IMG/VR virus record: IMGVR_UViG_3300044712_000936
Coordinates: 1 to 64,000 of that record
DNA length: 64,000 nucleotides
Direction: 5' to 3' (one strand)
Origin: a virus
Shown: positions 1 to 64,000 of the stretch, one piece after another
How the letters are laid out: every line of letters begins with the position of its first letter
How positions within the stretch are numbered: the first letter of the stretch is position 1
Notes under the pieces: generated by a model
The model's input: only the letters and a program-made list of their open reading frames with translations
Told to the model about the DNA's origin: nothing
Databases searched by the model: none
Position numbers and translations under genes: made by a program

Positions 1-2579
1 AGGAAGTTAGTCCAGGTATCCCCCGCATCAGAAGAATAAAACCCTGCTAGTTCAGCCGTTGCATAATTTGTACCCATAAAGGCTATAAAGTTATGATTTA
101 AAGCACAATCTCCCCAACAACGTACCTCATTAGGGCCATAATCCCCTGTAGGAGTAATCTCTGTAGTTGTAAGTCCATTTGCTTCCGTTCGATAAGCAGA
201 TAACGTAGTGCCTAAATTACCCCAATAACAGAGATTTTCTGGATTATTATCGTTCCAAGGGAACAGAATAGACCCACCAAGATAAGCGCCAAAATCAGTT
301 GCAGGTGTAATTACAGCCGCCCAAGTTGCTCCGTAAGTGGTAGTTTTATACAACATACTAACTCCACCACTGATAGCTCCTATATAAGCTAATCCTGGCG
401 TTTTACCGCTAACATGAATAACGGGAATTGTAGGATCACCCGTTATTGTATCCCCTCCCGGATCGCCTGGATAGGGATCAGCGCCAGTACCCGCAATGTG
501 GAATTTAGTTAGTATATTATGCCCATTAACGCCAGCACCGTTATATTGTCCAGTTCTCGTTCTGATATTGCCGATAGCAGTCAGGTTATTATTAAAGTTA
601 TGCTCAAAAGAGCTTTGACCTATATAACTTATGTCTCCCCAAGCCGATCCGCTGTTATTTATTTGTATCCATATATTACCAACAACAGAAAGATTACCGC
701 TAGGCCAAGTAGAAAATTCCCATTTAGCCCACTTTAGGGTAGATGCTCCAATACCATTCCAGTTTTTATAAACTTCAGGGCCACTAGCATATCTTACAAT
801 GGTTGTGTCTATACCGTTCGCATTTTGAGTACCGGAAGATACTATCCATCCGTGTGCGCTTGTAGTGAAATCATAACTATGTATCCAGTCATATGTACCG
901 CCAAAAATACTCCCAGTGAAAGTATCTGCGGATACTGTAACTTCCGTCCAAGTTGATCCATCTGTTGTGTAACAAGATGTCACCCCGGCGTCTGTATAAT
1001 AACTGGCAACCATAACCCAGTTCTGAGTGCCGCGATCTGTCTGAATAGTTCGATAAATTGTCTCTGTTGCAAAAGTGAACTGGCTGGTAACAGAACGAGT
1101 ACCACCAATATTTTTAACGTTTGAAATATAATAGATGTCGGTTGAAGTAAGTAACCAACCGTTAACCGTTGTCCCTGTTCCGGCATAAAGAGGACTGAAG
1201 GCATCACCTACAAATCCAACAGGAGTACCGTTCAAAGTCAAAGCAGCCTGAGTCCAGGTAGGACCACCTGATCCGCTCGGAGTGGTGAAATCGTCTGTCA
1301 GATAAAGATTCCCCGCCTTATCAAAGGCGGCAATCGAATCTGTGCCTCCTTCTAGGAAATAAGGCGGCTGCGGTCCCGTTTCAGTGAAGGGATCAGCATC
1401 GTTATAAGAAGTTGTATAGGTTGCAATATAATTAAATTCTTGCTCGTTTAGATCTTCCAGTTCAGCTTCAATAAGCTCAATAACATCAGCATCTTTACCG
1501 CTGGAAACACTAACTTTGACTTCTGATATTTTCTTTTCTTGTATAAAATTATAATATTTTGCCGTAACAATATCCCCTAAACCCCAGTTTCGCAACCAGT
1601 AAGATCCAGGTGATTGTCGGACATTAAAGGTTAATGTTTTTCTGGCTTTGTTTTCTTGAATATAGGCTTTACCCGAGGTTAACAATCCGGCATTATCTGA
1701 TTCGCCTCTAGCATCAGCAAAAGCCTCTTTTCTGCCTAAAGGACTGACAGCAGTTGCATCGGTATTTTCGAGTTCGAGAATAGTACGGGCCGTACCACTG
1801 CCCTGCCCACCTACGTAAACAACATTAACCTCATCACTATAGTTATTAGATAGGATAGGTATTTCCATATTATCTAATTTAAGGTTAAAAAACATAGGGG
1901 GATTTCCGGCGGTGCTGTTAATGCGGCGGTCTAATCCCCAAATTCGCCTTACTTCAAATTTAAAGTTAGCGGGAGGATCTGTGCTGGTAATTCCGTAAGT
2001 AACACCACCATCAGCAGCAATGCTTTGACAGACAGTTTCCATGCTGGTATATCGACCAGAATAGGTAACATTATCACCAATTCCTGTAATGGCATCGTAG
2101 ACCATTGGTCCCATAAAAGTACGATCTGGATCAGCTGGAAACATAAAGTGATCATTAATATAGGATTTCAAACAGGCCTCGGCTGTGTCAGTTTTAACAT
2201 CAGCTTCATATCCAGCCGGGGGGATAGTCACGCGCCTTTTTAAAAAGGTTGTGTACCCCTGACCGTACAGGGTAAATTCAAGAGAACCCTTTTTAAGTGC
2301 CTGATCTACAACAGTAAGATTAACTCCCTCAAAAACTTTATCACGATTAAAGGTAATAGGATCAAGACGATATATAAGCACAAAATAATCAGGAAGAATA
2401 CTGCGTAAAACGGATACCCGATCATCCTCTTCCGACATATCAAAATACAAAGCGTAGTTCCAGGCAGCATTAAGTCTCTGAGTATACTCAAGACGTTTCC
2501 AGCCCTGTAACATGGCTATACGATTTCTGGTATAATCATATAAAAATATTTCGTAGGGATTGTAGGGTATATAAGCCAT
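1..2579 (-). CDS. Tail-tip/minor tail protein (ReqiPepy6 Gp37-like N-terminus plus C-terminal Asp-box/BNR beta-propeller region); runs off the left edge
   Basis: Absent from the ORF track because it is open-ended. Manual translation from ATG 2579 gives MAYIPYNPYEIFLYDYTRNRIAMLQGWKRLEYTQRLN..., with no stop seen; later motifs TTDGSTW, KTTTYGATW, SSDAGDTW. Directly follows Dit. Confidence 0.75.
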   Translation of the reverse strand, partial: MAYIPYNPYEIFLYDYTRNRIAMLQGWKRLEYTQRLNAAWNYALYFDMSEEDDRVSVLRSILPDYFVLIYRLDPITFNRDKVFEGVNLTVVDQALKKGSLEFTLYGQGYTTFLKRRVTIPPAGYEADVKTDTAEACLKSYINDHFMFPADPDRTFMGPMVYDAITGIGDNVTYSGRYTSMETVCQSIAADGGVTYGITSTDPPANFKFEVRRIWGLDRRINSTAGNPPMFFNLKLDNMEIPILSNNYSDEVNVVYVGGQGSGTARTILELENTDATAVSPLGRKEAFADARGESDNAGLLTSGKAYIQENKARKTLTFNVRQSPGSYWLRNWGLGDIVTAKYYNFIQEKKISEVKVSVSSGKDADVIELIEAELEDLNEQEFNYIATYTTSYNDADPFTETGPQPPYFLEGGTDSIAAFDKAGNLYLTDDFTTPSGSGGPTWTQAALTLNGTPVGFVGDAFSPLYAGTGTTVNGWLLTSTDIYYISNVKNIGGTRSVTSQFTFATETIYRTIQTDRGTQNWVMVASYYTDAGVTSCYTTDGSTWTEVTVSADTFTGSIFGGTYDWIHSYDFTTSAHGWIVSSGTQNANGIDTTIVRYASGPEVYKNWNGIGASTLKWAKWEFSTWPSGNLSVVGNIWIQINNSGSAWGDISYIGQSSFEHNFNNNLTAIGNIRTRTGQYNGAGVNGHNILTKFHIAGTGADPYPGDPGGDTITGDPTIPVIHVSGKTPGLAYIGAISGGVSMLYKTTTYGATWAAVITPATDFGAYLGGSILFPWNDNNPENLCYWGNLGTTLSAYRTEANGLTTTEITPTGDYGPNEVRCWGDCALNHNFIAFMGTNYATAELAGFYSSDAGDTWTNF

Positions 2580-3443
2580 TTAAATACCTGCATAACGATC
2601 ATAATAAGTCATGGTGACTACAGGAGCGCCAGCATCTGCGGCTAGTTGGATAGTATTAACACCACCAGCCACTAAAGGATCAGGTTGCAAACTAAAGTTA
2701 GACAAATTAGAGCTAATAGATAGTTCTGTTAACATAGATAAGCCGGATGTACTGTTTATAATATCTTTTTTAGCATAAGTTAAGTTAACCGTGAATGTGT
2801 CGCCAACACTTATGCCAGATAAAACAAACTGTATATCGGTGCTATCATTGCGAAAACCTAAATTTATGAATGTGCCATCGCTGGCAAAACTGGGGTATTC
2901 TTCCCATGTACCAGCATAGTTAATAACGTTGTCACCAAAATTTAAAGTTACAACATGAGGAGTTGGGTTATACCAAACAGGATTATATGCCTTAAAATTA
3001 AGCGTTTCGTCAATGCCCCAGGCATCCCAGGTGTTCTGCGCTGGTGTGTTGAATGTTCCACCGCCCATACAAAAGCAGTCTATATCACGTACCTTTTTTA
3101 CACCATTAATATAATATATCTTACGTAGTTTACCAGGAATAGGTAAATTTGGATAAGTTTGGCTGATACGCAACTCGTTTTCCAAACCCTGTCTAGCCAG
3201 CCAATACTCGCTTCTGTTGGACGCATTGTGCCGGATAGTAACAGATAAATCTCGTGGTTCCAAAGTATAGGCAACAGGAGTTGTACCGTGCTGGTAAGCT
3301 CCTGTTGACGTATACATATTGGTTTCAGGCAAGCCAAAACCGACCTCGGATATAACAGCTTTTTTAGGGGGATTGTGTAGGTTATAAACAACCCCGCTTG
3401 CTGTAATAAATTGTAATCTTTCTATACCAGTTCGATAGTTCAT
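2580..3443 (-). CDS. Distal tail protein (Dit-like)
   Basis: Immediately after the tape measure gene with a TAATG overlap at 3441-3445 (start MNYRTG); Dit-like features FKAYNPVWY, GGVNTIQL, YYDRYAGI. Confidence 0.75.
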   Translation of the reverse strand: MNYRTGIERLQFITASGVVYNLHNPPKKAVISEVGFGLPETNMYTSTGAYQHGTTPVAYTLEPRDLSVTIRHNASNRSEYWLARQGLENELRISQTYPNLPIPGKLRKIYYINGVKKVRDIDCFCMGGGTFNTPAQNTWDAWGIDETLNFKAYNPVWYNPTPHVVTLNFGDNVINYAGTWEEYPSFASDGTFINLGFRNDSTDIQFVLSGISVGDTFTVNLTYAKKDIINSTSGLSMLTELSISSNLSNFSLQPDPLVAGGVNTIQLAADAGAPVVTMTYYDRYAGI

Positions 3444-6400
3444 TAACCTACCGCCATCCACTGACTAAATAAGTTCTTGTTTGTTGTAACTGTTTGTTGC
3501 GCCGGAGGCCCATAAAAAACAGGGTTGTACACACTATTTTTAGTGTTTGTTGTGCTGGTGTTTGTTGTTGACCCGAACACAGTTTTTGCAACGTTGGCAA
3601 CGACATTACTGGCAGCTTGCGCGGCTGTTAATCTAGCCTGTGCCGCTGTTGCCTGTTGAATAATGCTGTTTACAGATGCTGAAAAGCTCATCTGCATGTT
3701 TCTTATAAGATTTGTAATAGCGTTTATAGCAGTATATAAAGGAGAAATGCCCGATAAACCTTGAGCCAATCCTTGAATAATGTTTCTACCATACTCAGCA
3801 AATACACTAGACGGTGAATAGATACCAAAGGCACTTTTAAAAGTAGTCTTTATTTTATTAGCCATAGTAGTAACGCTGTTTTGTGCGAGGAGTGTGTTTT
3901 GACCGACCCCGTTTACATAGCCCTCTACCGTGTTTGTGCCGCTGGTTTCGCCAAATTCGCGCATCCTAATCTGTGCCTGTTCAACACTTTTTTGCAAAGT
4001 AAACTTATCTTGAATACTTTTTGCAATATCCTGAATTGTTTTATTACCAGCTTTTACCGCTTCTTTAGTTACTGAATTTGGAAAATACTGCTCTATAAAA
4101 GGTGCAGGTTCACCAACAAAAGTTGCAGGCTGCGATTGGACCTGTATTGCATCTGGTTTCCAGCCAAACAGCTTTTCTTCTAGCCCCTCTTTCATACCAT
4201 CCCAAATGGTCTTAGCTATGTCATTACCCACCTTTTTTAGTGTAGGTACGCCTGTAGTTTGTGCCCATTCAGACATTTGACCAAACAGATCTTCTAGTTT
4301 AGGGCGTAAAATTTCCCATCCAGCCTGTAACTGATCGCCCATCCAGCCAACTACGGTATCCAAAGCTTCATTTATTTTTGTTCTGGTATTTTCGCTGGTT
4401 AATGTGCTGTAAATATTGTCAATTAAACGAGCGAATTTAGGCGCAAGACCTTCAGATCCCTGTTCTTTAGTGAAAGAAGTTACTGTCACCGGAGCCGGGA
4501 AGAAATTCTTTTGGAAATCTAAATCTCTGCTCTGGAATTCCTTCTCTGTCATAAGACCTAAATCAAGTCCGTTCAAATTGCCAGCCATATCAATACCTAG
4601 TGCTCTGACAAATTTTTCAGTCGATTTATTCCAAGAATCCTCAGAGCCAAACAGCACACGATCTGCTATATGCCCAAAAGCACCGAATAAACCTTCTATT
4701 CCCTGTGCTATGGTATCTGCCCCGTCCTTTTTCAGCCAATCCTTAGTATTGGTTACGAAGGTATTAAATTTTGGCTTAAGATTGTCCCATAACATATCAG
4801 CAGCTAAAAAGAAACCGTCAAACACAGTCTCTAAGGCTGGTCCCAGTTCGCCAAAGACACCCTTAATGCCGCTTTCTTTGTAGGCAGCAACCAGCTGTGT
4901 AAGTGCCTTTGCTACACTACCAACAATTGTTGTGATAAAGGTTAGACCTTGTACAGTAAGAGTGACTATGTTGCCTATGATTGAACCGATAGTAACACCT
5001 ACTTTAGATGCGGTAGTCACAGCCCCTGGTTCAAGAGATGCGTAAAAATCTCTGATACCCGTTTTAGCTTTGTCGGCTCTACCGAAGATCGTATCAAACA
5101 GACCTTTAAACGAGTTAGCGGCTATCTTGGCCTGTCCAGCAAAAACCTTGACAGCATCTATAATACCGGTAAAGGAGTTTAACCAACCAACTGAAATACC
5201 TTCCATGAACTTAGCAACAGACTGAGCAAAGCTTACCAGTCGATCACTCGTTGTTTTGGCTTTACCAGATAGATCATCAGATTTAGTAACAATTCTAACG
5301 ATATTTTTTAATAATTTACCTGTATCTTTGACTATCTTGACAACCCAAAACGCGGCTGTTCCCATTGCATAGGAAAACCGATTGGCATTGTCTTTAGATG
5401 CGCCAAGTGCCAGAGCTAAGCCCCGTAAACCACCTTCTCTACCGGAGCCAGTAGATCCGCCACTAAAGAATAGCATAATAGACTTCTCTAAGCCTTGCTT
5501 AGATAAATCCTCTTTGAATTGTTTGGCTGATAATTTCAATTCATCAAATACTTTATCTTTGTTTTTGATGAACTGAGTAATAACCTTTGGTCCTAATATC
5601 AAAGCAAAACCAGCAGCTGCTACAGCCAAAATCTGAGGCAGTTTTCCCAAAGGACTCAGTATAAATTTAACTAACCCGCTACCAAAGCCGGGTAATTTGC
5701 CTAATACAGAACCCAATAAACCACCAATCCCCTTTATACCCTTAAAAACACCACCTAAAAGGAGATTAATAGTTCCAGTAGCAGTTTTAGTTAGTGTATC
5801 CAGTATAACAAATGGCGCTTTGAATACCTTTATTAAGGGGCTAAATCCAATAGCCAGAAAATCGATACTTTCTTTAAAGGATTTAACAATACTGGATATG
5901 AACGAACTAACACCACCAACTGCAAACTTAATACCACCAGTAGCAAAGTCAAACGCCTCGGATAACCCTCCAAGCAGCAAACTACCCACAGGTTTAATTA
6001 TTTTACCTGAAATGCCTTTAAATATGCCTGTAATAAAGCCTGTACCCTTTTCGATTAGACTCTTTGACTTGCCACCTTTCTTAGCACCAAACAGACCGGA
6101 GAAAGGATTTAAAGAACCAACCAATCCGCCTATTACACCCTGTACTTTACCAAATCCGATAATATTATTGCCCAATAACTGAGTCATTGTGCCTAAGACC
6201 AGCAAAAGAGGTCCAATGGCTGCTGTTAAGGCACTAATCCGCAGGATAGTGTGTAAGGAACCCTCGTCCATGTTACGCAGGAACTTAGCTACAGACTGAA
6301 TACCCTTAAGTAATTTAACAATATCGTCACGAACTAAATCAAAAATTGTAATACCAAGATCTGCTAGGGTATTTTTAGTCAGTTGAATAATAGACTGAAC

Positions 6401-7597
6401 TGTTTTGAATCGCTTGGTTGTTTCTTCTTGCAAAGCAATCTGTTCTGTCCAAGCTTTGTTAGATAAAGCTATATCGTCACGCAACAGCTTCATGTTGGGG
6501 CCAAGAATATTAACAACTTCTCTAACACGAACACCAGACAAACCCATGTCTTTCATCATGTCAGATGTCAGTGTTCCGGCTTCCTGCATTTCAGTCAGTT
6601 TCTTTAAAAATACATCCATTGCCCCCACAGCATCCCTTTTAAAGAGTGCTGTAAAGTCCTGGACAGATAATCCCGCTACTTGAGCAAAGGTTTTTACCTC
6701 GTCGCCGCCATCAGCAATCGAGAAAATCATTTCATAAAGCAAACGGCTAACAGCAGTACCACCACGTTCTGCTTTAATACCCATTTCTGCCAAAGCAGCT
6801 GAGATACCTAAAATGTCAGGAGATGTAATATTAGCAGAACGACCCGCAGCAGCTAAACGGAGAGCCATATTTGAAATTTCAGATTCTGTTGCAGCTGCAT
6901 TGTTACCTAATGCCACCAAAGAGTTGCCCATCTGATTAGCAAATTTGGCAACGTCCTTATCTGCTACGCCCATGATGTTACCAAAACGGGCAATGGCGAA
7001 AGCGGCTTGTTCTGCATTTAGATCTGTAGCAGTACCTAACAACGCCATAACTTTAGTAAATTCAGTAATTTGATCAGCACTAACACCTAACTGACCGGCA
7101 ATCTGACCTGTTTTAGCTAATTCAGAAGCTGAGATAGGGATCTCAAGAGCCAAATCTCTGAAGTTATCGCGCAATTCCTTACCTAACTTTGTCAAATCAC
7201 CAAACGATTTATTAGCAAAAACAGCATCTTTTTGGGCTTGAGTCAAACCTGTGGATGTACCATACATTTCTTTAGCAACATCAGTGAAACCAATAGCCAC
7301 ACCATTAACAGTCTTGCTCACACCTGCAAAGGCTTCCTCGAATTTAATACCCTGACTCGTTAAAGCCCCTATTGCACCAACAAGAGGGGCTGTAATCGTA
7401 TATGTCATGGTTCGGCCCATAGACGAGAGGGCATCACCGACAGTTACAACACTTCTACCGAACTTTTCCATTCGGTTTTGGCTGTTGTATATCTCCCGGC
7501 TGAAACGCGATAAATCGTCTCGTATATTACCCAACATACGAGAGGCTTGTGCCGCGCCTAAAACAACTACCCTAATTCCTACATCTGTCTGTGCCAT
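3443..7597 (-). CDS. Tape measure protein (TP901-like)
   Basis: 1384 aa, Ala/Gly-rich and helical; FEEAFAGVSKTV, ALGNNAAATESEI, GIKAERGGTAVSR, FGIYSPSSVF motifs. Confidence 0.95.
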   Translation of the reverse strand: MAQTDVGIRVVVLGAAQASRMLGNIRDDLSRFSREIYNSQNRMEKFGRSVVTVGDALSSMGRTMTYTITAPLVGAIGALTSQGIKFEEAFAGVSKTVNGVAIGFTDVAKEMYGTSTGLTQAQKDAVFANKSFGDLTKLGKELRDNFRDLALEIPISASELAKTGQIAGQLGVSADQITEFTKVMALLGTATDLNAEQAAFAIARFGNIMGVADKDVAKFANQMGNSLVALGNNAAATESEISNMALRLAAAGRSANITSPDILGISAALAEMGIKAERGGTAVSRLLYEMIFSIADGGDEVKTFAQVAGLSVQDFTALFKRDAVGAMDVFLKKLTEMQEAGTLTSDMMKDMGLSGVRVREVVNILGPNMKLLRDDIALSNKAWTEQIALQEETTKRFKTVQSIIQLTKNTLADLGITIFDLVRDDIVKLLKGIQSVAKFLRNMDEGSLHTILRISALTAAIGPLLLVLGTMTQLLGNNIIGFGKVQGVIGGLVGSLNPFSGLFGAKKGGKSKSLIEKGTGFITGIFKGISGKIIKPVGSLLLGGLSEAFDFATGGIKFAVGGVSSFISSIVKSFKESIDFLAIGFSPLIKVFKAPFVILDTLTKTATGTINLLLGGVFKGIKGIGGLLGSVLGKLPGFGSGLVKFILSPLGKLPQILAVAAAGFALILGPKVITQFIKNKDKVFDELKLSAKQFKEDLSKQGLEKSIMLFFSGGSTGSGREGGLRGLALALGASKDNANRFSYAMGTAAFWVVKIVKDTGKLLKNIVRIVTKSDDLSGKAKTTSDRLVSFAQSVAKFMEGISVGWLNSFTGIIDAVKVFAGQAKIAANSFKGLFDTIFGRADKAKTGIRDFYASLEPGAVTTASKVGVTIGSIIGNIVTLTVQGLTFITTIVGSVAKALTQLVAAYKESGIKGVFGELGPALETVFDGFFLAADMLWDNLKPKFNTFVTNTKDWLKKDGADTIAQGIEGLFGAFGHIADRVLFGSEDSWNKSTEKFVRALGIDMAGNLNGLDLGLMTEKEFQSRDLDFQKNFFPAPVTVTSFTKEQGSEGLAPKFARLIDNIYSTLTSENTRTKINEALDTVVGWMGDQLQAGWEILRPKLEDLFGQMSEWAQTTGVPTLKKVGNDIAKTIWDGMKEGLEEKLFGWKPDAIQVQSQPATFVGEPAPFIEQYFPNSVTKEAVKAGNKTIQDIAKSIQDKFTLQKSVEQAQIRMREFGETSGTNTVEGYVNGVGQNTLLAQNSVTTMANKIKTTFKSAFGIYSPSSVFAEYGRNIIQGLAQGLSGISPLYTAINAITNLIRNMQMSFSASVNSIIQQATAAQARLTAAQAASNVVANVAKTVFGSTTNTSTTNTKNSVYNPVFYGPPAQQTVTTNKNLFSQWMAVG

Positions 7598-7600
7598 AAG

Positions 7601-7876
7601 TTATTTCTTCTTCTTGGATTTCCGTTTGGATTCCGCGATTTGAGTATCCTGGATATGATTATCAATTTGATTACGTAATAAATAGTGGGCTACAACTTCT
7701 GCTTTTTGTATGCTTGTTAAGTCTTGCCATGTCGTATCAAACTGATAATTGGCTTTATTGCACGCTTCCCTTTCATAAAATTCTGGTATTATACCTGGAA
7801 TAGAGACTATATCTATACCCGTATTCATAGTAGTGCGGAGTGAAACTTTATATATCGGTGTTCCGTCCTTCATCAC
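7601..7876 (-). CDS. Tail assembly chaperone, downstream (T-like) part, probably reached by frameshift
   Basis: Lies between the G-like chaperone and the tape measure gene, overlapping the former in the +1 frame. Confidence 0.6.
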   Translation of the reverse strand: MMKDGTPIYKVSLRTTMNTGIDIVSIPGIIPEFYEREACNKANYQFDTTWQDLTSIQKAEVVAHYLLRNQIDNHIQDTQIAESKRKSKKKK

Positions 7877-8417
7877 TCGGAAATTTGTCCATAGCTGTTT
7901 CGGTTGATTTTTCTGTTACTCCGTAAGTCGGGAGTACAAAATCAGCCAAACGAGCCATGTCACCTTCCTCAGAAACAGCCACCAGTTTAACCCACTGCAA
8001 ATAACGCAGTCTTGCATTCTTGGGAATGACAATACCCAAAGCTTCGTTTTCTTCAACCCACGTTTCCGAATCCAGCTTTTCAACCGTCTTGGGAACAACC
8101 TTTATTTTAGTGCCCTTTATAATCCCTAAGTCCATCAGAGCCATGACTATTTGTGCTTCTTGTTCTTCTGTTGCTTTAATATAATCAGGGTCAAGTGGAT
8201 TTTCTTCTTCGCGTTCTTTTTCAGGATTAAAATAGGTTGGTACTTTAGGGGCTTTGAAAGTTTTGAGAATTTCGTACATAACGGTACGAGGAAAAGAAAC
8301 ACGCTCAAGCACTACACCGCTTGAAAACTTGAGCGTGTTATCTTCTTTTTCCTGTGGCTTCTCAACACTTTCAATCGTTTCTGTTAAACGATCTTCGTAA
8401 GTGTCTTTTGTAACCAC
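7848..8417 (-). CDS. Tail assembly chaperone (G-like)
   Basis: Acidic 189 aa protein between tail tube and tape measure genes. Confidence 0.65.
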   Translation of the reverse strand: MVTKDTYEDRLTETIESVEKPQEKEDNTLKFSSGVVLERVSFPRTVMYEILKTFKAPKVPTYFNPEKEREEENPLDPDYIKATEEQEAQIVMALMDLGIIKGTKIKVVPKTVEKLDSETWVEENEALGIVIPKNARLRYLQWVKLVAVSEEGDMARLADFVLPTYGVTEKSTETAMDKFPSDEGRNTDI

Positions 8418-8422
8418 GTTAA

Positions 8423-9937
8423 TTAACTCCCTTTAATTATGATTCCATCTGCGCCGTTGTCAGCCAAACCACCAGCAAACACCGTATTGGCTTCTTTGTA
8501 GCAAACGGCTAACGAGTTGATAATGTCAGCCAGAGGCAGCGTTCCCGCACCTTCGGGCATCACATACCAAGTATTGCCACCAGAGATAGTACGCAGGATA
8601 CGGGCACGAGTAGCCGATGTCTGAACGGCCATGAAACCAACCATGTTTGTCGCAAACACGATAGCTGTAACCTTGCCAACTCCACCACCACCAGCGCTGT
8701 CACCGGGGAACCGTTTCTGTGCCCACGATGTACCACCATTTTCTGTGTACCACAGGGCATTGTCATTTGTACCAACAAACCAGATTGTGTCAGAAAGCAT
8801 GAATAAGCTCAGCAAATCGGGCGTATTCACAATATCTGGTCCAGTTACAGCTGCAAATGTTTCACCATCTGTTGTGTGAACAACTGCATTATTCGCACCG
8901 ACAGCAACTACATTTTCATCGTCATAAGCATGAATAGCTGCAAGATTTTCTGTTGTGGCTGCTCCGGCATCAAGTGTACTGACACTGGCTGTTACATCCG
9001 AACTAAAGTAGACATAGCCACCTAAACCAGAAAAATAAACAGCTGAAGGAGAGGCAGCACTGACACTTGTCGGACCTTTAGCAGCAACGAAACCTGTTGC
9101 AACCTTAGCCCATGTTTCAGCACCGTTAAGAATATCAGCAGATGGAGCGTAATGCAAAGCTTCGTCGGTAGATGAAACAACAACATAGTTATCACCCACA
9201 CATTCCGCATCACTTACTGTATCTGTGACACCTAACGTTGTAATCCATGTATCTCCCCACACGACTCCACCATCAGCCGAGAAAACAACTTCTGGTAGAA
9301 CACCGGGAGAAGCGGTAGCAGGATTACTAACCGCAAAGACTTTCTGGCAACCGTCTGATGGAGTACCGCAGTTACCGCAAGCGGGACTATCACAGACGTT
9401 GATTGAGATAATTTCCTGCCCAACTTCGTTCTGAGCACGTTCAGCAAAACGCATAGGAACAATTTCGTAGAACAACTGTGCAGCCAGATCAACCGTCTCG
9501 TCAATAGTCGCATCTTCGCCGCTATCCAACGCACCAAGATCGCCTGTGCTGTAGTTTGTGAAATAAGCGTTTTCAAAAGCTAAAATCTTTGTCCAACCAG
9601 CATCAAACAGGGTAGGCTGCTTACAACGCCCAAAGTGCAACTGAACGTCAATCGCACACTGTTGGTGAGCCAGTTTCAAGATTGCCGAACGATCATCGGG
9701 ATACCGAAAAGTAAGCCCAACCGTAGGACGATCTTCCGCGCCACGTATAATCCCAACTTCGTCAAATACACCATACTCAGTATCTGATGGAACACGGATA
9801 GGGGTAATATCACCTAAAGCGTGATCTACACCACCGGCCTTAGCCATCGACTGATATTGGGGCACTGTTGTGGGACGTGCTTGGCGTTCAAATGTCCATA
9901 CACGGCTGTTAGCTGTACGTTCAACACCAGATCCCAT
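8423..9937 (-). CDS. Major tail (tube) protein with fused C-terminal beta-propeller
   Basis: Syntenic position upstream of chaperones and tape measure; C-terminal Asp-box repeats SADGGVVW, TTDGETF, TENGGTSW, TISGGNTW. Confidence 0.65.
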   Translation of the reverse strand: MGSGVERTANSRVWTFERQARPTTVPQYQSMAKAGGVDHALGDITPIRVPSDTEYGVFDEVGIIRGAEDRPTVGLTFRYPDDRSAILKLAHQQCAIDVQLHFGRCKQPTLFDAGWTKILAFENAYFTNYSTGDLGALDSGEDATIDETVDLAAQLFYEIVPMRFAERAQNEVGQEIISINVCDSPACGNCGTPSDGCQKVFAVSNPATASPGVLPEVVFSADGGVVWGDTWITTLGVTDTVSDAECVGDNYVVVSSTDEALHYAPSADILNGAETWAKVATGFVAAKGPTSVSAASPSAVYFSGLGGYVYFSSDVTASVSTLDAGAATTENLAAIHAYDDENVVAVGANNAVVHTTDGETFAAVTGPDIVNTPDLLSLFMLSDTIWFVGTNDNALWYTENGGTSWAQKRFPGDSAGGGGVGKVTAIVFATNMVGFMAVQTSATRARILRTISGGNTWYVMPEGAGTLPLADIINSLAVCYKEANTVFAGGLADNGADGIIIKGS

Positions 9938-10261
9938 TTACAAATCCTCCACACTACTGTAATAATCGTGTTGATAAATAGATTTAAGTAGACGAACAAT
10001 CGCCTTAGTGTCTTTAACATGGGGCAACGTTGTCTTTACAACTTCAAAGAGTTTGCCTGTACTGCCGTGAATAAGTTCTGCGTTAACCAAATTAGCTTTA
10101 ACCAGTTCTTTTTGCAGTAACTTTATTTCATCGGTACTTAACGGTAGTTCTGATAGGTCGGGCGGTCCAATCCGAATACCGTACTTGTACTGCTGTACTG
10201 TGGCATTTTCTTTGACCCTAACCAGCCAAGAAAAACCTTCTTCATCTATATAAACAGGCAT
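9938..10261 (-). CDS. Hypothetical protein (tail/neck region)
   Basis: 107 aa ORF with SD GGAAGG, abutting the tail tube gene. Confidence 0.6.
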   Translation of the reverse strand: MPVYIDEEGFSWLVRVKENATVQQYKYGIRIGPPDLSELPLSTDEIKLLQKELVKANLVNAELIHGSTGKLFEVVKTTLPHVKDTKAIVRLLKSIYQHDYYSSVEDL

Positions 10262-10331
10262 TATACATACCTTCCACTACACTAATGAATTAATATCTAT
10301 TTTACATAATAAGATTACAATGAAAAAATAA

Positions 10332-10360
10332 TTGACAAAACCACAAAAATACTATATAAT
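10332..10360 (+). promoter_or_regulatory. Consensus sigma70/sigmaA promoter
   Basis: TTGACA (10332-10337), 17 bp spacer, TATAAT (10355-10360). Confidence 0.85.
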
Positions 10361-10403
10361 GGATAGTACATATATCAAAACTTTAGGGGTAAAAAGATGA
10401 CTT

Positions 10404-10640
10404 ATGACTAGATGGTATGGAGCTAACTTGACTGTTTTGCCCGTAGATGAAGTAGAAGATAGTTTGAGAGAAAAGATGAAAAAAGCAGCCGGGAATAGAA
10501 ACTGGCTGCTGTGGCACGAAATATATGAAATTGGTTATTCTTTATATATTTGTTACAAAGAAGATGGTAAATTAAAAGACTACGAAAAAGTTTTGTGTCG
10601 TATCTTTACACAGCAAGGTGATCGCTGGTACTTTAACTAG
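10404..10640 (+). CDS. Small opposite-strand (moron-like) hypothetical protein
   Basis: 78 aa ORF filling an intergenic gap, behind its own consensus promoter. Confidence 0.6.
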   Translation: MTRWYGANLTVLPVDEVEDSLREKMKKAAGNRNWLLWHEIYEIGYSLYICYKEDGKLKDYEKVLCRIFTQQGDRWYFN

Positions 10641-11848
10641 CGACCTTTACGCAAAGAAGCGCCCAGTTTACGCCGTTTAATAAACCGCCACAAATCAACA
10701 CCTGCCTGTTTAGTACCAAACGGGCAGTTTAATATCTCCTGTGTAGTCTGGTAACTGATTTCTTCTACTTTTGCCAAGTCTGTATTCAGATATTGCAGAT
10801 GTGTTTGGAAATTATTGCAACCACACATTGCCCGATCTGCTAACGTTGTGGCGTAGAATACTATCCGTCTCTCAAACTCTGGATCCATCCGTAAATGGGG
10901 ATAGTCGGAATTATAATTAACTAAACCCGCACGGTATGATACGGTAGTACGATAAGGGAAACCACCTACACAATTGGTAGATGTCCAGCTTCCGGTTGTT
11001 GTATCCCAGGTTGCGTAGGCATATTCTACTGTTCCTCTCCGCGAGTCACGCACGCCTATACGTCCAGTAGTTGTTACTGGATAGGTAATGTCTCCGGCAT
11101 AAAAAGTAGCCTGGACTGAGGGATCAGTATATACACGGTACACATCAACAAGAGATAAAAAGTTAGCATCTACGTCTCCATCCACTTCCATTGTTGGATC
11201 GTTGTCAGATGGTACTTTTTCCTGTAAAGCGGGTTTCACTGCATAAGAACGTGGGAATGTTATAGTAGCGACTCCGGTTAAAATAGTAACACTAACCGGG
11301 CGAATTTCCCACGCATCATCAGCTGATCGACCAGGAAAATATACCGCTATTTCTTCTTTGTCTGTAACGGTTGTTGGAACAACTACGGTAGCTGTTTCAT
11401 CATACCCATCCAGATTTTCATCACTGTAGACTATAGGGGCATCGGCTTCAATAACTGTCTTAGCCCTTATTCCGCCCTCCAACACATAACCGAAACGAGT
11501 AAAGATAGTCCGTAAACCACCTATTGTATTACGTGTGTTGTATAGTTCTGTTCTGTACGATCCCTCAATTTCATGTTCCTCATTTTGTATCCATACAGGA
11601 GTCGGGTAAAAACCAAGTTCGGTAGCTACTTCTTCTTCTGCCTGATGAAGCACATAAGCTAAATCTTCTCGGCTAAACTTACTTGCGTTTTGCCAAGCAT
11701 ATTGATACCAGACATCATCACAGGCGTTACGATTAGGTACACCATAATCAGACACAACACCATTAAAATGATTCGGTTCAATGCCTAAAATTTCAGCTGC
11801 TCGATCCAGAGGGATCAGGGTTCGGGTCGTTGCTCTCGCCATTTTCAT
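10637..11848 (-). CDS. Putative head-tail adaptor/connector protein
   Basis: 403 aa; adaptor-like signature (EEVATELGFYPTP...VSYRAG...DPEFERRIV) and position between head and tail modules. Confidence 0.55.
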   Translation of the reverse strand: MKMARATTRTLIPLDRAAEILGIEPNHFNGVVSDYGVPNRNACDDVWYQYAWQNASKFSREDLAYVLHQAEEEVATELGFYPTPVWIQNEEHEIEGSYRTELYNTRNTIGGLRTIFTRFGYVLEGGIRAKTVIEADAPIVYSDENLDGYDETATVVVPTTVTDKEEIAVYFPGRSADDAWEIRPVSVTILTGVATITFPRSYAVKPALQEKVPSDNDPTMEVDGDVDANFLSLVDVYRVYTDPSVQATFYAGDITYPVTTTGRIGVRDSRRGTVEYAYATWDTTTGSWTSTNCVGGFPYRTTVSYRAGLVNYNSDYPHLRMDPEFERRIVFYATTLADRAMCGCNNFQTHLQYLNTDLAKVEEISYQTTQEILNCPFGTKQAGVDLWRFIKRRKLGASLRKGR

Positions 11849-12329
11849 TAACCTTAGTTAAATTGTTAACTGTAGTCATAACCTGCAATAACTGACATTG
11901 CAGTTCTTGTAAGCAAATTTGGGTGTTTTCACCTACTGTCAGTACGTTTTTTATAAGTATCTCTACAGGCTTTAAAGCTGTTTCAACCGCTTCTTTCATA
12001 TCCACATCGGCTAGGTTAGTAACGCTTTTATCAAGACGATCTACTGTAGTCTGTAATGCGGAATTAGTGATGGCAAATTGGTTCAAAGCTGATGTGTTAT
12101 TTTCTACAGCTTTCTTCGTTTCTCTACCTACTTCTAAATGACTTGCTGATAATTCAATCATTTTGTCTAATATCTCGTTAGTTTGTGCTTTGTCAGCTGT
12201 CACGCTCGTGATGGTCTTTCCAGCAAATCTAAAAGTGAAATATACAACCGCCAAAATTGTAAATAAAATAATAACTACGATGCCTACTGATTCAGGCTTA
12301 CTAAAGACTTTTATAAAAAGATCGTCCAT
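11793..12329 (-). CDS. Single-TM coiled-coil membrane protein
   Basis: N-terminal hydrophobic helix VGIVVIILFTILAVVYF followed by an amphipathic helical region. Confidence 0.6.
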   Translation of the reverse strand: MDDLFIKVFSKPESVGIVVIILFTILAVVYFTFRFAGKTITSVTADKAQTNEILDKMIELSASHLEVGRETKKAVENNTSALNQFAITNSALQTTVDRLDKSVTNLADVDMKEAVETALKPVEILIKNVLTVGENTQICLQELQCQLLQVMTTVNNLTKVNENGESNDPNPDPSGSSS

Positions 12330-12338
12330 ATCAGCAAC

Positions 12339-12623
12339 TTATTCTCCCCATATAAAATGATTAATTAAGATTGCACCTGCGCTACCCGCGAACGGCAGTA
12401 AGACAGGAGGGTAAATCAGGTATGCACCATAACATAAAAAACCTACCCAAACGCTCAGGCACATAAAACAGGATAATAAATATTGAATAGATATATTATT
12501 ATAAACTTTGAACCCGTCCACGCCGAGTTTCAGCCGGACAGGTTCAAAAATTTTCTCTGTGTGGAGAATATTGGTTACTCTCCACACAGCTAAAACGAAC
12601 ATTATAAACCAGCTAAGTGACAT
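12339..12623 (-). CDS. DUF1360-like membrane protein
   Basis: LAVWRVTNIL...IFEPVR...LLSCFMCLSVWVG pattern. Confidence 0.7.
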   Translation of the reverse strand: MSLSWFIMFVLAVWRVTNILHTEKIFEPVRLKLGVDGFKVYNNISIQYLLSCFMCLSVWVGFLCYGAYLIYPPVLLPFAGSAGAILINHFIWGE

Positions 12624-15435
12624 TAGCGAGAGCCTCTCTAATTTTCTTCACGCGGCTTTCCCCGATGCTTGGAATACTCAGCAACAGGGCGTCAGAAGCT
12701 AATGTCAGCTGTCCCACAGTTCGCAAACCGTTTCGTTTAAGGATTGTCTTAATTTCGTGAGCAAGATCAAGACTATCAACTGTTGCTGATGTAGGCTTAA
12801 CGGTTGTTTCTACTTTAATCGGCTTATCTTCTATTACTGCAAGTTCACCCGATTGTACAGCAACTTCCTCTGGTGCTAAAACAAACACACTCAGATCGAG
12901 AAAACGATACAGTTCATCCTTAAAAACAGGGAACACATGATCGCGCTCTATCGTATATTTTTCTCCTAAATGAGTGTGGCTTTTCATATGAAACACACCC
13001 GTTTGAGGGCCAACGTACTTCATGTTAACGAGATCTTGTTTAGGAGCGGTCTTTTTTGTAACACCAGATGTGTTGATACGTACAGTGGGAGTACCCCCAC
13101 AAGATGAGCAACCCATAATAGCACCTTTCTTATAAATGTCTACGTGTTTATCTCTTATATATTTTAACAGATCATTCTTATTAGCAAAATCCTTATCTCT
13201 ATTTAAGCCGGTTCTATACCGATAGGTAAATAAGGGGTGTGCTATACGAGTTCCACAGATACCTTTTTCCAGTAAGGACAGGTGCAAATCCCAGTCCTCC
13301 CATCCTGCTATACTCTCGTCAAAGCCACCAACTGCTAATAAATGATTCTTTTCGTATAACCCGGTAATTGGTCCTATAGCTTTACTGGTTAAGCTTTCAG
13401 CATTCCAATCTTTAGCTGTGTCGTGATAAACATCAGCCCCATTATCAGCATACCAGTCTGTATAAATCCAACCACCGGCTGTTTTATAAACTTTGTACAA
13501 AGCTTCTAGCCAGTAAGGTTGAGCATAATCATCACAATCCAAAAAGGCTATCAAAGGGGCATTTGCCTGTTCTATACCACGATTACGAGCATAAGCTGTA
13601 CCATGATTGGTGTCAGAATCAAGAACCATCACAAAAGGAAAGCCAGCTAAGTACGGGTTAATTAACTGCCCATTCTCATACCAGGATTGACCAGTATCGT
13701 TAACGACAATGACTTCCCAGTTTTGAAAGGTTTGAAATACCAGACTATCTAGACAATCTTGCAAATAAACGTCATGTTCAGGACCAACCGGAATAATCAC
13801 AGAAATCATAGCTGGATTTAATGATCTGATTTTTGAACCGTCTTTTGCTGCAAAGGGTGTCAGATCAGAATGTCTTGCCCACGTAAACCAGGACATAAAA
13901 TCCTCGCCCTTTTTAGTGTGGCTTAAAGAATCCACTCGCATTGTATACAGCAGTGTTGGATATTCACCAATATTTTCTGCCCTAAACCCATAAGATAAAG
14001 CTCTGGTCCAAAAATCAGCATCTTCTACACCAGAGTGAATTCGTCTACGATAGCCACCTGTTCGTTCCCATACTGACTTTCTATACATAGACGCATAAGG
14101 CAGCTGGTTCTGTTTAGCAATCTGGTTTTCGTAACCTGGATTGGGAGGGGGCCATCCAGAAACAAAACTCTTACCGTCTGGATTAAAGACTTGCATAGCT
14201 CCGGTAGCAATATGCACTCCTGGATCCCTATCCAGCGCACGAGACAGCCGTTTTAAAGCGTCTTCGTTTAGACGATCATCAGCATCTAAAGGAATAACGT
14301 ACTCGCCACGAGCTAAGCTAATGCCGATATTACGAGATTCAGAGACATGCTGATTAACTGCATTACGAACAACCCTTATTCGGGAATCTGTTTCTGCAAA
14401 ACTGGTTGCTATTTCTACTGTGTTGTCTGTACTGGCATCATCTACAATAATCAGTTCCCAGTCAGAGAAAGTCTGATTTAAGACTGATTGAATTGCCTGT
14501 GGTAAATATTCAGCCAGATTAAAAGCTGTAATAACTACCGACACCTTGACTGGATAGTTTTTGTTTAGAGCAGCTTCGTAAGCAGTGACATACTGACCAA
14601 CAACATGATTCCATTGATAGCGGTCTACAACAGTTTGTCTAGCCGCTTTGCCCATTTCTTCTCTGTGTTCAAGACAGTAATGCAGACCATCAACCATATC
14701 GTCATAATTACCAGGATCAACCAAGTAACCGTTAACTTTATGAGTTAGTATTTCTGCCTGTCCTCCCCAGTTCCACGACAAAACAGGTACACCACTAGCC
14801 ATAGCTTCGATAATGCCTACGCCAAACGTTTCTTTAGCAGTAGCTAGGTAAACCGAAGTACCGCTGATTATTCGTTTCATATCCTTGTAGGGAAGTCTAC
14901 CGATAACCTGTACATTATCCGTCTGTTTTCCGTAAGTAGTTCTGAAAATAGTATTAGGAACAAGACTTGCTAATGTATTAACTACCGAACTATCACAACT
15001 AGGATCGTGCCTGTTTTTATTCCATAGCACATACCCTAGCGGATCACCAACCTTCCATTCATCCAGATCGACACCATGATTAACAACAACAGGATCTAAT
15101 AACATGCCCCTTTGCAGAACGTTGGCTACCCAACGAGAAGGGACCGTCACCACAGAGGCGCGTCTCATTCCATTAATGATGTCACGATTAGCGTCTAAGG
15201 CCCATTTAGCTCCCCAATTATCCTCTGACCAGTACAAACCGTGACAGGACAGCACCAAATTAGGGTGATTGACTATAGACGTGGCATGACAATTAGCTAC
15301 ATCGGCATCTAGTAAATCCTTAACAATTTCTACCCCGTAATCGGGAAGGTATTTAAGCTGAGCCTCGACACAGCGGCGAATTCCTCCGTCACCAGTATCC
15401 GGCTTGTCAAAAGTAGGGTTTATATATACCTTCAT
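12613..15435 (-). CDS. Multidomain glycosyltransferase GT4-GT2-GT2 with C-terminal CxxC and RNAP alpha-CTD-like HhH domain
   Basis: GT4 ETFGVGIIEAMASG; GT2 VDDASTD, LDADD, EDADFW; second GT2 VNDTG, LDCDD, EDWDL; tail SLDLAHEIKTILKRNGLRTVGQL...LLSIPSIGESRVKKI. Confidence 0.9.
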   Translation of the reverse strand: MKVYINPTFDKPDTGDGGIRRCVEAQLKYLPDYGVEIVKDLLDADVANCHATSIVNHPNLVLSCHGLYWSEDNWGAKWALDANRDIINGMRRASVVTVPSRWVANVLQRGMLLDPVVVNHGVDLDEWKVGDPLGYVLWNKNRHDPSCDSSVVNTLASLVPNTIFRTTYGKQTDNVQVIGRLPYKDMKRIISGTSVYLATAKETFGVGIIEAMASGVPVLSWNWGGQAEILTHKVNGYLVDPGNYDDMVDGLHYCLEHREEMGKAARQTVVDRYQWNHVVGQYVTAYEAALNKNYPVKVSVVITAFNLAEYLPQAIQSVLNQTFSDWELIIVDDASTDNTVEIATSFAETDSRIRVVRNAVNQHVSESRNIGISLARGEYVIPLDADDRLNEDALKRLSRALDRDPGVHIATGAMQVFNPDGKSFVSGWPPPNPGYENQIAKQNQLPYASMYRKSVWERTGGYRRRIHSGVEDADFWTRALSYGFRAENIGEYPTLLYTMRVDSLSHTKKGEDFMSWFTWARHSDLTPFAAKDGSKIRSLNPAMISVIIPVGPEHDVYLQDCLDSLVFQTFQNWEVIVVNDTGQSWYENGQLINPYLAGFPFVMVLDSDTNHGTAYARNRGIEQANAPLIAFLDCDDYAQPYWLEALYKVYKTAGGWIYTDWYADNGADVYHDTAKDWNAESLTSKAIGPITGLYEKNHLLAVGGFDESIAGWEDWDLHLSLLEKGICGTRIAHPLFTYRYRTGLNRDKDFANKNDLLKYIRDKHVDIYKKGAIMGCSSCGGTPTVRINTSGVTKKTAPKQDLVNMKYVGPQTGVFHMKSHTHLGEKYTIERDHVFPVFKDELYRFLDLSVFVLAPEEVAVQSGELAVIEDKPIKVETTVKPTSATVDSLDLAHEIKTILKRNGLRTVGQLTLASDALLLSIPSIGESRVKKIREALANVT

Positions 15436-16136
15436 TAATTCTCCGGTTGAACGTTATTTAAAGAAGCATTCATGCCAATATTTTTAAATGGTGAACACTG
15501 AAAATGACTGGCTATGTTAGCAGGGAATAATATCTCAGGAGGATTAGGGCTGGTATTATACCTGCCACACATATTTAACTCCTCCGCACCGGGGTTAACT
15601 CCTTCTTGATGATAGCCAATAGTATTATACCAGTTAACAGATCGTAAAGAAATCTGTCCAGAATAAGCGTACTGATCGGAGTTGGGTACAATGCGCCAGT
15701 AACACATCGGCCCATAACCCTCGACGTCACCAACCAGATCAGCCTTTATGCCGTGTGACAAATAGCCTAAACGAATCACGCCCACCCTCGGATTAGCAAT
15801 CAAAAGGTCAGCATAGGATGTGATATTAAACTTATCAGCTAAACACCAATCATCTTCTAGTAATAAAACAAGTCTGGTTGAGATAAAAGCTTGACGCAAA
15901 GCTATGTTTTTACTTGCTCCAACACCATGCCGATTTGCATTAGTAACAAAAACCTGTTCATTGGGCAGCAGACCTTTTAACTGATCAATATAGGCAGTAG
16001 GACTACCGTCATCGGCTATAATCCAAAATCGTGGGCCATCATCGTAAACTAAATTATCTCTTAGCGAGATAATTGTAGGAACTGCTGTTGACGGTCTGTT
16101 GTAAGTTGTAACAATAATTCCTAATGGTTCTCGCAT
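15435..16136 (-). CDS. Glycosyltransferase family 2
   Basis: IVTTYNRP, IADDGS, LLEDDW motifs. Confidence 0.85.
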   Translation of the reverse strand: MREPLGIIVTTYNRPSTAVPTIISLRDNLVYDDGPRFWIIADDGSPTAYIDQLKGLLPNEQVFVTNANRHGVGASKNIALRQAFISTRLVLLLEDDWCLADKFNITSYADLLIANPRVGVIRLGYLSHGIKADLVGDVEGYGPMCYWRIVPNSDQYAYSGQISLRSVNWYNTIGYHQEGVNPGAEELNMCGRYNTSPNPPEILFPANIASHFQCSPFKNIGMNASLNNVQPEN

Positions 16137-16336
16137 TTATTATACTTCCTATATTTACTGTAATCTCCTAAGTAATCGTACTCTAAATGTTCGTCATATA
16201 AAACTTTTCCACAAGTGTAACATGTCGTTCTACAGTAATTGTGAACAGTGTAGAGTTTATTTGGCTCTATCTCACAAACACCTTCAAACATTCTTGAGAA
16301 ATGTATATCTCTATGTCTGCAAAGAAATTTTAGCAT
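16121..16336 (-). CDS. Hypothetical Cys-containing protein
   Basis: 71 aa, KFLCRH and CYTCGK motifs, in operon. Confidence 0.5.
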   Translation of the reverse strand: MLKFLCRHRDIHFSRMFEGVCEIEPNKLYTVHNYCRTTCYTCGKVLYDEHLEYDYLGDYSKYRKYNKCENH

Positions 16337-16338
16337 GG

Positions 16339-16713
16339 TTATTTATCCTCAACAGGACGATGGGTATTATTATAATTTCTAGCACCTTCCGAAGACTTAC
16401 AACGTTTAAAAAACATATAATCCTCTTGGCTTTTCTGTATAATATCTTCTTCAGTTAAATGTGCGTTTTTCCTATTTGTAGTTAATTTATAATAATCAAT
16501 AACGTCGTCAAAAATACTTATGTTTTTACTCGCTAGCACTTTATGACACATACTACACTCATAACATATTTTTGCGTCTATTCGCCAATTCAAATATTGA
16601 TAAGTGACTTTACCTATATCAAAAGCGAGAAACGTTTTCCTGTGAATTCCCAACTTACACAGTAACTTACTCATCTTCTGTATGCCTAAATAAGAATCTA
16701 TCGTCATAGTCAT
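16339..16713 (-). CDS. Hypothetical protein (probable start near MSKLLCKLGIH)
   Basis: LLCKLGIH...CSMCHK, in operon. Confidence 0.5.
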   Translation of the reverse strand: MTMTIDSYLGIQKMSKLLCKLGIHRKTFLAFDIGKVTYQYLNWRIDAKICYECSMCHKVLASKNISIFDDVIDYYKLTTNRKNAHLTEEDIIQKSQEDYMFFKRCKSSEGARNYNNTHRPVEDK

Positions 16714-16954
16714 ATTTTGGATCGTACTTTGGGTAGTGTTTCCTAGCAGTCGTCCATCCTAAACTACCATCATATTCGTCTGCACGAACGAGATAACCCT
16801 GTTCATCTAAGGCAACTTTTACTACATTACCGTTTGACACATAGTATGTAGGATAAGACATCCTTTCAAGCATATCCCTGACAGCATGAATGTCGTTTTT
16901 AATTCCCTCTAACAAAGTGATTATAGTTTGCTCGTCCATTCTGGTTCCTTCCAC
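16667..16954 (-). CDS. Hypothetical protein
   Basis: 95 aa ORF overlapping its neighbours in the operon. Confidence 0.5.
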   Translation of the reverse strand: MEGTRMDEQTIITLLEGIKNDIHAVRDMLERMSYPTYYVSNGNVVKVALDEQGYLVRADEYDGSLGWTTARKHYPKYDPKYDYDDRFLFRHTEDE

Positions 16955-17694
16955 TCAGCAGTTAAATCATTACGTAACTGTACCATAAAATCACCATAAC
17001 GAGAGGCACTCTCTAAAGTATATCGCTGATCATGCTCCCGTACAATATAAAGGGGGTTGCCTTCGTCAATTTTGTGAAGATGTTCTGGTAAATGAACCAT
17101 CATCACACTGATTAAAGCCGCATCCATGCCCCCGGTAACTGTCATGGGGTGTAAACCACCTGTTTTATTCCACAAGCCTTTAGTTACCACATTAGCATGA
17201 TTAAACCAGCTTATAACATCAGTTGTACCCATTATCTGACAGCTAAAATTGTACAGACCTAATGGATCACCTATTTTAACGATTGTTTCTTTAGCTTTTT
17301 CTATAGCCATAGGGTGTAAAATATCGTCTGAGCCTAGCTGTAAAACGTATTCATTTCTGGCAAGAGCTATCCCATAATTAAAAGCTGTAACAACACCCGA
17401 TAACCAGGGAGTTTTAAACATAGAAATTGCTATAGGTATTCCGCGTATAGGTTGTTCTTCACTTAGGTATATTGCTTTATGGTTGATACCCAAACGAGCT
17501 ATTTGTGTAGAATTTTCCCAGGTTATATAATCGTCCATTTTTATATCTGCCTGATCATTAATTAACAAAATTTCATCAGGCAAATCTGTTTGATATAGAA
17601 CACTGTTAATGCATTCAGATAGCCACTGTTTGTGGCATTCTTTAGGGCCAACAGGGATAGTTACAGTTAGCTTAATATCAGATAAACTTGGCAC
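16921..17694 (-). CDS. Glycosyltransferase family 2
   Basis: VTIPVGP, INDQA, LGSDD (DxD-like) motifs. Confidence 0.8.
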   Translation of the reverse strand: MPSLSDIKLTVTIPVGPKECHKQWLSECINSVLYQTDLPDEILLINDQADIKMDDYITWENSTQIARLGINHKAIYLSEEQPIRGIPIAISMFKTPWLSGVVTAFNYGIALARNEYVLQLGSDDILHPMAIEKAKETIVKIGDPLGLYNFSCQIMGTTDVISWFNHANVVTKGLWNKTGGLHPMTVTGGMDAALISVMMVHLPEHLHKIDEGNPLYIVREHDQRYTLESASRYGDFMVQLRNDLTAEWKEPEWTSKL

Positions 17695-18469
17695 GCAAAC
17701 CCCTCATTTCCTCGATCATTTGCTGGAAAGACTTGTGAACCATAATCTGATCGTCTTTGTGTATTGACGCCAGAGTTCGATCAATTCGAACCACAGGATC
17801 AGGGATAATAGTCTTTCCCCAATCATAGACATCGTTGACAATTTTGAGCATTTCATATTTACTTACAGTCTCCGCACCATGAATGTGAATCAGATTTGTA
17901 TTTACGTGATGGTTAGCGTAGTAGATTAAGATGTGCGATAGTTCCGCTGTAGTAATACCGTTCCACAAGGCATTTGACCAGCCCATAACGGCTGATGTTT
18001 GCTGCTGAAACCAACCTAACAAGGAGCGCCGTTTTGGATCCGGATAACCCACAAAACTACAGCGAACGGTTAAATGGTTATCCCAGGTAATCTCACCGAG
18101 AGCTTTAGAGTACCCGTAGGCGTCAATTGGTGTTGGATAATCACTCTCATCATAACCACCAACGTCACCATTAAACACGCAATCGGTTGAAACGTGTATC
18201 ATCCGAATACCCATCGTATCGCAAACCTGAGCAATAAGGCGGGGAGCATAAGCATTCACACGAAAATGATCCATTTCAGGTGCTGATTTTATAGTCAAAC
18301 CAGCGCAGTTAACAACAACGTTAGGTCTATGTTTATGCAGGATTTCACGAACCTGATATGGATTAGTTATATCACAGGTAGCACGAGTAAACGGAATTAC
18401 CTCGGGATACAACTGGCACAACTGAGATCCTAACAGACCGTTTGCCCCAAATATAGCTATTTTTGTCAT
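17678..18469 (-). CDS. RmlD-like NDP-4-keto-6-deoxysugar reductase (extended SDR)
   Basis: GANGLLG, NCAG, STDCVF, YGYSK motifs. Confidence 0.9.
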   Translation of the reverse strand: MTKIAIFGANGLLGSQLCQLYPEVIPFTRATCDITNPYQVREILHKHRPNVVVNCAGLTIKSAPEMDHFRVNAYAPRLIAQVCDTMGIRMIHVSTDCVFNGDVGGYDESDYPTPIDAYGYSKALGEITWDNHLTVRCSFVGYPDPKRRSLLGWFQQQTSAVMGWSNALWNGITTAELSHILIYYANHHVNTNLIHIHGAETVSKYEMLKIVNDVYDWGKTIIPDPVVRIDRTLASIHKDDQIMVHKSFQQMIEEMRGLRAKFI

Positions 18470-18642
18470 GAATTCCTCGACAGTCGCCTTTTAAATATGC
18501 AGATATAGGTTTTAACAAAACCATCCTGAACAAAAACGGATATGAGTTCCCATCCTGCCTCCCCCCAGTCATTCAACATATCTTCTAGGCGAGGAGACAA
18601 GCTTAGTTTCTCTATTACCTTATATTCGTAAGCTACAGCCAT
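18466..18642 (-). CDS. DUF4177-like small protein (58 aa, not in the ORF track)
   Basis: Manual translation MAVAYEYKVIEKLSLSPRLEDMLNDWGEAGWELISV...IFKRR; TGATG and ATGA overlaps with its neighbours. Confidence 0.75.
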   Translation of the reverse strand: MAVAYEYKVIEKLSLSPRLEDMLNDWGEAGWELISVFVQDGFVKTYICIFKRRLSRNS

Positions 18643-19184
18643 CAGGTTTTTCTGACTATATAAGAAATACCGGGAGTACCAACAAATTCGTAATGAGACG
18701 GAACCAAATCCAAATACTCATGAACGGCAGTTGCTACCCCATTTGTACCGTTCTTTTCGAGATCAACATAGTCATGAAACCACACATAGCCACCGACCAC
18801 AACATGAGGCCAGTAGGCTTTTATGTCGTTGAACACAGACAAAGCAGAATGATCGGCATCTACAATAAGTAATGAGATGTTATCAAAATCATTCTCTACC
18901 AGTTTCAACACACCTACTGTATCTCCACAAACTACATAACTGGAAAAACCGGAGGCATGTAGGTGTGCCTCATAAGTCTTAATCACAGCCGGATTGTTGT
19001 CTACGGCTATAATATTAAGGGTGGGATTACCTTCTAACAAGGCTAAGGACATCAATCCTGGTCCGGCCCCTAACATACAGACCTTTGCCCCTGTATGCAA
19101 AGTTTTGGCTAGATTTTGGAGGTATTCTATTTCATTTCCGAATGTGTAAGGTAGAATTTCATTCCGTTGAGCCGCCGTTAGCAT
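18642..19184 (-). CDS. Class I SAM-dependent methyltransferase (Methyltransf_24-like), probably sugar O-methylation
   Basis: LGAGPG, VDADHS, GGYVWFHDY motifs. Confidence 0.8.
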   Translation of the reverse strand: MLTAAQRNEILPYTFGNEIEYLQNLAKTLHTGAKVCMLGAGPGLMSLALLEGNPTLNIIAVDNNPAVIKTYEAHLHASGFSSYVVCGDTVGVLKLVENDFDNISLLIVDADHSALSVFNDIKAYWPHVVVGGYVWFHDYVDLEKNGTNGVATAVHEYLDLVPSHYEFVGTPGISYIVRKT

Positions 19185-20120
19185 TTAAGAATCCTTTAAT
19201 AGCTGCTTAAGTTCGTCACTAGTTAGCCAGTGACTAGGGCAATCGCTTGTATATTCGTATTGAAACAACAAATTTGTACCAACATTTTTCTGAGGATCGT
19301 TTACAATAAAGTGCTCACCAATATCGTAGGTATGCATCGATTCTTCTCTAACAATCAGAGTTTCGTGCAGCCGCTCACCAGGACGAATACCGATGTATTT
19401 AATGTCTCTGTTTGGATCTAACGTCTTAGCTAACTCTACAATAGACATAGCGGGTGCTTTAGGGACAGTAATTGTTCCTGCCTCTGATTTTTCCAGAGCA
19501 AACAGAATAAGATCAATCGCCTGTTTCATTGACAGCCAGAAACGAGTCATCTTTTCGTGGGTAAGGGTAAAAGGCTTACCGTCAGCCATTTGACGCTCTA
19601 ACAAGGGCACAAGAGAATTGGCACTCTTAAGGACGTTCCCATAACGAACCGAAACAAATTCGGTATCTCGCCAATTGTTAGCTTCTCTGAAAATACCCTC
19701 TCCAAGACGCTTAGTGACCCCGTAATAGGTAGGACCACAGGCTTTGTCACTGGAAATGAGGATAGCACGCTCAACGTTTGCCTCTGCGCTGGCAATAGCT
19801 ACGTTCTTAGTGCCCTCTACGTTACAGGTAACAGCTTCTTTAACATTGATCTCTGCTACAGGAACGATCTTCAACGCAGCTGCATGAATAACAACCTGAT
19901 GTCCTGGTAAAATAGTTCTTAACCAGTCCAGATCTCGTACATCACCAATTTTACAATCCACATTAGGGAATTCAGACTTAACCTGAGAGATCTTTGTTTC
20001 GTTCCGAGCAAGAATAGTAAACTGTGTGTCCCAGTTCTCATCTCGTGCTCGTTTAAGAATTGCCTTGCCTAAACTACCACTTCCACCAGTTATCAGAACG
20101 CGCTTACCGGATAGTATCAT
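19185..20120 (-). CDS. UDP-GlcNAc 4,6-dehydratase (PseB/FnlA/CapD-like, Polysacc_synt_2)
   Basis: TGGSGSLG, HAAALKIVP, ISSDKA, YGVTK, RYGNV, MTRFW, GIRPGERLHE; SD AGGAG before ATG 20120. Confidence 0.9.
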   Translation of the reverse strand: MILSGKRVLITGGSGSLGKAILKRARDENWDTQFTILARNETKISQVKSEFPNVDCKIGDVRDLDWLRTILPGHQVVIHAAALKIVPVAEINVKEAVTCNVEGTKNVAIASAEANVERAILISSDKACGPTYYGVTKRLGEGIFREANNWRDTEFVSVRYGNVLKSANSLVPLLERQMADGKPFTLTHEKMTRFWLSMKQAIDLILFALEKSEAGTITVPKAPAMSIVELAKTLDPNRDIKYIGIRPGERLHETLIVREESMHTYDIGEHFIVNDPQKNVGTNLLFQYEYTSDCPSHWLTSDELKQLLKDS

Positions 20121-20155
20121 TCTAGTCTCCTGAATCAAAAAAGTGTATACCTACT

Positions 20156-20184
20156 AGTATACACTTTAACTCATTATATGTCAA
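20156..20184 (-). promoter_or_regulatory. sigma70-type promoter for the sugar biosynthesis genes, overlapping a terminator-like hairpin
   Basis: TTGACA, 17 bp, TATACT on the minus strand; inverted repeat AAAGTGTATAC/GTATACACTTT with a T-tract at ~20137-20167. Confidence 0.65.
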
Positions 20185-20191
20185 GTTTATA

Positions 20192-20740
20192 TTAAAAAGA
20201 CTCTGGGGTACTGCCAACCATTTGTTGTAATAGAACAGCGTCAACTAATATGTAGTTAAAATGATCTATTCTGTTAGAAACTAATCCAGCCGCTTGATAG
20301 GGATTAGCCGGATCAAACGAGGCACTAAACCAATATCTTTTTGCTCTATCTGTTTCTGGATCATAAGCTCTAATCTCCATTGCAACAACTACGGGAGTAT
20401 ACCCGCCAAGATCAGAACTAAATGTGTCCCAATTCCAAGCATTCCAATTTATAGAATCTGGCATATTTTCTATATACTGGTAAATTGGAATTTTCGCCCA
20501 CAAAGATATATAACCCGATAAATTAATATTACAAGTTCTAATATTTTCTGGACGAGATACATCACAAATACTGTTTTCCCCCTCAACAAATTTGTAATGG
20601 TGATAATCTTGTCCGTCATTGTATTGAATTATTAATTCAAACACATCGTTTGGATTGATTCCATTTAAAATACTGGATTGTGCTTGAACTGGCTTAACTA
20701 GAACAAGAATTAAAATAAAAACAAACAATAGCTGTTTCAC
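20192..20740 (-). CDS. Secreted/exported hypothetical protein
   Basis: Probable GTG start at 20740 after SD AAAGG; signal peptide (M)KQLLFVFILILVLVKPVQA. Confidence 0.65.
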   Translation of the reverse strand: MKQLLFVFILILVLVKPVQAQSSILNGINPNDVFELIIQYNDGQDYHHYKFVEGENSICDVSRPENIRTCNINLSGYISLWAKIPIYQYIENMPDSINWNAWNWDTFSSDLGGYTPVVVAMEIRAYDPETDRAKRYWFSASFDPANPYQAAGLVSNRIDHFNYILVDAVLLQQMVGSTPESF

Positions 20741-20771
20741 ACTACAACCTTTCGCCCAACCATGCGTCAAA

Positions 20772-21215
20772 CTATCCCGCCGTTTCCCATGCCGCCGCGT
20801 TTGACGCCAGATATGCGCCACATTCGATGCGACTTTCTGCCCAACTGGGCCACGTTGTGCCGTCATAGCCAAAGAGCGCCACTCGCAAATAGGCCGTGCT
20901 GGAGCGCGAAAACGTCACGACAGCGGTCTGTTTGCTGGCGAACGTTTGCAGGCTGGTTGCATGGGTAATGGTTGCGGCGCTCACCCCGAAAATCGCGGCT
21001 AATCGGTCTTTAAACGCCTGGATACTGATGGTATTCTCGTCAAACTCTGCCTCGAAAATGACCGCCTCGTTATCCAGCCGTGTGCGCCAGTGGTTACGGT
21101 AGGCGGGCTGTGGGTCGTTGTTGTTGCGTCCGAGGGCACGCAAGGCGGTCACGAGTTGGTTGCGCTGTGTTGCTGTGAGTGCTAGATTAATCGCTCCGAA
21201 GTAGACGTGTGCCAT
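20772..21215 (-). CDS. Hypothetical protein (high-GC block)
   Basis: Start MAHVYFG coupled to the LamG gene by a TAATG overlap. Confidence 0.65.
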   Translation of the reverse strand: MAHVYFGAINLALTATQRNQLVTALRALGRNNNDPQPAYRNHWRTRLDNEAVIFEAEFDENTISIQAFKDRLAAIFGVSAATITHATSLQTFASKQTAVVTFSRSSTAYLRVALFGYDGTTWPSWAESRIECGAYLASNAAAWETAG

Positions 21216-21940
21216 TAGACCCTCGCCAGTTGCGCCCATTTGGGCAGACCCAGCGGCGCGTTACAGGTGAAAGCGTGCTGAATCCGACCTAACCAAACAG
21301 ACGATGCGCTGTTGAAATTAACTGACCCGATGGATCGCCAGCTTGCCACGCCCCCCACGTAGGCGTTCGGATAGGCTGCGTCTGCCCCAACTCGCACACC
21401 GTTGACAATTGCGCGAATATAATTACCTGCAACACTCCACTCCAACCCCAATAACAGCGGTGTTGTCACTGTGGAGACATAGGTTCGATCCAGGCGGTCT
21501 ACCCCGCCTGTAGGGACATAAAATCTCAACGTATTAGCGAAAGCCTTGTAAATCAAAAAACGATTACTGGCGTCTTGCCCGATATGAAGAACAACCCTAT
21601 CGTCTTCCCCTACCCAACACGCCGCATCAGCCATTACCCACGCGCCCATTGCGCCTTCAGCCGGGTTAAAAACGCCATTGAGCGTTGTGGGCATGGCAAT
21701 ATAGTCATTCGTGCCATCAAAGTAGTAGGAGGTTCTGCCGTCGCCAATGCCCACCTGCCCAACCGTAGCCCCTGTGTTAGTAGCATTGAAGGAATTCCCG
21801 GAAATGTCATAAACGGTTGTACCTAATGATTCTCCTAAAGGCCATAGAGTTACACGAGACGATCCAAGAATAGTAAGAATATTTTGCCAGTAAGCTTGTA
21901 TATTCTCTTCGCCACCATTTAATACAATATCTATAGTCAT
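21215..21940 (-). CDS. LamG/concanavalin A-like lectin domain virion protein
   Basis: LWPLGE...YDISGN...SYYFDGTNDY...VNGV...WLGRI pattern. Confidence 0.8.
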   Translation of the reverse strand: MTIDIVLNGGEENIQAYWQNILTILGSSRVTLWPLGESLGTTVYDISGNSFNATNTGATVGQVGIGDGRTSYYFDGTNDYIAMPTTLNGVFNPAEGAMGAWVMADAACWVGEDDRVVLHIGQDASNRFLIYKAFANTLRFYVPTGGVDRLDRTYVSTVTTPLLLGLEWSVAGNYIRAIVNGVRVGADAAYPNAYVGGVASWRSIGSVNFNSASSVWLGRIQHAFTCNAPLGLPKWAQLARV

Positions 21941-21941
21941 T

Positions 21942-22337
21942 TTATGGCGCTATACTCATATAAGTAATTTTATCTCCAGCAACGGAACCTATATAAAACA
22001 ATAAACTCATGTTAGTTACAGGAATCCATCCCGAATCAGACCCCGGCCCAAGAATCAGTCCGGTTGAAGTGTCTTGAGTACCGTCTGTTATAGATACACT
22101 GGCATTCCATCCAATATGAATATACCCTGTGTTTAAAGGATGTGTTCTAAACTTAATCATGTCACAGGCTATATTAGGACACTGTTTTGCTGTGACAGCA
22201 ACAATTAACTCCCCCGTTCTAACCGTAGTATAAGGATAAGGTCTGGTTCTGCCAATAAGAAGATCAGGCGTGTTAATGGCCTGTTCATCCCTCATATTGT
22301 AAACAGGAAGTGGATTTCCGCCAAGTGGAAAAGTCAT
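21942..22337 (-). CDS. Hypothetical small beta-rich virion protein
   Basis: 131 aa with SD AAAGGAG; NTGYIHIG...GLILGPG pattern. Confidence 0.55.
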   Translation of the reverse strand: MTFPLGGNPLPVYNMRDEQAINTPDLLIGRTRPYPYTTVRTGELIVAVTAKQCPNIACDMIKFRTHPLNTGYIHIGWNASVSITDGTQDTSTGLILGPGSDSGWIPVTNMSLLFYIGSVAGDKITYMSIAP

Positions 22338-22401
22338 TTAATATACTCCTTTAGCAAATTAATATGCTATTAGTATACTGATGAAAGGAGTACAATAAAA
22401 A

Positions 22402-23067
22402 TTATGCAGGTTCCATCTCTGATAGACTTGGAACTTTATCTTGCCCCTCGTGATAAAACTTATGAGGAAGAGCGAGCATGATCTTTAATCGATTCGGATC
22501 GTCTGCCCATTTAACTGTTGCAATCCGCTCAACCTCACAAGCATTGATACCTTCTTCCCACTCTCCATATCGATCTGTCCATCTTTTATGAAATATTTCC
22601 GGCCTGTGACCTACACAGAATCCATAATTATCGAGATTCAATGCCCAACCTTGCCAATCAGTAGTCACAATCTCTACGTTACCTCTTTGGAAAGGGTGTG
22701 GTGGGCCTAGACGCATGATCCCTATGTTGTCATTTTCCAAGAGAGCTTTACACCAAGGATTCAAATCAAGAGGTTCAAGTAGTTGCCAGTCGTCAACTAA
22801 ATACATAACGAGGGGAGAAGTCTTGTAAGCTTCTGCAAAACCTTTATTCAAAGAAGCCCCTACACCACGTCTTTCTTGTCTTGAAAAGGTAATAGGACCA
22901 TTCCAAACTGGATTCCATTGTACAAAGGAACCGTCATCAGCTACATGAAGTCTGATAGTTCCATCATAGATAAAGTTTCGCCAACTTAACAGAGTTTTTT
23001 CAGCGATTTCTTTTCTTTGTTCGTCTCTGAAATAGGTCGTCATAACTATAGTTAAATCTGGTAACAA
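22402..23067 (-). CDS. Glycosyltransferase family 2
   Basis: VMTTY, VADDGS, LVDDW; TTG start with SD AAGGAG; resembles 15435-16136. Confidence 0.85.
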   Translation of the reverse strand: MLPDLTIVMTTYFRDEQRKEIAEKTLLSWRNFIYDGTIRLHVADDGSFVQWNPVWNGPITFSRQERRGVGASLNKGFAEAYKTSPLVMYLVDDWQLLEPLDLNPWCKALLENDNIGIMRLGPPHPFQRGNVEIVTTDWQGWALNLDNYGFCVGHRPEIFHKRWTDRYGEWEEGINACEVERIATVKWADDPNRLKIMLALPHKFYHEGQDKVPSLSEMEPA

Positions 23068-23077
23068 GGTAAACTCC

Positions 23078-23545
23078 TTAGTTTAATTTAAATCCAACTA
23101 CAACTAATCGACTATAACCTTCACAGGTAATTAGCGTTAACTGCTCACCGCCCAAAGAAGGTGCTAACCACTGCGTTTCTGAAATATCTATGTTGTGGTA
23201 TATATTTACCACTTCATAAGTTTCTTTATAATTTAGTGTGTATAAATAGATATAGTCACCTATATACAATTCATCCAGTCGTTCAAACGCACCGTTACTA
23301 TGACCAGCTAATACGACTGTTCCCCAATCATCAGTAATCCAATTCGTTTCTTCTAACCATCCAGCACCGTTACTACCCACTACGTCCATATTATACTGTC
23401 TATTAACAATCGGAATTTCTTGCAGAGGTCTCCATAGATCAATAGATGGTATAACTAACCATCCTACAGGTTTATCTTGGACTTGTATGGATGATACGGG
23501 CAAGATAAAATAGATAATAATAAGAATTAATAAAAAGGTTTTCAT
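23078..23545 (-). CDS. Sortase (class D/F-like)
   Basis: N-terminal anchor, LVIPSI, LAGHS (His), LTLITC (Cys), RLVV (Arg). Confidence 0.9.
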   Translation of the reverse strand: MKTFLLILIIIYFILPVSSIQVQDKPVGWLVIPSIDLWRPLQEIPIVNRQYNMDVVGSNGAGWLEETNWITDDWGTVVLAGHSNGAFERLDELYIGDYIYLYTLNYKETYEVVNIYHNIDISETQWLAPSLGGEQLTLITCEGYSRLVVVGFKLN

Positions 23546-23565
23546 AGTTTGCCTTTCAGCAAAAT

Positions 23566-23600
23566 AAAAGAGGCCTATATTTTATTATAGACCTCTTTTT
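23566..23600. terminator. Intrinsic terminator after the major capsid gene
   Basis: AAAAGAGG-CCTATA...TATAG-ACCTCTTTTT hairpin with A/T tracts on both sides. Confidence 0.7.
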
Positions 23601-23620
23601 ATTACTAGTCAACTATTAAA

Positions 23621-25093
23621 TTACTGGGCACGAACATCCACTGAAGCATAAGAGTACGGAGTACCCTGGCTGACAGTTGTGTTACCACCGTCAACGAAAT
23701 ATGGATCATCGTGGAACGGCTGACGCGGGATCTGGAGCGGGCAAACCATAACGTTCTGGATTCTACCAGCCAGATGCGGGGTCAACAGGCGCAGACGTGG
23801 ACGAATGAGTGTGGTCCAGTCAAAGCAGTATAGCGTCTGTCGAGGAGTCCACAGCCACATACCACCGTCCGACCAGATCAGATTCGAAACACGACCATCT
23901 GCCGCTAATTCACCAGCAGCCCCTGGACCTGCAAAGTTGAAATATTCCATGTACAGCACCTGAGTATTACCCTTAACCGTAAACGGCAGGAGGTAAATAT
24001 CAGACAGCATACAACCGCTAGGAACATCACCATCGTTTTCATTGTAGGTCACAGAAATTGAATCGTCAACAATCACCGGAATACGAACACCGTCAATTGT
24101 CAGATAATTCCCGTTAAACATATCATCAGACATCCGGCGCATTGCCATTGCATCTGTGTTGTTGGCTAGCTGATTAGCTGTTGCACCGCAACGGTAACTA
24201 GCATACACACAGGGCCAATAGTCTGTCAGTTCACGGAACATCGGTTCTGTCATGACCCACGCCCACTGAACGGGACGCATGTTCATTCGAGAAGCGTTGT
24301 GGTTCACATAGCGCCACATCGTAGTCATATAGTGGAACAGAGTAGCCGCAGCCTGATCGACACGCTGGCTACCAAAGTCTTTAATATCGCTTGCCAGTGA
24401 GGGGCAGTTTGCGCCAGTGATAATGTCGGTATGGGTTGTTGTAACCAAACCCTCTAAGCCGAGAAATTCAGCATAGCCTGTACCAAGATTATTCAGGGGT
24501 GAACCTGTCCAAACCATATGGCTCAGAACATCTTCAAGTTCAACACCAACTGCAAGCATCTTTGCCGCCAAGTCAGAGGCGAACACCTTACGAGCGCCAC
24601 CAGTAATTCCTGGGGGCAGCATTTTCTCAGCAACATCAACGATTGGATCATTGACTAGCTGCAAATCAAACATCTCGCCACGATTGATCCGATCACCCGA
24701 TGCTGACAGATCAATAACCTCTGTAGTACGAGCGATACGGCCCATAGCTGAACCCTGCAAACAGGATTTCATCTGACCGGGGCGCGGTGGATCCGCACAA
24801 GGAGTAGACTGTTCAGCAGCACCATTACCAGCTGTAAAGCCTGTCAAATATCCAACAATAGGGTGCGTGTCGTTTGTGGCACGCGCAGCAGGCAGAGCGG
24901 CGATCAGACCCTTAGCATTAACGCGAGTTGAGAAAATATCACGTTCAATACCGGGGTAACTAAAGATACCGTTACTGCCATGCACCCGATTGGTAGAAAT
25001 TGAAAAACCAGCGGGTAAATCGTGCTTCTGCCGCTCACTCAAATGCGGAGTTAACAACTGAGCAAGAGCATTTACAAGTTCATTACCGTCCAT
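23621..25093 (-). CDS. Major capsid protein
   Basis: 490 aa after protease/scaffold and before a terminator; IDGVRIPVIVDD, SDIYLLP. Confidence 0.8.
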   Translation of the reverse strand: MDGNELVNALAQLLTPHLSERQKHDLPAGFSISTNRVHGSNGIFSYPGIERDIFSTRVNAKGLIAALPAARATNDTHPIVGYLTGFTAGNGAAEQSTPCADPPRPGQMKSCLQGSAMGRIARTTEVIDLSASGDRINRGEMFDLQLVNDPIVDVAEKMLPPGITGGARKVFASDLAAKMLAVGVELEDVLSHMVWTGSPLNNLGTGYAEFLGLEGLVTTTHTDIITGANCPSLASDIKDFGSQRVDQAAATLFHYMTTMWRYVNHNASRMNMRPVQWAWVMTEPMFRELTDYWPCVYASYRCGATANQLANNTDAMAMRRMSDDMFNGNYLTIDGVRIPVIVDDSISVTYNENDGDVPSGCMLSDIYLLPFTVKGNTQVLYMEYFNFAGPGAAGELAADGRVSNLIWSDGGMWLWTPRQTLYCFDWTTLIRPRLRLLTPHLAGRIQNVMVCPLQIPRQPFHDDPYFVDGGNTTVSQGTPYSYASVDVRAQ

Positions 25094-25119
25094 TTTAAGC
25101 TTTGTCTCCTAAGTGTATA

Positions 25120-26355
25120 TTACTTAATTGCAGTACCCCAAAAGATTTTATCGGAATCTAAAGTTTCCCAACCACGCATCGGATTTGCTTCTTTCTTTGC
25201 TTCCACAGGAACGGGAGTCTTGTCGGTCATGACGCCAATCAGCTTCTGCCAATTAGGTTCAATCATCCGAGCAACTTTCTCGTCTTCTGTTTCTTCTACA
25301 GCTTTAATCCGACTTTCCATCTGATCCAGACCTGCCTTAATTTCGGCGCGGATTCCGTCCAGTCGTTCGTTGAGGGTCGCCACTAAGCCATCAATATTAA
25401 TACCTTCGGCAACCTTCAGAACTAGATCATTAATCAGTTTCTGAGCTTCGTTTGGAACTTCGTTTTCCTCAGTCTTTTCACCTTCAGGAGCAACTGGCTC
25501 TGCCGGTGTCTGTTCTGGTTCTGCATTTTCCTTCTCAGGTTCCGCAGGAGGATTTTCTTTAAACTCAGTGCCTTTGTTACGCAACTCATTCTGCTTATCC
25601 TCTGTCGAGTGCTCGATTTCGTCACCTAAACCATCTGAAATCGTATTCAACAGAGCTTTTTCTTCAGCATCCATTGGTAACTCATTCCCTCCAAAGATTT
25701 TTGCATCGGTATACACGTTAGCCGCCCGACTTCTATGTAATACCGAATACTCGAATGACTTATATTCGTCATAAATACTATCACTATATTTACCAGGAAC
25801 AAAACCGTGCGACATTCCAAGTTCACCAGCCACGTTTTGTAACTGCTTTACTAATTCTTTCTTATTATCATACACCTTAGCAACCACGATCACAAAACCG
25901 TTGGAATAAATAACCTTTTCGGTTTCTGCAATTGCATAGTCTTTGTAGAAATCGCGCATGATTCCACTCAAAGTATTGTTGTTAATCAGGCCCATTTCGT
26001 GAGCTTTCATAACAGCTACCCAAAAGCCAGGGGCATAGCGAGGCATATGGTACAACGTAATCTGCGGTTTTACACCAGTTTCTTTCAGCCACTCAATATA
26101 TTTTAAGTGAGCTTCCTCACTTATAATCTGATTTTGGCGGTCTTTAAACTGGTTGGAATACGTGCCCACAAACCACATCTGACCGTTGGCATCTTCTTTG
26201 AACATAACTGAATTTTCACGTTCCGAAGATTCAATAGCACCGATCTGTGAAACAGCACGCTCCTTAGTCGGATGGCAACCAAAAGAATGACCTTCGGGAT
26301 CATCTTTCTTTACCACACAATACATTCCATTTCTTTCTCTGATTGTATAGGGCAT
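25120..26355 (-). CDS. Prohead protease/scaffold
   Basis: FKDRQNQII, LYH, GMSHGF, EYSVL...AANVYT HK97-protease-like pattern plus an acidic Pro/Glu C-terminal scaffold. Confidence 0.7.
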   Translation of the reverse strand: MPYTIRERNGMYCVVKKDDPEGHSFGCHPTKERAVSQIGAIESSERENSVMFKEDANGQMWFVGTYSNQFKDRQNQIISEEAHLKYIEWLKETGVKPQITLYHMPRYAPGFWVAVMKAHEMGLINNNTLSGIMRDFYKDYAIAETEKVIYSNGFVIVVAKVYDNKKELVKQLQNVAGELGMSHGFVPGKYSDSIYDEYKSFEYSVLHRSRAANVYTDAKIFGGNELPMDAEEKALLNTISDGLGDEIEHSTEDKQNELRNKGTEFKENPPAEPEKENAEPEQTPAEPVAPEGEKTEENEVPNEAQKLINDLVLKVAEGINIDGLVATLNERLDGIRAEIKAGLDQMESRIKAVEETEDEKVARMIEPNWQKLIGVMTDKTPVPVEAKKEANPMRGWETLDSDKIFWGTAIK

Positions 26356-26357
26356 TT

Positions 26358-26930
26358 TTAATCCTTTAACGCTCTCTGAATTGCTTTAATCACTTTATTA
26401 GTAATTTCCTTCTTTTCTTCTTTAACGATATGGTCTTCAAAATGTCTTGCTTTTATACTTGACATTTTTATCCGCTTAGGCTTCACGAAAACCATTTTTT
26501 CACCGTATCTTCTAGGGTTTCCCGCTGTACCATATACGTTATTAGGCCCGGTCTTTGCCTTGTATCGTTTAAAGACCATAGCCCCTGCCCGAACAGCGGT
26601 AACATGGCGACCTTTACGATTAGTTCCTAAGCTTACCCATCTCCATCTTGATTTTGCTTTATCAGAACCACTTAGAGTCATCAGCAAAACCAAATTGTCG
26701 CCCATAACACGATATTGTCCAGTAAAAGTCGGTTTTGTTTGCCAATATTTAATTCTTTTCTGCTGTGCGCCCTGTAACTGTGTTTTTACCGGACCTAACA
26801 AGACATCTTTAACTGCTGCTTTTATTTTTTTATCCAGGTGTACAGGAAAGTCCTGTGGCTTAGGTAAGATAGGCTCTATCTTTATATTGATTGAAGCCTG
26901 TTTAGCGCACATTATCTGATTCCATACCAC
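26358..26930 (-). CDS. Basic virion morphogenesis protein (neck/HK97 gp10-like, tentative)
   Basis: Lys-rich, WVSLGT and IKARHF motifs; follows the portal gene. Confidence 0.45.
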   Translation of the reverse strand: MVWNQIMCAKQASINIKIEPILPKPQDFPVHLDKKIKAAVKDVLLGPVKTQLQGAQQKRIKYWQTKPTFTGQYRVMGDNLVLLMTLSGSDKAKSRWRWVSLGTNRKGRHVTAVRAGAMVFKRYKAKTGPNNVYGTAGNPRRYGEKMVFVKPKRIKMSSIKARHFEDHIVKEEKKEITNKVIKAIQRALKD

Positions 26931-28302
26931 CTACGACCTGATCCGCCGAAAATTCGTCTGGTTTAGTCTGTAAATTACCCGCTTGCGGAGCAGCTACACC
27001 ACGACTTTCAATTGCTTCCACCATATGCTCCGGTAAGTCACCAGATAACACAGCCAATTCACGAGCGGCTTGCAGATCCAATTCACCAGACTTGACACGC
27101 AAGACACGATCTTTACCGCGTGTAAAGCTTGCATCAGCCTTAGCTGTTTCTGCCTGTAAGTCATGCTCCATAAACTGAAATTTGACATTTCTAGGCAAAA
27201 TGCCGTTATTATTGAGCATATGCTCTATCATTTTCATCATCAAAGCCGGACCTTTACCCTGCGTTTTCATGTGCAGAATATCGGACTGCTGAGACGAACC
27301 TAGATTGCCACCGGGTAAAGGCGCAAATTCCTGATAGTCCACACCGAAGGTCAAAGCTAACTGAGCAATGTACCATTTCATTGTACTATCTTCATCAAAG
27401 GCATCAGGCAAAGAAGCCAGATTGATAGTTTTAACATCTACACCAGAAGTCGGGTCTAAACCAGCGATAACAATAGGATTACTGTAGCGCAGCAAACCCA
27501 TATTCAACGACTGGTTCTTACCAACAATCATGGCATCATCTAATTCGTTCTGGTTGACACCTGACACCAGATGCACGGCTCTACTGAAGTTACCGCTGAC
27601 TTTTTCCCGTTTGTAAATTTCGATGTCGCGCAAAATCTGAGCAGCACGTAAACAACGGGTCAAAGCACAATACTGCACTCCATAAGCTTCTTCGATAGGG
27701 GAGGGCATTTCCTCCAAAAGCAAAACTTGATACCACTTCATATAGGTTTCACGACCATTACGATCCCGATACAGGACTGGCAATTCCTGATTGCCTGTTC
27801 GTTCACAACGAGCGGAATCAAGGTGAGTTATATTGATCACAGGTGAATCTGGTCTATCTTCTGTTCTGATTAACTGCCAGAAAGCACCGTTATCTTGGGT
27901 ATAAATATCAATTAAAGTTTTAAATAATAACTCAAACCAGCCGTTCCCATACTCAGCGTTAGCCAACATCCGAGTCACAGCCCGAATAGTATTCTTGGGT
28001 CGAGGACCATTTGGATCAGTGGCTACAATTTCCCACTCAAAAGCGGAGATACGAGAAGTTGCAGCATAAATCGCTGATGCTACCATAGGTTCAGTAGGCC
28101 AGAAATCTCGTAATTGTTTATCTCTATTAGCAGGTGTAGTAGACCAGGATGTAATATCATCAGCGGTGTTGGCTATATACAAAACATACTTTCCAAAACC
28201 CCCTCTTTCTTTGGGTTTAGGAAAGTCAACGACACTGTTTTTAACAATGTCTGGATTTATTTGCTTAACTGTTTCAATCTGCACGTAATCATTGTCGGGC
28301 AT
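26902..28302 (-). CDS. Portal protein
   Basis: 466 aa directly after TerL; DIYTQDNGAFW, LALTFGVD. Confidence 0.85.
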   Translation of the reverse strand: MPDNDYVQIETVKQINPDIVKNSVVDFPKPKERGGFGKYVLYIANTADDITSWSTTPANRDKQLRDFWPTEPMVASAIYAATSRISAFEWEIVATDPNGPRPKNTIRAVTRMLANAEYGNGWFELLFKTLIDIYTQDNGAFWQLIRTEDRPDSPVINITHLDSARCERTGNQELPVLYRDRNGRETYMKWYQVLLLEEMPSPIEEAYGVQYCALTRCLRAAQILRDIEIYKREKVSGNFSRAVHLVSGVNQNELDDAMIVGKNQSLNMGLLRYSNPIVIAGLDPTSGVDVKTINLASLPDAFDEDSTMKWYIAQLALTFGVDYQEFAPLPGGNLGSSQQSDILHMKTQGKGPALMMKMIEHMLNNNGILPRNVKFQFMEHDLQAETAKADASFTRGKDRVLRVKSGELDLQAARELAVLSGDLPEHMVEAIESRGVAAPQAGNLQTKPDEFSADQVVGGMESDNVR

Positions 28303-29911
28303 TTCTAATATCCTGTAGTTTCTGTAATAATTCTTGTTCCGTCATGTTTAGGTTAAGCCTTTTTCCACCCGTTATATTTAAGCGCAAGCATTGTTCAGAA
28401 GCCATTGAGCAAGCCACAGCAGCATCAATTTTTAAAGAATCTGCTAACTTTACCAGCCGTAGTTTTCCACCATCTGTCTGAGCACCCGCTTGTGTAATAT
28501 GTTGGTATAGAGTCGGTAATTCACCCTGTTTGTTTAAACCGTCACCATTAACATCCCAAAACAGAGAACGATTTAAAATGCGATCATACAGACCCTTATC
28601 AGCTACAGCACGATCTTTTTGCTGAGAGAAGTTGTACATCCATACTACATTTTCTTTGCGTAACCGTTGTGCCATATCCTCTAACTGATATTTATCGTAG
28701 GCTATGCAAACAACATTATATTTGGCACACAACTCTCTTAACTTTGGTTCTACATCTTCACTAATCTTAATTGTACCACCGCTTTTTTGTGGAGTGAAAA
28801 TATAACAAAAACGAACCAGTAAATTTGATGAATCTTCGTAGTCACGAGTCACACCAACGATAGCAGCAAAGTCATTCGTAATAGCACCGTCAACACCTAA
28901 CACCAACGGAACACTTTTATCCAGAGCCGGTACATTTTCCTTTTTGACTGATTCCCATAACTGCGGCTGAATAAACGAATCAACCGGGGAAATCCACATA
29001 TTACGATGGATACGATCAAATTCATGAGGAGGCAATAACTTGGCTTCCATCTGATAATATTCAGGTGTTTGCCACTTCATACGCGGCTCATGATCCCAAT
29101 AACAGAATATACCAGCAGCTTCATTTGTAAAAACTACGTAGTCACCATTGCCTGACAAATTGGATCGTAAATCCATAAAGTCAGGATGTGGAGTACCTTC
29201 TTTAACCGCTGTTCGATACAGACCTTCCAGTAATTCACTTGTGCCAGTTTCCCCCGCATAACTTTCAATCCAACGCATAGCATAGCCATATAGAGTAGGA
29301 GGCAAGGTCATTTCTGTAAACAATCGTTTCTTTGATTCCGTTTTAAAGCCCCACAACTCTGAATAACACACAAACAGAGGCTGTGAACCGGCTTCACCCT
29401 CAGCATCACAAGGGATAGCCCTAATTTTAGTGTTGTTTGGTAAAGTAACTTCTGTTAATTGGTAGTGAACATCCTTAAATATTCCTCCTAGCTGTGCATG
29501 TAACTTAAAATTGGTACGAATAGGGGAATAAATACGGTCTGTAGCTTGAACACCGTCATTCGCAAGGCAATAAACCTGTGAATAAGGACTATGGTAAGCA
29601 AAATACAAGGTTATAGCCGACGCTATAGCTGATTTACCAGACTTCTTAGGGGCAGAATAGATAACTGTACTGTATTTGAGTCTTCCATCTGGTCTTTTAG
29701 ACAATGCTTCGTTAACAATTCGTTTCTGGTGATCAGACAAGAGGAGAGGACCGGGGGGAAGTTTCTCATCCGTTATTGGATCTCGAGGATCCGGTACATA
29801 ATAGTTCTTTTCAATCCAATCAGCCGGACTCTGAACGATCTGCTGTTGTACGGACTGTAGGCGACTCGATAAGCGCTCTGCCACCTGATCCAACAATGTC
29901 ATGTACACCAC
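28289..29911 (-). CDS. terL: Terminase large subunit
   Basis: Walker A APKKSGKS, Walker B-like VCYSE, nuclease motifs LGVDGA, YDKYQ, KIDAAVA. Confidence 0.92.
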   Translation of the reverse strand: MVYMTLLDQVAERLSSRLQSVQQQIVQSPADWIEKNYYVPDPRDPITDEKLPPGPLLLSDHQKRIVNEALSKRPDGRLKYSTVIYSAPKKSGKSAIASAITLYFAYHSPYSQVYCLANDGVQATDRIYSPIRTNFKLHAQLGGIFKDVHYQLTEVTLPNNTKIRAIPCDAEGEAGSQPLFVCYSELWGFKTESKKRLFTEMTLPPTLYGYAMRWIESYAGETGTSELLEGLYRTAVKEGTPHPDFMDLRSNLSGNGDYVVFTNEAAGIFCYWDHEPRMKWQTPEYYQMEAKLLPPHEFDRIHRNMWISPVDSFIQPQLWESVKKENVPALDKSVPLVLGVDGAITNDFAAIVGVTRDYEDSSNLLVRFCYIFTPQKSGGTIKISEDVEPKLRELCAKYNVVCIAYDKYQLEDMAQRLRKENVVWMYNFSQQKDRAVADKGLYDRILNRSLFWDVNGDGLNKQGELPTLYQHITQAGAQTDGGKLRLVKLADSLKIDAAVACSMASEQCLRLNITGGKRLNLNMTEQELLQKLQDIRNARQ

Positions 29912-30659
29912 CTGTTATGATTCTTAAAACACTGTTCTGCTCAATCGGAGAACTTACTTGTTTCAGTACAGTGTCAGTAATTAAAGAACACAAACGATCA
30001 ATGATTCCTAATACCTGTTCTTGATTCAAAAACAAACGCATTTCTTTAGAGCGATCAATCTCTGCTTTGGTCAAATCTTTGATAACTAAAGTGTTCTTTC
30101 TAATTTCTTCCCATGCCATAGAGCCATCTTGTACTACTTTAATAACAGCCTTAAGTTTGGCTATACCGCTGACATAATCGCCACCTTCTAACAGTTCCAA
30201 CGCATCATAGAGTCCTTTAATGTTTCTAGGAAAAGATAAAGCCCCTTCTGCCAAATTCTCTGATAACTGAGCATTTCGGGCAGAAAGCAAAGCTGTATTA
30301 TGACGCATATTAAATAGTTCATCATCTTCGACAAACGTTCTATATTTATCAGCTAAATCACCTTTAATGTAATCTGTTGCTACTTTTGGCATATTCTTAG
30401 TATATCTCCTTCCCGGTGCTGGTCCACCACGATTACCAGCGCCATGAAATCTACAGACGAAATATCCAGGTCTAGCGGGAAAACCGCACTGATGTTCAGG
30501 CCACATATCGGTAGACGATGTATAAGTTCCGTTTCTCTTGGCTTCTTTTACTTTGCTTGTTTTAACAGCGTGACAACGAACTGTTACACCATCGGACATA
30601 AAGCGCACGCCAGAACCATCTATAAACCGCTGTTTGGGTGTATGTTGTCTCTGAGTCAT
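29820..30659 (-). CDS. Putative terminase small subunit
   Basis: Upstream of and overlapping TerL; C...C...CRFHGAG (HGGxSTG-like) N-terminus; SD GGGAG before ATG 30659. Confidence 0.65.
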   Translation of the reverse strand: MTQRQHTPKQRFIDGSGVRFMSDGVTVRCHAVKTSKVKEAKRNGTYTSSTDMWPEHQCGFPARPGYFVCRFHGAGNRGGPAPGRRYTKNMPKVATDYIKGDLADKYRTFVEDDELFNMRHNTALLSARNAQLSENLAEGALSFPRNIKGLYDALELLEGGDYVSGIAKLKAVIKVVQDGSMAWEEIRKNTLVIKDLTKAEIDRSKEMRLFLNQEQVLGIIDRLCSLITDTVLKQVSSPIEQNSVLRIITGGVHDIVGSGGRALIESPTVRTTADRSESG

Positions 30660-30716
30660 AAGCAACTCCCTTATTAGTACAAATATTATAGAGTCCAACC
30701 CCAAGAAAACAAAAAT

Positions 30717-30741
30717 AAAAGCCGATCAGAGTCGGCTTTTT
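30717..30741. terminator. Intrinsic terminator
   Basis: AAAAGCCGA-TCAGAG-TCGGCTTTTT. Confidence 0.75.
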
Positions 30742-30758
30742 GCAAAGGTTATGTTTAT

Positions 30759-31004
30759 TTATTTACTGTATTGTTGTACCAGTCGTTCTAGGGTTTTATC
30801 GGGGTATAATTCATCTTCGAAGATAAAGTAGATATGACCATCGACCAACACTTCCCATACAATTACCGATGATTCATGACATTTGAGCAGCTTACCGCGT
30901 TTTCCTCTTAATAAAATCTCATCTATACGACCAGTATAAGGAAATGCGTTCATCTTTACTTTTACATTCTGCCCTTCATGCAAAACGGGCTTTACTCTAG
31001 CCAT
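30759..31004 (-). CDS. Hypothetical protein
   Basis: 81 aa ORF overlapping the upstream gene. Confidence 0.5.
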   Translation of the reverse strand: MARVKPVLHEGQNVKVKMNAFPYTGRIDEILLRGKRGKLLKCHESSVIVWEVLVDGHIYFIFEDELYPDKTLERLVQQYSK

Positions 31005-32062
31005 CGTTCAACATCATCCAAATCCCAGGACCACTTCATTTTGTGTGTGTCAGGATAAAATACCACAGTGGGCCAGCCTAGTTGTCCTCGACTCCAGCCG
31101 CTGATGGTATATTTATCAGGACCAGTTTTAGCGGTTCCTGACTGCAACATCAAGACACGATTAGATGCTCTATTACCAGCTTCATATTCCCACTCAAAAG
31201 CAGGGGCTTCTGTTACTGCATACTGATGTTTATCACCCATTACCAGCAAATCGGCATTGGGAAAATCGAAATGGAAAGCTTTAGAATGAGGCTGCAAAGG
31301 ATTCCACTGGCTGTCTCCCTTAAAGAAATGGGCAACTGCCACGTTATACACTTGAGATCCAACCTCAAACTTGATATAGGCTTTTCCATCGTAAAACGGC
31401 TTGTTAAGAGCCAGATACAAAGCTTTGATAGGATTAGTACCCCAATTCTTAGAGAACCATTTTCCGCCGTGTTGACTTCCTAAGCCAAAAAGCAGTTTGT
31501 TACGTTCATCCAGCTTACCTAACAGTTTTTCAAGAATTTTAATTTGTGTTCTCGGATCAAATATCTGTTCGTAACCAGATTCTGCGTTGGGAAACTGAGC
31601 TAAGAAACCCTCTACATCATCTCCCAACGATGCCCAGTATACTCTCGGCATATCCAGGACGCGATTAAATATTTTCTCGAAATCTTCATATGCGGTATAT
31701 CTGCCCCCAAAATGCACACATGATGGGAACATAACCGCAACAGGTCGATCCGTATTAAAATTTAGTGTATCCAGAGTATAAACCGGATCAATAGTGTTTT
31801 CTAGTGCAACCAGTTCTCTTGTTAGCTGAAAAATCCGATCTAAGTCAAGTTCTGGTAGTTGTTCCTGTGTCTGTATAGATACTTCTACAGTTTTCCAATA
31901 ATCCGTGTCGCGCTCAGCCTTACCAGCCAAGTAATAACCCTTCCACCGTCTAGCTGTTCGATCACTTGTTGCTAAATCCATTTCGTAAAGTTGTCTACCA
32001 GTGGTATCGGGGTGATCTAATAAATAGTCATACGTCTCTGATGGAATTTTAGGCATATACAT
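30992..32062 (-). CDS. Calcineurin-like metallophosphoesterase with variant motifs
   Basis: SCVHFG, LGDDVE, GSQH, VAH, GDKH occur in the order of the DxH/GD/GNH/H/GHxH motifs. Confidence 0.7.
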   Translation of the reverse strand: MYMPKIPSETYDYLLDHPDTTGRQLYEMDLATSDRTARRWKGYYLAGKAERDTDYWKTVEVSIQTQEQLPELDLDRIFQLTRELVALENTIDPVYTLDTLNFNTDRPVAVMFPSCVHFGGRYTAYEDFEKIFNRVLDMPRVYWASLGDDVEGFLAQFPNAESGYEQIFDPRTQIKILEKLLGKLDERNKLLFGLGSQHGGKWFSKNWGTNPIKALYLALNKPFYDGKAYIKFEVGSQVYNVAVAHFFKGDSQWNPLQPHSKAFHFDFPNADLLVMGDKHQYAVTEAPAFEWEYEAGNRASNRVLMLQSGTAKTGPDKYTISGWSRGQLGWPTVVFYPDTHKMKWSWDLDDVERWLE

Positions 32063-32080
32063 TCCTTTCTAGTGGATATA

Positions 32081-32106
32081 AAGAGTGGCCTGTGAAGGCC
32101 ACCCCT
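32081..32106 (-). terminator. Probable intrinsic terminator
   Basis: AGGGGTGGCC-TTCACA-GGCCACTCTTT on the minus strand. Confidence 0.55.
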
Positions 32107-32115
32107 AAACCTGTG

Positions 32116-32391
32116 CTACTTAATGTCGTTACTGTAGAATTCGTTCAGCTTATCGAAAAAAGCCTCCAGATCAGGCAGAGGAGGGGCATTCACTTTTGCA
32201 ACTGGTTCCTTAGTATGGGCAAAAATCAAAACAATACCCATAATCAAAATGCCAATCGACTGCACATACGGAGCAATAGATGATTCAGGAACCGCCACAA
32301 CCAAAGCCACAATCGTAATTACCGCTTCAATAAAACGGTGATCAACAACCAGAATACCAAGTCTTGCAAGAATTTTACGAAAAGTATCCAT
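32116..32391 (-). CDS. Small 2-TM membrane protein (holin-like, tentative)
   Basis: Two hydrophobic helices and a charged C-terminus. Confidence 0.45.
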   Translation of the reverse strand: MDTFRKILARLGILVVDHRFIEAVITIVALVVAVPESSIAPYVQSIGILIMGIVLIFAHTKEPVAKVNAPPLPDLEAFFDKLNEFYSNDIK

Positions 32392-33239
32392 TTAGTACCT
32401 CGCTAATTAATCGAAAATTTGCTGTAACGTAATAATAATAACACCTAACTCCATTAAAAGTAAAAGAATAAGGCTGGCTTTACTAGTTACTTCTTTTCGT
32501 ATATAGATAGTTAGTAAAGCAATTACTAACCACAGACCAACTTCAAACCAGAGAAGAATCACTGCAAAACCTGTTCTGATTCCTCTTTAGCTGGAACTAG
32601 GCGCACCAGTACGTCACCGTACTGAACATGTTTACGGTGTTCACCAAGCACAATCTTTGCACCCAGTACAGCGTTGTAACTAACCATATCACCAACTTCT
32701 TTACCGTGCTCAGGATCCAATTCTGGAATCTCTGTTTCGGTATCGACAATAACATAGGTACTTAGAATATATCTCACTTACACTTCTCCCTTAACACATG
32801 CAGCGGCGTAGATAAAAATTTATTAACGTCTCCATACCAGTAATTAATCCACACTTCACCTATAACCTGATCATTGCAGTAGACAGTGTAACAAAAAGCC
32901 TGTCTAACATTGTTCGTTTCTTTTAGGGAATAGGTGATGATGTTATCAGTAGTTTGCCTAACAGGTTTTAGGTAGTTTTTAACAATTATATTGGCTAAAG
33001 CCTGATTAATCAGTTGCATAATCACCACACAAATAAGCCTGATGCAACTCGCTATAAATAAAGCCTTTATAACGCAACCGTTTACTCAAATCCAATAACA
33101 AATTTCCAACTTCACCATACAGCTTAAATGTTTCTGCTGTAGGTTCCTTTTCCTCGGGTAAGTTATCTAGAATATCATAAACCATATCAGCTAAAATTTT
33201 GATATTCTCTATTTGTACATTTTCCATTGCATCCTCGTT

Positions 33240-33268
33240 ATTATATCACTAATAGCGTAGTTTGTCAA
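33240..33268 (-). promoter_or_regulatory. Consensus sigma70 promoter
   Basis: TTGACA, 17 bp, TATAAT on the minus strand. Confidence 0.85.
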
Positions 33269-34379
33269 TCCTTTTTTAACTTATCAGCAACCAAATTCTC
33301 AACTACCGCAGCTGGATCTTTTTTTAATTCTTCCCAAACTTCCTGCCAAAAAACATCGATGTCTGCCCAACTCTTTTTGTATATCTTTTTCATTCTTTTG
33401 TTGGTTGACTGAATAAATCCACTCAATTCTTCGACACGTGATATAAACTCTAAAGTCTCTTGGTTATTCAATCCAACCTCTCCTTGTTAGTTCTTCAACC
33501 AAAGGTGAATCTTTTGTCCTGATAACGCCACAGTCGGGACAATACTCCGGTAACTGGCACATATGACGCTTAGCGAATCTTCGACAGGCCGGACAATCCG
33601 GCTGATAGTATTCGTATTTTAACTCGTTAAGTGTCATTACCATATATTCTTTCTTTAAACGACTTCTATGCTCATCGGTTATCAGTCGTTCTTGTATACT
33701 TGCTCCCATATCTTAATACCTTTCTGCTCATCGTCTTTGATTAGCCACAACTCAATTAATGTTCTAAGCATTTTTATAGGCTCTGGATAGGTAAGATCGG
33801 AACAAGCTGTAATTATTCCTTCTCCCGAACGACTATAAGAAATGGCCCACCATTCCCCGTTATCCTTATCGTAATCAAGAGCACAATTACTTTCCACAAT
33901 CAGCTGTTGGACTAAATTTATGTCTAAAGGCACAATAGGCATAGATTTACGTTTTGCCAGTTCGTTCATTAACCCTTGAAACGAGTAGGTTTGGTAACGA
34001 TTGCTGTGCATAAAAACCTCCGAAACTCCTTTCTATTGAGGAGTCCTTGTTAACCAATCTTCAATTGCGGCATCAAAATAATCCGCTGCATAAGCTATAG
34101 CTGCATCTTCTGAGTCAAAACAAGCCGCATCTTCATCCTTTATACCATCACCAGAAACTACCACCTTTACTACTCGCTGCTCAGCATTCCACATAGCCAC
34201 ACATGTTACAGCGCGTACTTTCAACTTTACTACATCAGTTACTGTTCTGCGATAAACTTCCTTCCAATTAGGAACATATTTTCCCCCAAAAGACTGACAA
34301 TACCAGCATTTATCAGTATAGTAGTTTCCACATTTAGGGCATTGACTATAGTATCCACTGGAAATTGAGCCGCCTCTAA

Positions 34380-34415
34380 CAGCCGTTCCACTATAATCAG
34401 CCGTTCCACTATAAT
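34380..34415. repeat. 18-bp tandem duplication (encodes DYSGTA x2)
   Basis: CAGCCGTTCCACTATAAT repeated twice. Confidence 0.9.
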
Positions 34416-34447
34416 CAACCATAAAAACCTCCGTATTACTTACTTTA

Positions 34448-35269
34448 TTATAGTCTACTACCATTTTCATACAAAGTCAACAATCTCTTAGCGGATATGT
34501 TATAATACTCGAAATTGTTCTCTGCCCCCGCTACTCGTCTCCCCAGTTTATAACATACTTCTGCCGTTGTTCCACTTCCCATAAAAGGATCAATCACTAA
34601 ATCACCGGGATTAGTTAAAGACAGCACTAATCTACGAACCAACTCAGTAGGAAACTGGCAGGGATGGGCTGTTTTTTCAGGATGTCCATTTTTTACATTA
34701 ACAATATCCCACACATCACCGGGATTTTTACCAAGCGGATTACAGGACAACTCTCCGGCCCTTTTGCCCCTGAAATACCGTTTGAGGGGAAATTTCTGCG
34801 GAACACGCACTGGATCTAGATTAAACACATAATTATCTGACTTAACAAACCATAAAATAGTTTCGTGTCTGCCAGAAAAACGCAGCTTGTCATGCATCCC
34901 AAAACCAAAAGTCCAGATAATACGATTCTTCAACTTCAAATCGTGCTTTTTAAAAAGGTCATAAAACAAAATATCCAAAGGAAACAGTTCTTTGCTGCGG
35001 CCTTTGCCCTGGATATTGTGCCCTACTTGCCAGCAAATACTTCCATTATCAGCCAACACGTCAACACAGGAATCAATAATACCCTGCATTTCAGCAAGGT
35101 AGGATTCCATAGGCTGTTTTTGTTCATAGGATTTTCCAATGTTGTAGGGAGGGGAAGTCACAATCAAACGCGCCTTATCACCAGACTGTTTGACTGTTTT
35201 TAACATATCTTGGCAGGAGCCTAAATAAAGAGCTATTTCAGAATAGGGTGAATAGTAATTTGAGAGCAT
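34448..35269 (-). CDS. Beta-class DNA amino-methyltransferase (N4-C/N6-A), resembling the M.BglII/M.BstYI group
   Basis: TSPPY precedes DPFMGSGTT; GSICWQVG, RFSGRHETILWF, NPLGKNPGDVW. Confidence 0.85.
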   Translation of the reverse strand: MLSNYYSPYSEIALYLGSCQDMLKTVKQSGDKARLIVTSPPYNIGKSYEQKQPMESYLAEMQGIIDSCVDVLADNGSICWQVGHNIQGKGRSKELFPLDILFYDLFKKHDLKLKNRIIWTFGFGMHDKLRFSGRHETILWFVKSDNYVFNLDPVRVPQKFPLKRYFRGKRAGELSCNPLGKNPGDVWDIVNVKNGHPEKTAHPCQFPTELVRRLVLSLTNPGDLVIDPFMGSGTTAEVCYKLGRRVAGAENNFEYYNISAKRLLTLYENGSRL

Positions 35270-35291
35270 GGTATCCTTTTCTATATAATGA

Positions 35292-35365
35292 AGCCTAAGA
35301 ACGGAATCGAACCGTTAACCTACCGCTTACAAGGCGGTTGCTCTGCCAGATTGAGCTACTCAGGC
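35292..35365 (-). tRNA. tRNA-Thr(TGT)
   Basis: GCCTGAG acceptor, D arm GCTC/GAGC, anticodon arm ACCGC-CTTGTAA-GCGGT, T loop TTCGATT; followed by TCA, not CCA. Confidence 0.9.
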
Positions 35366-35488
35366 ATAAATTAGACCTGTATAAAGTATGATTATTTGCG
35401 TAACTAAGTTAGTTGGCTAGTTCCTATCTAGCTACCTATCATACAAGGTTTTCTAATAGGTCGTAAGTGGGCATGAGATAAATCAAAT

Positions 35489-35911
35489 TTAAGCAAGTTT
35501 TATAGCACCGTCTTCAACTTCTCTGTGACAGTTGGCACACAAGAGAATACATTTGTCCAATTCCTCTTGGATACGATCCCAACTGTGACAAAGCCCCCGT
35601 TCTGATAGGCCAAAAGACTTTTTACTAGGATCAACATGATGAAATTCAAGCGCTCTTACACATCGATTGTACCCGCACACCACACAACAGCCGCCCTTAT
35701 ACTCAATGGCTCTTTCCATCATGCGCTTTCGCCACCTTTTGACGTTAGTGGCACTGCCTCTATTTTTGTGTATCCTCCCTAATTGACGCGTATTATGCTG
35801 ACCAAAAGGTGAGCAATCTAAGCAATATTTTCGGTTATGTACACTTCGCTCTTTTCCATCTACAACAATACGATTAGGAAAATGCTTTCTACAATTTTGA
35901 CATATTGGCAT
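35489..35911 (-). CDS. HNH endonuclease-like protein
   Basis: CVVCGY...LEFHHVDP...LLCANCHREV. Confidence 0.85.
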   Translation of the reverse strand: MPICQNCRKHFPNRIVVDGKERSVHNRKYCLDCSPFGQHNTRQLGRIHKNRGSATNVKRWRKRMMERAIEYKGGCCVVCGYNRCVRALEFHHVDPSKKSFGLSERGLCHSWDRIQEELDKCILLCANCHREVEDGAIKLA

Positions 35912-35960
35912 TGGACCTTCTTGTGCGTGTATCTGTATTAATAATATCATAAGGCATTAG

Positions 35961-36033
35961 TGGGCCTTGTTCGATTCGAACGAACGACCAACAGTTTATG
36001 AGACTGCCGCTCTTACCACTGAGCTAAAGGCCC
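35961..36033 (-). tRNA. tRNA with CAT anticodon, probably tRNA-Ile2 (lysidine type)
   Basis: GGGCCTT/AAGGCCC-A acceptor, anticodon loop CTCATAA, T loop TTCGAAT; lacks the fMet C1:A72 mismatch and the GGG/CCC anticodon stem. Confidence 0.85.
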
Positions 36034-36048
36034 ATAAATTTAAAATCC

Positions 36049-36250
36049 AAAACCCTGTATCGAGTCTGTCAAAGCCGCTATCTCCTGACCATTCTAGGAT
36101 GGTGACTAGGTTCCTTAGCTTACGGCATAATAACGACAGCACAATGACAGCAGAACGCATCGATACAGGGTTTTCGAGGAGTATTATCTTTTTCCTCGCA
36201 ACGGTTCATTAACCGCATTTACAGCATACAGATATTAGTCTGTAGTGTTA
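36049..36250 (-). ncRNA. Candidate structured ncRNA at the head of the tRNA operon
   Basis: 15-bp terminal stem AAAACCCTGTATCGA/TCGATACAGGGTTTT with nested stems, preceded by three short hairpins; no credible minus-strand ORF. Confidence 0.55.
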
Positions 36251-36255
36251 TACTA

Positions 36256-36284
36256 ATTATACTACAACAGAACCTGCTTGTCAA
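36256..36284 (-). promoter_or_regulatory. Consensus sigma70 promoter for the ncRNA/tRNA operon
   Basis: TTGACA, 17 bp, TATAAT on the minus strand. Confidence 0.85.
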
Positions 36285-36428
36285 TACCATTCTGTGTAGC
36301 GTTCCGCAAAAACTGGATACCTATGGAACCAGATAATTCGCTGTGAATTCTCTCTGTAAACACTCCATCCCAAAGACCACATATGCCGCTTAATATCTAA
36401 TGTGTTATAGGTGGTCTGGAATTCATCG

Positions 36429-36957
36429 TTATAGCCAGTCATTGTCGTCCCTGTAACAATCCACTAAATACTTAGCGTGTTTCTTAAAAACTACCGATAA
36501 TAGAGACGGACTTATTTCTAATTCTGGATCATCCTGTCCCAAAGCTAAAATTTCGTAAATAACACCACATACAAGTTCGGAAATTTCGTCAGGGTCTTGT
36601 GTAAAATTAACGATTGTTCTTGCCAACATCTTACTCATATCAACTACCGTTGTCTGTACAGGATCGTTAACCACCGCTAATAGCTCCTTTAATTTTTGCT
36701 AAGGCTGATTCAGCATAGTTAACATCAGCCGCCGATGCCATATTCTCAGACATTTGTTCGATGCACACTTGAGAAAACTCAATAAAATGCTCATTAGCCG
36801 CTGCGTTAGCACTAAAAACAAATCCCTCACGAACCAGGGTAGGGAAGTCAGATTTAGTTATTCCCAAATAGCGCAACTCAGCCGGACGAAAGGTACGCAT
36901 AATAGACAAAACAAAATTAACGAACTTAACTTCATTTTTATTCAAGCTAACAGGCAT
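36429..36957 (-). other. Two hypothetical ORFs (36429-36674, 36667-36957)
   Basis: Co-directional and coupled to thyX. Confidence 0.55.
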
Positions 36958-37661
36958 TAGAATTTGTCCTTATATAGTTCAAACGCTTCAGAAGTCCAGG
37001 GCATGATAGGTTTGAAAACCTGCTCATAAATACACTTAGCATACTCTCTAATTTCGTATTGAGCATGAGAGTCCATTCGCAAATTTAGAAAATGCAGTAA
37101 ATTACGAGCATCAACCGTAAACACCAGTGTAAAATACAAAGCGTAAGCTGGCAAAAACACTCTGGATAATTCCTTAGCTACACCATCATGTAAAGCCTGT
37201 TCGTACAGTCTGTAACTCGCATCGATATGGTCCTGCAATCTTTTATAATAGCCGAGGCTGGCTACTGTATCCAGGTATCCGTCGCTACCCTGTTTGTTGT
37301 TGCTGCTTTGTTCCCGCCATGCAGTCGGAACATAGAACTCATTTGCTTCAAATTCTAAATAGCGCCCACTGCTGCTGTTAAAGGAAAAGGTTCTGTGTCT
37401 AAGCAACTGTATGGTAGCCATCAGCGGCATTTTTACCCTAAATTTCATTGTTACCTGTTCTAGTGGCGTATGGTGACGATTTTCAACCAGATAAAACAGC
37501 AGCTGCTTATCTTTTTCTGGCCCTTTAGATTCTCCCAAGAAAGATGTACGAGCGGCATTAACAACAGCTAAATCATCCCCCATCATGTCCTGTAACTCAA
37601 CATAACCTTTATCCAAAACAGGGAATTGTATGCCGATTATAGTTTGGGCATTTGCATTCAT
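36957..37661 (-). CDS. thyX: FAD-dependent thymidylate synthase
   Basis: RHRTFSFNSSSGR signature, VVNAARTS, HAQYEIR. Confidence 0.95.
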   Translation of the reverse strand: MNANAQTIIGIQFPVLDKGYVELQDMMGDDLAVVNAARTSFLGESKGPEKDKQLLFYLVENRHHTPLEQVTMKFRVKMPLMATIQLLRHRTFSFNSSSGRYLEFEANEFYVPTAWREQSSNNKQGSDGYLDTVASLGYYKRLQDHIDASYRLYEQALHDGVAKELSRVFLPAYALYFTLVFTVDARNLLHFLNLRMDSHAQYEIREYAKCIYEQVFKPIMPWTSEAFELYKDKF

Positions 37662-37662
37662 G

Positions 37663-38244
37663 TTAGTCTACTTTCGATGGTGTAATCTCTGTTTGCCCCT
37701 GATATTTACCATCTTTATCAGCGTAACTTGTCAAACAGGGAGCATTACCAGTAAGAAACAACAACTGACCAATACCTTCATTTGCATACACCTTCAAAAA
37801 GAAAGGGGTTGTATTGCTCAGTTCTAGGGTGATATACCCCTCCCATTCTGCCTCGATGGGTGTTGTATTCAAAACTAAACCTGTACGCGCATAGGTTGAC
37901 TTGCCAACGCATAGACCTGTAATATCTCTTGGAATACTGACATACTCTACTGATTTAGCTAAAGCGAAACCGTGCGGTGGCAGCACCACAAACTCGTCAA
38001 CTACTAGCTTATAGAACAGGTTATCGTCAAAATTCTTTGGATCTAATATTCCCGCCTCGTTTTTGGCAACCCAAAATTCGTTACCAACTCTGATGTCATA
38101 ACCAAACGATGATACACCATAAGAAATGACACCAGGACGCTTAATACCCAAAGAAAAGGGATCAATATGCTTAATCCCTTCTTCAATAATCCAGCGATCA
38201 TTTTTAAGCAAGCGTATTTTCCTCGTCTTGGATGTAATACTCAT
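37663..38244 (-). CDS. dcd: dCTP deaminase
   Basis: SYGVSSFGYD, GKSTYARTG, WEGYITLE, YANEGIGQ, KYQGQ. Confidence 0.95.
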   Translation of the reverse strand: MSITSKTRKIRLLKNDRWIIEEGIKHIDPFSLGIKRPGVISYGVSSFGYDIRVGNEFWVAKNEAGILDPKNFDDNLFYKLVVDEFVVLPPHGFALAKSVEYVSIPRDITGLCVGKSTYARTGLVLNTTPIEAEWEGYITLELSNTTPFFLKVYANEGIGQLLFLTGNAPCLTSYADKDGKYQGQTEITPSKVD

Positions 38245-38493
38245 TCAGCCACGAAAACAGCGAATCAATAACTTCACTTCGATCATAGCGGGGGTCAAAA
38301 GTTACAACAAACCAGTTTGCCTTTTTATTGACTGCATTCTCTGGATTAAAGAGAGAAACTTTCAAAACTCCCTCCAGCGTTTCAATCTTTTCCCATAACG
38401 CTGTATCGCAAAACAAGCAGAAAAGCCGTGACGACAAACCGAATTCATCTCTGGCAATATAGTTACGTTTCTTGACTAACTGTGTATGCATAT

Positions 38494-38835
38494 TTATCCT
38501 CTGTTTTTTTCGACTAGTTCAACAATTTCATACGACCTTGCAAAGAAGTCAGCACCAATAGGATATACCTCTCCTTTAACACCAATAGCCAAATAATCAC
38601 CGGGCTTACCCTCATAATTTGTACCCTCTGGTGTTACACAGGTGAAACTCTCATCCATCAAAATGACACGAGTAAGTACCGTTTTACGAGCGTATACAAC
38701 TTTATCCTGCAAACCATTAGTGATCACATCTTCAACATTCGTAAAAACTTTATTGGACACTGGGAAATACCTGCTTTCCATTTTTGAATAGATACAAAGT
38801 TTCGCCAGCAAATACAATCTTTGAAAGACAGTCAT
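38494..38835 (-). CDS. PGDYG-like protein
   Basis: TPEG...GKPGDYLAIGVKGEVYPI...FARSYE. Confidence 0.65.
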   Translation of the reverse strand: MTVFQRLYLLAKLCIYSKMESRYFPVSNKVFTNVEDVITNGLQDKVVYARKTVLTRVILMDESFTCVTPEGTNYEGKPGDYLAIGVKGEVYPIGADFFARSYEIVELVEKNRG

Positions 38836-38960
38836 CGGCTGAAATAGCCATAGCTACCTGTAAAGCTTCTGTTATTGTAGATATATCGTGACAAAACGCT
38901 TTCCACAATCCGTAGGTTGTCATTGTTTCTACGCGAAAGGTGCTGTGATCTTTTAGCCAT

Positions 38961-39494
38961 TCATCTACTATCTTTTGCATGATTATACTCCTGTGCATTC
39001 AATTCGTCAACCACATCTTGAGGGAGAATTTTACGAGTATCAAATTCTTCAAACCAATCGAAAGATCGCACTACATGAAACACCCCACAGGGAGGATGCA
39101 TGGGACCATATGTATTAATATATTCCGCCACACTTTGTTCTATGTGCTCCAATGTTTCCCCGCCATCAACAAGATGTTGATTAAAGTAAACAGAAACCCA
39201 TGCCGGATCTTCCTGCTCTACAAAAACAATGGTAGACTTGTAGTGCTGAATGGGATCTAAAAACTGTTTTTTATTAGAAAAAGCCATAAAAGATTCTGTA
39301 ATGTACTCAAGCAACGCTTTACCAAGACTATCGTCCCGATTTAACGCTTCGTGTAAAACCTTAGATATTTCAATTCTAATTTCAACAGCACGACTACCGT
39401 ACACAGGAGTATACCAGTCAGTACGGAACTTCTCGTTAAACATATTTTCCAGCATCTCGTCAATATAGGGTCTAACATGCTCCTTAGTATACAT
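38961..39494 (-). CDS. Hypothetical protein
   Basis: 177 aa, coupled to the MazG-like gene by a TAATG overlap. Confidence 0.6.
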   Translation of the reverse strand: MYTKEHVRPYIDEMLENMFNEKFRTDWYTPVYGSRAVEIRIEISKVLHEALNRDDSLGKALLEYITESFMAFSNKKQFLDPIQHYKSTIVFVEQEDPAWVSVYFNQHLVDGGETLEHIEQSVAEYINTYGPMHPPCGVFHVVRSFDWFEEFDTRKILPQDVVDELNAQEYNHAKDSR

Positions 39495-39808
39495 TAACGA
39501 TCATCTCCCGATCCAGCAATCACTCCACGCTCTGCCAGCTTAGCCAAATTGGTTCGAGATATATCGTCTAAAGTCAAACCACACCAATCAGCCAAATTAG
39601 CTACCATCCACATAACGTCGCCTAGTTCGCGTTTGATAGCCTGTCCATTATCGGGAGAAATTACTCCTCCCTGATCACGCACAATCTTGGCAAAAATTTC
39701 CAATACTTCCCCTACTTCCCCGGCAAGACCAAAACACAGATAGGGGGCGTTTAGGGCAGTAGGCAGAGCAAATTTAACAGCCTCACTTTGGTAGTCATTT
39801 AAATGCAT
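39494..39808 (-). CDS. MazG-like NTP pyrophosphohydrolase
   Basis: GLAGEVGEV...KRELGDVMW...NLAKLAER. Confidence 0.9.
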   Translation of the reverse strand: MHLNDYQSEAVKFALPTALNAPYLCFGLAGEVGEVLEIFAKIVRDQGGVISPDNGQAIKRELGDVMWMVANLADWCGLTLDDISRTNLAKLAERGVIAGSGDDR

Positions 39809-40314
39809 CGGTATCTCCTACGACATTTCTATATTAAAGCCGACAGGAAAACCTTCACCAGAGAAAATCTGAAATTCCGTACCGTCAATATGGGCGTAAA
39901 TGGTATGCTTTGTACCAGTCTGATCCATATAAACGATTGTATGTTCTCCTTGGTATAGGTTTTCCTTCTGTATTTCCAGCAGCATACTGTACAAAAGCCC
40001 GATTCTTAATACAAGACTTTCATAATCCATTACATAAACCTCAAATTAGTCTAGCTTGCTGCCATCGGTTCTATAACCCATCATATACAACTCAATGCTT
40101 AACTGAGCAACTTCTTTCTGCCATGCATTCATCGTAATACCAGTCAATCGCTGTGCAAGTTTATCCATAGCATAACAAGCAGCCTGAGCACACCGATCCA
40201 CCAGCCAAGTTATTTTTTCCTGCTCAGAAATAGAGTCGTCCCAGTCAGACCAACCGCAAGCAGGACAACTATATCGTGTATAATTTAGTGCTCCGCATTT
40301 AGGACAAGGATTCA

Positions 40315-40722
40315 TCATGTACTCCATGTAGCCGAATAATAATTAGTACCGTCCAAACGAACACTACTAAGTTCTTCCCCATCGAACAACTCTAGGAACT
40401 GCTCAAGAGTTTCGATCTCAAGCGCCCAGTAAAACTTTCTGACATCTCTTACATAATAGTTACCTTCCGTTCGATGATGAGTGCCCTTTTCAAGCCACGC
40501 AGTAGGGGGATCGTCATAAACCGTCTCTGTATCGATATATGGCTCACCATCAGAGTTTAACTTAGCAACTGGAAAACTACGGGATTGACGACGCATCGTT
40601 TCTCTATTTGTATATTCCAGCTTGTATGCCCCGGCAAGAGGGGGGGTTTTAGGGAATGGGTAATCATAATCACCACATCCACCATCACTGTACCAACGTC
40701 TCGTTTTAAGGACAATAATCAT
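40315..40722 (-). CDS. Hypothetical protein, paralog of 42339-42740
   Basis: Shared AGA(Y/F)K.EY, HR.EGNYYV.DV, W.L.I motifs. Confidence 0.65.
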   Translation of the reverse strand: MIIVLKTRRWYSDGGCGDYDYPFPKTPPLAGAYKLEYTNRETMRRQSRSFPVAKLNSDGEPYIDTETVYDDPPTAWLEKGTHHRTEGNYYVRDVRKFYWALEIETLEQFLELFDGEELSSVRLDGTNYYSATWST

Positions 40723-41567
40723 ATTCTACACTATCTTTTCTCTATGAATCTTTTGATCGTAACAACGATTACACCGATCACAAAGATACGAATCAACCGT
40801 GTAACTATATTCATCATCATGAAAATCAACGGTAAGTATAGGCCCATCCAAATGAAAGCCCAACAAACAACGGATATTATTATTGGTCGGCATATCTGAT
40901 ACAATTTTTACTACAACACCTTTATAATAAGGTCTTAAAATAAGATATATACCGCCAATAAGAGATACCGCGCACAATAAAAGAAGTCCTGTATCCACCA
41001 TTTTATCACCTAGATTGAAAGAACTAGTAAAATAATACCAAACATCACAACCGCACTGTCAAACAACATATCGGTTATCATCTGCTGTAACTCATATATT
41101 GTTTCCGGTAAAGGAGAAAAACAGCGCATCAAATTGTAAAACATTGGAACCAGAATGAAACAACCACCGAAAATAAATGCGAGATCCTTCATCATTGTCT
41201 CCTACTACAGCCTAAACCAAATCCAAGTACAAACCCAATCTATAAAGCGATAGACTACAACAAACCACAAAGCTGTGATAAACACAATAAAGGGCAGGGC
41301 TAAAAACAACAATACCGCCAATAGCAAGGACTCAAGCATCCCATTCTCCTAACATATAGTTATGTAATCTCACCAATAGCTTAATAAGAAGCCAGAATAC
41401 CTGAGTTGTGTTATAACAACTAGCACGTTCTGTAAAACCAAAAGGTAAGAACTTAACCTCTACAAAAACAGATATATCACCCTCATAGATAATCTTCCAC
41501 TCAAAATCATCCGGTCTTAGACCAGATTGAACAATTAGATCATCATAAACAGGTGCTTCAACTACCA

Positions 41568-42332
41568 TCAGCTTATCCTTTCTAAAGAATTAATGTAGTA
41601 TTCCTTATTTGTCTCACTGCCGATGTACAGCCGATCCATCTCTTTACAGGCTTGGGCTGTAGTACCGCTGCCCATGAAAGGATCATATACAATATCAGTA
41701 TTGTTTCTGGAATAAACGCCAATTGCCCATTTAGGTAATTCTATAGGAAAAGCTGCACAGTGTTTATTAATTCGGGCACTGGACGACCAATCTTCTCCTA
41801 CAACGCCTCTTTGTGAGAGTTTACGATCTGTTACATATTCCAGATTAGAGCCGTTCTTCTTTCTGAACGTCCAGATATGCTCATAATCAAATACCGGACG
41901 TGGATGGGTGTTACAAACAAACGGGATACCCATTCTAGCAAATCGCTTGCGCCAGATACGAGTCGCCTGTAAATCCATTCCAGCAAGTTCAACACCCCAC
42001 CGATAATAATTGATGGACGCCGGATAACAAGCCGGAATATCGGATCGGTAAAACCGATTACCTGAATTGTAATAATCACCAAAATTAACAACCAGATAAC
42101 ACCCCGGCTTCAAGATGCGATTCCACTCTGTAAAACACCTTTCTAACAAAGAACAATAAGCAGCATAGGTAATTGTCCGTTCGTATTCTTTGTTTAGGTA
42201 ATAAGGTGGTGATGTAACAATCAGATCAATGGAACTATCGGGCATAGCTGCCATCGTACACAAACAATCTTCATTGTAAATAACGTTCGTTTTCATAGTA
42301 TTCATTATAGGACACTTTGCCTTGGATGTCAA
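41568..42332 (-). CDS. Beta-class DNA amino-methyltransferase (N4-C/N6-A)
   Basis: DLIVTSPPY, HCAAFP, YDPFMGSGTT. Confidence 0.9.
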   Translation of the reverse strand: MTSKAKCPIMNTMKTNVIYNEDCLCTMAAMPDSSIDLIVTSPPYYLNKEYERTITYAAYCSLLERCFTEWNRILKPGCYLVVNFGDYYNSGNRFYRSDIPACYPASINYYRWGVELAGMDLQATRIWRKRFARMGIPFVCNTHPRPVFDYEHIWTFRKKNGSNLEYVTDRKLSQRGVVGEDWSSSARINKHCAAFPIELPKWAIGVYSRNNTDIVYDPFMGSGTTAQACKEMDRLYIGSETNKEYYINSLERIS

Positions 42333-42338
42333 TCCTAA

Positions 42339-42740
42339 TTAAGCTATTGTCAACGTAACTGAATAATAGAACTCGTTGTTGATAGCTCTAATATCAATAT
42401 CTTCGTTACGGAAACGTGAAATAAACGTATCCAACGAATCAATGTCTAGAACCCAACAAAACGTATTAACATCTTTAACATAATAATTTCCTTCAATTCG
42501 ATGGTTAAAACCGGAATCATTCCAACCTTTAGGGGGCTTTTGGAAACCTTCTTCTGTGCTAATATAAGGTTTGCCTTTTTCATTAATCTTAGCTACGTAT
42601 TTTATAACAGGCTGGCGATAGGATTCCACGCGATCCACATATTCCACCTTAAAAGCACCGGCAAAGGGAGACTGTTCTGGTAAAAAGTGTGTATAATCTC
42701 CGTAGGCATCTTGCTTACGAACATCGATAATAAATTTCAT
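42339..42740 (-). CDS. Hypothetical protein, paralog of 40315-40722
   Basis: Same shared motifs as its paralog. Confidence 0.65.
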   Translation of the reverse strand: MKFIIDVRKQDAYGDYTHFLPEQSPFAGAFKVEYVDRVESYRQPVIKYVAKINEKGKPYISTEEGFQKPPKGWNDSGFNHRIEGNYYVKDVNTFCWVLDIDSLDTFISRFRNEDIDIRAINNEFYYSVTLTIA

Positions 42741-43224
42741 GTTAAATTATTCCTCCAACTCAAACAGGACAATGGTATATTTTCCCCACCGGGCTAACCA
42801 CTCGCCGGTCAGAGTTACATGCCTTTCCTCAGTATATTCATAGACATGAATATTTTTGTAGCTAATCCACTGGCTTACAAAGGGTGATAATACACGATAC
42901 CGCTCAGGATGCTCTTTGATATACTTCATATCTATCGCAGACCATTCTTCAACTAGTTGTTTAGCCCGATCTAGAGATACACAACTATATAACGGTTTTC
43001 CATCACCGTTAAGGTCATTGTAAATAAGATAGATGTTCATTTATCAAGTCCATGCAATCGCTCATAAAATACGATCCAACTTGCAATACTATAGGCAAGA
43101 GACAATATACAAAAGGGTATACTGATAACGTTCATCAGGGGCATATGAAGTACACTACCATCTACTGCCAGAAAAAACCCTGTTACACCTAACACCAGAG
43201 CATAGGCTAAATACTTATCTGAAT

Positions 43225-44235
43225 TCATTCAACCTCCCAGTAAGCCAGCGGATTTTTATAGTCTGGATAATTTTCGTTCAACCAGCTTTTTACATCTTGC
43301 AGTGCTGTTTCTCCGGCAGATTTATAAGCTATATCTTTATAGTGGTTCTTTAAAAGGAAATTACCGCCTCTTGAAAGGTTGTCTAAAAATTCGGTACACA
43401 CTAGAAAATCGCTGGAATCTAGCACAACAAAACTATACCCATTCTGCTGTGCATATATACGATATTTACACAGTATGTCCAACCAATCTCCACCAGAATT
43501 TCCAACCATATATTCAATTCGTAGCCTTTTTAATTCGTCGTATACATACCCATAATGCATACCATCTTCTACTCGTCTTACATACAAACTCCAATCAACA
43601 GGAAACTTCACCCAAATATGTTTACTATCAGGTTTACCTAGAGTAGTAAACCCTAAACACTCCAAATCTTGTAGGTTAATCGCCGGTATTAAGATAGAAT
43701 CTGTTTTATTTTTGCGTTTCATTTAAATGTCCCAATATGCAAACGGATTTTCATAGTCAGGATAATTCTCTAACAACCAGTTATCCATCTCGTGATGATC
43801 CAGATCTTCAGAATGCAATCTAGGCAAAACAGACTTATGGACACATACACCTTTTGATTTACCCCGCTTAAGAAATTCTTTTACCCGCGTCTCGTCACGC
43901 ATAACAGTATGATAATAATAACGCAAACCACCATCAACCATTGAGTCATAACTTGTCCAGAAACGCTTAGAAAAATATATTTCAGCTTTAAAATTGACGT
44001 TCTCAAGATTGTAGTGCCCTCTGAGTCTACCCTGCTCATCAGCAAAATAGTATTCTGTCTTATAAACAGATCCCCTATATTCAACCACTGTCCATCCAGC
44101 CGGAGGAATGGTATAAACATAGGAATTTTCGACTCTACCCAAAAAAGTAAAGCCTAAATTTTCCATAGGCTGCATATATTCTTCTTTGATAGGCAAAACT
44201 ACAGTACGAGACTGCTCTTTCTTTTTACGAAACAT
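43225..44235 (-). other. Tandem paralog pair (43225-43722, 43723-44235)
   Basis: Both have LGFT.LG, DE..RLR and C-terminal WL.ENYPDY.NP.AYW. Confidence 0.7.
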
Positions 44236-44977
44236 AGCCCAACTCCTTAATCTTCAACAAAACTTCAACGGTTGCAAACAGAACATCGTCACTTGTTCTA
44301 CACACACATTTTCTAGTAATGCGGTTTGTTTGGTCCCGATAAGTAATCAATGTTTTGTAACCCATTTCTGGCGCATTATTCCTTAACCAGAAGTGAAAGT
44401 GCTTGTCATAACCGAGGCGAGTAACCAAATCAACAGATATGGTTATATCCATAGATGTAGGATTGCTGATAGTTAACTTCAATTCACGCGGGTGCTTCAT
44501 GTATTATTCCTTTATAACAAGCATATAATCGATCATAGTACAATTATCTAAATATTGTAAAGCAACTTCTGATGCATAATCAGCTGAACTAATCTCCGAC
44601 ATCAAGTGGGTAAACAAAGGTTGCCAAAGAGGATGATCACAACCAAATAACTCATTGATCCTATCTTCAACAAGCATTTGTAGCTTAACAATAGAATTGA
44701 TGAGCAAAACTAGATCTTCATCCGTTTCAATCGGCATAGGATAATCTCAACTATAATAAACAGGCCAACAACAAGAAAGTGCCTATATATGCACCAATAA
44801 CACTTACCAGCAGCAGTTTACCGCTTCTTTCATAGTCTTGCATGTTGTTCAAAGGTAAAAAGACAGCCACAAAGAACTCTAAGAACAGAGAAGCGATTAG
44901 CAGGACAGCGCCAATCCATATCATTGATTGTCTCCTTTTTACAAAGCTTTATGTTCTAGATTTATCGTCTAGGTATA

Positions 44978-45006
44978 ATTATAAAACAAATCAAGAAGTT
45001 TGTCAA
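44978..45006 (-). promoter_or_regulatory. Consensus sigma70 promoter
   Basis: TTGACA, 17 bp, TATAAT on the minus strand. Confidence 0.85.
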
Positions 45007-45007
45007 T

Positions 45008-45844
45008 CTAATTAAAATCAGCAAAGGATAGGATATGAACAATGACATCAGCCGTAAAAGCGTTGCCTAAACATCTATACCGCTGTGTATCTGATGTTCT
45101 TTTACCGTTCGCCCCAAACTCTGTATACCCATCCGGTAAAGTCTGTAGCCGCTCACATTCCACAGGAGTTAACATCCGAATGACATTCCCCCGATCACTG
45201 ACCAGGGTTCTAGCCCCTACCGTATTTCCATAAACGATCTGCCTGTGAGATCTGTCCAGGTATTGCTTTTCGTTTGTTCCCCTGTAATACTGAGCATCAA
45301 TACACAAAGATTTGTCCCGATCTACGCTATCTCCCTCGAGAATGTCCTTCAGGAGAATATGCTTATCCTCGGGTTGAGTAACACCCTGTATATTCGTCCA
45401 GTAGAGCCGCCTCCGACTTTGAGCACTCACTAACGCACTGTTAATCTTAATTGGCTCTACTCCGATAGCAGCAGTTATCGTATCACGCCATTCTTTTTTA
45501 ACTACCGCAATGTTTTCTAAAACAAAATATTTAGGCTGGACTGCCTTTAGTATTCGCAAATACTCATAAAACAATCCCGAACGATCCCCTGCTAAACCTG
45601 CACCCAATCCAGCAGAAGATATATCCTGACAAGGTGAACCACCGATCAACAGATCAATAGGGGGCAGAGAAGCAACAGTCCTGACATCCCCCAACTGAAT
45701 AATAGCCGGATGGTTCTTAGCTGAAATCCGCAGAGCATACTTATCAATTTCAGAAGCGTAATAAGTACAATCCAGATGGAGACGATCAAGAGCGACCTTA
45801 GCTACAGAAATGCCGTCAAATAGACTTAGAACATTAAAAACCAT
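45008..45844 (-). CDS. DNA cytosine-5 methyltransferase
   Basis: LSLFDG, GGSPCQD, LENI, AQSRRRLYW, ECERLQ, LGNAF. Confidence 0.92.
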   Translation of the reverse strand: MVFNVLSLFDGISVAKVALDRLHLDCTYYASEIDKYALRISAKNHPAIIQLGDVRTVASLPPIDLLIGGSPCQDISSAGLGAGLAGDRSGLFYEYLRILKAVQPKYFVLENIAVVKKEWRDTITAAIGVEPIKINSALVSAQSRRRLYWTNIQGVTQPEDKHILLKDILEGDSVDRDKSLCIDAQYYRGTNEKQYLDRSHRQIVYGNTVGARTLVSDRGNVIRMLTPVECERLQTLPDGYTEFGANGKRTSDTQRYRCLGNAFTADVIVHILSFADFN

Positions 45845-46139
45845 GTGTGTTCTGATTCCATGCTGCATGATCATACTCTATTGCATCAAATAAAGCCCCC
45901 CACAAATCATTCTCCGATAGAATATAAATAACAGTCCCATCCCGTTTATGATCAGCAAGGTACTGATCAGCCTCTTCTTTACTATTAACTATAATAAGGG
46001 TAGAGTATTCTTCGTGTGGTGTGCCTGTATCAAAAACAAAGTATCTCATTATAATCTCCTAACTACGTGGAATGATGTATGGATCACGCTCTGGCACAAC
46101 AGGACTTCATGTTTTGAACTCTTTTGTCGGTCTTTAAGT

Positions 46140-47195
46140 TCATGAGTTATCTCCGTAAAATTCCAATTTAATAATATTCTTTCTCCAATCAGGCTTTTGA
46201 TCCCATATGTCAAACAAACAGGCTGCCCCTTTGGGGTAATTTTTCATAACCCATTGGGCAAAGGTTTTTCGATCTGTTTTGGGAGCCTGCTCATCATAAG
46301 CCATATCTAGTGTATAACGACAATTCATTATCCGATCAACAATCTCTGCATACCACTCTCTGACTTGCTCCCGATATTCTTCCGGTGCTGTTTTCATGTA
46401 TTCGTCTATTTTACCATTCTCATAAGCCTTTAATGTATTCTTAAAACTTATTCCAGAAATAAATTTATGAAGTTCCCTGTACCAGTCTGTTTTAAACTTC
46501 CAGCGTGATCCGTCTGAAAACTCTGCTACAAACCCTTCCTGATCTCGCATCATCCCTGTTGCTTCTAAAATCTGAGTAATGTTATTAAACACAACATGAG
46601 TAGGACGAGTAAATCCCCAATCATAAGCAAACGCATCTACTTCATAAAACGGAATATACCTTCCATCAGTCGGGTTACGCATAGCCAGCAGAACTAAATC
46701 CTCTGCGCCGTGATAGTCCACTACAATCTTGTTGTCGGGATAGACAATTTCAAACAACATCGTTAATTCGTAAGGAAGCTCACTCAAATTCCAATTTTCA
46801 TTAAGGTATTCTGTCGCCCACAAAGCCTGATCACTAGTGAATGACCCCCTGGTGGCAATCTTACAGCCGTTATCTCTATAAAGAATTCCAAGCGATCCAT
46901 CAACTTTGTCAGTGACCGACACAAGATGTCCAGTAGGATATTTACCAAACTCTCCAAAATTAAAGAACTTATCAAAGGGACGTGCTACTACTTCTGTTTT
47001 ATTGACGATCAATCCTCTACTAACTGTCTCAAAGAAGTTCCAGCGGTTAGCATATTGAGCAGCATTTGTATAGTTAAACAGATAAATCCCATTTTGTTCA
47101 ATAACTTTGACATCTCCGTATTGAGACCGGTCATTGAATCCTTGGGCAACGAGACCGATGATGTCTTGAATGGAAGTTATTTCTTTGGGTAACAT
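46140..47195 (-). CDS. ATP-dependent RNA ligase, T4 Rnl1-like
   Basis: SRGLI, RPFDKFFN, motif I KVDGS, ATRGSF, FEIV, EGFV, KFK. Confidence 0.9.
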   Translation of the reverse strand: MLPKEITSIQDIIGLVAQGFNDRSQYGDVKVIEQNGIYLFNYTNAAQYANRWNFFETVSRGLIVNKTEVVARPFDKFFNFGEFGKYPTGHLVSVTDKVDGSLGILYRDNGCKIATRGSFTSDQALWATEYLNENWNLSELPYELTMLFEIVYPDNKIVVDYHGAEDLVLLAMRNPTDGRYIPFYEVDAFAYDWGFTRPTHVVFNNITQILEATGMMRDQEGFVAEFSDGSRWKFKTDWYRELHKFISGISFKNTLKAYENGKIDEYMKTAPEEYREQVREWYAEIVDRIMNCRYTLDMAYDEQAPKTDRKTFAQWVMKNYPKGAACLFDIWDQKPDWRKNIIKLEFYGDNS

Positions 47196-47234
47196 AAGAT
47201 TATCCTTAAATACAAGAGTGAACTAATTACAACT

Positions 47235-47263
47235 ATTATAAACTAATTTAGAGAATAAGTCAA
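47235..47263 (-). promoter_or_regulatory. sigma70 promoter driving the leftward arm
   Basis: TTGACT, 17 bp, TATAAT on the minus strand. Confidence 0.8.
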
Positions 47264-48073
47264 TTCTAATTAGAAAACAAGATGTTTTTCAAACTAATTA
47301 GGTGTGCATAAATCTCGGTATAAGCATGTACCGGAAGCCCGCGCACGAGCGAATGAGGCGGTTACTCCCCTATTAGTAAGCCTAGTTCTGTAATCGGTGT
47401 CCTAACACTACGACACAAATAAAATAGGCACGTTGTAATATTGATTCACACAATTACGCTCATTACTCCATATTCCGTACATTCTAGGGAGTAATTATAA
47501 GCGAAGGATCGCCGCACTAATTCTAGTTTGTATTAGTTACTCTGTGATGTAATTAGATTATTGTTGTGCAAAATACCCTGGGATTTATATTACAGAATAT
47601 ATAGTGCCATATACTTTGTAATTAGACTACTAATTATTACTTTAAACATATATGAGGAGGAACGTTAAGACCGATCCTATTTTGGATACTTAGCATCATA
47701 ATAGTTAGCTTACTAATCATTAGCTTGCTAACGATCATAGGGTTGGGCCTATATATTCGCTTATCCGAATAAGTTATTAATCAGATAGTTCTTATAATAA
47801 TATAATCAGTCTCATATAGGCCATTGCCCTACACCCTAGATCAGCATTACAGATCAGCCATAGCAGTACACTCTGTTGTGTTGTTTGCTGTCTGTTCTTA
47901 TGCTCTGTGTGCTTCTCTGTTCTTTGTTTCCTACGATGCCTTTGTGACACTCTACAATGGCCCTATTTGACGAGATCCTATATATACGCGCATGGAAAGA
48001 CCCGTTTAACGCCATTTGTGCGACATATACGATTAGTACCAATTTAACTAACTAAGACAGGAGAAAAACGGCA

Positions 48074-48876
48074 ACGAAAGACTTTAATCTGATCAAGGCT
48101 TGTTTATGGGTTTTGGTGATCTCGATCTTGTATCGTCTCAACATCTTATCGGATGCAAGCGCCACGCTTATTTTGTTGTGCATTATCTATATCAAACTGG
48201 CGATCTTGTCCGATGTAGTCAAAGGAAAATAACATGATCAAATGGCTGTTTATTCTCGTGATGATTGCCATGCTTAACCAGAGCACGGATCAAAAATTCG
48301 GTATGAATAAACCTCACTCCGATCTAGACTGGAATCACTCTCAGGAATTCGTGCGCGAAAATGGCGAAAACGTTTTGTTTCATTTGTGCCCTCTGTTTAG
48401 TCCTGTGTGTGGATAACGAAAGGAATTAAAAATGATCCGCGTAAACTATACCGATCACAAAACCTCAGGCAGTTTGTTCTTTAAAACTCGTGAGGATCTC
48501 AACAAATGGCTGAGTCGTTTCGATCTGAATGCATACTCTCAGATCAAACAGGTTAAAAATGTGACTCACGTCAAAAACACCAAACGTCAATTTAAAGCGA
48601 CAATCGCGTTTGATCGGTAGTTCAAAAATGCATCTGTGATGCTCTCTGATGCCCCTATTTAAGCCGATAGGGGCAATTCTCATATAAGTAGACAAAGGGA
48701 GTAAAACGGCAATGAAAACACCACTAGCGGAATTGAAAGCAGAACTAACACGCACAATTGTTGATATGTACAGACAAGCAGCAAAAAAACCCTTGTCAGA
48801 AAAATCAAAGGGAGAATTACAAGGTTATGAGAATGTTTTAGCATGGATCGAACTACAAGAGTCAAAGGGAAAATAA
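48074..48876 (+). other. Operon of small early ORFs: 48074-48232 (ACG start, membrane), 48234-48416, 48432-48620, 48712-48876
   Basis: Each has an SD (AGGAG, AAGGA or GGGAG); manual translation of the two not in the track gives 52 and 54 aa, both ending KGK*. Confidence 0.55.
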
Positions 48877-48899
48877 AAACCCTTTGTACAAAGGTTTTT

Positions 48900-48931
48900 G
48901 AGTCTACTCTCATAAAGTAGACTCTTTTTTT
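48900..48931 (+). terminator. Intrinsic terminator
   Basis: GAGTCTACT-CTCATAA-AGTAGACTC-TTTTTTT. Confidence 0.85.
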
Positions 48932-49568
48932 GTTTATTGTTTAAATTATTCCCCTCTGTTTTATCTGGTTTATGGTTTCCCCTATTTCTATCAATAATAT
49001 TATATATTTATGTCCATCAATATATTTAAAAACAATAACTTATAAGCTTATATTTTTTATGATAAGTGTTTAAACAAATATATATTTATAGCTATCGATA
49101 CAATTCTACGATTCTGTGGTAATTAAAATCATCATTATCTAGTTTAATTAGTAAGATATTACAGAATAGTCCAGTTTCTACTTACACAGATTCAAACTTT
49201 TGATATACAAGATCACTATCTTGTTTTTTAACGTGATTTAACATTCGTGAGGGGAGAATCAGATCCCTAAAACAATTCTAAATACAAAAACAAACTCTTA
49301 AAAGACCCTTTACCGATTGTACTGCCCAACAAGGCCGATCTTCGACGTTTTAGGTCTTAACATAGCGGCCCTCTACAATGCCCCGTACAGCGATTCTAGT
49401 GCCCCTGCAAGCGCGGTTATTGATCCTGTAATTAGCTCACAAATAACAACTAGGCCTCATTTGTGAACATTGTAAATTTTTTTAAGAGAAAAGACCCAAA
49501 CAGCCCACAAATAGCGACATTTAAATCAGTACCAATATTGACCAATCAAAACAGGAGAGCAAACGAAA

Positions 49569-49813
49569 ATGAACACTGTCAAAGTTTACACAATGGCAAC
49601 AATGGGCTATATGGCGTTTTTGTTTTTCGTTTTGTTCGTGATTTTCGTCTCAGTGTTCAGTTATGCTATTTGGAGCATGTAACCATGAACCTCATTACTC
49701 TGATCTGGTTTTTACTCTCTCTGTTGTTTGGACATTTGTCGGATCCGTGCGATTCCCCTGAGGATCATAGCAACATCGGAATCGGCATTGATTACTACAC
49801 TTGCCAGCAATAG
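49569..49813 (+). other. Two small hydrophobic peptides (49569-49682, 49685-49813)
   Basis: SD ACAGGAG then MNTVKVY...FLFFVLFVIF..., followed by MNLITLIWFLLSLLFG.... Confidence 0.45.
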
Positions 49814-50466
49814 GGCATAAACAATCGAATAAACAAAGAAAAGCCAGCAAAAACTGGCTGTTTTTGATTCCGCAAATGTAAATTTTTTAGAACACAGGAT
49901 AAGAAAATGAGAGAGGAAATTAGAACATAAAACGAATTCCGCCTCATAGGGGATTGTGTTGTTTAAAAATATCCCCTACAATCTAAGTGTAACAAAGAAA
50001 AACAGAATAAGCGTTCTAGGCAAAGGCAAAACGAAAATGTTCAAAATCAACAGAAAATCTAGCAAACCACTAGGAAACACACTTAACCAAAGTGAACGAG
50101 AATTGCTAGTTGGTCTGATTTTGGGCATCAGAGAAACATACGCTATTGATATGGGCAAATTATCAATGGAACTAATGAGCACAAAACCAGAGAGAGGGGA
50201 ACCAATTTCTTATGAGGATTTTATAAGCGCGTTGTACTAAGCCGATCCGGGCAAGACTCAATACGAACAGATCGCAACCGAACCAAACGACATTAAGACC
50301 CGACTCAACCTTAACAATAGAACAGATAACAGGGCAGAAAACACCCTTAATGTAATGGCCCTCTATCGGACAAACTACCGAGTCAAAAATTGAAACTTAA
50401 ACTTACTTTGAAAAGACTCAGCAAAAACTTTAAAATCTGAGTGTAGCAAACAGGAGAGCAAAGGCA

Positions 50467-51123
50467 ATGACTCAAACGACACGCGAACTAGTTCGCATAA
50501 ACCTATCGTCAAAGGACAATGAGATCCAAACGCTTAACGCTATAGCGAACAGCATTAATGCCACAGATCCTAACTCTTATCTGGCCTCTCTGTTCACTCC
50601 TGAGTTTATTTCATGGGTTTCTCAAATGATCCACAGTGACATTATGCCTGATATGGAATCGGCATTAAAAGCAAACGAAAATAGCGCCCACAAAAACTCA
50701 GTTGAACACTCTCAAGCTGAGATCACAATCACAAAGCAAAGCGAATTGATTGACTCTCAGGCAGAAAGAATCGAAACATTAACCGAACGGATCGATCTCA
50801 AAACATCGGAGATCGATTACCTAAAACGGGAACAGAGAGATCTAGAGATCGCAGGAAAAAAACAGGAGTTAAAAGAGGCTTTTCACTTGACAGAGAAAGA
50901 TCTAGAGGTGGTTTGGTTCATGATCAAACGGTACTCGATTTTATATCACACTGATTACCTCTGGCGCGGTTGGTCACAGTATACGATCCGTAAGCTTGAG
51001 AAAAACGGACTAATCGACAACGAACCAGAAAACGGGATCTACAGTCTATCAATGAGGGTTGAACACTGGATCACCCAAAACATGACAAGTGAACTATTGT
51101 ACTCTGTACAGATGTTTGGATAA
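50467..51123 (+). CDS. Coiled-coil protein with possible C-terminal winged-helix
   Basis: SD AGGAG; central heptad region; LTEKDL...TIRKLEKNGLI...YSLS. Confidence 0.65.
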   Translation: MTQTTRELVRINLSSKDNEIQTLNAIANSINATDPNSYLASLFTPEFISWVSQMIHSDIMPDMESALKANENSAHKNSVEHSQAEITITKQSELIDSQAERIETLTERIDLKTSEIDYLKREQRDLEIAGKKQELKEAFHLTEKDLEVVWFMIKRYSILYHTDYLWRGWSQYTIRKLEKNGLIDNEPENGIYSLSMRVEHWITQNMTSELLYSVQMFG

Positions 51124-51255
51124 TGCCCCTATTTAATGAGGTAGGGGCAGGACAGCATAAACAGCAAAGGATCCTAATCTGTAGACACTATTCACCCAAA
51201 AAACACGACATAAATATAACGACCTGTATCTATAACACGAAAGGAAAAAAATCAA

Positions 51256-51471
51256 ATGCCTAACTTTTTTAAGACCGTAAAGCACGAATACGAACAGCAA
51301 AAAGAAACCAACGCAAAGAATGCGCGTACAATCGCGGAATTGCGCGCCCATTTATCGCATATGATCGAGTCTTGCAATTCCTCATTGGATGTAATTGATC
51401 CGCGTGATGATATTGCATTGGCACAAATGATCACACGGAAAAACACATGTGTTGAGATCCGCTTTCTATGA
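51256..51471 (+). CDS. Hypothetical protein
   Basis: 71 aa with SD AAGGA. Confidence 0.5.
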   Translation: MPNFFKTVKHEYEQQKETNAKNARTIAELRAHLSHMIESCNSSLDVIDPRDDIALAQMITRKNTCVEIRFL

Positions 51472-51635
51472 TGCCGCAGCAAACGGAGAAACAGAGGAGA
51501 TCGGCAGGGCATGTAGACGTATAGTGCGCATACTGTCGTAAGATTATTTATTAACTTATATTTCTTTTCACTTAGTATTTTTTAATATCCGCATTAAAAA
51601 TATAGGTTAGCGGATCGGACAAAGGAAAGGCGTAT

Positions 51636-52913
51636 ATGATCTCTGAATTCGAACAAACCTATGAAAATGATTATTTTCCATACGAACAGATCAATGATCT
51701 GATCTGGGAATGGATACGGCAAAACGATATTAGGCGGGCTTACCTTAACGTTGAATACGCGATGGATATTTGCCGCGAAAATTACGGGAAACTTAAGCCC
51801 GGTAAAATGATCGCAAACGCGATCAAAAAATTGATCCATATGCGGATCGATCAAATAAGGGAGGACAATTACGAGTACCAAAAACCGATTCTTGAAAAAT
51901 TGGAATCGCTTAAAATCTCTCCTGAGACAGTAACATTTTGGGGCAATGCCATAGCCAACCAACCGAAAGAAAAAATCACGATCCGTTTAACCTACGGTTG
52001 TAAAGGATCTGCACGTGAATACTATCATGTAGGTAGTTGTTGGTGGGGAGGGTATGAAACTAGTAGGGATTACTTGGAATCTAGCTATGGCGGAGCAATT
52101 CGCGCTTATCGTAATGATGAGATTGTAGGGCGAGTCTGGTTTATTCCCTATAGTGATGGAATCATCCTGTTTAACGCCTATGGTAAGGGGGAATTAGGGA
52201 GAATCGGATCTTGGAGCAACCTACTAAAACGATCCTTTCCTGATTATTTTGTTAGCAAGGTAATGCTGGAATTCGGGGGGGATCCTGGAGTCTTATTCCA
52301 GAATTCAGAGAGCACTAATCTGTACATTGGTCCTAACAAAATCAACGATGAAACGATCAGAATCGATCTGACTCGTCCTGAGAAATTTAAATACGCCAAA
52401 GATTTAACGTTTTGCTCTCATTGCGGGATCCCTATCATCGGCGGATCTGGTTATTCCACAACCGACAACGGAGTCATTTGTTACGCTTGTCAGAATCTTT
52501 TCTACGCCAGATCACGATCCACAGGGGCATGGATCCCAATTGAAAACGCGATAGAAGTTTATGATGCGTACAATGATCGGTACTATGAATCGCCTGACTC
52601 GCCTGACATTATCTATGCTAGGGCAATAAACCGTTATGTTTACATTACGGATTACTGGGTGGATGTTTTTGGTACTGCCCACAGGAGAGGCGCTAGATCC
52701 TGCTTCCGTTGTCGCGTCTCTGGTAACATTTATCCTGTAGATCGCTTAGTGTGGACACAGATCGGACCAGTAGATCGGACCAATTACGATCCTGAGGTTC
52801 ACGTTTTGGGAATTCCAGAACAACCGCAATATGCACCGAGTCTCAGTTTTGCGGATCGCCAGAATCAAATGGCCCTCCGGCGGCAATGGCAACAGTTAAC
52901 TAGTCTCATGTGA
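51636..52913 (+). CDS. Cys-rich hypothetical protein, paralog 1 of 4
   Basis: Core LTYGCKG..YYH..SCWWGGY..SR..GGAIRAY..GRVWF.P..DGI.LFNAYG plus CxxC repeats. Confidence 0.8.
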   Translation: MISEFEQTYENDYFPYEQINDLIWEWIRQNDIRRAYLNVEYAMDICRENYGKLKPGKMIANAIKKLIHMRIDQIREDNYEYQKPILEKLESLKISPETVTFWGNAIANQPKEKITIRLTYGCKGSAREYYHVGSCWWGGYETSRDYLESSYGGAIRAYRNDEIVGRVWFIPYSDGIILFNAYGKGELGRIGSWSNLLKRSFPDYFVSKVMLEFGGDPGVLFQNSESTNLYIGPNKINDETIRIDLTRPEKFKYAKDLTFCSHCGIPIIGGSGYSTTDNGVICYACQNLFYARSRSTGAWIPIENAIEVYDAYNDRYYESPDSPDIIYARAINRYVYITDYWVDVFGTAHRRGARSCFRCRVSGNIYPVDRLVWTQIGPVDRTNYDPEVHVLGIPEQPQYAPSLSFADRQNQMALRRQWQQLTSLM

Positions 52914-52929
52914 GATTAGTTCGCTATCT

Positions 52930-53325
52930 CTCTAGCCTCTCTCAGGAGAGGATATTCTATTTTATCTCAGTGTTGTGTAAGCTTCTGTAATGCCCTACAA
53001 TGGCCCTAATTAGGGAGATCGGTAGAAAACCACCTAAACAAGCATATCGCGTTAAATAGGGGCATTACAGAGGCTTACAGGGGCATTGTAGAAACAATTC
53101 AACACACAAAACTTAAGAGAGGGGTACAAAACTGGCTGTTTTTGTTCATGCTCTCCTGAGACGCTAAGGTAAGCAATTCAACACTGGCATAGATCCCAGG
53201 GTAATTTTTGGCCTATCCTGAGATGCTAAAATAGGCCTCACAATGCCCTACAATGCCCCCGTTTGATAGGTGCATGGTAGTTGATACCACTATATAACTG
53301 ATCGCCCCGTTTTGGGGCATTTGAT
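52930..53325. repeat. Nested inverted repeats/long hairpins
   Basis: TGTAAGCTTCTGTAATGCCC (52976-52995) vs GGGCATTACAGAGGCTTACA (53060-53079); TCTCAGGAGAG vs CTCTCCTGAGA; CAATGCCCC/GGGGCATTTG. Confidence 0.75.
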
Positions 53326-53362
53326 CGCGTTTTCTTTCTCTCAACTATAGAATAGGTGCAAT

Positions 53363-53581
53363 ATGTTTAGAACCATTAAAACAGAAAAAATTACAGAAAA
53401 AAGAATTCGGCTTAATTTCTATTTAAATAACGCTTATATGGGTTATTATGAGGCTTTGCCTTATATGGCGATAAGTGAACTACTAATACGTATTAACAAA
53501 GGCTATACGCTAGTAGAAGACTCAGCCCTACTAGTTAGCCCGAAAAGCACCTACGGGATTGACGAAAATTCCCGGCCTTAA
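53363..53581 (+). CDS. Hypothetical protein
   Basis: 72 aa with SD AGGTG. Confidence 0.5.
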   Translation: MFRTIKTEKITEKRIRLNFYLNNAYMGYYEALPYMAISELLIRINKGYTLVEDSALLVSPKSTYGIDENSRP

Positions 53582-53659
53582 TTTGTCAAATAGACATGAT
53601 AAATATACCCACAAAAATGAGATCGGCCCATTCTGATTCCGGCCTATTAAGATCGATCT

Positions 53660-54010
53660 AACGGATCGGCGTGCAACGTAGGGGACTCGGCGTGTAAATT
53701 TAAAACGGCAATGAGAGGGAACAGCGTGCAAAGATCCGGCCTAATTGACTCATACTATGGAATCGGCGTGCAACTTTTCGGCACTTTCGGCGTGCAAAGA
53801 ACGACTAAAGAATCAGCGTGCAAACCCTAGTAATAGAGGTGGAGGGTTGGGAATTGTATATATATACATAGAAAATGCTTTTCCTTGTCCAATGGATTGC
53901 CTATATAGTATATATAGATATATAGAACCTTTAAAAGAACAGTATAAAAGATCAAAACCTTTAAAAAGGAATCAGATCTTAGATCAATATAGAAAACCTT
54001 TAAAAGAAAT
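53660..54010. repeat. Cluster of CRGCGTGCAA direct repeats followed by an AT-rich tract (origin-like)
   Basis: Five copies plus one variant in 53665-53825, then (TA)n and AACCTTTAAAA x3. Confidence 0.6.
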
Positions 54011-54099
54011 AAGAATAGATCAAATACATTGACTCTATAATTAGAATATGATACAGTATATCTAAAAGAACACTATTAAAAACGAAAGGTTTAATATAA

Positions 54100-55346
54100 A
54101 TGGACATCGTAAAAATTATCGAATATCACGATAAGATTATAATGCACACTATTCTGTATAATGCTCCTGAATCAGTATGTGAAATTTCAAGAAAAGAATT
54201 GTATATGATTCAACGGCAATTATCTAAATGGTGGGTTACATCTTATACAGTAGAGTCAGATAAGACTACTACAATATATGAAAGGTATTAATATTATGAT
54301 CGAAACCGCCGCAATTATAAATGATATTAATAAGCGCATTGCTGAACAGCATAAACTGATTCAATTTTACCGTATGACATTATATGTCAATTTTAGCGGT
54401 GCATGTAAGATCGTATTGCGCTCCAAACAACAGAAAAAAGTTGTTATTAATGTGACATATTCTTATATGTCTGATGCGACCAGAGGAGCGGAAATATTAA
54501 ACAAATTAAAGCCGCATATTAGAATTATTATGCGGGATAATATTGTTAAGGGTATGATTATTACTTATCGGCTGTCCGTTAATTATATCTTTATTCATTC
54601 CGTTAATTAATTGATTTTCCTTAACAAAATAACCGCTTGCTTTTTTAGCAATGTGGTATATAATCTAATTAAAGCAGATGAATTAACAATTACCAATTAT
54701 TCAGCTATATAATACTCGTTTAAGTAGTTACTATTTGAACAGATCCGGAGTAGTGAACCGGGCGTAATTGCGAAATATCTGCTTTTTTATACTTATTATT
54801 TGGCTTATCTTCCGGCATTATTATGAGGACAAGCAAATGATCACAAATCAGGATATTGTCGTAGTTCTGTGTTCGTTTTTCACTGTGGGCTTTTGCTCCT
54901 GTCTAACCTATGTAGCGTTAAAGTCAATCAACCTGTTAAAACGCAAACACAAAAAAGAATTGGCAGAAAAACAGGCGGAGATCGACGCATTGTATAAGGA
55001 ATTATGGGCTGTTACTTTGCTGTACCATAGTGCCCCTGTTATTGTTGGCAAAGATCAAAAATTGCCTTTGGGCAAGATTCAAAAAGCTAACGGTACAATG
55101 CGCGAGGTTACAATCGGCGGCAAACGGTACATAGGACTAGAAAGTGAGATCCAGGCATACAGTAAGGGTAAAACTAAGGTATGCCGATCCTATTGGGAAT
55201 GGTCGAGTCGCCAAAACTGGAAAGAAGTGCATACTGAATATCTGATGGTTGATGAATCAGATGTTGCTAAGAGTTTTGTGCATGCAGACAGTACCCATTG
55301 TTACAAAGACTCTGTTGTCGATGTTTTGGAATTGGTGAAAAACTAA
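54100..55346 (+). other. Three hypothetical ORFs (54100-54291, 54278-54610, ~54837-55346)
   Basis: Co-directional; promoter-like TTGACT..TACAGT at ~54029 and TTGCTT..TATAAT at 54637-54664. Confidence 0.55.
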
Positions 55347-55413
55347 GTCCCTTTGTGCAAAGCTTTAGCGACTAAACTAGTGTACAGTATAGCATGAAAG
55401 GCAAAGGATACCG

Positions 55414-56661
55414 ATGGACATAAAAGAAACTACCAAAATTGCAGAAAGTCACAAGCATTATTCGCGGGACACGATTCGTAATGCTGTGATGTACATCAAA
55501 GATAAGTACCGCGTCGGAATCTATGTGGGCAATTTTAGTAAACTCTGTGAGTCTATCGAAGCAAGCGAAAATGACAAAAATGCCCCTAAGCCAGCCAAGT
55601 TAGTTGCTAAGGAATTTTTAACCTATCATGGTATCCATTTAACGGCTGATGATAAAGCGGTAATTGGTAAAATGTTCGCTGATTCTATCCGTAAATCGTC
55701 CTATAAAGTTTCCCTAACTCTAGGTTGCGATGGATCAGCAAAGGACTATTATCACGCTGATTCTTGTTGGTGGGGTGGCTACTCCGATTCGCGGGAATAT
55801 GTCGCCTATAACGGTGGTGGTGCTATCCGTGCTTATGATCCTGAGACTAACAAACTGTGTGGGCGTGTGTGGTTCCTTCCGGCTGATGATGGGATTGTTA
55901 TCTTTAACAGCTATGGGGTAAACGAACTACAGCACACAGAATCATGGGCAACTATAGCCTCTGAATTGTTATCCGCCCCCTATTGTAAATGTACTTTACA
56001 TTTGCAGCACGATCAGTATTTTTTCTTGAATGCTGGCGTGTATATCTATGTAGGTCCGAAAGTTGAACCAGATAAGCGAATCACGATCACCCTCGAGGAG
56101 TTTGACGAAAGAATCTATGATGATTCTGTTTACGCTTATTGCTCTGATTGTGATTGTGAGATTAGAAACGAGGACGATGCTTACTACACTGTTAACGGTA
56201 CAGTGTGCGAAAGTTGCTTTGATAGTTACGTATGTGTAGAATCAGAGGGCGGAGACTATTACCCTGAGGATGATTGTGTCTATTTGCTTCATGGGCGTTA
56301 TTCGGAATGGTTTCTAACGGATAGCTCTGATGTAGTCTCAACTATTAATGGTGCGTATGAATTAGTAGAAAACTGCATTGAGGACGTTTACGGCAATTAT
56401 TATCAGATGGATGATGATATTGACGATGTATTTCTGTGTGATGCTACAGAAGAATACTACCCTATTAGCGAACTTCTGACCCTTGCTGATGGTCGTCACA
56501 TTGCCGAGTCGAACTATGATCGGGATGAATACGGGCCACTAGAGGGAGAAGAACCAGAAGAGGACGATGACGAACCAGAGATCGCCCCTGTAGTTTTGCC
56601 CCTCCTTTCTGTAGGCTACTTTGGTTACATTCACTTTCAACTTCCGAACCTTGTATATTAG
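55414..56661 (+). CDS. Cys-rich hypothetical protein, paralog 2 of 4 (acidic tail)
   Basis: Same conserved core as paralog 1. Confidence 0.8.
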   Translation: MDIKETTKIAESHKHYSRDTIRNAVMYIKDKYRVGIYVGNFSKLCESIEASENDKNAPKPAKLVAKEFLTYHGIHLTADDKAVIGKMFADSIRKSSYKVSLTLGCDGSAKDYYHADSCWWGGYSDSREYVAYNGGGAIRAYDPETNKLCGRVWFLPADDGIVIFNSYGVNELQHTESWATIASELLSAPYCKCTLHLQHDQYFFLNAGVYIYVGPKVEPDKRITITLEEFDERIYDDSVYAYCSDCDCEIRNEDDAYYTVNGTVCESCFDSYVCVESEGGDYYPEDDCVYLLHGRYSEWFLTDSSDVVSTINGAYELVENCIEDVYGNYYQMDDDIDDVFLCDATEEYYPISELLTLADGRHIAESNYDRDEYGPLEGEEPEEDDDEPEIAPVVLPLLSVGYFGYIHFQLPNLVY

Positions 56662-57011
56662 CGTGCTAGACGCGCTGTAGTGCCCCTAAATGGGGCATTA
56701 CGGTTTACACAGGTATCGTCTACCGTGTACTATCAGAATTGAGGCAAGCATGGCGAATAAACAGATCAGATATATCACGACTTATACAGGATACAACGAC
56801 CACACTGGCAACGTTGACACGACTATTAATGTTGAACGAACAGACGGATCTGTGCGAACGTTTGAGTTGGCTAGTTTTGCCAACTGTGCTCGAATTCAGA
56901 ATATCTATAATACCCATAATTTAAATACTAAAATTAACGTTTATCCTGGTGCTACCTTTGTTATGTGGTGTAGGTTTTGGGTAGACTACTATGCTTTGAC
57001 AGGTAAAAATT

Positions 57012-57506
57012 ATGATCAACAAACAGCTAAGACCAGCCCCACGCCACAATAGACCAAACAGGCGTGAAACTTATTATCTAGTGGCGTGCCAGATCTGTGG
57101 CAAGGATCGCTGGCTGAGAAAATCTGATATTGGAACAGCGTGCAGATCCTGTGCTATGAGATTCCGCGACAAAACTTCTCTATTAAGGGCAGTACAACGG
57201 AAACAGCGTATGGCCCCTAGCAAGCCAGAGGCTACCGTTTTAGATTGGTTGACGAGAATCGGCGTGCAGTTTGAGCATCAGGCGATCTTCGATGACAGCG
57301 TGTTAGATTTTCGACTAGGATCGGCGTATGTCGAAGTTAACGGTTACTGGCATTTGCACAATCCTCGCAAGATACAAAAAGATCAGCGTATAGCGGAACA
57401 GCTAGGTAAAAACTTGCTGGTTATCGATGCAAAAGATGTTGTTGAGAAACCTGTAAAAGCTTACCTTTCTTTAATCCAGTTTATTACGACAGCGTGCAAC
57501 GTATAG
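57012..57506 (+). CDS. Zn-ribbon plus DUF559/Vsr-like endonuclease
   Basis: CQICG..CRSC; SKPE...FEHQ...LDF...VEVNGYWH...KDQR. Confidence 0.7.
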   Translation: MINKQLRPAPRHNRPNRRETYYLVACQICGKDRWLRKSDIGTACRSCAMRFRDKTSLLRAVQRKQRMAPSKPEATVLDWLTRIGVQFEHQAIFDDSVLDFRLGSAYVEVNGYWHLHNPRKIQKDQRIAEQLGKNLLVIDAKDVVEKPVKAYLSLIQFITTACNV

Positions 57507-58253
57507 GAGTCATAATGCCTAAATTGACGGACTTTGAACGAGGGACAATCGTTAGAGTTATTAAACCCTTTGATGCTGATCGAACACCGTGCCCCCAAAA
57601 AGGCACAGTAGGTATTGTGTACCGGGTAGATGATGATGGTTTTATCTGTGTGGCTTTCTTTCTACCGATGTGGGATACACGCGGTAACGAGTGGTTATCT
57701 CAGGGCAATAATAGCATATTTATGCGATTGCGTTTCTTTCCTGATGAACTAGAGATCGTTGACGTTTTGTAAGTGATTAATAATTGAACAGCGTGCAACA
57801 AAACAGGAGTATAAAATGGATCATACAGAATGCATAATTTGGAACATATTTATATTAATACTTTCTTTCGGTTCGATTATATTGGCAAGCACTATATCTG
57901 GTCTGTTGATGATCGTGCTAGGTACAGTGGGAGTCTTTGGTTTGTATTTTAGCGTCATATCCCTCGCTACTCTGTTAGGCGACGATTATAAATAAGGAGA
58001 AATTATGTATACAAATAGGTTTTTTATAATGGCGTTGTTAATGACGCTGTTCTATAGCAAGGCAAACGATAAGTTAGAATTCAGTATTGTTGTTATTGCT
58101 ATGTTCGTAATATACAGCCTATCGGCTATTGCTGACGAGTTACACAATATCAATAAACATCTAAGCAAAAAATAACGTGCAACGAATTGTCAAACCCTTA
58201 AGATAGGCCTCTGTAGTGGAGACATACCTTAAGGGAATCTCCTACCTTTTCTC

Positions 58254-58281
58254 TTGACTTAACGTGCAACTGTGGTATAAT
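58254..58281 (+). promoter_or_regulatory. sigma70 promoter with ACGTGCAAC motif in the spacer
   Basis: TTGACT, 16 bp, TATAAT with extended TG. Confidence 0.7.
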
Positions 58282-58322
58282 TGTAATTAGAGTAAAAGAC
58301 AGGGTAAAGGATAAACCTACTT

Positions 58323-59288
58323 ATGATGATTCAAGACGGTTACACACAGATTTACTCTGGTTTCGCGGGTGTTTCTCGTCGTTGTCTGGATAACGTCTAT
58401 ACGTGGTTGATTAACCGCTACAATGTCAGTAATCCAGCACAATACGAACACTTTAACGCTTTTGTAGAAACCGTGCAGAAAACGGAATCGCGCCCAACTA
58501 AGGCTATCTGCAAATTTTTCCACGACGTTTTTAACGTGGACATTAATTCATATGACAAGGCAACAGCCGGAACATATATCCGTAAAAATTCCCTCATGGG
58601 ATCCTACAAATTCGTTTTTACCTACGGTTGTGCTGGCAATGCTGCTGATTATTACCACAGTAATTCCTGTTGGTTCCACGAGTATCCAACTTCGCGTGAT
58701 ATGCTTGAGGGAAATGGTGGGGGTGCAATTCGGGCCTACACTGTTGATACCAACGACATTACTGGTCGGGTCTGGTTCTTGCCTCACGACGATGGTTTGG
58801 TGTTGTTCAACAGCTACGGACAGGGAGATTTACAGCATACCCAAACGTGGGGTGCTGTGGTAGCTCATTTGTTGGATACTTTGACCTGTGAAGCAAAACT
58901 GAATATTGACTCTCCCTATATGATTTACATTAACGGATCTAAAGCGGCATATGTAGGGCCAAAAGTAGTCAACGACACTAAGCAAATCGACGTCACATTG
59001 AAAACGCCCACTGTTTTCCATTACACTCCTGTGCAATACTGCCATGATTGTAATCGTGTTTTGGTTCGAGGTGGCGAACGAGTGTACATTAGTATGGCTG
59101 ATTATTATGTATGTGATAAGTGCGTTGATCGTTATACCTATGTCCAAAACCGTGTAGGTATGTACCCCTCTCATATGTGTGTGAGAGTGTACGTTCACGG
59201 TGCATTTATCGGTAACTATTTGTGTACAGAACCGGGGATTGTTTACGACGAAAAAATGGGATACTATACCTTTCGAGAACGAATGTAA
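58323..59288 (+). CDS. Cys-rich hypothetical protein, paralog 3 of 4
   Basis: Same conserved core as paralog 1. Confidence 0.8.
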   Translation: MMIQDGYTQIYSGFAGVSRRCLDNVYTWLINRYNVSNPAQYEHFNAFVETVQKTESRPTKAICKFFHDVFNVDINSYDKATAGTYIRKNSLMGSYKFVFTYGCAGNAADYYHSNSCWFHEYPTSRDMLEGNGGGAIRAYTVDTNDITGRVWFLPHDDGLVLFNSYGQGDLQHTQTWGAVVAHLLDTLTCEAKLNIDSPYMIYINGSKAAYVGPKVVNDTKQIDVTLKTPTVFHYTPVQYCHDCNRVLVRGGERVYISMADYYVCDKCVDRYTYVQNRVGMYPSHMCVRVYVHGAFIGNYLCTEPGIVYDEKMGYYTFRERM

Positions 59289-59306
59289 AACGGAAAAGAG
59301 AAAGCA

Positions 59307-60230
59307 ATGAAAACAAATCGACTACAAAAATACTGCAATGTTTCCATTGAACACCTACGCAAGATAGGAAAGTTTACGCCTTGTACTCGTGACGGTGCGG
59401 GATATACCTTTATTGATCGCGGATCAAATGTGCTGGCAGTAGCTCACATCGATACCGTGCAACAGGGAACAAACTTTAAGGTTACTGGTTTAAATGGCGG
59501 TGCAGTGTACTCCCCTCGTTTGGATGATAGACTCGGCGCTTACACGATTATAGAATATCTACCATCGGTAGGTGTCAAAATGGACGTGCTGCTTTGTGAG
59601 GACGAAGAAACTATGCAAAGCACAGCGGCCTACTTTCAAACGCTAAAGAAATACAATTGGATGGTTGAGTTTGATCGCGGTGGTCGTGACACAGTTTTGT
59701 ATCAATATCACTATGATAAAACCTTTTCTGATGAACTAGAACGACACGGTTTTATCTTGGGGCACGGAACCTATAGCGATATTGCTGACTTGGGACATTT
59801 AGGCTGTTTAGGTGTGAATTGTTCGGCTGGTTATTACAATTACCATACCAAAGACGCCTTTGTTTTAGTTGAAGTGTGGCAGAAGTCAGTTGATAGTTTT
59901 GTCAGTTTCTATAACGATAACAAAGACACCTATTATCCTCACGACAAGACTAACGATTACTACAACGAAAGTTCACTGTGGGATCGGGACGATTACTACT
60001 ACGGGACAGGCAAGTACGGTACTACGTATTATGGTAACAAAAAGAATAATCGTGCTCTGGTCAATGTAGAGTGGACTAAATGCCCTACCTGTGAAGAAGT
60101 CCGTACAGATCGGGCAGATCGTAACCTGATCGACTACTTTGGAATGTGTTCAGAGTGTTTGATTTACGTGGATCGTTATCAACAGAAGTACAATAAGAAT
60201 CCTAATCCCCCCACTACTCAGGGGGGATGA
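59307..60230 (+). CDS. M28/M20-like Zn metallopeptidase
   Basis: AHIDTV, LDDRLG, DEE, EFDRGG, GTYSD, NCSAGYYNYHT. Confidence 0.8.
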   Translation: MKTNRLQKYCNVSIEHLRKIGKFTPCTRDGAGYTFIDRGSNVLAVAHIDTVQQGTNFKVTGLNGGAVYSPRLDDRLGAYTIIEYLPSVGVKMDVLLCEDEETMQSTAAYFQTLKKYNWMVEFDRGGRDTVLYQYHYDKTFSDELERHGFILGHGTYSDIADLGHLGCLGVNCSAGYYNYHTKDAFVLVEVWQKSVDSFVSFYNDNKDTYYPHDKTNDYYNESSLWDRDDYYYGTGKYGTTYYGNKKNNRALVNVEWTKCPTCEEVRTDRADRNLIDYFGMCSECLIYVDRYQQKYNKNPNPPTTQGG

Positions 60231-61561
60231 TACCTATTGAGAGAAAGGCTATAACGATGGATTTAAAAGATACGTCTTTTGTGTACACGACTGATGGTAT
60301 GTCTTATGATCCAGATACCTTGTACAAGGCGTTAGAGTGGTTGCACCATTCACATCATATTGAGTGTTGCCCCTGCCATACCTTGCCAGCCATAAGCGAA
60401 TACCTAGAAAATACCACAGCTAAACCAGCTAAAGCTATTTCTAAGTATTTTGCTGATCATTATGGTATTAAACTGGCGACAGAACAGCGTACAGAGTTTG
60501 GCAACCGGGTTAGCTGTGCTCGTATGGCACGCACCTATAAGGTGGTATTAACCCTCGGTTGTCAGGGTAACTCGGATGATTATTATCATGAACGGTCTTG
60601 CTGGTGGGGTAGTTATAGCATTTCTCGTGACTTTGTTGAGTTTAACGGCGGCGGCGCTGTCCGTGTTTACACCATAGATGGAGACATTCAGGGTAGAGTG
60701 TGGTTTTTGCCCTTCGATGATGGTATTGTTCTGTTTAATAGTTATGGTCTAGGCGAATTACAGCATGTACATTCGTGGGGGCCAATAGTCGCACAGCTAT
60801 TAGATACAGATTTTTGTAAGTCAACTATGGAAATTCTCAACAATCGGGGACATCTTTACATTAACAGTGAGGTTTCTGCTTATGTAGGGCCAAAAATTGT
60901 ACCTATTTCAACTAAACACTGTAAGATTCGGCTATCTATCCCTGACAGGTTCGTATACAGCCCTGCTAGGGTCTGTAGTCATTGTGAAAGGGTATTTAGC
61001 GATGGCGGAGATGTTCGTTTGCTGGAATTTAATGATCAGTATGTTTGTGGAGGTTGCCTAGACGAATATTATGCCTACGATGTGATAGATCGTATGTATA
61101 AGCCCAAAGAATTAATGCAAAAGGTTTGGGGCATGTTCCAATACTCTACGGCACGTCAAAAATGGTTTTCAGTTGTGCCAAGTGACGCGGTATATATAGA
61201 TTCAATGGGCTATTGTTTACCAGATTGTTTGGTTGATGATGTTTATGGTACTCAACATCTAGTAGGATCTGGTACTTATTTTCGCTGTGACTTCTCCGAT
61301 AAACTCTATCCTAGAAGTGAGTGGACAAGGACTGTATTAGGTGCGGTGGCTAAATCTGTTGTAGCTACCGACGAATTTAAAGCTAAGGTAGCTGAATACG
61401 AAAAGACGCAAGAGAAAGCCAGAGATGAGTGGAGACAGGAACGTCTTTTTCGCTCTACAGGAATAACACAAAAGAGTGCGTCATTCAATTTTAAACCACC
61501 GTCTATTGACTGGGGAACACTGTTTACAAACTTTGTCGATGACGATCAGGACCATTCTTAA
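60227..61561 (+). CDS. Cys-rich hypothetical protein, paralog 4 of 4
   Basis: Same conserved core as paralog 1. Confidence 0.8.
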   Translation: MIPIERKAITMDLKDTSFVYTTDGMSYDPDTLYKALEWLHHSHHIECCPCHTLPAISEYLENTTAKPAKAISKYFADHYGIKLATEQRTEFGNRVSCARMARTYKVVLTLGCQGNSDDYYHERSCWWGSYSISRDFVEFNGGGAVRVYTIDGDIQGRVWFLPFDDGIVLFNSYGLGELQHVHSWGPIVAQLLDTDFCKSTMEILNNRGHLYINSEVSAYVGPKIVPISTKHCKIRLSIPDRFVYSPARVCSHCERVFSDGGDVRLLEFNDQYVCGGCLDEYYAYDVIDRMYKPKELMQKVWGMFQYSTARQKWFSVVPSDAVYIDSMGYCLPDCLVDDVYGTQHLVGSGTYFRCDFSDKLYPRSEWTRTVLGAVAKSVVATDEFKAKVAEYEKTQEKARDEWRQERLFRSTGITQKSASFNFKPPSIDWGTLFTNFVDDDQDHS

Positions 61562-61578
61562 CGGAGTGGTCCTCCACC

Positions 61579-62360
61579 ATGAGAGGGGATCCTATGAAGA
61601 TTCTTATTGAACAACAGGGATCGAAACAGCGTGCAACTTTTTGTGTTATTGTGCAAAAAGGTAAAACTAGTAAGAGTGTTTCCGGTATTTCTGATAAAGC
61701 AGTCATGAGGATTTTGCGGTGGATATGCAAGAAAAACTTTACTTATCAAGGTGCGACTTTTGATGTGGCATCCGATACAGTTACGATTGTCTTTGTCGGG
61801 GAGATGGTTTCCAATGTTGCCTCTTAGTTTTGAAACTAAAGACATCGAGTGGACACGCGAGGAAATACGTGCTGTCTTAGACCTGATTAAAAAACAGGAA
61901 CCTACGTTACTCAGGGTATCTATGCCCGATGCTTGGCTGTTCAAAAAGTCTTTGTACAAAGGCCAAACATACTATATAGCACGGCGCATGACTTCTTTTA
62001 GCTGTGACGCTGTAACCACAACCTTCGATAACTTTATTGCTGAAATGGAGTCTTACTATGATCGCTACTATGGGAGAGGGTATGAAAACTACCTTAAAAA
62101 CAGTAGTTATTAAGTTCAACGATGTAAAGGACGGAAGTCACCCTGATCGTGTACATATGATTGAATATGTTTATGCTGATGGGACAACGTGCAGCTTGGC
62201 AGGAAACGATGATCTGGTGATGGGGGTTGTACTGACTCTTATGAAACTCGGTTTATCGAACCAGCGTGCAGCACAGGAATTAGTGGACAATTCTAGCGGT
62301 GAACCTGTGGTTGTTGAGGACGATGTGCAACCGCTGGTGGCAGAATACGTACTGCAATAA
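61579..62360 (+). other. Three small hypothetical ORFs
   Basis: 61579-61827, ~61814-62113 and ~62082-62360, overlapping in series. Confidence 0.5.
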
Positions 62361-62391
62361 AAAAAGAACCCGGCTCATCACCGGGTTTTTT
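62360..62391. terminator. Bidirectional intrinsic terminator
   Basis: AAAAAAGAACCCGG-CTCATCA-CCGGGTTTTTT between convergent genes. Confidence 0.85.
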
Positions 62392-62397
62392 GTTTGT

Positions 62398-63234
62398 CTA
62401 CAATGTACAGGCGTTGTTTGTGTGTTTGGTATGGGCAATTCTAGCACCTTTCGGCGTAGAGGTATAGCCATCTTTACCACATTCACATTCCCAACGATAC
62501 CGCTTCTTTTTTGGATTACTGGGGATATAACTGATATATTCTGGTAAACCATAGATAATCTTGTTTGGCTCTGGCAGCTGCTTTTGTTTAGGCTCTGAGA
62601 TTAGGGGTACAGAATCACTAACAGGCTGATCAATAACCGGATCGGCGTGCAACGTTATAGTCAGTAATTGGCGTCGAAGTTTCTGTACATATTCAGCCTG
62701 TAATTCATCGGCAATGTTCATGATAGCCAATTCCATTTGTTTGTTTTTAACGGTTCGCTGTTTTTCACTCAGCTGGCGTGCATCTTTTCTTTCTTGTCTA
62801 ACCTTGTCTCGTTCAAAAAAGATTTCCCAGTGAGAATCCTTGTAGGCTCTCCAATCAGCTACAAACCAGCCTGTTGTCACCACCGTCATGATACCTAAAC
62901 CAATACGAGGGGCAAAGGCCATCAGTCCACTGTCCTTGAAGCCAATGACCACGATGGATAAATAGAGCGCAAATAGACCCATCACGTAGGCCCACCGTAC
63001 CGCTATAGTCTCATCGTCCCTTATTGGCTCCTCGAGAAAGCCAAGTAAAGCAATATACATAATATCAATCAGAAACACAGCTAATATTGTTGCTGTAGTT
63101 GCTACAAATTCACCGTGCCCTCTCAACTCTTGCTTAAAAATGTCCCATGTAGAAACCGAATTAAACGCGGTTCCTGCAACCTTAGCGATCAACCACAACT
63201 GTTTATTAGTAATGTTTTTTATAAAGTTCTTCAT
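62398..63234 (-). CDS. Multi-TM membrane protein with coiled coil and C-terminal Zn-finger
   Basis: About 4 TM helices; WECECG...AH..H...C; own promoter TTGCAT-17-TATAAT at 63275-63303. Confidence 0.7.
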   Translation of the reverse strand: MKNFIKNITNKQLWLIAKVAGTAFNSVSTWDIFKQELRGHGEFVATTATILAVFLIDIMYIALLGFLEEPIRDDETIAVRWAYVMGLFALYLSIVVIGFKDSGLMAFAPRIGLGIMTVVTTGWFVADWRAYKDSHWEIFFERDKVRQERKDARQLSEKQRTVKNKQMELAIMNIADELQAEYVQKLRRQLLTITLHADPVIDQPVSDSVPLISEPKQKQLPEPNKIIYGLPEYISYIPSNPKKKRYRWECECGKDGYTSTPKGARIAHTKHTNNACTL

Positions 63235-63499
63235 GTGAGATTAACCTTCCGCTATGATGGATAATAATACTTTAATTATATCATCGTTTTGTTTAGAATG
63301 CAAGAGGTATTTATTCTTTTTTAATTGTTACAGCGTAGGTGACTATATTAAGTACATCCTGTACATTATTTATGATAATACGATTAGCGGAAACAGCGTG
63401 CAACACTAGAAAAACAAGAAGTAAATTAGTGATAAAGGAGAGCACCAGCAGTAAAATAAGTATCATTGTTAGAATCCCGTTATAAAATAGATGAAAGGC

Positions 63500-63528
63500 T
63501 TGACAAACATTCAACTGTATAGTATTAT
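63500..63528 (+). promoter_or_regulatory. sigma70 promoter for the small-RNA array
   Basis: TTGACA, 17 bp, TATTAT. Confidence 0.8.
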
Positions 63529-63534
63529 ATATCT

Positions 63535-63631
63535 AACGTGGCCTGACAAAAAGCCTTTGCCTTGTCGGTTCGGTTGTAAACATTATGTGATCCTCCTTTC
63601 GAGTTTGGACTATGTAGTGTCAGGCCATGTT
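63535..63631 (+). ncRNA. Stem-closed small RNA with anti-Shine-Dalgarno sequence
   Basis: AACGTGGCCTGACA/TGTCAGGCCATGTT terminal stem; internal GATCCTCCTTTC. Confidence 0.6.
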
Positions 63632-63647
63632 TTCTTAGACCGTATAT

Positions 63648-63771
63648 TGCGGGTCGTTTGGTGTACGTTACCGATGCTAACGGAGTGGTTAGAGGTTCGA
63701 ATCCTTTACCCCGGCAACGGGGTTAGCTCAATTGGTAGAGCACTTAACCGTATACCTACCTATTATCCGCA
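63648..63771 (+). ncRNA. YrlA-like Y RNA (circularly permuted tRNA mimic)
   Basis: T arm AGAGGTTCGAATCCTTT, then closed acceptor stem ACCCCG-GCAA-CGGGGT, then D arm TAGCTCAATTGGTAGAGC, enclosed by GGTGTACG/CGTATACC and TGCGGGT/ATCCGCA. Confidence 0.8.
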
Positions 63772-63786
63772 TGGTAATGAAAATGA

Positions 63787-63850
63787 ATCGGGTCGAATCG
63801 TTTTGGTTATCCTTTGACGATAATCACCAAGACGAGACAATTTATCCGGT
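63787..63850 (+). ncRNA. Y RNA-like small RNA
   Basis: ATCGGGT-CGAA...TT-ATCCGGT terminal stem; inner TCGTTTTGGT/ACCAAGACGA. Confidence 0.65.
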
Positions 63851-63865
63851 GATATAGCTTTGTAG

Positions 63866-63949
63866 TTTTGGGTCGCTGTATCAGGGTTATCTTATATCTG
63901 GCTACACGCTAGTGATAAACAACCACCCTGTACGACTTTAACCCGAAAA
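63866..63949 (+). ncRNA. Y RNA-like small RNA
   Basis: TTTTGGGT-CG...TTA-ACCCGAAAA terminal stem; inner CAGGGT/ACCCTG. Confidence 0.6.
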
Positions 63950-63951
63950 TG

Positions 63952-63983
63952 AGCAGACCGGAATTATTCCTGTCTGCTTTTTT
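63952..63983 (+). terminator. Intrinsic terminator closing the RNA array
   Basis: AGCAGAC...GTCTGCT-TTTTT; an SD (AGGAG) follows at the window edge. Confidence 0.75.
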
Positions 63984-64000
63984 ATTTATATAGCTAGGAG

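Follow-up and report, generated by a model that had tools for sequence, protein, structure and literature searches.

A capsid-adjacent glycan-synthesis island in an uncultured rhizosphere phage and its possible role in virion glycosylation

Why does a phage carry a set of sugar enzymes between its capsid and neck genes, and to what would the resulting glycan be attached? We investigated this for an uncultured phage from the rhizosphere (87-kb genome, 40% GC) that belongs to a lineage without a cultured member; the window, which is the whole stretch of DNA analysed, comprises 64,000 nucleotides. The island extends from the stop codon of a 940-aa glycosyltransferase (GT) gene at 12613 to the start of the first GT2 gene at 23067, with its genes on the minus strand throughout (Table 1). 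A whole-genome search placed all GT2 domains and all SDR sugar enzymes of the phage inside the island. The reading that we favour on balance is a capsid-linked island for the cytoplasmic glycosylation of virion proteins, which would put the glycan on the phage's own particle.

Table 1. Features of the island and of the genes that flank it (positions in the window).
Feature	Position	Strand	Basis or remark
403-aa conserved protein, downstream boundary, probable adaptor	10637..11848	-	AF2 model, VIA matches
DUF1360 two-TM membrane protein, 94 aa	12339..12623	-	23 loci
Triple GT (GT4 + GT2 + GT2), 940 aa	12613..15435	-	Pfam
GT2-like GT, 233 aa	15435..16136	-	Pfam GT2 7.9e-07
Three small ORFs, 95, 124 and 71 aa	16121..16954	-	no family
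GT2 GT, 257 aa	16921..17694	-	Pfam GT2 6.6e-10
RmlD-like NAD(P)H 4-ketoreductase, 263 aa	17678..18469	-	RmlD_sub_bind (PF04321) 8.8e-31, 107.5 bits
Class I SAM methyltransferase, 180 aa, candidate sugar methyltransferase	18642..19184	-	Methyltransf_24 8.8e-10
UDP-GlcNAc 4,6-dehydratase, inverting PseB/FnlA type, 317 aa	19185..20138	-	Polysacc_synt_2 (PF02719) 9.8e-75, 251.9 bits
Second terminator-like hairpin with overlapping promoter-like site	20140..20184	-	just upstream of dehydratase gene
Protein with signal-peptide-like hydrophobic segment, phage-specific	20192..20872	-	
155-aa protein, no assigned function, phage-specific	20772..21239	-	
LamG/concanavalin-A-like jelly-roll protein, 241 aa, phage-specific	21215..21940	-	protein atlas
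131-aa protein, no assigned function	21942..22337	-	homologues in L002, L003
GT2-like GT, 221 aa	22402..23067	-	Pfam GT2 6e-4, paralogy
Membrane-anchored sortase, 155 aa	23078..23545	-	Pfam Sortase 4.5e-16
Terminator-like hairpin (14-bp stem, then T-run) with overlapping sigma70-like promoter	23566..23612	-	directly after capsid stop codon
Major capsid protein, 490 aa, upstream boundary	23621..25093	-	AF2 model against HK97-fold capsids

Pfam and PHROG searches with the 490-aa protein returned no match. Its AF2 model, built from 32 homologues (pLDDT 70.6), matched HK97-fold capsids in Foldseek with a probability of 1.00 (E = 7e-10 in PDB and 1.5e-15 in BFVD), and the modelled fold identifies it as the HK97-fold major capsid protein. 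Its C-terminal tail bears Ser/Thr residues and is disordered in the model (pLDDT <50 for residues 467-486); the tail motif Y-F-V-[DN]-G-G-x-[ST]-[ST]...P-S/Y is conserved family-wide and was not found in any other structural protein. Both this restriction and the retention of the tail in L062, the sole fully bounded relative without a GT, count against virion glycosylation. On the other side of the island, the 403-aa protein (AF2 model, pLDDT 85.8) gave no significant Foldseek match, and its best VIA matches were phage or GTA neck/adaptor chains only (Z 7.6-4.5, led by 7.6, 7.0, 6.3 and 5.9); we read it as a probable head-to-tail adaptor that contains an inserted beta domain, and Z scores in this middling range give no more than a lead. 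The location between capsid and neck genes given in the preliminary description was borne out by the two flanks.

HMM assignment of the enzymes, which that description had proposed, was carried out with Pfam and recovered GT, SDR and methyltransferase families. The four GT genes with six GT domains, the PseB/FnlA-like dehydratase (by Pfam, TIGRFAM-type model and PDB matches), the RmlD-like reductase and the SAM methyltransferase that it listed are all present, the weakest GT2 being recognised by BLAST paralogy: it scored 20.2 bits, below the 23.3-bit cut-off, and is a clear paralogue of the 233-aa GT2-like protein (BLAST cross-hits). None of the island enzymes contains a TM segment. The 940-aa protein combines a Glycos_transf_1 match (2.2e-19) with GT2 matches (7.1e-57) in two stretches, residues 299-445 and 545-649. 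No other gene of the island is as widespread: full-length homologues occur in 34 loci, and short forms of 365-373 aa, with BLAST matches inside the GT2 region (query residues ~296-842), in 8 further loci. The family of the 233-aa protein is found in 34 loci, usually directly after the dehydratase gene, and the 257-aa GT2 accompanies the reductase in relatives. The three small ORFs make up the low-GC stretch of the island, with no homologue found in relatives. The DUF1360 gene, whose start overlaps the end of the triple-GT gene, is conserved at the island end, and this two-TM protein inside the island counts against the virion reading.

The dehydratase is closest, by its matches, to the inverting PseB/FnlA/CapE/Mg534 group. 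It scored 260.6 bits with the PseB model (TIGR03589) and 173.7 bits with the FnlA model, below the equivalog cut-offs of 407.75 and 730, respectively; it matched 2gn4 (201 bits), 4j2o, CapE and Mg534 (4tqg, 137 bits) in the PDB, and its SSDKA and YxxxK motifs are intact. Homologues occur in 35 related loci, and the dehydratase of three relatives contains an intein with a LAGLIDADG endonuclease. The reductase (TIGR01214, 113 bits; PDB match 3sc6) carries the motif ST[DN]CVF (here STDCVF), which is invariant in all nine phage copies, whereas the best-matching RmlD, 3sc6, has STDYVF. The replacement of Tyr by Cys fits a 3-epimerase/4-reductase that would yield a UDP-6-deoxy-L-HexNAc such as L-RhaNAc, possibly methylated. 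The methyltransferase gene sits between the dehydratase and reductase genes; its product weakly matches rhamnosyl O-methyltransferase/CmcI (8e-4), and it has homologues in 10 related loci, those of L002 and L004 adjoining the dehydratase gene. Because of these homologies and this gene order, the donor is predicted to be a 2-acetamido-2,6-dideoxy-L-hexose, and the earlier proposal of a UDP-2-acetamido-2,6-dideoxyhexose, possibly methylated, appears sound in its L-form. To call the pathway self-contained was too strong, since it would start from host UDP-GlcNAc, no nucleotidyltransferase is encoded, and other donors would come from the host.

The bacterial pathways that start with PseB (pseudaminic acid), FnlA-C/CapE-G (L-FucNAc) and WbvB/WbvR/WbvD (L-RhaNAc/L-QuiNAc) use a first enzyme of the same family with the motifs kept, and the phage couples its dehydratase to an RmlD-like reductase according to the WbvB/WbvR logic. 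The phage differs from these pathways in its sub-equivalog dehydratase scores, in having no PseC-type aminotransferase in the window (three relatives have one), and in carrying neither a CapF/FnlB-type reductase nor a 2-epimerase.

The proposed route, in which the precise sugar, the target of methylation, the sequence of GT action and the acceptor are inferred, is as follows. The dehydratase would convert host UDP-GlcNAc to UDP-4-keto-6-deoxy-L-HexNAc by 4,6-dehydration and C5 inversion, and the RmlD-like enzyme would epimerise C3 and reduce C4 to give UDP-2-acetamido-2,6-dideoxy-L-hexose, with L-RhaNAc as the leading candidate. The adjacent methyltransferase would methylate the sugar, and the six soluble GT domains would assemble a short hetero-oligosaccharide straight onto a virion protein, in the cytoplasm. 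The glycan might be attached to the disordered capsid tail with its Ser/Thr residues or to accessory head proteins encoded in the island. In L002 and L003, homologues of the 131-aa protein are encoded between the capsid and dehydratase genes, immediately after the capsid gene in L002, which makes it a possible head accessory protein. Glycosylation of virion proteins is favoured because the phage has no hydroxymethyl-pyrimidine/TET route and no priming phosphoglycosyltransferase (PGT), and because the enzymes lack TM segments.

Some phages use GTs to hypermodify their DNA with a variety of glycans, as in 5hmC-glycan systems (Pyle et al. 2024, as cited in PMC12619734). The alpha/beta-GT of T4 also glycosylates DNA. 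Here, the 940-aa GT ends in a helix-hairpin-helix (HhH) that resembles the RNA polymerase alpha CTD (23.1 bits, slightly under the cut-off), the equivalent position in relatives is occupied by HhH or AT-hook-like basic tails, and the phage encodes a C5-cytosine methyltransferase (45008-45874). These DNA-binding-like tails count against the virion-protein reading, and such a tail might guide the triple GT to sugar modified bases as a defence against restriction. We consider this highly improbable. The complete genome contains no gene of the thymidylate-synthase family, which includes dCMP/dUMP hydroxymethylases, and no TET/JBP dioxygenase, so no hydroxyl acceptor on DNA is predicted. Moreover, the island lies in the head module, away from the replication genes, and six GT domains with a 6-deoxy-HexNAc pathway exceed any DNA glycan that we know of. 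The sole TET/JBP match (14.7 bits) ran antisense to the genes and was interrupted by a stop codon.

Downstream sequence was sufficient in 49 relatives: 46 of them encode one or more homologous GTs between the capsid gene and the adaptor-like gene, and 26 encode the dehydratase at this site. The capsid-adjacent island is retained down to ~30% capsid identity and is the rule in this phage lineage, not a peculiarity of this phage. In 25 fully bounded loci, its size varies between 0.9 and 11.8 kb. The island has diversified along with the capsid lineage: 2 changes per trait were counted on the capsid tree versus 7-11 in shuffles, a comparison in which related sequences share labels and which lends weak support to island type following the capsid tree. 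Since nearly all relatives keep a variable island at the same spot, they are predicted to glycosylate, and probably sugar-coat, their own particles.

The 459 ORFs of these islands clustered into 189 families, most of them in one or two loci, and the same interval in relatives also holds HNH and LAGLIDADG/intein homing endonucleases, a metallophosphoesterase, malectin, GH26 and Ig-like beta-helix proteins. This variability would suit an accessory hotspot without a common acceptor, or a glycan for a soluble or secreted product, with the capsid gene simply marking a permissive insertion site. Such an explanation seems to us quite unlikely. The triple-GT family and the pair of dehydratase and small GT2 turn up repeatedly, in 34-35 loci, and their order with respect to the capsid gene and the adaptor-like gene is fixed, which argues for selection for a specific function and not for random cargo.

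The block from the sortase through the LamG protein to the secreted protein (20192-23545) is a phage-specific insert outside the conserved cassette. The sortase (TIGR01076, 44.8 bits versus a cut-off of 39.35) has an N-terminal TM segment, and its His (LAGH) and Cys (LITC) align with SrtD 4d70; no homologue was found among 68 related loci, and the LamG and secreted proteins are likewise absent from all relatives. The LamG protein had been listed together with the sugar enzymes; it is present, and it belongs to the insert. Pfam was silent on it even at E<=5, and its neighbours in the protein atlas are phage proteins of the Laminin_G_3 type (feature score 0.99, 193/256 features shared, structural TM 0.74-0.82), with weak PHROG matches to a virion structural protein. 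The product of 20192-20872 is, from its hydrophobic segment, probably secreted, with a true start probably downstream of the listed TTG. The block has its own promoter-like (TTGACT-17-TATAAT at 23566-23612 and TTGACA-17-TATACT at 20140-20184, 11/12 each) and terminator-like signals; it is a later insert, probably with a separate role.

These signals bear on another possible acceptor, the host envelope. Soluble GTs might extend lipid- or wall-linked host glycans (O-antigen, teichoic acid, S-layer glycan) in lysogeny or late infection, blocking superinfection or keeping progeny from sticking to cell debris, with the sortase and the secreted protein acting on the same surface. The layout is moron-like, with promoter-like sites beside terminator-like hairpins exactly at both internal boundaries. 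Because sigma70-like promoters precede the sortase block and the dehydratase and a tyrosine integrase is encoded (genome 79371-79874), expression from a prophage is possible. Membrane or secreted proteins (sortase, p226, DUF1360 and p178) lie in the island and its flanks. Envelope GTs are in many cases soluble and depend on a priming enzyme of the host, and lipid-linked intermediates of the host can serve as substrates for soluble GTs. In view of the integrase, the promoters and the conserved small membrane protein, modification of the host surface stays a candidate, if a rather unlikely one. Neither family of priming PGT was found in the genome, nor was a GtrA/GtrB-type membrane GT, and the scanned island ORFs included no flippase-like or polymerase-like protein. 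Phage-encoded GTs are shared with Gtr-type seroconversion, whereas no GtrA/GtrB/GtrC-type membrane component is present here. Conversion genes are normally sporadic, whereas this island keeps its place beside the capsid gene and tracks the capsid tree; and the sortase, LamG and secreted proteins, missing in all relatives, cannot explain the conserved part.

For the favoured virion glycan, a close parallel is the mg534-mg539 cluster of Megavirus chilensis (UDP-L-RhaNAc/L-QuiNAc). Both systems have a bifunctional 4,6-dehydratase/5-epimerase, an RmlD-like reductase of ~270 aa with the catalytic Cys (Mg535 is such a 3-epimerase/4-reductase), one single-domain GT and one three-domain GT (PMC9614988). 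Megavirus fibrils bear 4-OMe-L-RhaNAc (PMC9614988); a methylated 6-deoxy-HexNAc is likewise proposed for the phage particle. Unlike Megavirus, the phage has no detected Mg536-like 2-epimerase or pyruvyl transferase, its dehydratase is nearer to bacterial PseB than to Mg534, and its acceptor would be an HK97-type head instead of a fibril layer. The earlier likening of this phage to a giant virus, in preference to a typical siphovirus, holds only in part: the gene set resembles that of Megavirus, but such islands are the rule in this lineage.

No Mycobacterium phage GT similar to the island GTs was returned by tblastn (1e-8), which counts against the virion reading, and the dehydratase-reductase pathway, the three-domain GT, the 40% GC and the uncultured lineage also set this phage apart from the glycosylated actinobacteriophages. 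Virion glycosylation is described for Che8, Corndog/cluster O and Myrna (Freeman et al. 2023, as cited in PMC11600133 and PMC12619734), with glycans on the C-termini of capsid and tail-tube subunits. Phage GTs and an O-methyltransferase gene are common to both, and the capsid protein modelled here likewise has a disordered C-terminal tail with Ser/Thr residues.

We analyzed the stretch that separates the capsid and adaptor-like genes (the island) in the window phage, for which a preliminary description had claimed a self-contained glycosylation pathway. All of the items in that description were present, and both ends of the interval that it flagged coincided exactly with gene ends. Searches against Pfam and NCBIfam identified four GT genes with six GT domains, as described: a 940-aa protein containing a GT4 (GT-B) domain and two GT2 domains (the triple GT), and three further genes encoding one GT2-like domain each. 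The weakest of the GT2 matches (20.2 bits) is a clear paralogue of another GT2-like gene of the island. Searching of the whole genome, which is a complete virus record of 87,169 bp with direct terminal repeats and of which the window is the first 64 kb, placed every GT2 domain and SDR sugar enzyme within the flagged interval. The GC content is ~40% across the window, and the composition of the island is not foreign. The region was present in two rhizosphere metagenome runs, both of DNA, and there were no RNA runs among those listed.

The boundaries of the island were examined by structure prediction. The genes from ~3 to 47 kb of the window are on the minus strand, and the large terminase gene is followed by the portal gene, two genes without assignment and the 490-aa capsid gene. 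PHROG searches found nothing for most of the head genes, and the 490-aa protein had no match in Pfam or PHROG; its AF2 model, built with 32 homologues, matched HK97-fold capsids with a probability of 1.00 in both PDB and BFVD, and its final ~20 residues were disordered. Past the island, the first gene to show conservation among relatives codes for a 403-aa protein, the model of which (pLDDT 85.8) had no significant match by Foldseek. In a wide VIA search, the best six chains were all neck or head-to-tail adaptors (GTA, phage 812, Mycofy1, DT57C, Milano and Mu), with middling Z scores of 7.6 to 4.5, making the 403-aa protein a candidate adaptor. The HK97-fold capsid model and this adaptor-like lead support the placement of the pathway between capsid and neck genes.

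Positions of the features discussed; L005 and L006 are related loci found through capsid homology.
Feature	Position	Strand	Remark
Large terminase	28289-29911	-	
Capsid protein, 490 aa	23621-25093	-	
Flagged interval	12613-23067	-	
Sortase	23078-23545	-	
GT2-like protein, weakest match	22402-23067	-	
LamG protein	21215-21940	-	
Dehydratase	19185-20138	-	
Methyltransferase	18642-19184	-	
Reductase	17678-18469	-	
Partner GT2	16921-17694	-	
GT2-like protein, paralogue of weakest match	15435-16136	-	
Triple GT, 940 aa	12613-15435	-	
Variable tail of triple GT	12613-13135	-	also in loci L045, L049, L053, L054, L056, L063, L066
DUF1360 protein	12339-12623	-	
Adaptor-like protein, 403 aa	10637-11848	-	
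Terminator-like hairpin of 78-aa ORF	10702-10727		
78-aa ORF	10404-10640	+	
Sigma70 promoter of 78-aa ORF	10332-10360		12/12
504-aa protein	8423-9937	-	
C5-cytosine DNA methyltransferase	45008-45874	-	
Tyrosine recombinase/integrase	79371-79874 of genome		outside window
661-aa protein with internal LPATG	84879-86864 of genome		
Malectin + GH26 + Gp37-like, 1308 aa	L005:3635-7561		
Malectin, 769 aa	L005:11226-13532		
Ig-like + beta-helix, 800 aa	L006:12610-15012		
Dehydratase split by intein	L006:18186-20246		

To place the island in its lineage, we compared it with 65 IMG/VR loci and three MAG contigs obtained by an alignment-based capsid scan, which succeeded whereas a single-sequence capsid search of loci gave no match. 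Metagenomes contain at least 270 homologues of the capsid protein, the closest with 74% and 72% identity; it had no protein match among 50,697 GenBank phage records, and the island had no nucleotide match to GenBank phages. The MAG bins (Nitrosotalea, Methylobacter and Anaerolineae) were rejected as host evidence, one being a whole phage-sized contig. Counts were derived by comparing the window proteins with the loci by BLAST and by grouping every ORF 3' of the capsid gene into clusters. At least one GT homologue was found in 46 of the 49 loci that had at least 5 kb downstream or reached the adaptor-like gene. The dehydratase was present in 35 loci, its start usually 70-230 nt past the capsid stop codon, and a small GT2 family, usually directly 3' of the dehydratase, in 34. 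Homologues of the triple GT occurred in 34 loci, with short single-domain forms, matched by BLAST within the GT2 region, in eight more. The DUF1360 gene, found in 23 loci, always followed the triple GT and preceded the adaptor-like gene. The reductase and the partner GT2 were found in eight loci each; methyltransferases of the type in the window occurred in 10 loci and those of a second type in 15.

Among the 25 loci with both boundaries visible, the shortest island measured 0.9 kb, with two genes and no GT, and the longest, that of the window, 11.8 kb; flanks were 10 kb, so many other islands were visible in part only. Genes added in relatives encode a GHMP kinase (18 loci), a cREC_REC domain protein (10 loci), DegT aminotransferases (three loci) and homing endonucleases, and in the closest relatives carbohydrate-binding or -cleaving proteins with malectin, GH26 or Ig-like beta-helix domains share the interval. 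These large proteins stand straight after the capsid gene, where the LamG protein stands in the window. On a capsid maximum-likelihood tree, a quick IQ-TREE in which related sequences share labels, the island types were clustered (2 changes per trait versus 7-11 in shuffles), which hints that island and capsid are mostly inherited together.

The last ~100 residues of the triple GT differ among relatives and, judged by sequence, resemble nucleic-acid binders. In the window phage and in one relative, L066, the protein ends in an HhH similar to that of the RNA polymerase alpha CTD, and in at least seven relatives the tail is AT-hook-like (RGRPKK, PRKRGRPRK) or basic. The short GT forms (365-373 aa) terminate in Thr-runs.

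We next examined the enzymes expected to make the sugar donor. The PseB/FnlA-like dehydratase was borne out, matching PF02719 with 251.9 bits (cut-off 20.2) over profile positions 1-291 of 293. It fell below the equivalog cut-offs for both PseB (TIGR03589, 260.6 versus 407.75) and FnlA (TIGR04130, 173.7 versus 730) and is classed, on these scores, as a family member that is the orthologue of neither. The motifs GGSGSLG (GxxGxxG), SSDKA (catalytic Asp-Lys) and YGVTK (YxxxK) align to those of H. pylori PseB (2gn4). Its best PDB relatives are 2gn4 (201 bits), an A. baumannii dehydratase/5-epimerase, S. aureus CapE and Megavirus Mg534 (4tqg, 137 bits), and the scores decreased in the order PseB, FnlA-type, CapE, Mg534 and retaining PglF. 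The enzyme is predicted to act on UDP-GlcNAc with inversion at C5, and since it groups with C5-inverting enzymes, the expected product is UDP-4-keto-6-deoxy-L-HexNAc. Only nine GenBank phage records matched the dehydratase, and most of these matches were unannotated. In three related loci (L006, L027 and L067), the dehydratase is split by a LAGLIDADG-endonuclease intein, with total lengths of 686-696 aa.

The RmlD-like reductase was likewise recovered (PF04321, 107.5 bits versus a cut-off of 27; best PDB match 3sc6), with the motifs GANGLLG, STD and YGYSK present and the Thr/Tyr/Lys triad kept, and it fell below the dTDP-4-dehydrorhamnose reductase equivalog (TIGR01214, 113 bits versus 224). 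The STDYVF of 3sc6 is STDCVF in the reductase, and all nine phage copies read ST[DN]CVF. GDP-fucose synthase has a Cys two residues past its catalytic Ser/Thr, and we take the conserved Cys to be comparable to that of GMER. In Mg535, a 270-aa RmlD-like 3-epimerase/4-reductase producing UDP-L-RhaNAc, a Cys of this kind is reported to be conserved (PMC9614988). Because an inverting-type dehydratase is paired with a Cys-bearing reductase, UDP-2-acetamido-2,6-dideoxy-L-hexose is the favored product, with L-RhaNAc the leading candidate on inferred stereochemistry, and the pair is a candidate for a compact two-enzyme route to UDP-6-deoxy-L-HexNAc. The SAM methyltransferase belongs to class I (Methyltransf_24), as stated, with a weak Pfam match to rhamnosyl O-methyltransferases; being adjacent, it would methylate the 2-acetamido-2,6-dideoxy-L-hexose. 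The description of the pathway as self-contained did not fully hold: no nucleotidyltransferase is encoded, and the phage must rely on its host for UDP-GlcNAc and the other donors.

Part of the island appears specific to the window phage. Among the 68 loci, no homologues were found for the sortase, the LamG protein, the 155-aa protein and the secreted 226-aa protein, nor for three small ORFs at 16.1-17.0 kb, the 178-aa protein and the 107-aa protein. Two terminator-like hairpins, each overlapped by an 11/12 sigma70-like promoter, lie directly 3' of the capsid gene and directly 5' of the dehydratase, and there are no other minus-strand promoter-like sites of 11/12 quality within 19 kb. With these signals at its boundaries, the block from the sortase to the secreted protein looks like an inserted unit with signals of its own, and the conserved cassette appears to start at the dehydratase. 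The LamG assignment was only partly upheld: Pfam gave nothing even at E<=5, and the protein atlas indicated the fold (feature score 0.99; TM 0.74-0.82 to Laminin_G_3 clusters), so a LamG fold is a lead from the atlas. The sortase, encoded directly after the capsid gene, scored 59.2 bits to PF04203 (cut-off 26.6) and 44.8 to TIGR01076 (cut-off 39.35), reached no class-level cut-off and had one weak match in GenBank phages. Its LAGH (His) and LITC (Cys) motifs align to 4d70, and it looks intact and membrane-anchored. A whole-genome motif scan for LPXTG-type substrates gave chance-level matches only, the sole match in a real large gene being an LPATG within a 661-aa protein (residue 191). The sortase raises a question apart from that of the conserved cassette.

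We then considered the acceptor of the glycan. Glycosylation of phage DNA is unlikely: PF00303 (dCMP/dUMP hydroxymethylase family) had no match in the complete genome, and the TET/JBP family PF12851 gave only 14.7 bits, on the opposite strand and with an internal stop codon. The window also encodes a C5-cytosine DNA methyltransferase (94 bits), so the phage DNA may carry 5mC. A lipid-linked glycan pathway run by the phage is unlikely as well, since the priming transferases PF02397 and PF00953 are both absent and none of the nine catalytic domains (GTs, dehydratase, reductase and methyltransferase) has a TM segment, although enzymes of the host could stand in. The tyrosine integrase (75 bits) suggests that the phage may be temperate; this and the promoter-like sites at the internal boundaries of the island would suit expression from a prophage and modification of the host surface, an explanation that we consider improbable.

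To our knowledge, actinobacteriophages are the only phages whose particles have been shown experimentally to be glycosylated, and their particle glycan weakens antibody recognition. Freeman et al. (2023), as cited in PMC11600133 and PMC12619734, reported cytoplasmic glycosylation of capsid and tail-tube C-termini by actinobacteriophage GTs. Given this precedent, the low likelihood of DNA and of a phage-run lipid route, the fixed synteny, and a capsid tail that is disordered in the model, Ser/Thr-bearing and conserved across the family, we judge with slightly better than even confidence that virion glycosylation is the best explanation. Several observations lower the certainty: the capsid tail is also kept in the one bounded relative without a GT, a two-TM protein is conserved in the island, the triple GT had no match to mycobacteriophage GTs, and no C-terminal motif common to the capsid and other structural proteins was found. 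The two-TM protein is the DUF1360 protein, the start of which overlaps the end of the GT gene and which is the only membrane protein of the conserved cassette; titles and abstracts of two DUF1360 papers contained no clue to its function.

For the 940-aa GT, no homology to the GTs of the actinobacteriophages Che8, Corndog and Myrna was detected: in a tblastn search confined to this protein (50,697 phage records, E<=1e-8), 102 records matched, none of them from a Mycobacterium phage. The likeness to the Megavirus cluster, whose fibrils carry 4-OMe-L-RhaNAc (PMC9614988), is real: a three-domain GT and a single-domain GT occur there too. The dehydratase/reductase pair may be alike as well, given the match to Mg534 and the conserved Cys, with Mg535 compared by description. 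Unlike Megavirus, the window phage has no UDP-HexNAc 2-epimerase (Mg536/WbvD-like), for which the island and flank ORFs gave no match in Pfam or NCBIfam, and its dehydratase is nearer to bacterial PseB than to Mg534. In an Asgard-archaeal virus, a comparable module, in which a 4,6-dehydratase and a SAM methyltransferase accompany three GTs, was interpreted likewise (PMC13700489). The present analysis adds a view of the island across the whole lineage of this capsid family, the PseB-type/Cys-RmlD two-enzyme route and a distinction between the conserved cassette and the phage-specific sortase/LamG insert.

The interval contents known so far are as small as one GT domain and as large as 15 genes, with branches for 6-deoxy-L-HexNAc, amino sugars and sugar kinases among them. 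We tentatively propose, with less than even confidence in the whole combination, that the interval is a hypervariable particle serotype locus, resembling O-antigen loci, which co-diversifies with the capsid and specifies lineage-specific head glycans in a large uncultured phage lineage. In the window phage, a giant-virus-like route of two enzymes would then supply the glycan with a methylated 2-acetamido-2,6-dideoxy-L-hexose, and through its DNA-binding-like tail the triple GT could couple glycosylation to the place where DNA is packaged. If the heads are really coated, virion glycosylation would be common among environmental phages, given the at least 270 capsid homologues in metagenomes; it would be specified by a variable locus on a par with those for bacterial surface antigens, and it would use rare sugars hitherto tied to bacterial capsules and giant-virus fibrils. 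In soil, the glycan might serve particle stability, adhesion to polysaccharide matrix or shielding from recognition by hosts or predators.

A tape measure gene (1384 aa) lies beyond the adaptor-like gene, and searches detected no sheath family, a combination that fits a siphovirus-like tail. Between the adaptor-like gene and the next gene, a 78-aa ORF assigned to no family lies antisense in the late operon, with a perfect sigma70 promoter and a terminator-like hairpin that are, like the ORF, on the plus strand. At the tail-tube position, a 504-aa protein contains an N-terminal domain of ~110 aa followed by a BNR/Ycf48-like beta-propeller; it reached an atlas TM of 0.9 to phage clusters and is conserved in 16 relatives.

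Follow-up and report, generated by a model that had tools for sequence, protein, structure and literature searches.

The window analysed here comprises bases 1 to 64,000 of an IMG/VR virus record of 87,169 bp (G000), the genome of an uncultured soil siphovirus of ~87 kb. A divergent control region in it is flanked on the left by genes for an RNA ligase and a cytosine methyltransferase and on the right by small early open reading frames (ORFs), a 218-aa ORF and a member of a paralogous gene family (paralogue 1), followed by iteron-like repeats and an AT-rich tract (Table 1). The samples were rhizosphere metagenomes. Two rhizosphere DNA runs, represented by contigs only, contained a near-identical strain of G000 with 1 difference within the block described below; two apparent joints in these contigs were rejected as spurious, as they rest on 20- to 24-nt matches.

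Table 1. Features of the GATC island of G000 and its neighbourhood
Feature	Coordinates	Strand	Evidence or GATC content
N6/N4 DNA methyltransferase, RsrI/MboIIA-like, specificity not assigned (context only)	34448..35269	-	
Second N6/N4 DNA methyltransferase, specificity not assigned (context only)	41568..42332	-	
C5 cytosine DNA methyltransferase, left shoulder of island	45008..45874	-	PF00145 3e-36, PHROG 116; 9 GATC, 10.4/kb
Maximum-likelihood GATC island	45193..54021		Poisson segment scan and per-kb counts
T4 Rnl1-like RNA ligase, first gene of leftward operon	46140..47195	-	PF09511, PHROG 562; 8 GATC
Divergent non-coding control region	47196..48100		
Core of island, block of the original prediction	47460..54060		91 GATC, 13.8/kb
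Small early ORFs (60, 62, 54, 37, 42 and ~67 aa), no known family, long spacers	48234..50240	+	
218-aa ORF, no known family	50467..51123	+	14 GATC
425-aa paralogue 1, Cys/His-motif family	51636..52913	+	28 GATC
Six direct repeats of TCGGCGTGCAA, iteron-like, right island edge	53666..53823	+	
AT-rich tract with three AAAACCTTTAAAA 13-mer repeats and the last four island GATC	53840..54060		

GATC sites are strongly concentrated in this region. The original prediction had counted ~90 of them between 47.5 and 54.0 kb (~14/kb, up to ~20/kb at 50.5 to 53 kb) against ~3.5/kb expected, and our recount agreed, with 91 sites in the block, a density of 19.6/kb at 50.5 to 53 kb and 3.3 to 3.8 per kb expected from base composition. 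The remaining 80.6 kb of G000 contain 365 sites (4.5/kb), at a Markov observed/expected ratio of 1.00. Compared with the rest of the genome, GATC is the top tetramer of the block (91 observed versus 29.9 expected, 3.0-fold, z 11.2), followed by AAAA (z 6.9); no other 4-bp palindrome behaved like it, and no flanking consensus or longer motif was found around the block sites. Both coding (17.6/kb) and non-coding DNA (9.9/kb) are enriched. In a scan statistic, the densest 5-kb window had 74 GATC, whereas 1000 random placements gave 50 at most, and a Poisson segment scan delimited a maximum-likelihood segment with 111 sites (12.6/kb versus 4.4/kb elsewhere, LLR 37.9). Since this segment starts at 45193, the island also takes in the first two leftward genes; the limits originally proposed thus hold for the core of the island, the best-fit island being wider. 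With a length of about 6.6 to 8.8 kb, about half of it coding, it spans the divergent control region together with the first genes to either side of it, consistent with the earlier placement of the block next to the point of transcriptional divergence. Its right edge is sharp, density falling to background past the AT-rich tract. No GATC occurs in the leftward promoters at 47235-47292, the strongest sigma-70-like ones in the divergent region.

Within the block, 41 of the 90 gaps between neighbouring sites are no longer than 34 bp (30±3.6 expected), a spacing that would suit cooperative binding; helical phasing of the sites was not detected. Two sub-clusters are particularly dense: sites 50790, 50794, 50811, 50839 and 50847 (5 within 61 bp) in the 218-aa ORF, and sites 51809, 51821, 51833, 51845 and 51849, four of which follow each other at exact 12-bp intervals, in paralogue 1. 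Both (50790-50850 and 51809-51852) are intragenic GATC clusters by the published definition of at least 4 sites with a mean spacing below 18 bp inside coding sequence (PMC493266).

To separate effects on DNA from effects on protein, the paralogues were compared. Exactly as originally counted, paralogue 1 contains 28 GATC, against 6, 3 and 6 in its paralogues outside the island (55414-56661, 58323-59288 and 60227-61561). Synonymous-codon shuffling, a check that the original prediction had called for, left the excess in place, both in paralogue 1 (28 versus 13.8±2.5) and in the 218-aa ORF (14 versus 6.9±1.7), with 0 of 500 shuffles reaching the observed count in either case; the three outside paralogues were at expectation. 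The sites in paralogue 1 are spread over the three codon phases (9, 12 and 7), and among the paralogues only this one has its amino-acid and codon choice bent towards GATC. A nucleotide search of the block against INPHARED phages yielded no match, and single-protein searches with the in-island paralogue returned the query protein as the sole match. A family search around the paralogues gave 891 relatives; a metagenome scan with the family matched only contigs of 1.4 to 5.8 kb, whose length was insufficient for analysis.

The original prediction had also proposed looking for the pattern in related phages. It was found in three distant relatives (G002, G003 and G007; capsid ~51% and portal 48-53% identical to G000), each with a GATC island at the syntenic position where its early small-gene operon begins, beside a strand switch. 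In G003, a homologue of the RNA ligase (2862-3926) marks the syntenic point. The islands comprise 35 sites in 2.5 kb in G002 (3.05-fold, tetramer rank 1), 67 sites in 5.2 kb in G003 (4.4-fold, rank 1, z 13) and 53 sites in 4.7 kb in G007 (2.3-fold, rank 2), where enrichment is absent from the first 2.5 kb of this operon. Synonymous shuffling again left an excess, of 67 versus 40 in G003 (z 6.6), 31 versus 19.4 in G002 (z 4.2) and 47 versus 33.7 in G007 (z 3.8). No protein homology was detected between the islands of G000 and these relatives, nor do the relatives' islands have regulatory motifs (CTACAATG-type, CGTGCAA) in common; the early regions are mosaic, and the gene content of the G000 island is not shared. 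The pattern did not extend to all relatives: two members of the same clade, G001 and G006, have weak or null islands (LLR 7.0 and 8.5), and none were found in relatives of 55 to 63 kb.

Because the excess persists in the shuffles, is confined to one paralogue and recurs at the same position in relatives without gene homology, GATC density acts on the DNA itself and not on the proteins, in line with the original view that the enrichment is positional. The density is thus selected on DNA, as a property of genome position and not of particular genes or of a longer motif, and the islands are conserved by position, not by sequence.

The original remark that phages avoid restriction palindromes applies here with particular force, and the island runs against it. 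In G000 and these relatives, about 20 palindromic hexamers are purged genome-wide, also inside the islands (2 observed versus 20.3 expected in G000; 1 versus 22.2 in G003). Since the island takes part in this purge, the block is not a recent import. CGATCG has 0 copies in all four genomes from G000 to G003, although 5.5 would be expected inside the G000 island alone; a reading as the cyanobacterial HIP1 element was rejected, as neither CGATCG nor GCGATCGC occurs. No such avoidance is seen for TGATCA (ratio 0.89), which Dam methylation protects from cleavage, to our knowledge alone among the hexamers with a GATC core. Counts of AGATCT and GGATCC are close to zero in G002 and G003, and both words are common in G000 and G001; in G007, CGATCG, AGATCT and GGATCC are all at 0 and TGATCA at 52. 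Surviving copies of purged words were inspected for overlap with GATC. Both TCCGGA survivors in G000 read GATCCGGA, and 6 of 8 in G000 to G002 overlap GATC (~19% expected), as do 42 of 55 ATCGAT survivors in G002, G007, G008 and G010 (~47% expected); TCTAGA and TCGCGA survivors show no such overlap. These overlap signatures are mixed, small in number and chosen from several motifs. Together with the hexamer pattern, they may be read as indirect signs of adenine methylation at GATC.

No Dam-type methyltransferase (PF02086 or PF05869) was found in G000, and G002 and G003, both with strong islands, lack N6/N4 enzymes (no PF02086 or PF01555); any methylation would therefore be host-made. This makes a phage-made version of the originally suggested self mark unlikely. 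Among the ~60 G000 proteins scanned against Pfam, PHROGs or both, none had a methylation-reader domain (SeqA, pacase or OxyR/Lrp type). Related phage contigs, one of them identical to G002, occur in metagenome-assembled genome (MAG) bins assigned to Nitrosotalea, Methylobacter and Saccharibacteria; these bins are unreliable and were thus not used as host evidence.

The best explanation for the island is a zone of high GATC density, maintained by selection over the first genes flanking the divergent early control region. Tentatively, it may serve as an adenine-methylation signal of the density type, linking early genes or the origin to replication status. Methylation, reader and timing function, as we infer them, would work as follows. 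A Dam-type enzyme of the host would methylate the GATC adenines, and the fully methylated infecting genome would then differ across 7 to 9 kb from copies that replicate fast and are hemi- or unmethylated. A reader of this density, for which SeqA-like cooperative binding or the altered duplex stability proposed for intragenic GATC clusters are candidates, could tie early-gene expression to replication status, possibly together with firing of the adjacent iteron/AT-rich origin-like element; as a result, the early module would be shut down on replicated copies. The GATC-free strongest promoters, the missing helical phasing, the missing DnaA-box cluster and the weak or null islands in G001 and G006 count against such a density signal, as does the size of known Dam-controlled elements, which is hundreds of bp and not 7 to 9 kb.

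It is also conceivable, albeit unlikely, that the island is the flank of a phage origin whose firing or sequestration is controlled by GATC density as at oriC. The original prediction had named an origin among its alternatives, and the six TCGGCGTGCAA repeats followed by the AT-rich tract with four GATC do lie exactly at the island end; an equivalent was not seen beside the G003 island, where neither iterons nor an origin-like element were found. Repeat families in the divergent region adjoining the G002 island, and a polymerase, primase and helicase encoded by G000 itself, also fit an origin, as does a cumulative GC-skew minimum inside the G000 island at ~51 kb, although this minimum is confounded by the strand switch. 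However, the enrichment extends over 7 to 9 kb and is strongest within coding DNA, and a search for a DnaA-box cluster found none. A compact origin or pac element of a few hundred bp does not describe the island, the origin-like element being confined to its right edge.

We assign a similarly low probability to a role in DNA entry, put forward in the original prediction as a first-injected end, in which the island would enter or be exposed first and its dense host-methylated GATC would act as a self mark or shield before phage proteins are made. The genes that look earliest, to the left and right of the divergent region, lie in the island, and the break of the linear G003 contig falls exactly in that region. 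None of the contigs shows the block to be a physical end: the ends of G000 overlap by 127 bp, G001 is likewise classed as terminally repeated (overlaps arising at the assembly ends in both cases), and G002 turned up in two permutations that break at different points. Against an entry role, the initial 2.5 kb of the early operon in G007 are devoid of enrichment, and a defence triggered by unmethylated sites would favour fewer sites, not more. The first-step-transfer (pre-early) DNA of T5 is the textbook first-injected end. Like the island, it forms a well-delimited block of small genes of unassigned function that opens the infection programme and has word statistics of its own. It is defined by its terminal position and an injection stop signal, and differs from the island in its ordinary GATC density: T5 bases 1-10219 contain 1 to 5 GATC per kb, equal to the next 20 kb, and thus no excess comparable to the GATC-dense island.

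An island without function, a compositional trace left by past recombination with a GATC-rich donor or by local mutation bias, is disfavoured and improbable. Mosaic early regions, island genes not shared with relatives and differences in some other tetramers between block and rest would agree with it. However, independent islands occupy the same position in four genomes only 48-53% identical in capsid or portal, are included in the hexamer purge of their genomes, exceed every other word by far in GATC and, among the paralogues, bias amino acids and codons only in the in-island copy.

About as improbable is selection on the RNA, with GAUC in early transcripts as, for example, an endoribonuclease target for clearing early mRNA, much as RegB acts at GGAG in T4 early mRNA. 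Coding enrichment does exceed non-coding, the first genes of both divergent operons are included and the palindrome is identical in both transcripts; however, enrichment also extends to the non-coding spacers and the AT-rich origin-like tract, we know of no GAUC-specific nuclease, and a palindrome that is familiar as a methylation site in double-stranded DNA speaks for recognition of DNA. A by-product of restriction, through overlapping Dam methylation that protects other sites or through a decoy for GATC-directed enzymes, is very improbable: the lineage is under extreme restriction pressure and the TCCGGA and ATCGAT sites that survive preferentially overlap GATC, but few of the 91 GATC overlap such words, cutting of a decoy would destroy the genome, and the GATC effect is local where restriction pressure is genome-wide.

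The island shares features with several known systems. Like the Dam/SeqA clusters of E. coli oriC and the dnaA promoter and of phage P1 pac, it has a local GATC excess far above background, sites close enough for cooperative binding and an adjoining iteron/AT-rich element whose AT-rich part contains GATC; unlike these clusters of 150 to 300 bp, it measures 7 to 9 kb and lacks helical phasing. Removal of restriction and Dam sites is a familiar trait of phage genomes, and McClelland in 1985 and Deschavanne and Radman in 1991 reportedly described counter-selection of GATC in enterobacterial phages. There, too, GATC frequency reflects selection linked to Dam and mismatch repair, but the sign is opposite: G000 shows a local three-fold excess, with the remainder at expectation. 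Intragenic GATC clusters of E. coli and Salmonella have been proposed to block transcription when not fully methylated (Hénaut 1996; Riva 2004, PMC493266). The island resembles them in having GATC inside coding sequence against codon expectation; those clusters, however, are isolated in single chromosomal genes, whereas in G000 a whole early phage module is covered at a density conserved by position.

A lineage under an extreme purge thus maintains a single 4-bp palindrome at three- to fourfold background density, only over its early module. That this density is kept while the early genes turn over completely implies a kilobase-scale reader of GATC density or methylation early in infection, a mechanism for which no description was found in the literature searched. 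Saturation of an early module with the site of a host orphan methylase might even be an undescribed general phage strategy, a density-dependent epigenetic signal (a timer distinguishing parental from replicated DNA, or a positive self mark) that evolved repeatedly in unrelated lineages and was kept despite the purge of nearly every other short palindrome; we regard this as doubtful. If the reading as a density signal is right, it would provide a sequence signature for locating early modules in uncultured phages and for inferring GATC methylation in their hosts, and would add an epigenetic layer to phage temporal control or to self-marking.

The stretch at 47460-54060 of the phage genome (G000) contained 91 GATC sites (13.8/kb), in good agreement with the ∼90 sites and ∼14/kb of the original prediction, versus 365 sites (4.5/kb) in the other 80.6 kb, where the number was exactly the Markov expectation. 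When tetramers were ranked by their frequency in this block versus the rest, GATC came first (3.04-fold, z 11.2) and AAAA second (z 6.9), and no other 4-bp palindrome was comparably enriched in the block. Since no flanking consensus was found around the 91 sites, the enriched word is GATC itself. Sites occurred in each of the three codon phases and were enriched in both coding (17.6/kb) and noncoding (9.9/kb) DNA. In a test for cooperative binding, 41 of 90 neighbor gaps measured ≤34 bp, versus 30 ± 3.6 expected; helical phasing of the block's sites was not detected. The comparison of 28 GATC in a 425-aa ORF within the block versus 6, 3, and 6 in its three paralogs outside was reproduced exactly, and the excess survived synonymous-codon shuffling: the in-block copy yielded 13.8 ± 2.5 sites (0 of 500 shuffles reached 28) and a 218-aa ORF 6.9 ± 1.7 versus 14 observed, with the outside paralogs at expectation. 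The shuffled mean was itself 2 to 3 times higher for the in-block copy than for the outside paralogs, and thus codon and amino acid choice have also been bent.

A Poisson segment scan placed the island at 45193-54021 (111 sites; log-likelihood ratio [LLR], 37.9), so that the predicted density held, but the best-fitting span was wider than 47460-54060. G000 is a siphovirus genome of 87,169 bp from rhizosphere metagenomes, of which the window covers bases 1-64000. There was no close cultured phage, its terminase being ≤30% identical to actinophage terminases. From 1 to 47195 all genes are on the minus strand, and from ∼48.1 kb onward nearly all are on the plus strand; PolA, a primase, a DnaB-like helicase, a Ro60-like RNA-binding protein, and an integrase-like recombinase are encoded beyond the window. 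The divergent control region lies within the island, together with the first two leftward genes, and the island's ORFs are small, without known family, and separated by long spacers. Its right edge is sharp and coincides with six TCGGCGTGCAA repeats (iterons), followed by an AT-rich tract holding three AAAACCTTTAAAA repeats and the final four GATC of the island.

Other repeated words were observed in this region. Five exact copies of CTACAATG(G/C)CCC, as well as GCCCCTA-type hairpins, were confined to intergenic spacers of the island and probably serve as promoters or terminators of early transcription; neither was conserved in relatives. Several copies of the word CTAATTAG or TAATTAG, found in the divergent noncoding region beside the leftward promoters, may be operator sites. 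The four paralogs had no Pfam or PHROG match but shared invariant G..SC..R..GG.R.Y..R..N.Y motifs and two CxxC pairs; with the family as a search profile, 891 relatives were retrieved (314 at E ≤ 1e-10), and the related genome G002 carries three tandem copies.

Features of G000 and of the related genome G003
Feature	Coordinates	Strand	Remark
Tape measure	3443-7597	minus
Large terminase	28289-29911	minus
Orphan DNA methyltransferase	34448-35269
HNH endonuclease	35489-35950
Nucleotide-metabolism cluster	36957-39808		leftward operon; ThyX (PF02511), dCTP deaminase-like (PF22769), MazG
Orphan DNA methyltransferase	41568-42332
Orphan DNA methyltransferase, C5	45008-45874	minus	one of first two leftward genes in island
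T4 Rnl1-like RNA ligase		minus	one of first two leftward genes in island
CTAATTAG / TAATTAG words	47219-47640
CTACAATG(G/C)CCC copies	47952, 49373, 52995, 53080, 53248		copy at 53080 on minus strand
In-block paralog	51636-52913	plus	425 aa
TCGGCGTGCAA repeats	53666-53823		six copies
Outside paralogs	55414-56661, 58323-59288, 60227-61561
G003 ∼40-nt element	79531, 79888, 81204, 81536, 81931		five copies, intergenic

Relatives were located via terminase, capsid, and portal searches, and whole genomes were compared. The pattern recurred in three of them. In G002 (82 kb, collinear), 35 GATC were found in 44.9-47.5 kb (3.05-fold, tetramer rank 1, LLR 16); in G003 (84 kb, inverted), 67 to 70 were found in ∼5 kb at 77.7-83.7 kb (4.4-fold, rank 1, z 13, LLR 48.6); and in G007 (79 kb), 53 were found in 25.3-30.0 kb (2.3-fold, LLR 12.8), within the early operon and at a distance of 2.5-7 kb from the strand switch. 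The G003 homolog of the RNA ligase lies at 2862-3926, which shows that the divergent region, and the side of it on which the island lies, are the same as in G000. All three exceeded the synonymous-shuffle expectation (z 6.6 in G003, 4.2 in G002, and 3.8 in G007). The pattern was weak or null in G001 and G006 (LLR 7.0 and 8.5) and null in three genomes of 55-63 kb that are more distantly related (LLR 3.9-6.8). Neither protein homology nor regulatory motifs common to the relatives' islands were detectable; the conserved feature is GATC density at a position. Fifteen island sites of G003 come from five copies of a ∼40-nt element, each containing three GATC and a hairpin (GTGATCT/AGATCAC) with a perfect stem and a 4-nt loop, which makes a candidate methylation-sensitive regulatory site; without these sites, the island was still ∼4-fold above background. 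The opposite regime was seen in G005, a more distant relative from a Saccharibacteria MAG bin (capsid 34% identical), which strongly avoids GATC (35 in 56.7 kb, 0.62/kb).

Approximately 20 palindromic hexamers (e.g., CCCGGG, GAGCTC, CCTAGG, TGGCCA, AGTACT, and CGATCG) were nearly eliminated from the window and from G001-G003, G006, and G007. Outside the islands, 8 were observed versus 226 expected in G000 and 3 versus 298 in G003; inside, the numbers were 2 versus 20.3 and 1 versus 22.2. CGATCG, for which 5.5 copies were expected in the G000 island alone, was absent from seven of nine genomes checked (18 copies in G009 and 2 in G010). Because the islands share this purge, CGATCG included, GATC is selected for and its restriction-prone extensions are selected against, and by its word content the island is not an import. 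GGCC stood at 0.43 of expectation, which together with the hexamer purge suggests that the hosts carry many type II restriction systems.

G000 has three methyltransferases, and no Dam-family enzyme was found in this genome. G002 and G003 lack any N6/N4 or D12-class enzyme despite their strong islands; a mark made by the phages themselves therefore cannot account for all of the islands. TGATCA was not avoided (ratio, 0.89), and CGATCG was missing from all four of G000-G003; AGATCT and GGATCC were near zero in G002, G003, and G007 and common in G000 and G001. TGATCA is the only GATC-core hexamer known to be protected from cleavage by Dam methylation. TCCGGA occurred at just two sites in G000, both within GATCCGGA, and surviving ATCGAT sites overlapped GATC above expectation in four genomes. 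These word statistics, with small numbers and mixed signals, are no more than suggestive of host adenine methylation.

The original prediction of a first-entering, self-marked leader now seems unlikely. G000 and G001 have assembly end overlaps, the 127-bp terminal overlap of G000 looking like that of a circular contig, and G002 turned up in two differently permuted forms. The second is an 82,041-bp contig (G004:C17) in a "Nitrosotalea sp." MAG from a mine sample, which, at 99.996% identity to G002, is evidently a mis-binned phage; since it is circularly permuted, the ends of the G002 contig do not correspond to physical ends. Against a leader, the first-step-transfer DNA of T5 has ordinary GATC density, unlike the G000 island. 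No more probable is an extended origin zone, an alternative also raised at the outset: an iteron/AT-rich element abuts the island in G000 and repeat families adjoin it in G002, but G003 has no such element at its island, and no DnaA-box cluster was found. The cumulative GC-skew minimum near 51 kb is confounded by the strand switch. Over the initial 4 kb of the early region on the plus strand (47000-51500), GC skew was ∼0, with clearly negative values on its left and positive ones on its right. The word CGTGCAA showed strong strand bias, with 17 plus-strand copies at 53670-82160, beginning with the six-iteron cluster at the right edge of the island, versus 3 on the minus strand genome-wide; a Chi-like or promoter-linked polar signal is one possibility.

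That the density has no function is quite improbable, and a GAUC signal at the RNA level ranks slightly lower. A by-product of restriction is the least probable.

What is best supported is that, in a small clade of soil and subsurface siphoviruses of 78-87 kb, selection keeps up a position-specific island of GATC density across the early module. No account of phage early modules rich in GATC at kilobase scale turned up in a full-text literature search; the classical phage result is counter-selection of GATC, the opposite of the island. As to mechanism, we tentatively rank first a methylation-state signal of kilobase scale that would set the parental genome apart from its replicated copies. Such a signal would act on early transcription, a neighboring origin, or both, and would extend the idea proposed for intragenic GATC clusters (PMC493266), and likewise that of sequestration by SeqA, a reader of methylation state.

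Follow-up and report, generated by a model that had tools for sequence, protein, structure and literature searches.

The question raised by this locus is what a short word, repeated over approximately 11 kb in a single orientation, does for the phage that carries it. The window analysed comprises bases 1–64,000 of an 87,169-bp record from an uncultured soil phage (41% GC), and counts were extended to the whole record. The original prediction of about 19 plus-strand and no minus-strand copies of CGTGCA proved exact, with 19 and 0 copies, respectively, between 53670 and 63402; the rest of the 64-kb window holds 1 and 5, respectively. In the whole record, the cluster extends from 53670 to 64685 and contains 24 plus-strand and 0 minus-strand copies, where approximately 2 are expected, and the two-sided binomial p for this split is approximately 1e-7. 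Enrichment over a Markov background, which had been named as a check, was clear, as order-1 simulations of the zone gave means of 2.2, 0.5, and 0.05 and maxima of 6, 3, and 2 for CGTGCA, GCGTGCA, and CRGCGTGCA, respectively. GCGTGCA occurs 17 times on the plus strand and 0 times on the minus strand in the zone and once on each strand in the other 76 kb, and the genome-wide strand distribution of CRGCGTGCA is likewise unbalanced (14 and 0), all copies lying between 53667 and 64690. Shuffling of the whole window revealed no excess of CGTGCA (25 observed versus 21), because the shuffle averages over 64 kb.

The actual repeat unit has 15 nt and is asymmetric, GRAWCRGCGTGCAAC on the plus strand (consensus of 15 copies). 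The consensus first put forward, CRGCGTGCAA, contains the correct bases but is too short. There are 15 full copies, all within 53667–64691, and approximately nine partial or half-copies, every one on the plus strand. Conservation is limited to the 15-nt block and does not extend into the flanks, and neither a conserved RNA structure nor a second (−10-like) element at a fixed distance was found at the copies. Two half-words, CRGCGT followed by AT or GT and WAMCGTGCAAC, are each over-represented alone, which suits a protein reading two adjacent half-sites.

All genes of the zone are rightward (plus strand) save 62398–63234, its only real leftward gene (minus strand, 278 aa, with N-terminal membrane helices), and a two-way terminator-like hairpin (62363–62391) lies between this gene and the rightward ones. 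The zone stops inside the last gene before a terminator-like hairpin (65594–65610) and a 12/12 promoter (65618–65645), and zero copies of the word occur in the units after this promoter, in the leftward early arm, in the replication genes, or in the other 19 kb of the same-direction arm. Each of the 15 full copies and of the 24 copies of CGTGCA is aligned with the rightward genes. The motif does begin where a block of dense GATC sites (21–33 per 2 kb, from 48 to 54 kb) stops, as had been noticed, and the tie looks coincidental from sequence comparison, since G001, the only syntenic relative found and a distant one, retains the GATC-dense block and is without the 15-nt word.

The zone starts with cluster A (53661–53826, plus strand), in which six co-oriented copies begin at 53667, 53688 (a GTGTAA variant), 53722, 53764, 53788, and 53814, within 160 bp of a 520-bp intergenic region (53582–54099); their start-to-start spacing is irregular (21, 34, 42, 24, and 26 bp). 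Directly after the array, on neither strand in particular, comes a stretch of 21% GC (53850–54060), the second most AT-rich 150-bp window of the genome, with three AAAACCTTTAAAA 13-mers, TATATA runs, and GATC sites, ending in a promoter-like site at 54029–54057 (TTGACT-17-TACAGT).

The second array, cluster B (57083–57500, plus strand), lies inside ORF 57012–57506 and is the densest, with approximately eight copies in 450 bp: full copies at 57136, 57260, and 57490 and approximately five that have only the 5′ half (CRGCGT then AT or GT) at 57083, 57203, 57296, 57321, and 57383. The last copy of the cluster, the full one at 57490, ends 15 nt ahead of the ATG of the next gene at 57515. The ORF, a putative homing-endonuclease-like gene that is particular to the present phage, has a zinc ribbon and, by our reading, a possible Vsr/EDxHD-like endonuclease domain, the sole support for which is a non-significant match to chain 3r3p_A (E 0.44).

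The remaining copies, all on the plus strand, are dispersed. A full copy in an intergenic gap (57785–57799) precedes by 6 nt the AGGAG ribosome-binding site of gene 57816–57995, and a 3′-half copy, TAACGTGCAAC (58173–58183), overlaps the stop codon of gene 58005–58175. An identical half-copy (58260–58270) fills the spacer of the strongest promoter in the zone, a plus-strand sigma70-like site with a TG (TTGACT-16-TATAAT, 58254–58281), and the predicted copy in a promoter spacer, at 58263, is therefore real; promoter overlap is limited to this half-copy, as the promoters at 54029 and 63500 have no copy. The M28-like peptidase gene contains the 3′-half copy TACCGTGCAAC (59453–59463), the small gene 61594–61827 a full copy in codons CAG CGT GCA (61623–61637), and gene 62058–62360 a full copy of the CAG variant with a final G (62258–62272). 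Within the leftward gene, a full copy (62639–62653), the 17-mer of which, GGATCGGCGTGCAACGT, recurs unchanged in the first copy of cluster A, and an incomplete copy at 62776 follow the orientation of the block and not that of the gene. A further full copy (63390–63404) is non-coding and lies approximately 100 bp upstream of the promoter of a Y-RNA operon (63500–63528), and the partial copies at 64283 and 64423, beyond the end of the window, are probably due to chance, judging from the sequence, because these codons are also conserved in the Ro60 gene of the relative.

Approximately 89% of the zone is called coding when two doubtful, low-scoring ORFs (53745–54032 and 63311–63514) are counted. 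With the copies at 53764, 53788, 53814, and 63394, which fall in these ORFs, treated as non-coding, nine of the 15 full copies are non-coding, six of these nine forming one array, and six are in genes. Three copies end 6–13 nt ahead of ribosome-binding sites, and most are not near start codons. The in-gene copies occupy three reading frames and one antisense position, which agrees with the claim that the polarity is not a codon effect, and several of them use minor codons (GCG, 0.13; TCG, 0.09; ACG, 0.13), so that selection acts on the DNA rather than on the peptide. That the polarity persists inside minus-strand genes holds for 62398–63234 (copies 62646 and 62777), but the other minus-strand ORFs score as non-coding.

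We tentatively propose, at somewhat less than an even chance, that the copies are oriented sites at which a protein binds and so influences rightward early transcription, in the manner of operators and stoperators. The word, its copy number, its strict polarity, its placement, and its confinement to a block of transcription units are read directly from the DNA; the protein and its action are proposed as follows. One sequence-specific protein, probably encoded by the phage, would dock on the double-stranded 15-bp word and, throughout the early block (53.7–65.6 kb), would affect RNA polymerase on its rightward course. Repression would be the likeliest effect, a block rather than a help to the polymerase: the half-copy in the spacer of the strongest promoter would serve as an operator, and the six-site array at the entrance, together with the copies between and inside genes, would form one-way roadblocks to elongation. 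The whole block may then be silenced as a unit, in lysogeny or at the early-to-middle switch. An integrase-like gene is present, and the phage may be temperate. The perfect copies at 62643 and 63394 lie past the two-way terminator and upstream of the next promoter, respectively, where rightward RNA should be scarce, which favours a role at the DNA level over one at the RNA level. From the functions originally listed, a directional signal and an operator survive, given the asymmetry of the 15 nt, the 100% polarity, the enrichment in non-coding DNA, the half-copy in the spacer, and the coincidence of the zone with the transcription-unit block. Points against the docking of a protein are its absence from the Pfam hits, the confinement of the sites, the six in-gene copies, and the two dense arrays.

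A one-way repeated-word signal of this sort is of a kind already known from other phages. Repressors of Cluster A mycobacteriophages, such as L5 gp71 and those of Bxb1 and TipsytheTRex, act through 20–30 asymmetric 13-bp sites oriented with transcription, the reversal of which abolishes repression (PMC9283540, PMC6550527). Heteroimmune relatives of such phages carry different words. The present word resembles these stoperators in being short (15 bp against 13), asymmetric, present in many copies, and oriented with transcription, in occurring between genes and in a promoter, though in the present phage the promoter has a half-copy only, and in differing between related phages, as G001 is without it. 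However, the present phage is unrelated to the Cluster A mycobacteriophages, whose stoperators occupy both genome arms and mostly short intergenic gaps, whereas here all sites lie in one 11-kb block and six of the nine non-coding copies in one array; dense arrays and in-gene copies are atypical of stoperators, and no gp71-like protein, a two-domain repressor with an HTH and a stoperator domain, was recognised in the Pfam scans of the ORFs. The MrpR/YopR master repressor of Bacillus phage SPbeta, which has a tyrosine-recombinase fold without catalytic residues, binds the 15-bp repeated SPBRE at dispersed, mainly intergenic sites (PMC10516654). SPBRE is likewise a dispersed 15-bp repeat of a large phage, but the integrase-like P0056 of the present phage, unlike MrpR, retains R, H-x-x-R, H, and Y (LRRAE, HTLRR, LRHS, and EKY, by inspection), and it has an orthologue in the motif-free G001. 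The C1 operators of phage P1 are asymmetric 17-bp sites for a monomeric repressor and are scattered over many kilobases, as here, but they lie at promoters throughout the P1 genome, and no C1-like protein was found in the present phage. PeSL cassettes of T4-type phages, co-oriented repeats at gene borders of a plastic early region, consist of a promoter and a hairpin, whereas the present word has neither a −10/−35 pair nor a hairpin.

Pfam scans of the 106 ORFs of the phage, which has almost no recognisable early genes, revealed no HTH, sigma, repressor, or NusG-like domain, and PDB sequence searches of three candidate proteins gave no repressor-like chain. A weak candidate for the binding protein is p218 (50467–51123, plus strand, 218 aa), which is absent from G001 and is predicted to have an N-terminal domain, a coiled coil, and a possible C-terminal winged helix; its candidacy rests on look-alikes among predicted structures, and later searches gave no confirmation.

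Detailed knowledge of oriented fields of dispersed sites comes only from Cluster A actinophages and from a small number of further phages such as SPbeta and P1, and the present word is sharp, fully polar, limited to one block of transcription units, and kept even inside coding sequence. The single 15-mer offers a clean bait for a regulator that current profile libraries cannot recognise and a route to test one-way transcription roadblocks as a general phage strategy. Four paralogues of an unknown protein family, a peptidase, a Y-RNA operon, and Ro60 are encoded in the marked block, so that its control probably sets the time at which the phage expresses its genes for host takeover and RNA handling.

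It is possible, though unlikely, that the reader of the word is a protein with an unrecognised fold, through which a moving machine would come under one-way control throughout the 11-kb domain. This might be a phage-encoded system of antitermination or pause loading in which the many copies allow reloading, or the copies might form an array of polar barriers at which rightward-moving replication forks or polymerases stop; dense oriented sites, even in coding sequence, would then set the fate of the host-takeover gene block.

Equally doubtful is the explanation that the copies are positive elongation signals, non-template pause-and-load sites such as ops (RfaH) or nut (N), at which an antitermination factor would board RNA polymerase and carry it through the terminator at 62363–62391, making the 11 kb one unit. 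The polarity matches the direction of transcription, an array at the start of the block recalls loading sites located in leaders, and the copies past the two-way terminator would be met only by read-through polymerase. The ops/JUMPStart element is a polar non-template-strand word in transcription units, as is the present one; by our comparison, the CAG subtype and ops (GGCGGTAGCGTG) have AGCGTG in common, and the G at motif position −4 stands nine nucleotides upstream of the T-G step, as in the G-10/Y-1/G+1 pause consensus. However, this likeness to ops amounts to six bases, the loading sites of known systems number one or two in an operon, in its leader, compared with 15–24 copies here, no RNA hairpin is present, and the best promoter candidate upstream of cluster A scores 9/12 and is not clear. 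Neither an NGN/KOW protein, such as a NusG paralogue, nor an N/Q-like protein was detected among the 106 phage ORFs, though the word may have a host-encoded reader.

Somewhat less probable still is a role in replication, in which cluster A would represent origin iterons beside an unwinding region and the copies elsewhere would serve to titrate the initiator, to pair with it, or to stop forks in one direction like Ter/Tus or RTP. Six direct repeats do adjoin the AT-rich stretch with its 13-mers and GATC sites, Ter sites are asymmetric and polar, and in phage P4 the iterons of ori recur at crr, at a distance of 4.5 kb. The irregular spacing of the array (21–42 bp) nevertheless differs from that of iterons, which need no strict polarity over 11 kb; no initiator gene adjoins cluster A, the replication genes beginning 12 kb away, and no Tus or RTP family member was found in the Pfam scans of the 106 ORFs. 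A better origin candidate is the region at 47–50 kb, since it is the most AT-rich, repeat-bearing non-coding region and matches an iteron-like array in G001.

We consider just as improbable as a replication role a reading at the RNA level, in which an RNA-binding protein or a ribonuclease would recognise the word in early mRNAs, much as RegA and RegB of T4 act on early messages, and cluster A would be a decoy or leader with several sites. With respect to nearly all genes of the block, the word lies on the sense strand, three copies end closely ahead of ribosome-binding sites, and RNA biology is prominent in the phage (Y RNAs, Ro60, and an RNA ligase). Against this, the copies at 62643 (antisense and past the terminator) and 63394 (upstream of a promoter) would rarely be in sense RNA, the half-copy in the promoter spacer is untranscribed, conserved structure is absent, and most copies are not close to start codons.

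A signal for DNA translocation or recombination (Chi- or KOPS-like, injection, packaging, or primase) or a T5-like strand-specific nick site is very unlikely, and this part of the original list fits poorly. The strict strand polarity and the densest cluster in a phage-specific endonuclease-like gene would agree with it, but Chi and KOPS are words of 5–8 nt that are replicon-wide and replication-skewed, whereas the present word has 15 nt, is restricted to 11 kb in the middle of the 87-kb map, at a distance of over 20 kb from the terminase gene (28–30 kb), and is absent elsewhere in the arm.

There is only a slight chance that a phage-specific RNA polymerase or sigma factor uses the word as its promoter: the copies are co-oriented with genes, several of them precede a gene, and in length the word is similar to some single-subunit polymerase promoters, but no RNA polymerase or sigma gene was found in the phage, no second element accompanies the word at a fixed distance, six copies spaced at 21–42 bp and many in-gene copies would be odd for promoters, and the block (53.7–65.6 kb) already has good promoters of the sigma70 type. 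A methyltransferase target or a host restriction or BREX-like site, kept in one orientation because Type III enzymes need head-to-head sites, is no more probable than such a promoter: Pfam scans revealed four methyltransferase domains in the genome, one of them Eco57I-like, the GTGCAG of some copies is the BsgI site, and one-way site orientation defeats Type III cleavage in T7, but such pressure removes sites rather than raising their number at least 10-fold in one zone, the conserved word greatly exceeds a modification site in length, and GTGCAA occurs at its expected frequency outside the zone (14 and 11 on the two strands versus approximately 17 per strand in a composition-based estimate).

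The original prediction of a one-strand excess of CGTGCA was borne out, with 19 copies on the plus strand and none on the minus strand between 53670 and 63402, and in the whole genome the cluster extends past the window's end (53670–64685), with 24 and 0 copies, respectively. In the zone of approximately 11 kb where the copies sit (53.7–64.7 kb), GCGTGCA occurred 17 times on the plus strand and never on the minus strand, compared to once on each strand in the other 76 kb, and CRGCGTGCA showed 14 plus-strand and no minus-strand copies genome-wide. The excess also held over a Markov background, order-1 simulation giving means of 2.2, 0.5, and 0.05 for CGTGCA, GCGTGCA, and CRGCGTGCA, respectively, and in an unbiased search of 11- and 12-mers the word topped the strand-asymmetric repeats of the genome. 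Alignment of 15 copies gave the consensus G-R-A-W-C-R-G-C-G-T-G-C-A-A-C (15-mer form GGATCGGCGTGCAACGT), with conservation confined to these 15 nt and none in the flanks, and split the copies into an ...ATCGG... and an ...AACAG... subtype. The two halves of the word were each over-represented by themselves: approximately five 5′-half copies, CRGCGT followed by AT or GT, lie in 57083–57400, and four 3′-half copies, WAMCGTGCAAC, lie at 58173, 58260, 59453, and 64192. The partial copies at 64283 and 64423 in the Ro60 gene are codons also present in the gene of the syntenic relative G001 and thus probably arose by chance; the full copy at 64682 falls within an insertion of two codons that this phage has and that same gene of G001 lacks.

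The placement of copies from the control region to a promoter at 65618–65645 indicates that the motif field coincides with three or four transcription units. Cluster A, six plus-strand copies in 160 bp inside a 520-bp intergenic region, opens the zone. A very AT-rich stretch comes next (53850–54060), in which the 13-mer AAAACCTTTAAAA occurs three times, twice with a GATC before it; a promoter-like site (54029–54057) follows. Cluster B comprises three full and approximately five half copies in 450 bp inside ORF 57012–57506. Single full copies at 57490 and 57789 each lie immediately upstream of a ribosome-binding site. The half-copy at 58173 overlaps a stop codon, and an identical one at 58260 takes up the spacer in the strongest promoter (TTGACT-16-TATAAT, 58254–58281), as had been predicted for one copy. 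Outside cluster B, rightward genes contain full copies at 61627, 62262, and 64682, and two further in-gene full copies fall in the main part of the cluster B ORF. The claim that polarity persists inside minus-strand genes stood for one gene, 62398–63234 (a membrane protein), and not beyond it, this being the only genuine leftward gene of the zone; the 17-mer of its antisense full copy and that of the first cluster A copy are identical. A non-coding copy lies approximately 100 bp upstream of the Y-RNA operon promoter. On the right, the zone stops inside Ro60, the gene being followed by a GC-rich hairpin (65594–65610; from 1594 of DNA piece L009) and the 65618–65645 promoter (to 1645 of L009), a perfect 12/12 match to TTGACA-16-TATAAT with TG. 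The transcription units beyond this 65.6-kb promoter carry no copies of the word. Inside genes, where 40% of the full copies lie, the copies use three reading frames and several minor codons, indicating that selection is on nucleic acid rather than on peptide and agreeing with the earlier view that the motif is not a codon effect.

The best reading would be that a single sequence-specific protein docks on the copies in duplex DNA and acts on transcription running rightward; the promoter-spacer copy may then serve as an operator, and the entrance array and scattered copies as one-way roadblocks. Little sense RNA is expected at two perfect copies, one past a two-way terminator and the other upstream of the next promoter, which favours action at the DNA rather than the RNA level. 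Alternatively, the role of the copies could be positive, as sites of pausing or of antiterminator loading, and this would account for those lying past the terminator. AGCGTG in the CAG subtype also occurs in ops, the RfaH site, and the G of this subtype at position −4 precedes the T-G step by nine bases. Lying next to an AT-rich region with repeats, cluster A has a likeness to a replication origin as well; the repeat-bearing region with the highest AT content, however, is at 47–50 kb, and it corresponds to an iteron-like array of G001. Of all 150-bp windows in the genome, the two richest in AT lie within 53850–54060 (21% GC) and at 48983–49132 (18% GC), and either could be an origin unwinding element.

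A promoter function for the word is unlikely, since no second conserved element, including a −10, was found at a fixed distance from it, and Pfam scans of 106 phage ORFs revealed neither an RNA polymerase nor a sigma factor gene. Structures of the nut, RNase III, or terminator type are ruled out because RNAalifold detected no conserved pairs around 13 copies. The Chi, KOPS, primase-site, and DNA entry readings offered in the original prediction did not fit a 15-nt word that is confined to 11 kb, is separated from the terminase gene by more than 20 kb, and is missing in the other 19 kb of the same arm. Nor did the proposed zoning after GATC fare better: the GATC-dense block (window 47500–54000, 21–33 GATC per 2 kb) has a counterpart at the matching syntenic place in G001 (2500–5100 of piece L056), yet G001 has no comparable polar word, so the block appears to be conserved independently, as a separate feature. 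Restriction pressure would remove sites, not multiply them.

For the favoured reading of DNA docking sites, the closest documented systems are the Cluster A mycobacteriophage repressors, with 20–30 asymmetric 13-bp sites (stoperators) oriented with transcription, whose reversal abolishes the effect (PMC9283540, PMC6550527), and, second, MrpR of SPbeta, which binds the 15-bp SPBRE (PMC10516654). A monomer reading DNA through two domains, as seen in the structure of the TipsytheTRex repressor, would fit the enrichment of each half-site by itself. The example described here is a sharply bounded, strictly polar field of co-oriented sites over phage early genes; unlike the stoperators, which are genome-wide, it is local, has dense arrays, and places 40% of its full copies within genes. 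It differs from the MrpR system in that the integrase-like protein of the phage keeps its catalytic residues (by inspection), and, since G001 also has an orthologue, this protein is a poor MrpR analogue. Pfam and PHROGs searches of the zone proteins were uninformative for a binder, as was an ESM Atlas search with the 100-aa protein of 62058–62360. The only candidate binder is p218, the 218-aa product of 50467–51123, which is absent from G001. Its ESM Atlas structural neighbours (TM 0.53–0.66) point to a possible C-terminal winged helix, but AF2 with coiled-coil homologues predicted one long helix and did not confirm it. Pfam and PDB sequence searches with p218 returned nothing, and its remote homologues are coiled-coil proteins without assigned function.

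The 87,169-bp IMG/VR record, of which the window is bases 1–64000, has terminal repeats and is rated complete, and near-identical sequence is present, solely as contigs, in two rhizosphere DNA runs from two different studies; no RNA runs carrying it were listed. The phage encodes a tape-measure protein, large terminase, family A DNA polymerase, DnaB-like helicase, primase, integrase-like recombinase, RNA ligase, and Ro60. Genes run leftward in 1–47 kb and 83–87 kb and rightward in 50–83 kb, and a control region at 47–54 kb, poor in genes and rich in GATC, separates the two diverging arms. The zone had no Megablast match among 50,697 phage records, tblastn with the DNA polymerase and terminase gave relatives all below 30% identity, and by these sequence comparisons no close cultured phage was found. 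The search for related loci with the polymerase as query yielded nothing; that with the alignment of a paralogue family yielded G001, a syntenic 82-kb relative in IMG/VR, and four metagenome contigs, each shorter than 2.4 kb. The gene order of G001 is the same, with 31–56% protein identity where proteins align. Its four plus-strand CRGCGTATC[CT] sites (46.5–50.2 kb) follow a pattern chosen post hoc and are too weak to count as a counterpart of the word.

That paralogue family has four members in the window (51636–52913, 55414–56661, 58323–59288, and 60227–61561), three in G001 (L056 10000–13060), and just five other proteins among 5.8 billion, with the invariant core GC.G...YYH..SCW...SR...GG..R.Y...RVWF.P and C-terminal Cys pairs. 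Its AF2 model (pLDDT 75) matched nothing in the PDB at E ≤ 0.001; the weak rows were GNAT-like and LIM-like. The ORF 57012–57506, which carries the densest motif cluster, is absent from G001 and encodes 164 aa with an N-terminal zinc ribbon and a low coding score; we read its C-terminal part as a putative Vsr/EDxHD-like endonuclease domain, the sole database match in favour being non-significant (mobile-intron protein 3r3p, E 0.44). The Rfam scan of 46–64 kb gave a YrlA-like Y RNA alone (RF02553, 63658–63761), which scored 39 bits, less than the gathering score, and lies upstream of the Ro60 gene (TROVE and vWA).

Motif-array scans of IMG/VR and 185,579 genomes returned just tandem repeats and unrelated arrays. 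Irregular TTAGCGTGCAA arrays occur in unrelated IMG/VR contigs (L055 13067–13133, L050 10262–10451, and L046 9264–9312); that of L055, within a small ORF that immediately precedes the genes for the large terminase and portal, resembles a pac site, and the GCGTGCAA core common to these arrays and the word is probably a coincidence. A second, palindromic word, CCTTTGTACAAAGG-like, is dispersed genome-wide in this phage and is often intergenic (window 2236, 30736, 44935, 48882, 55351, and 61950; genome 82570). In G001 it takes the form CCTTATYRATAAGG at approximately 10 places, including 12128, 27008, 47928, 53742, 64916, and 79445 (pieces L061–L065). The outer CCTT...AAGG is common to both phages and the centre differs, and a conserved dimeric regulator may use this word as its operator.
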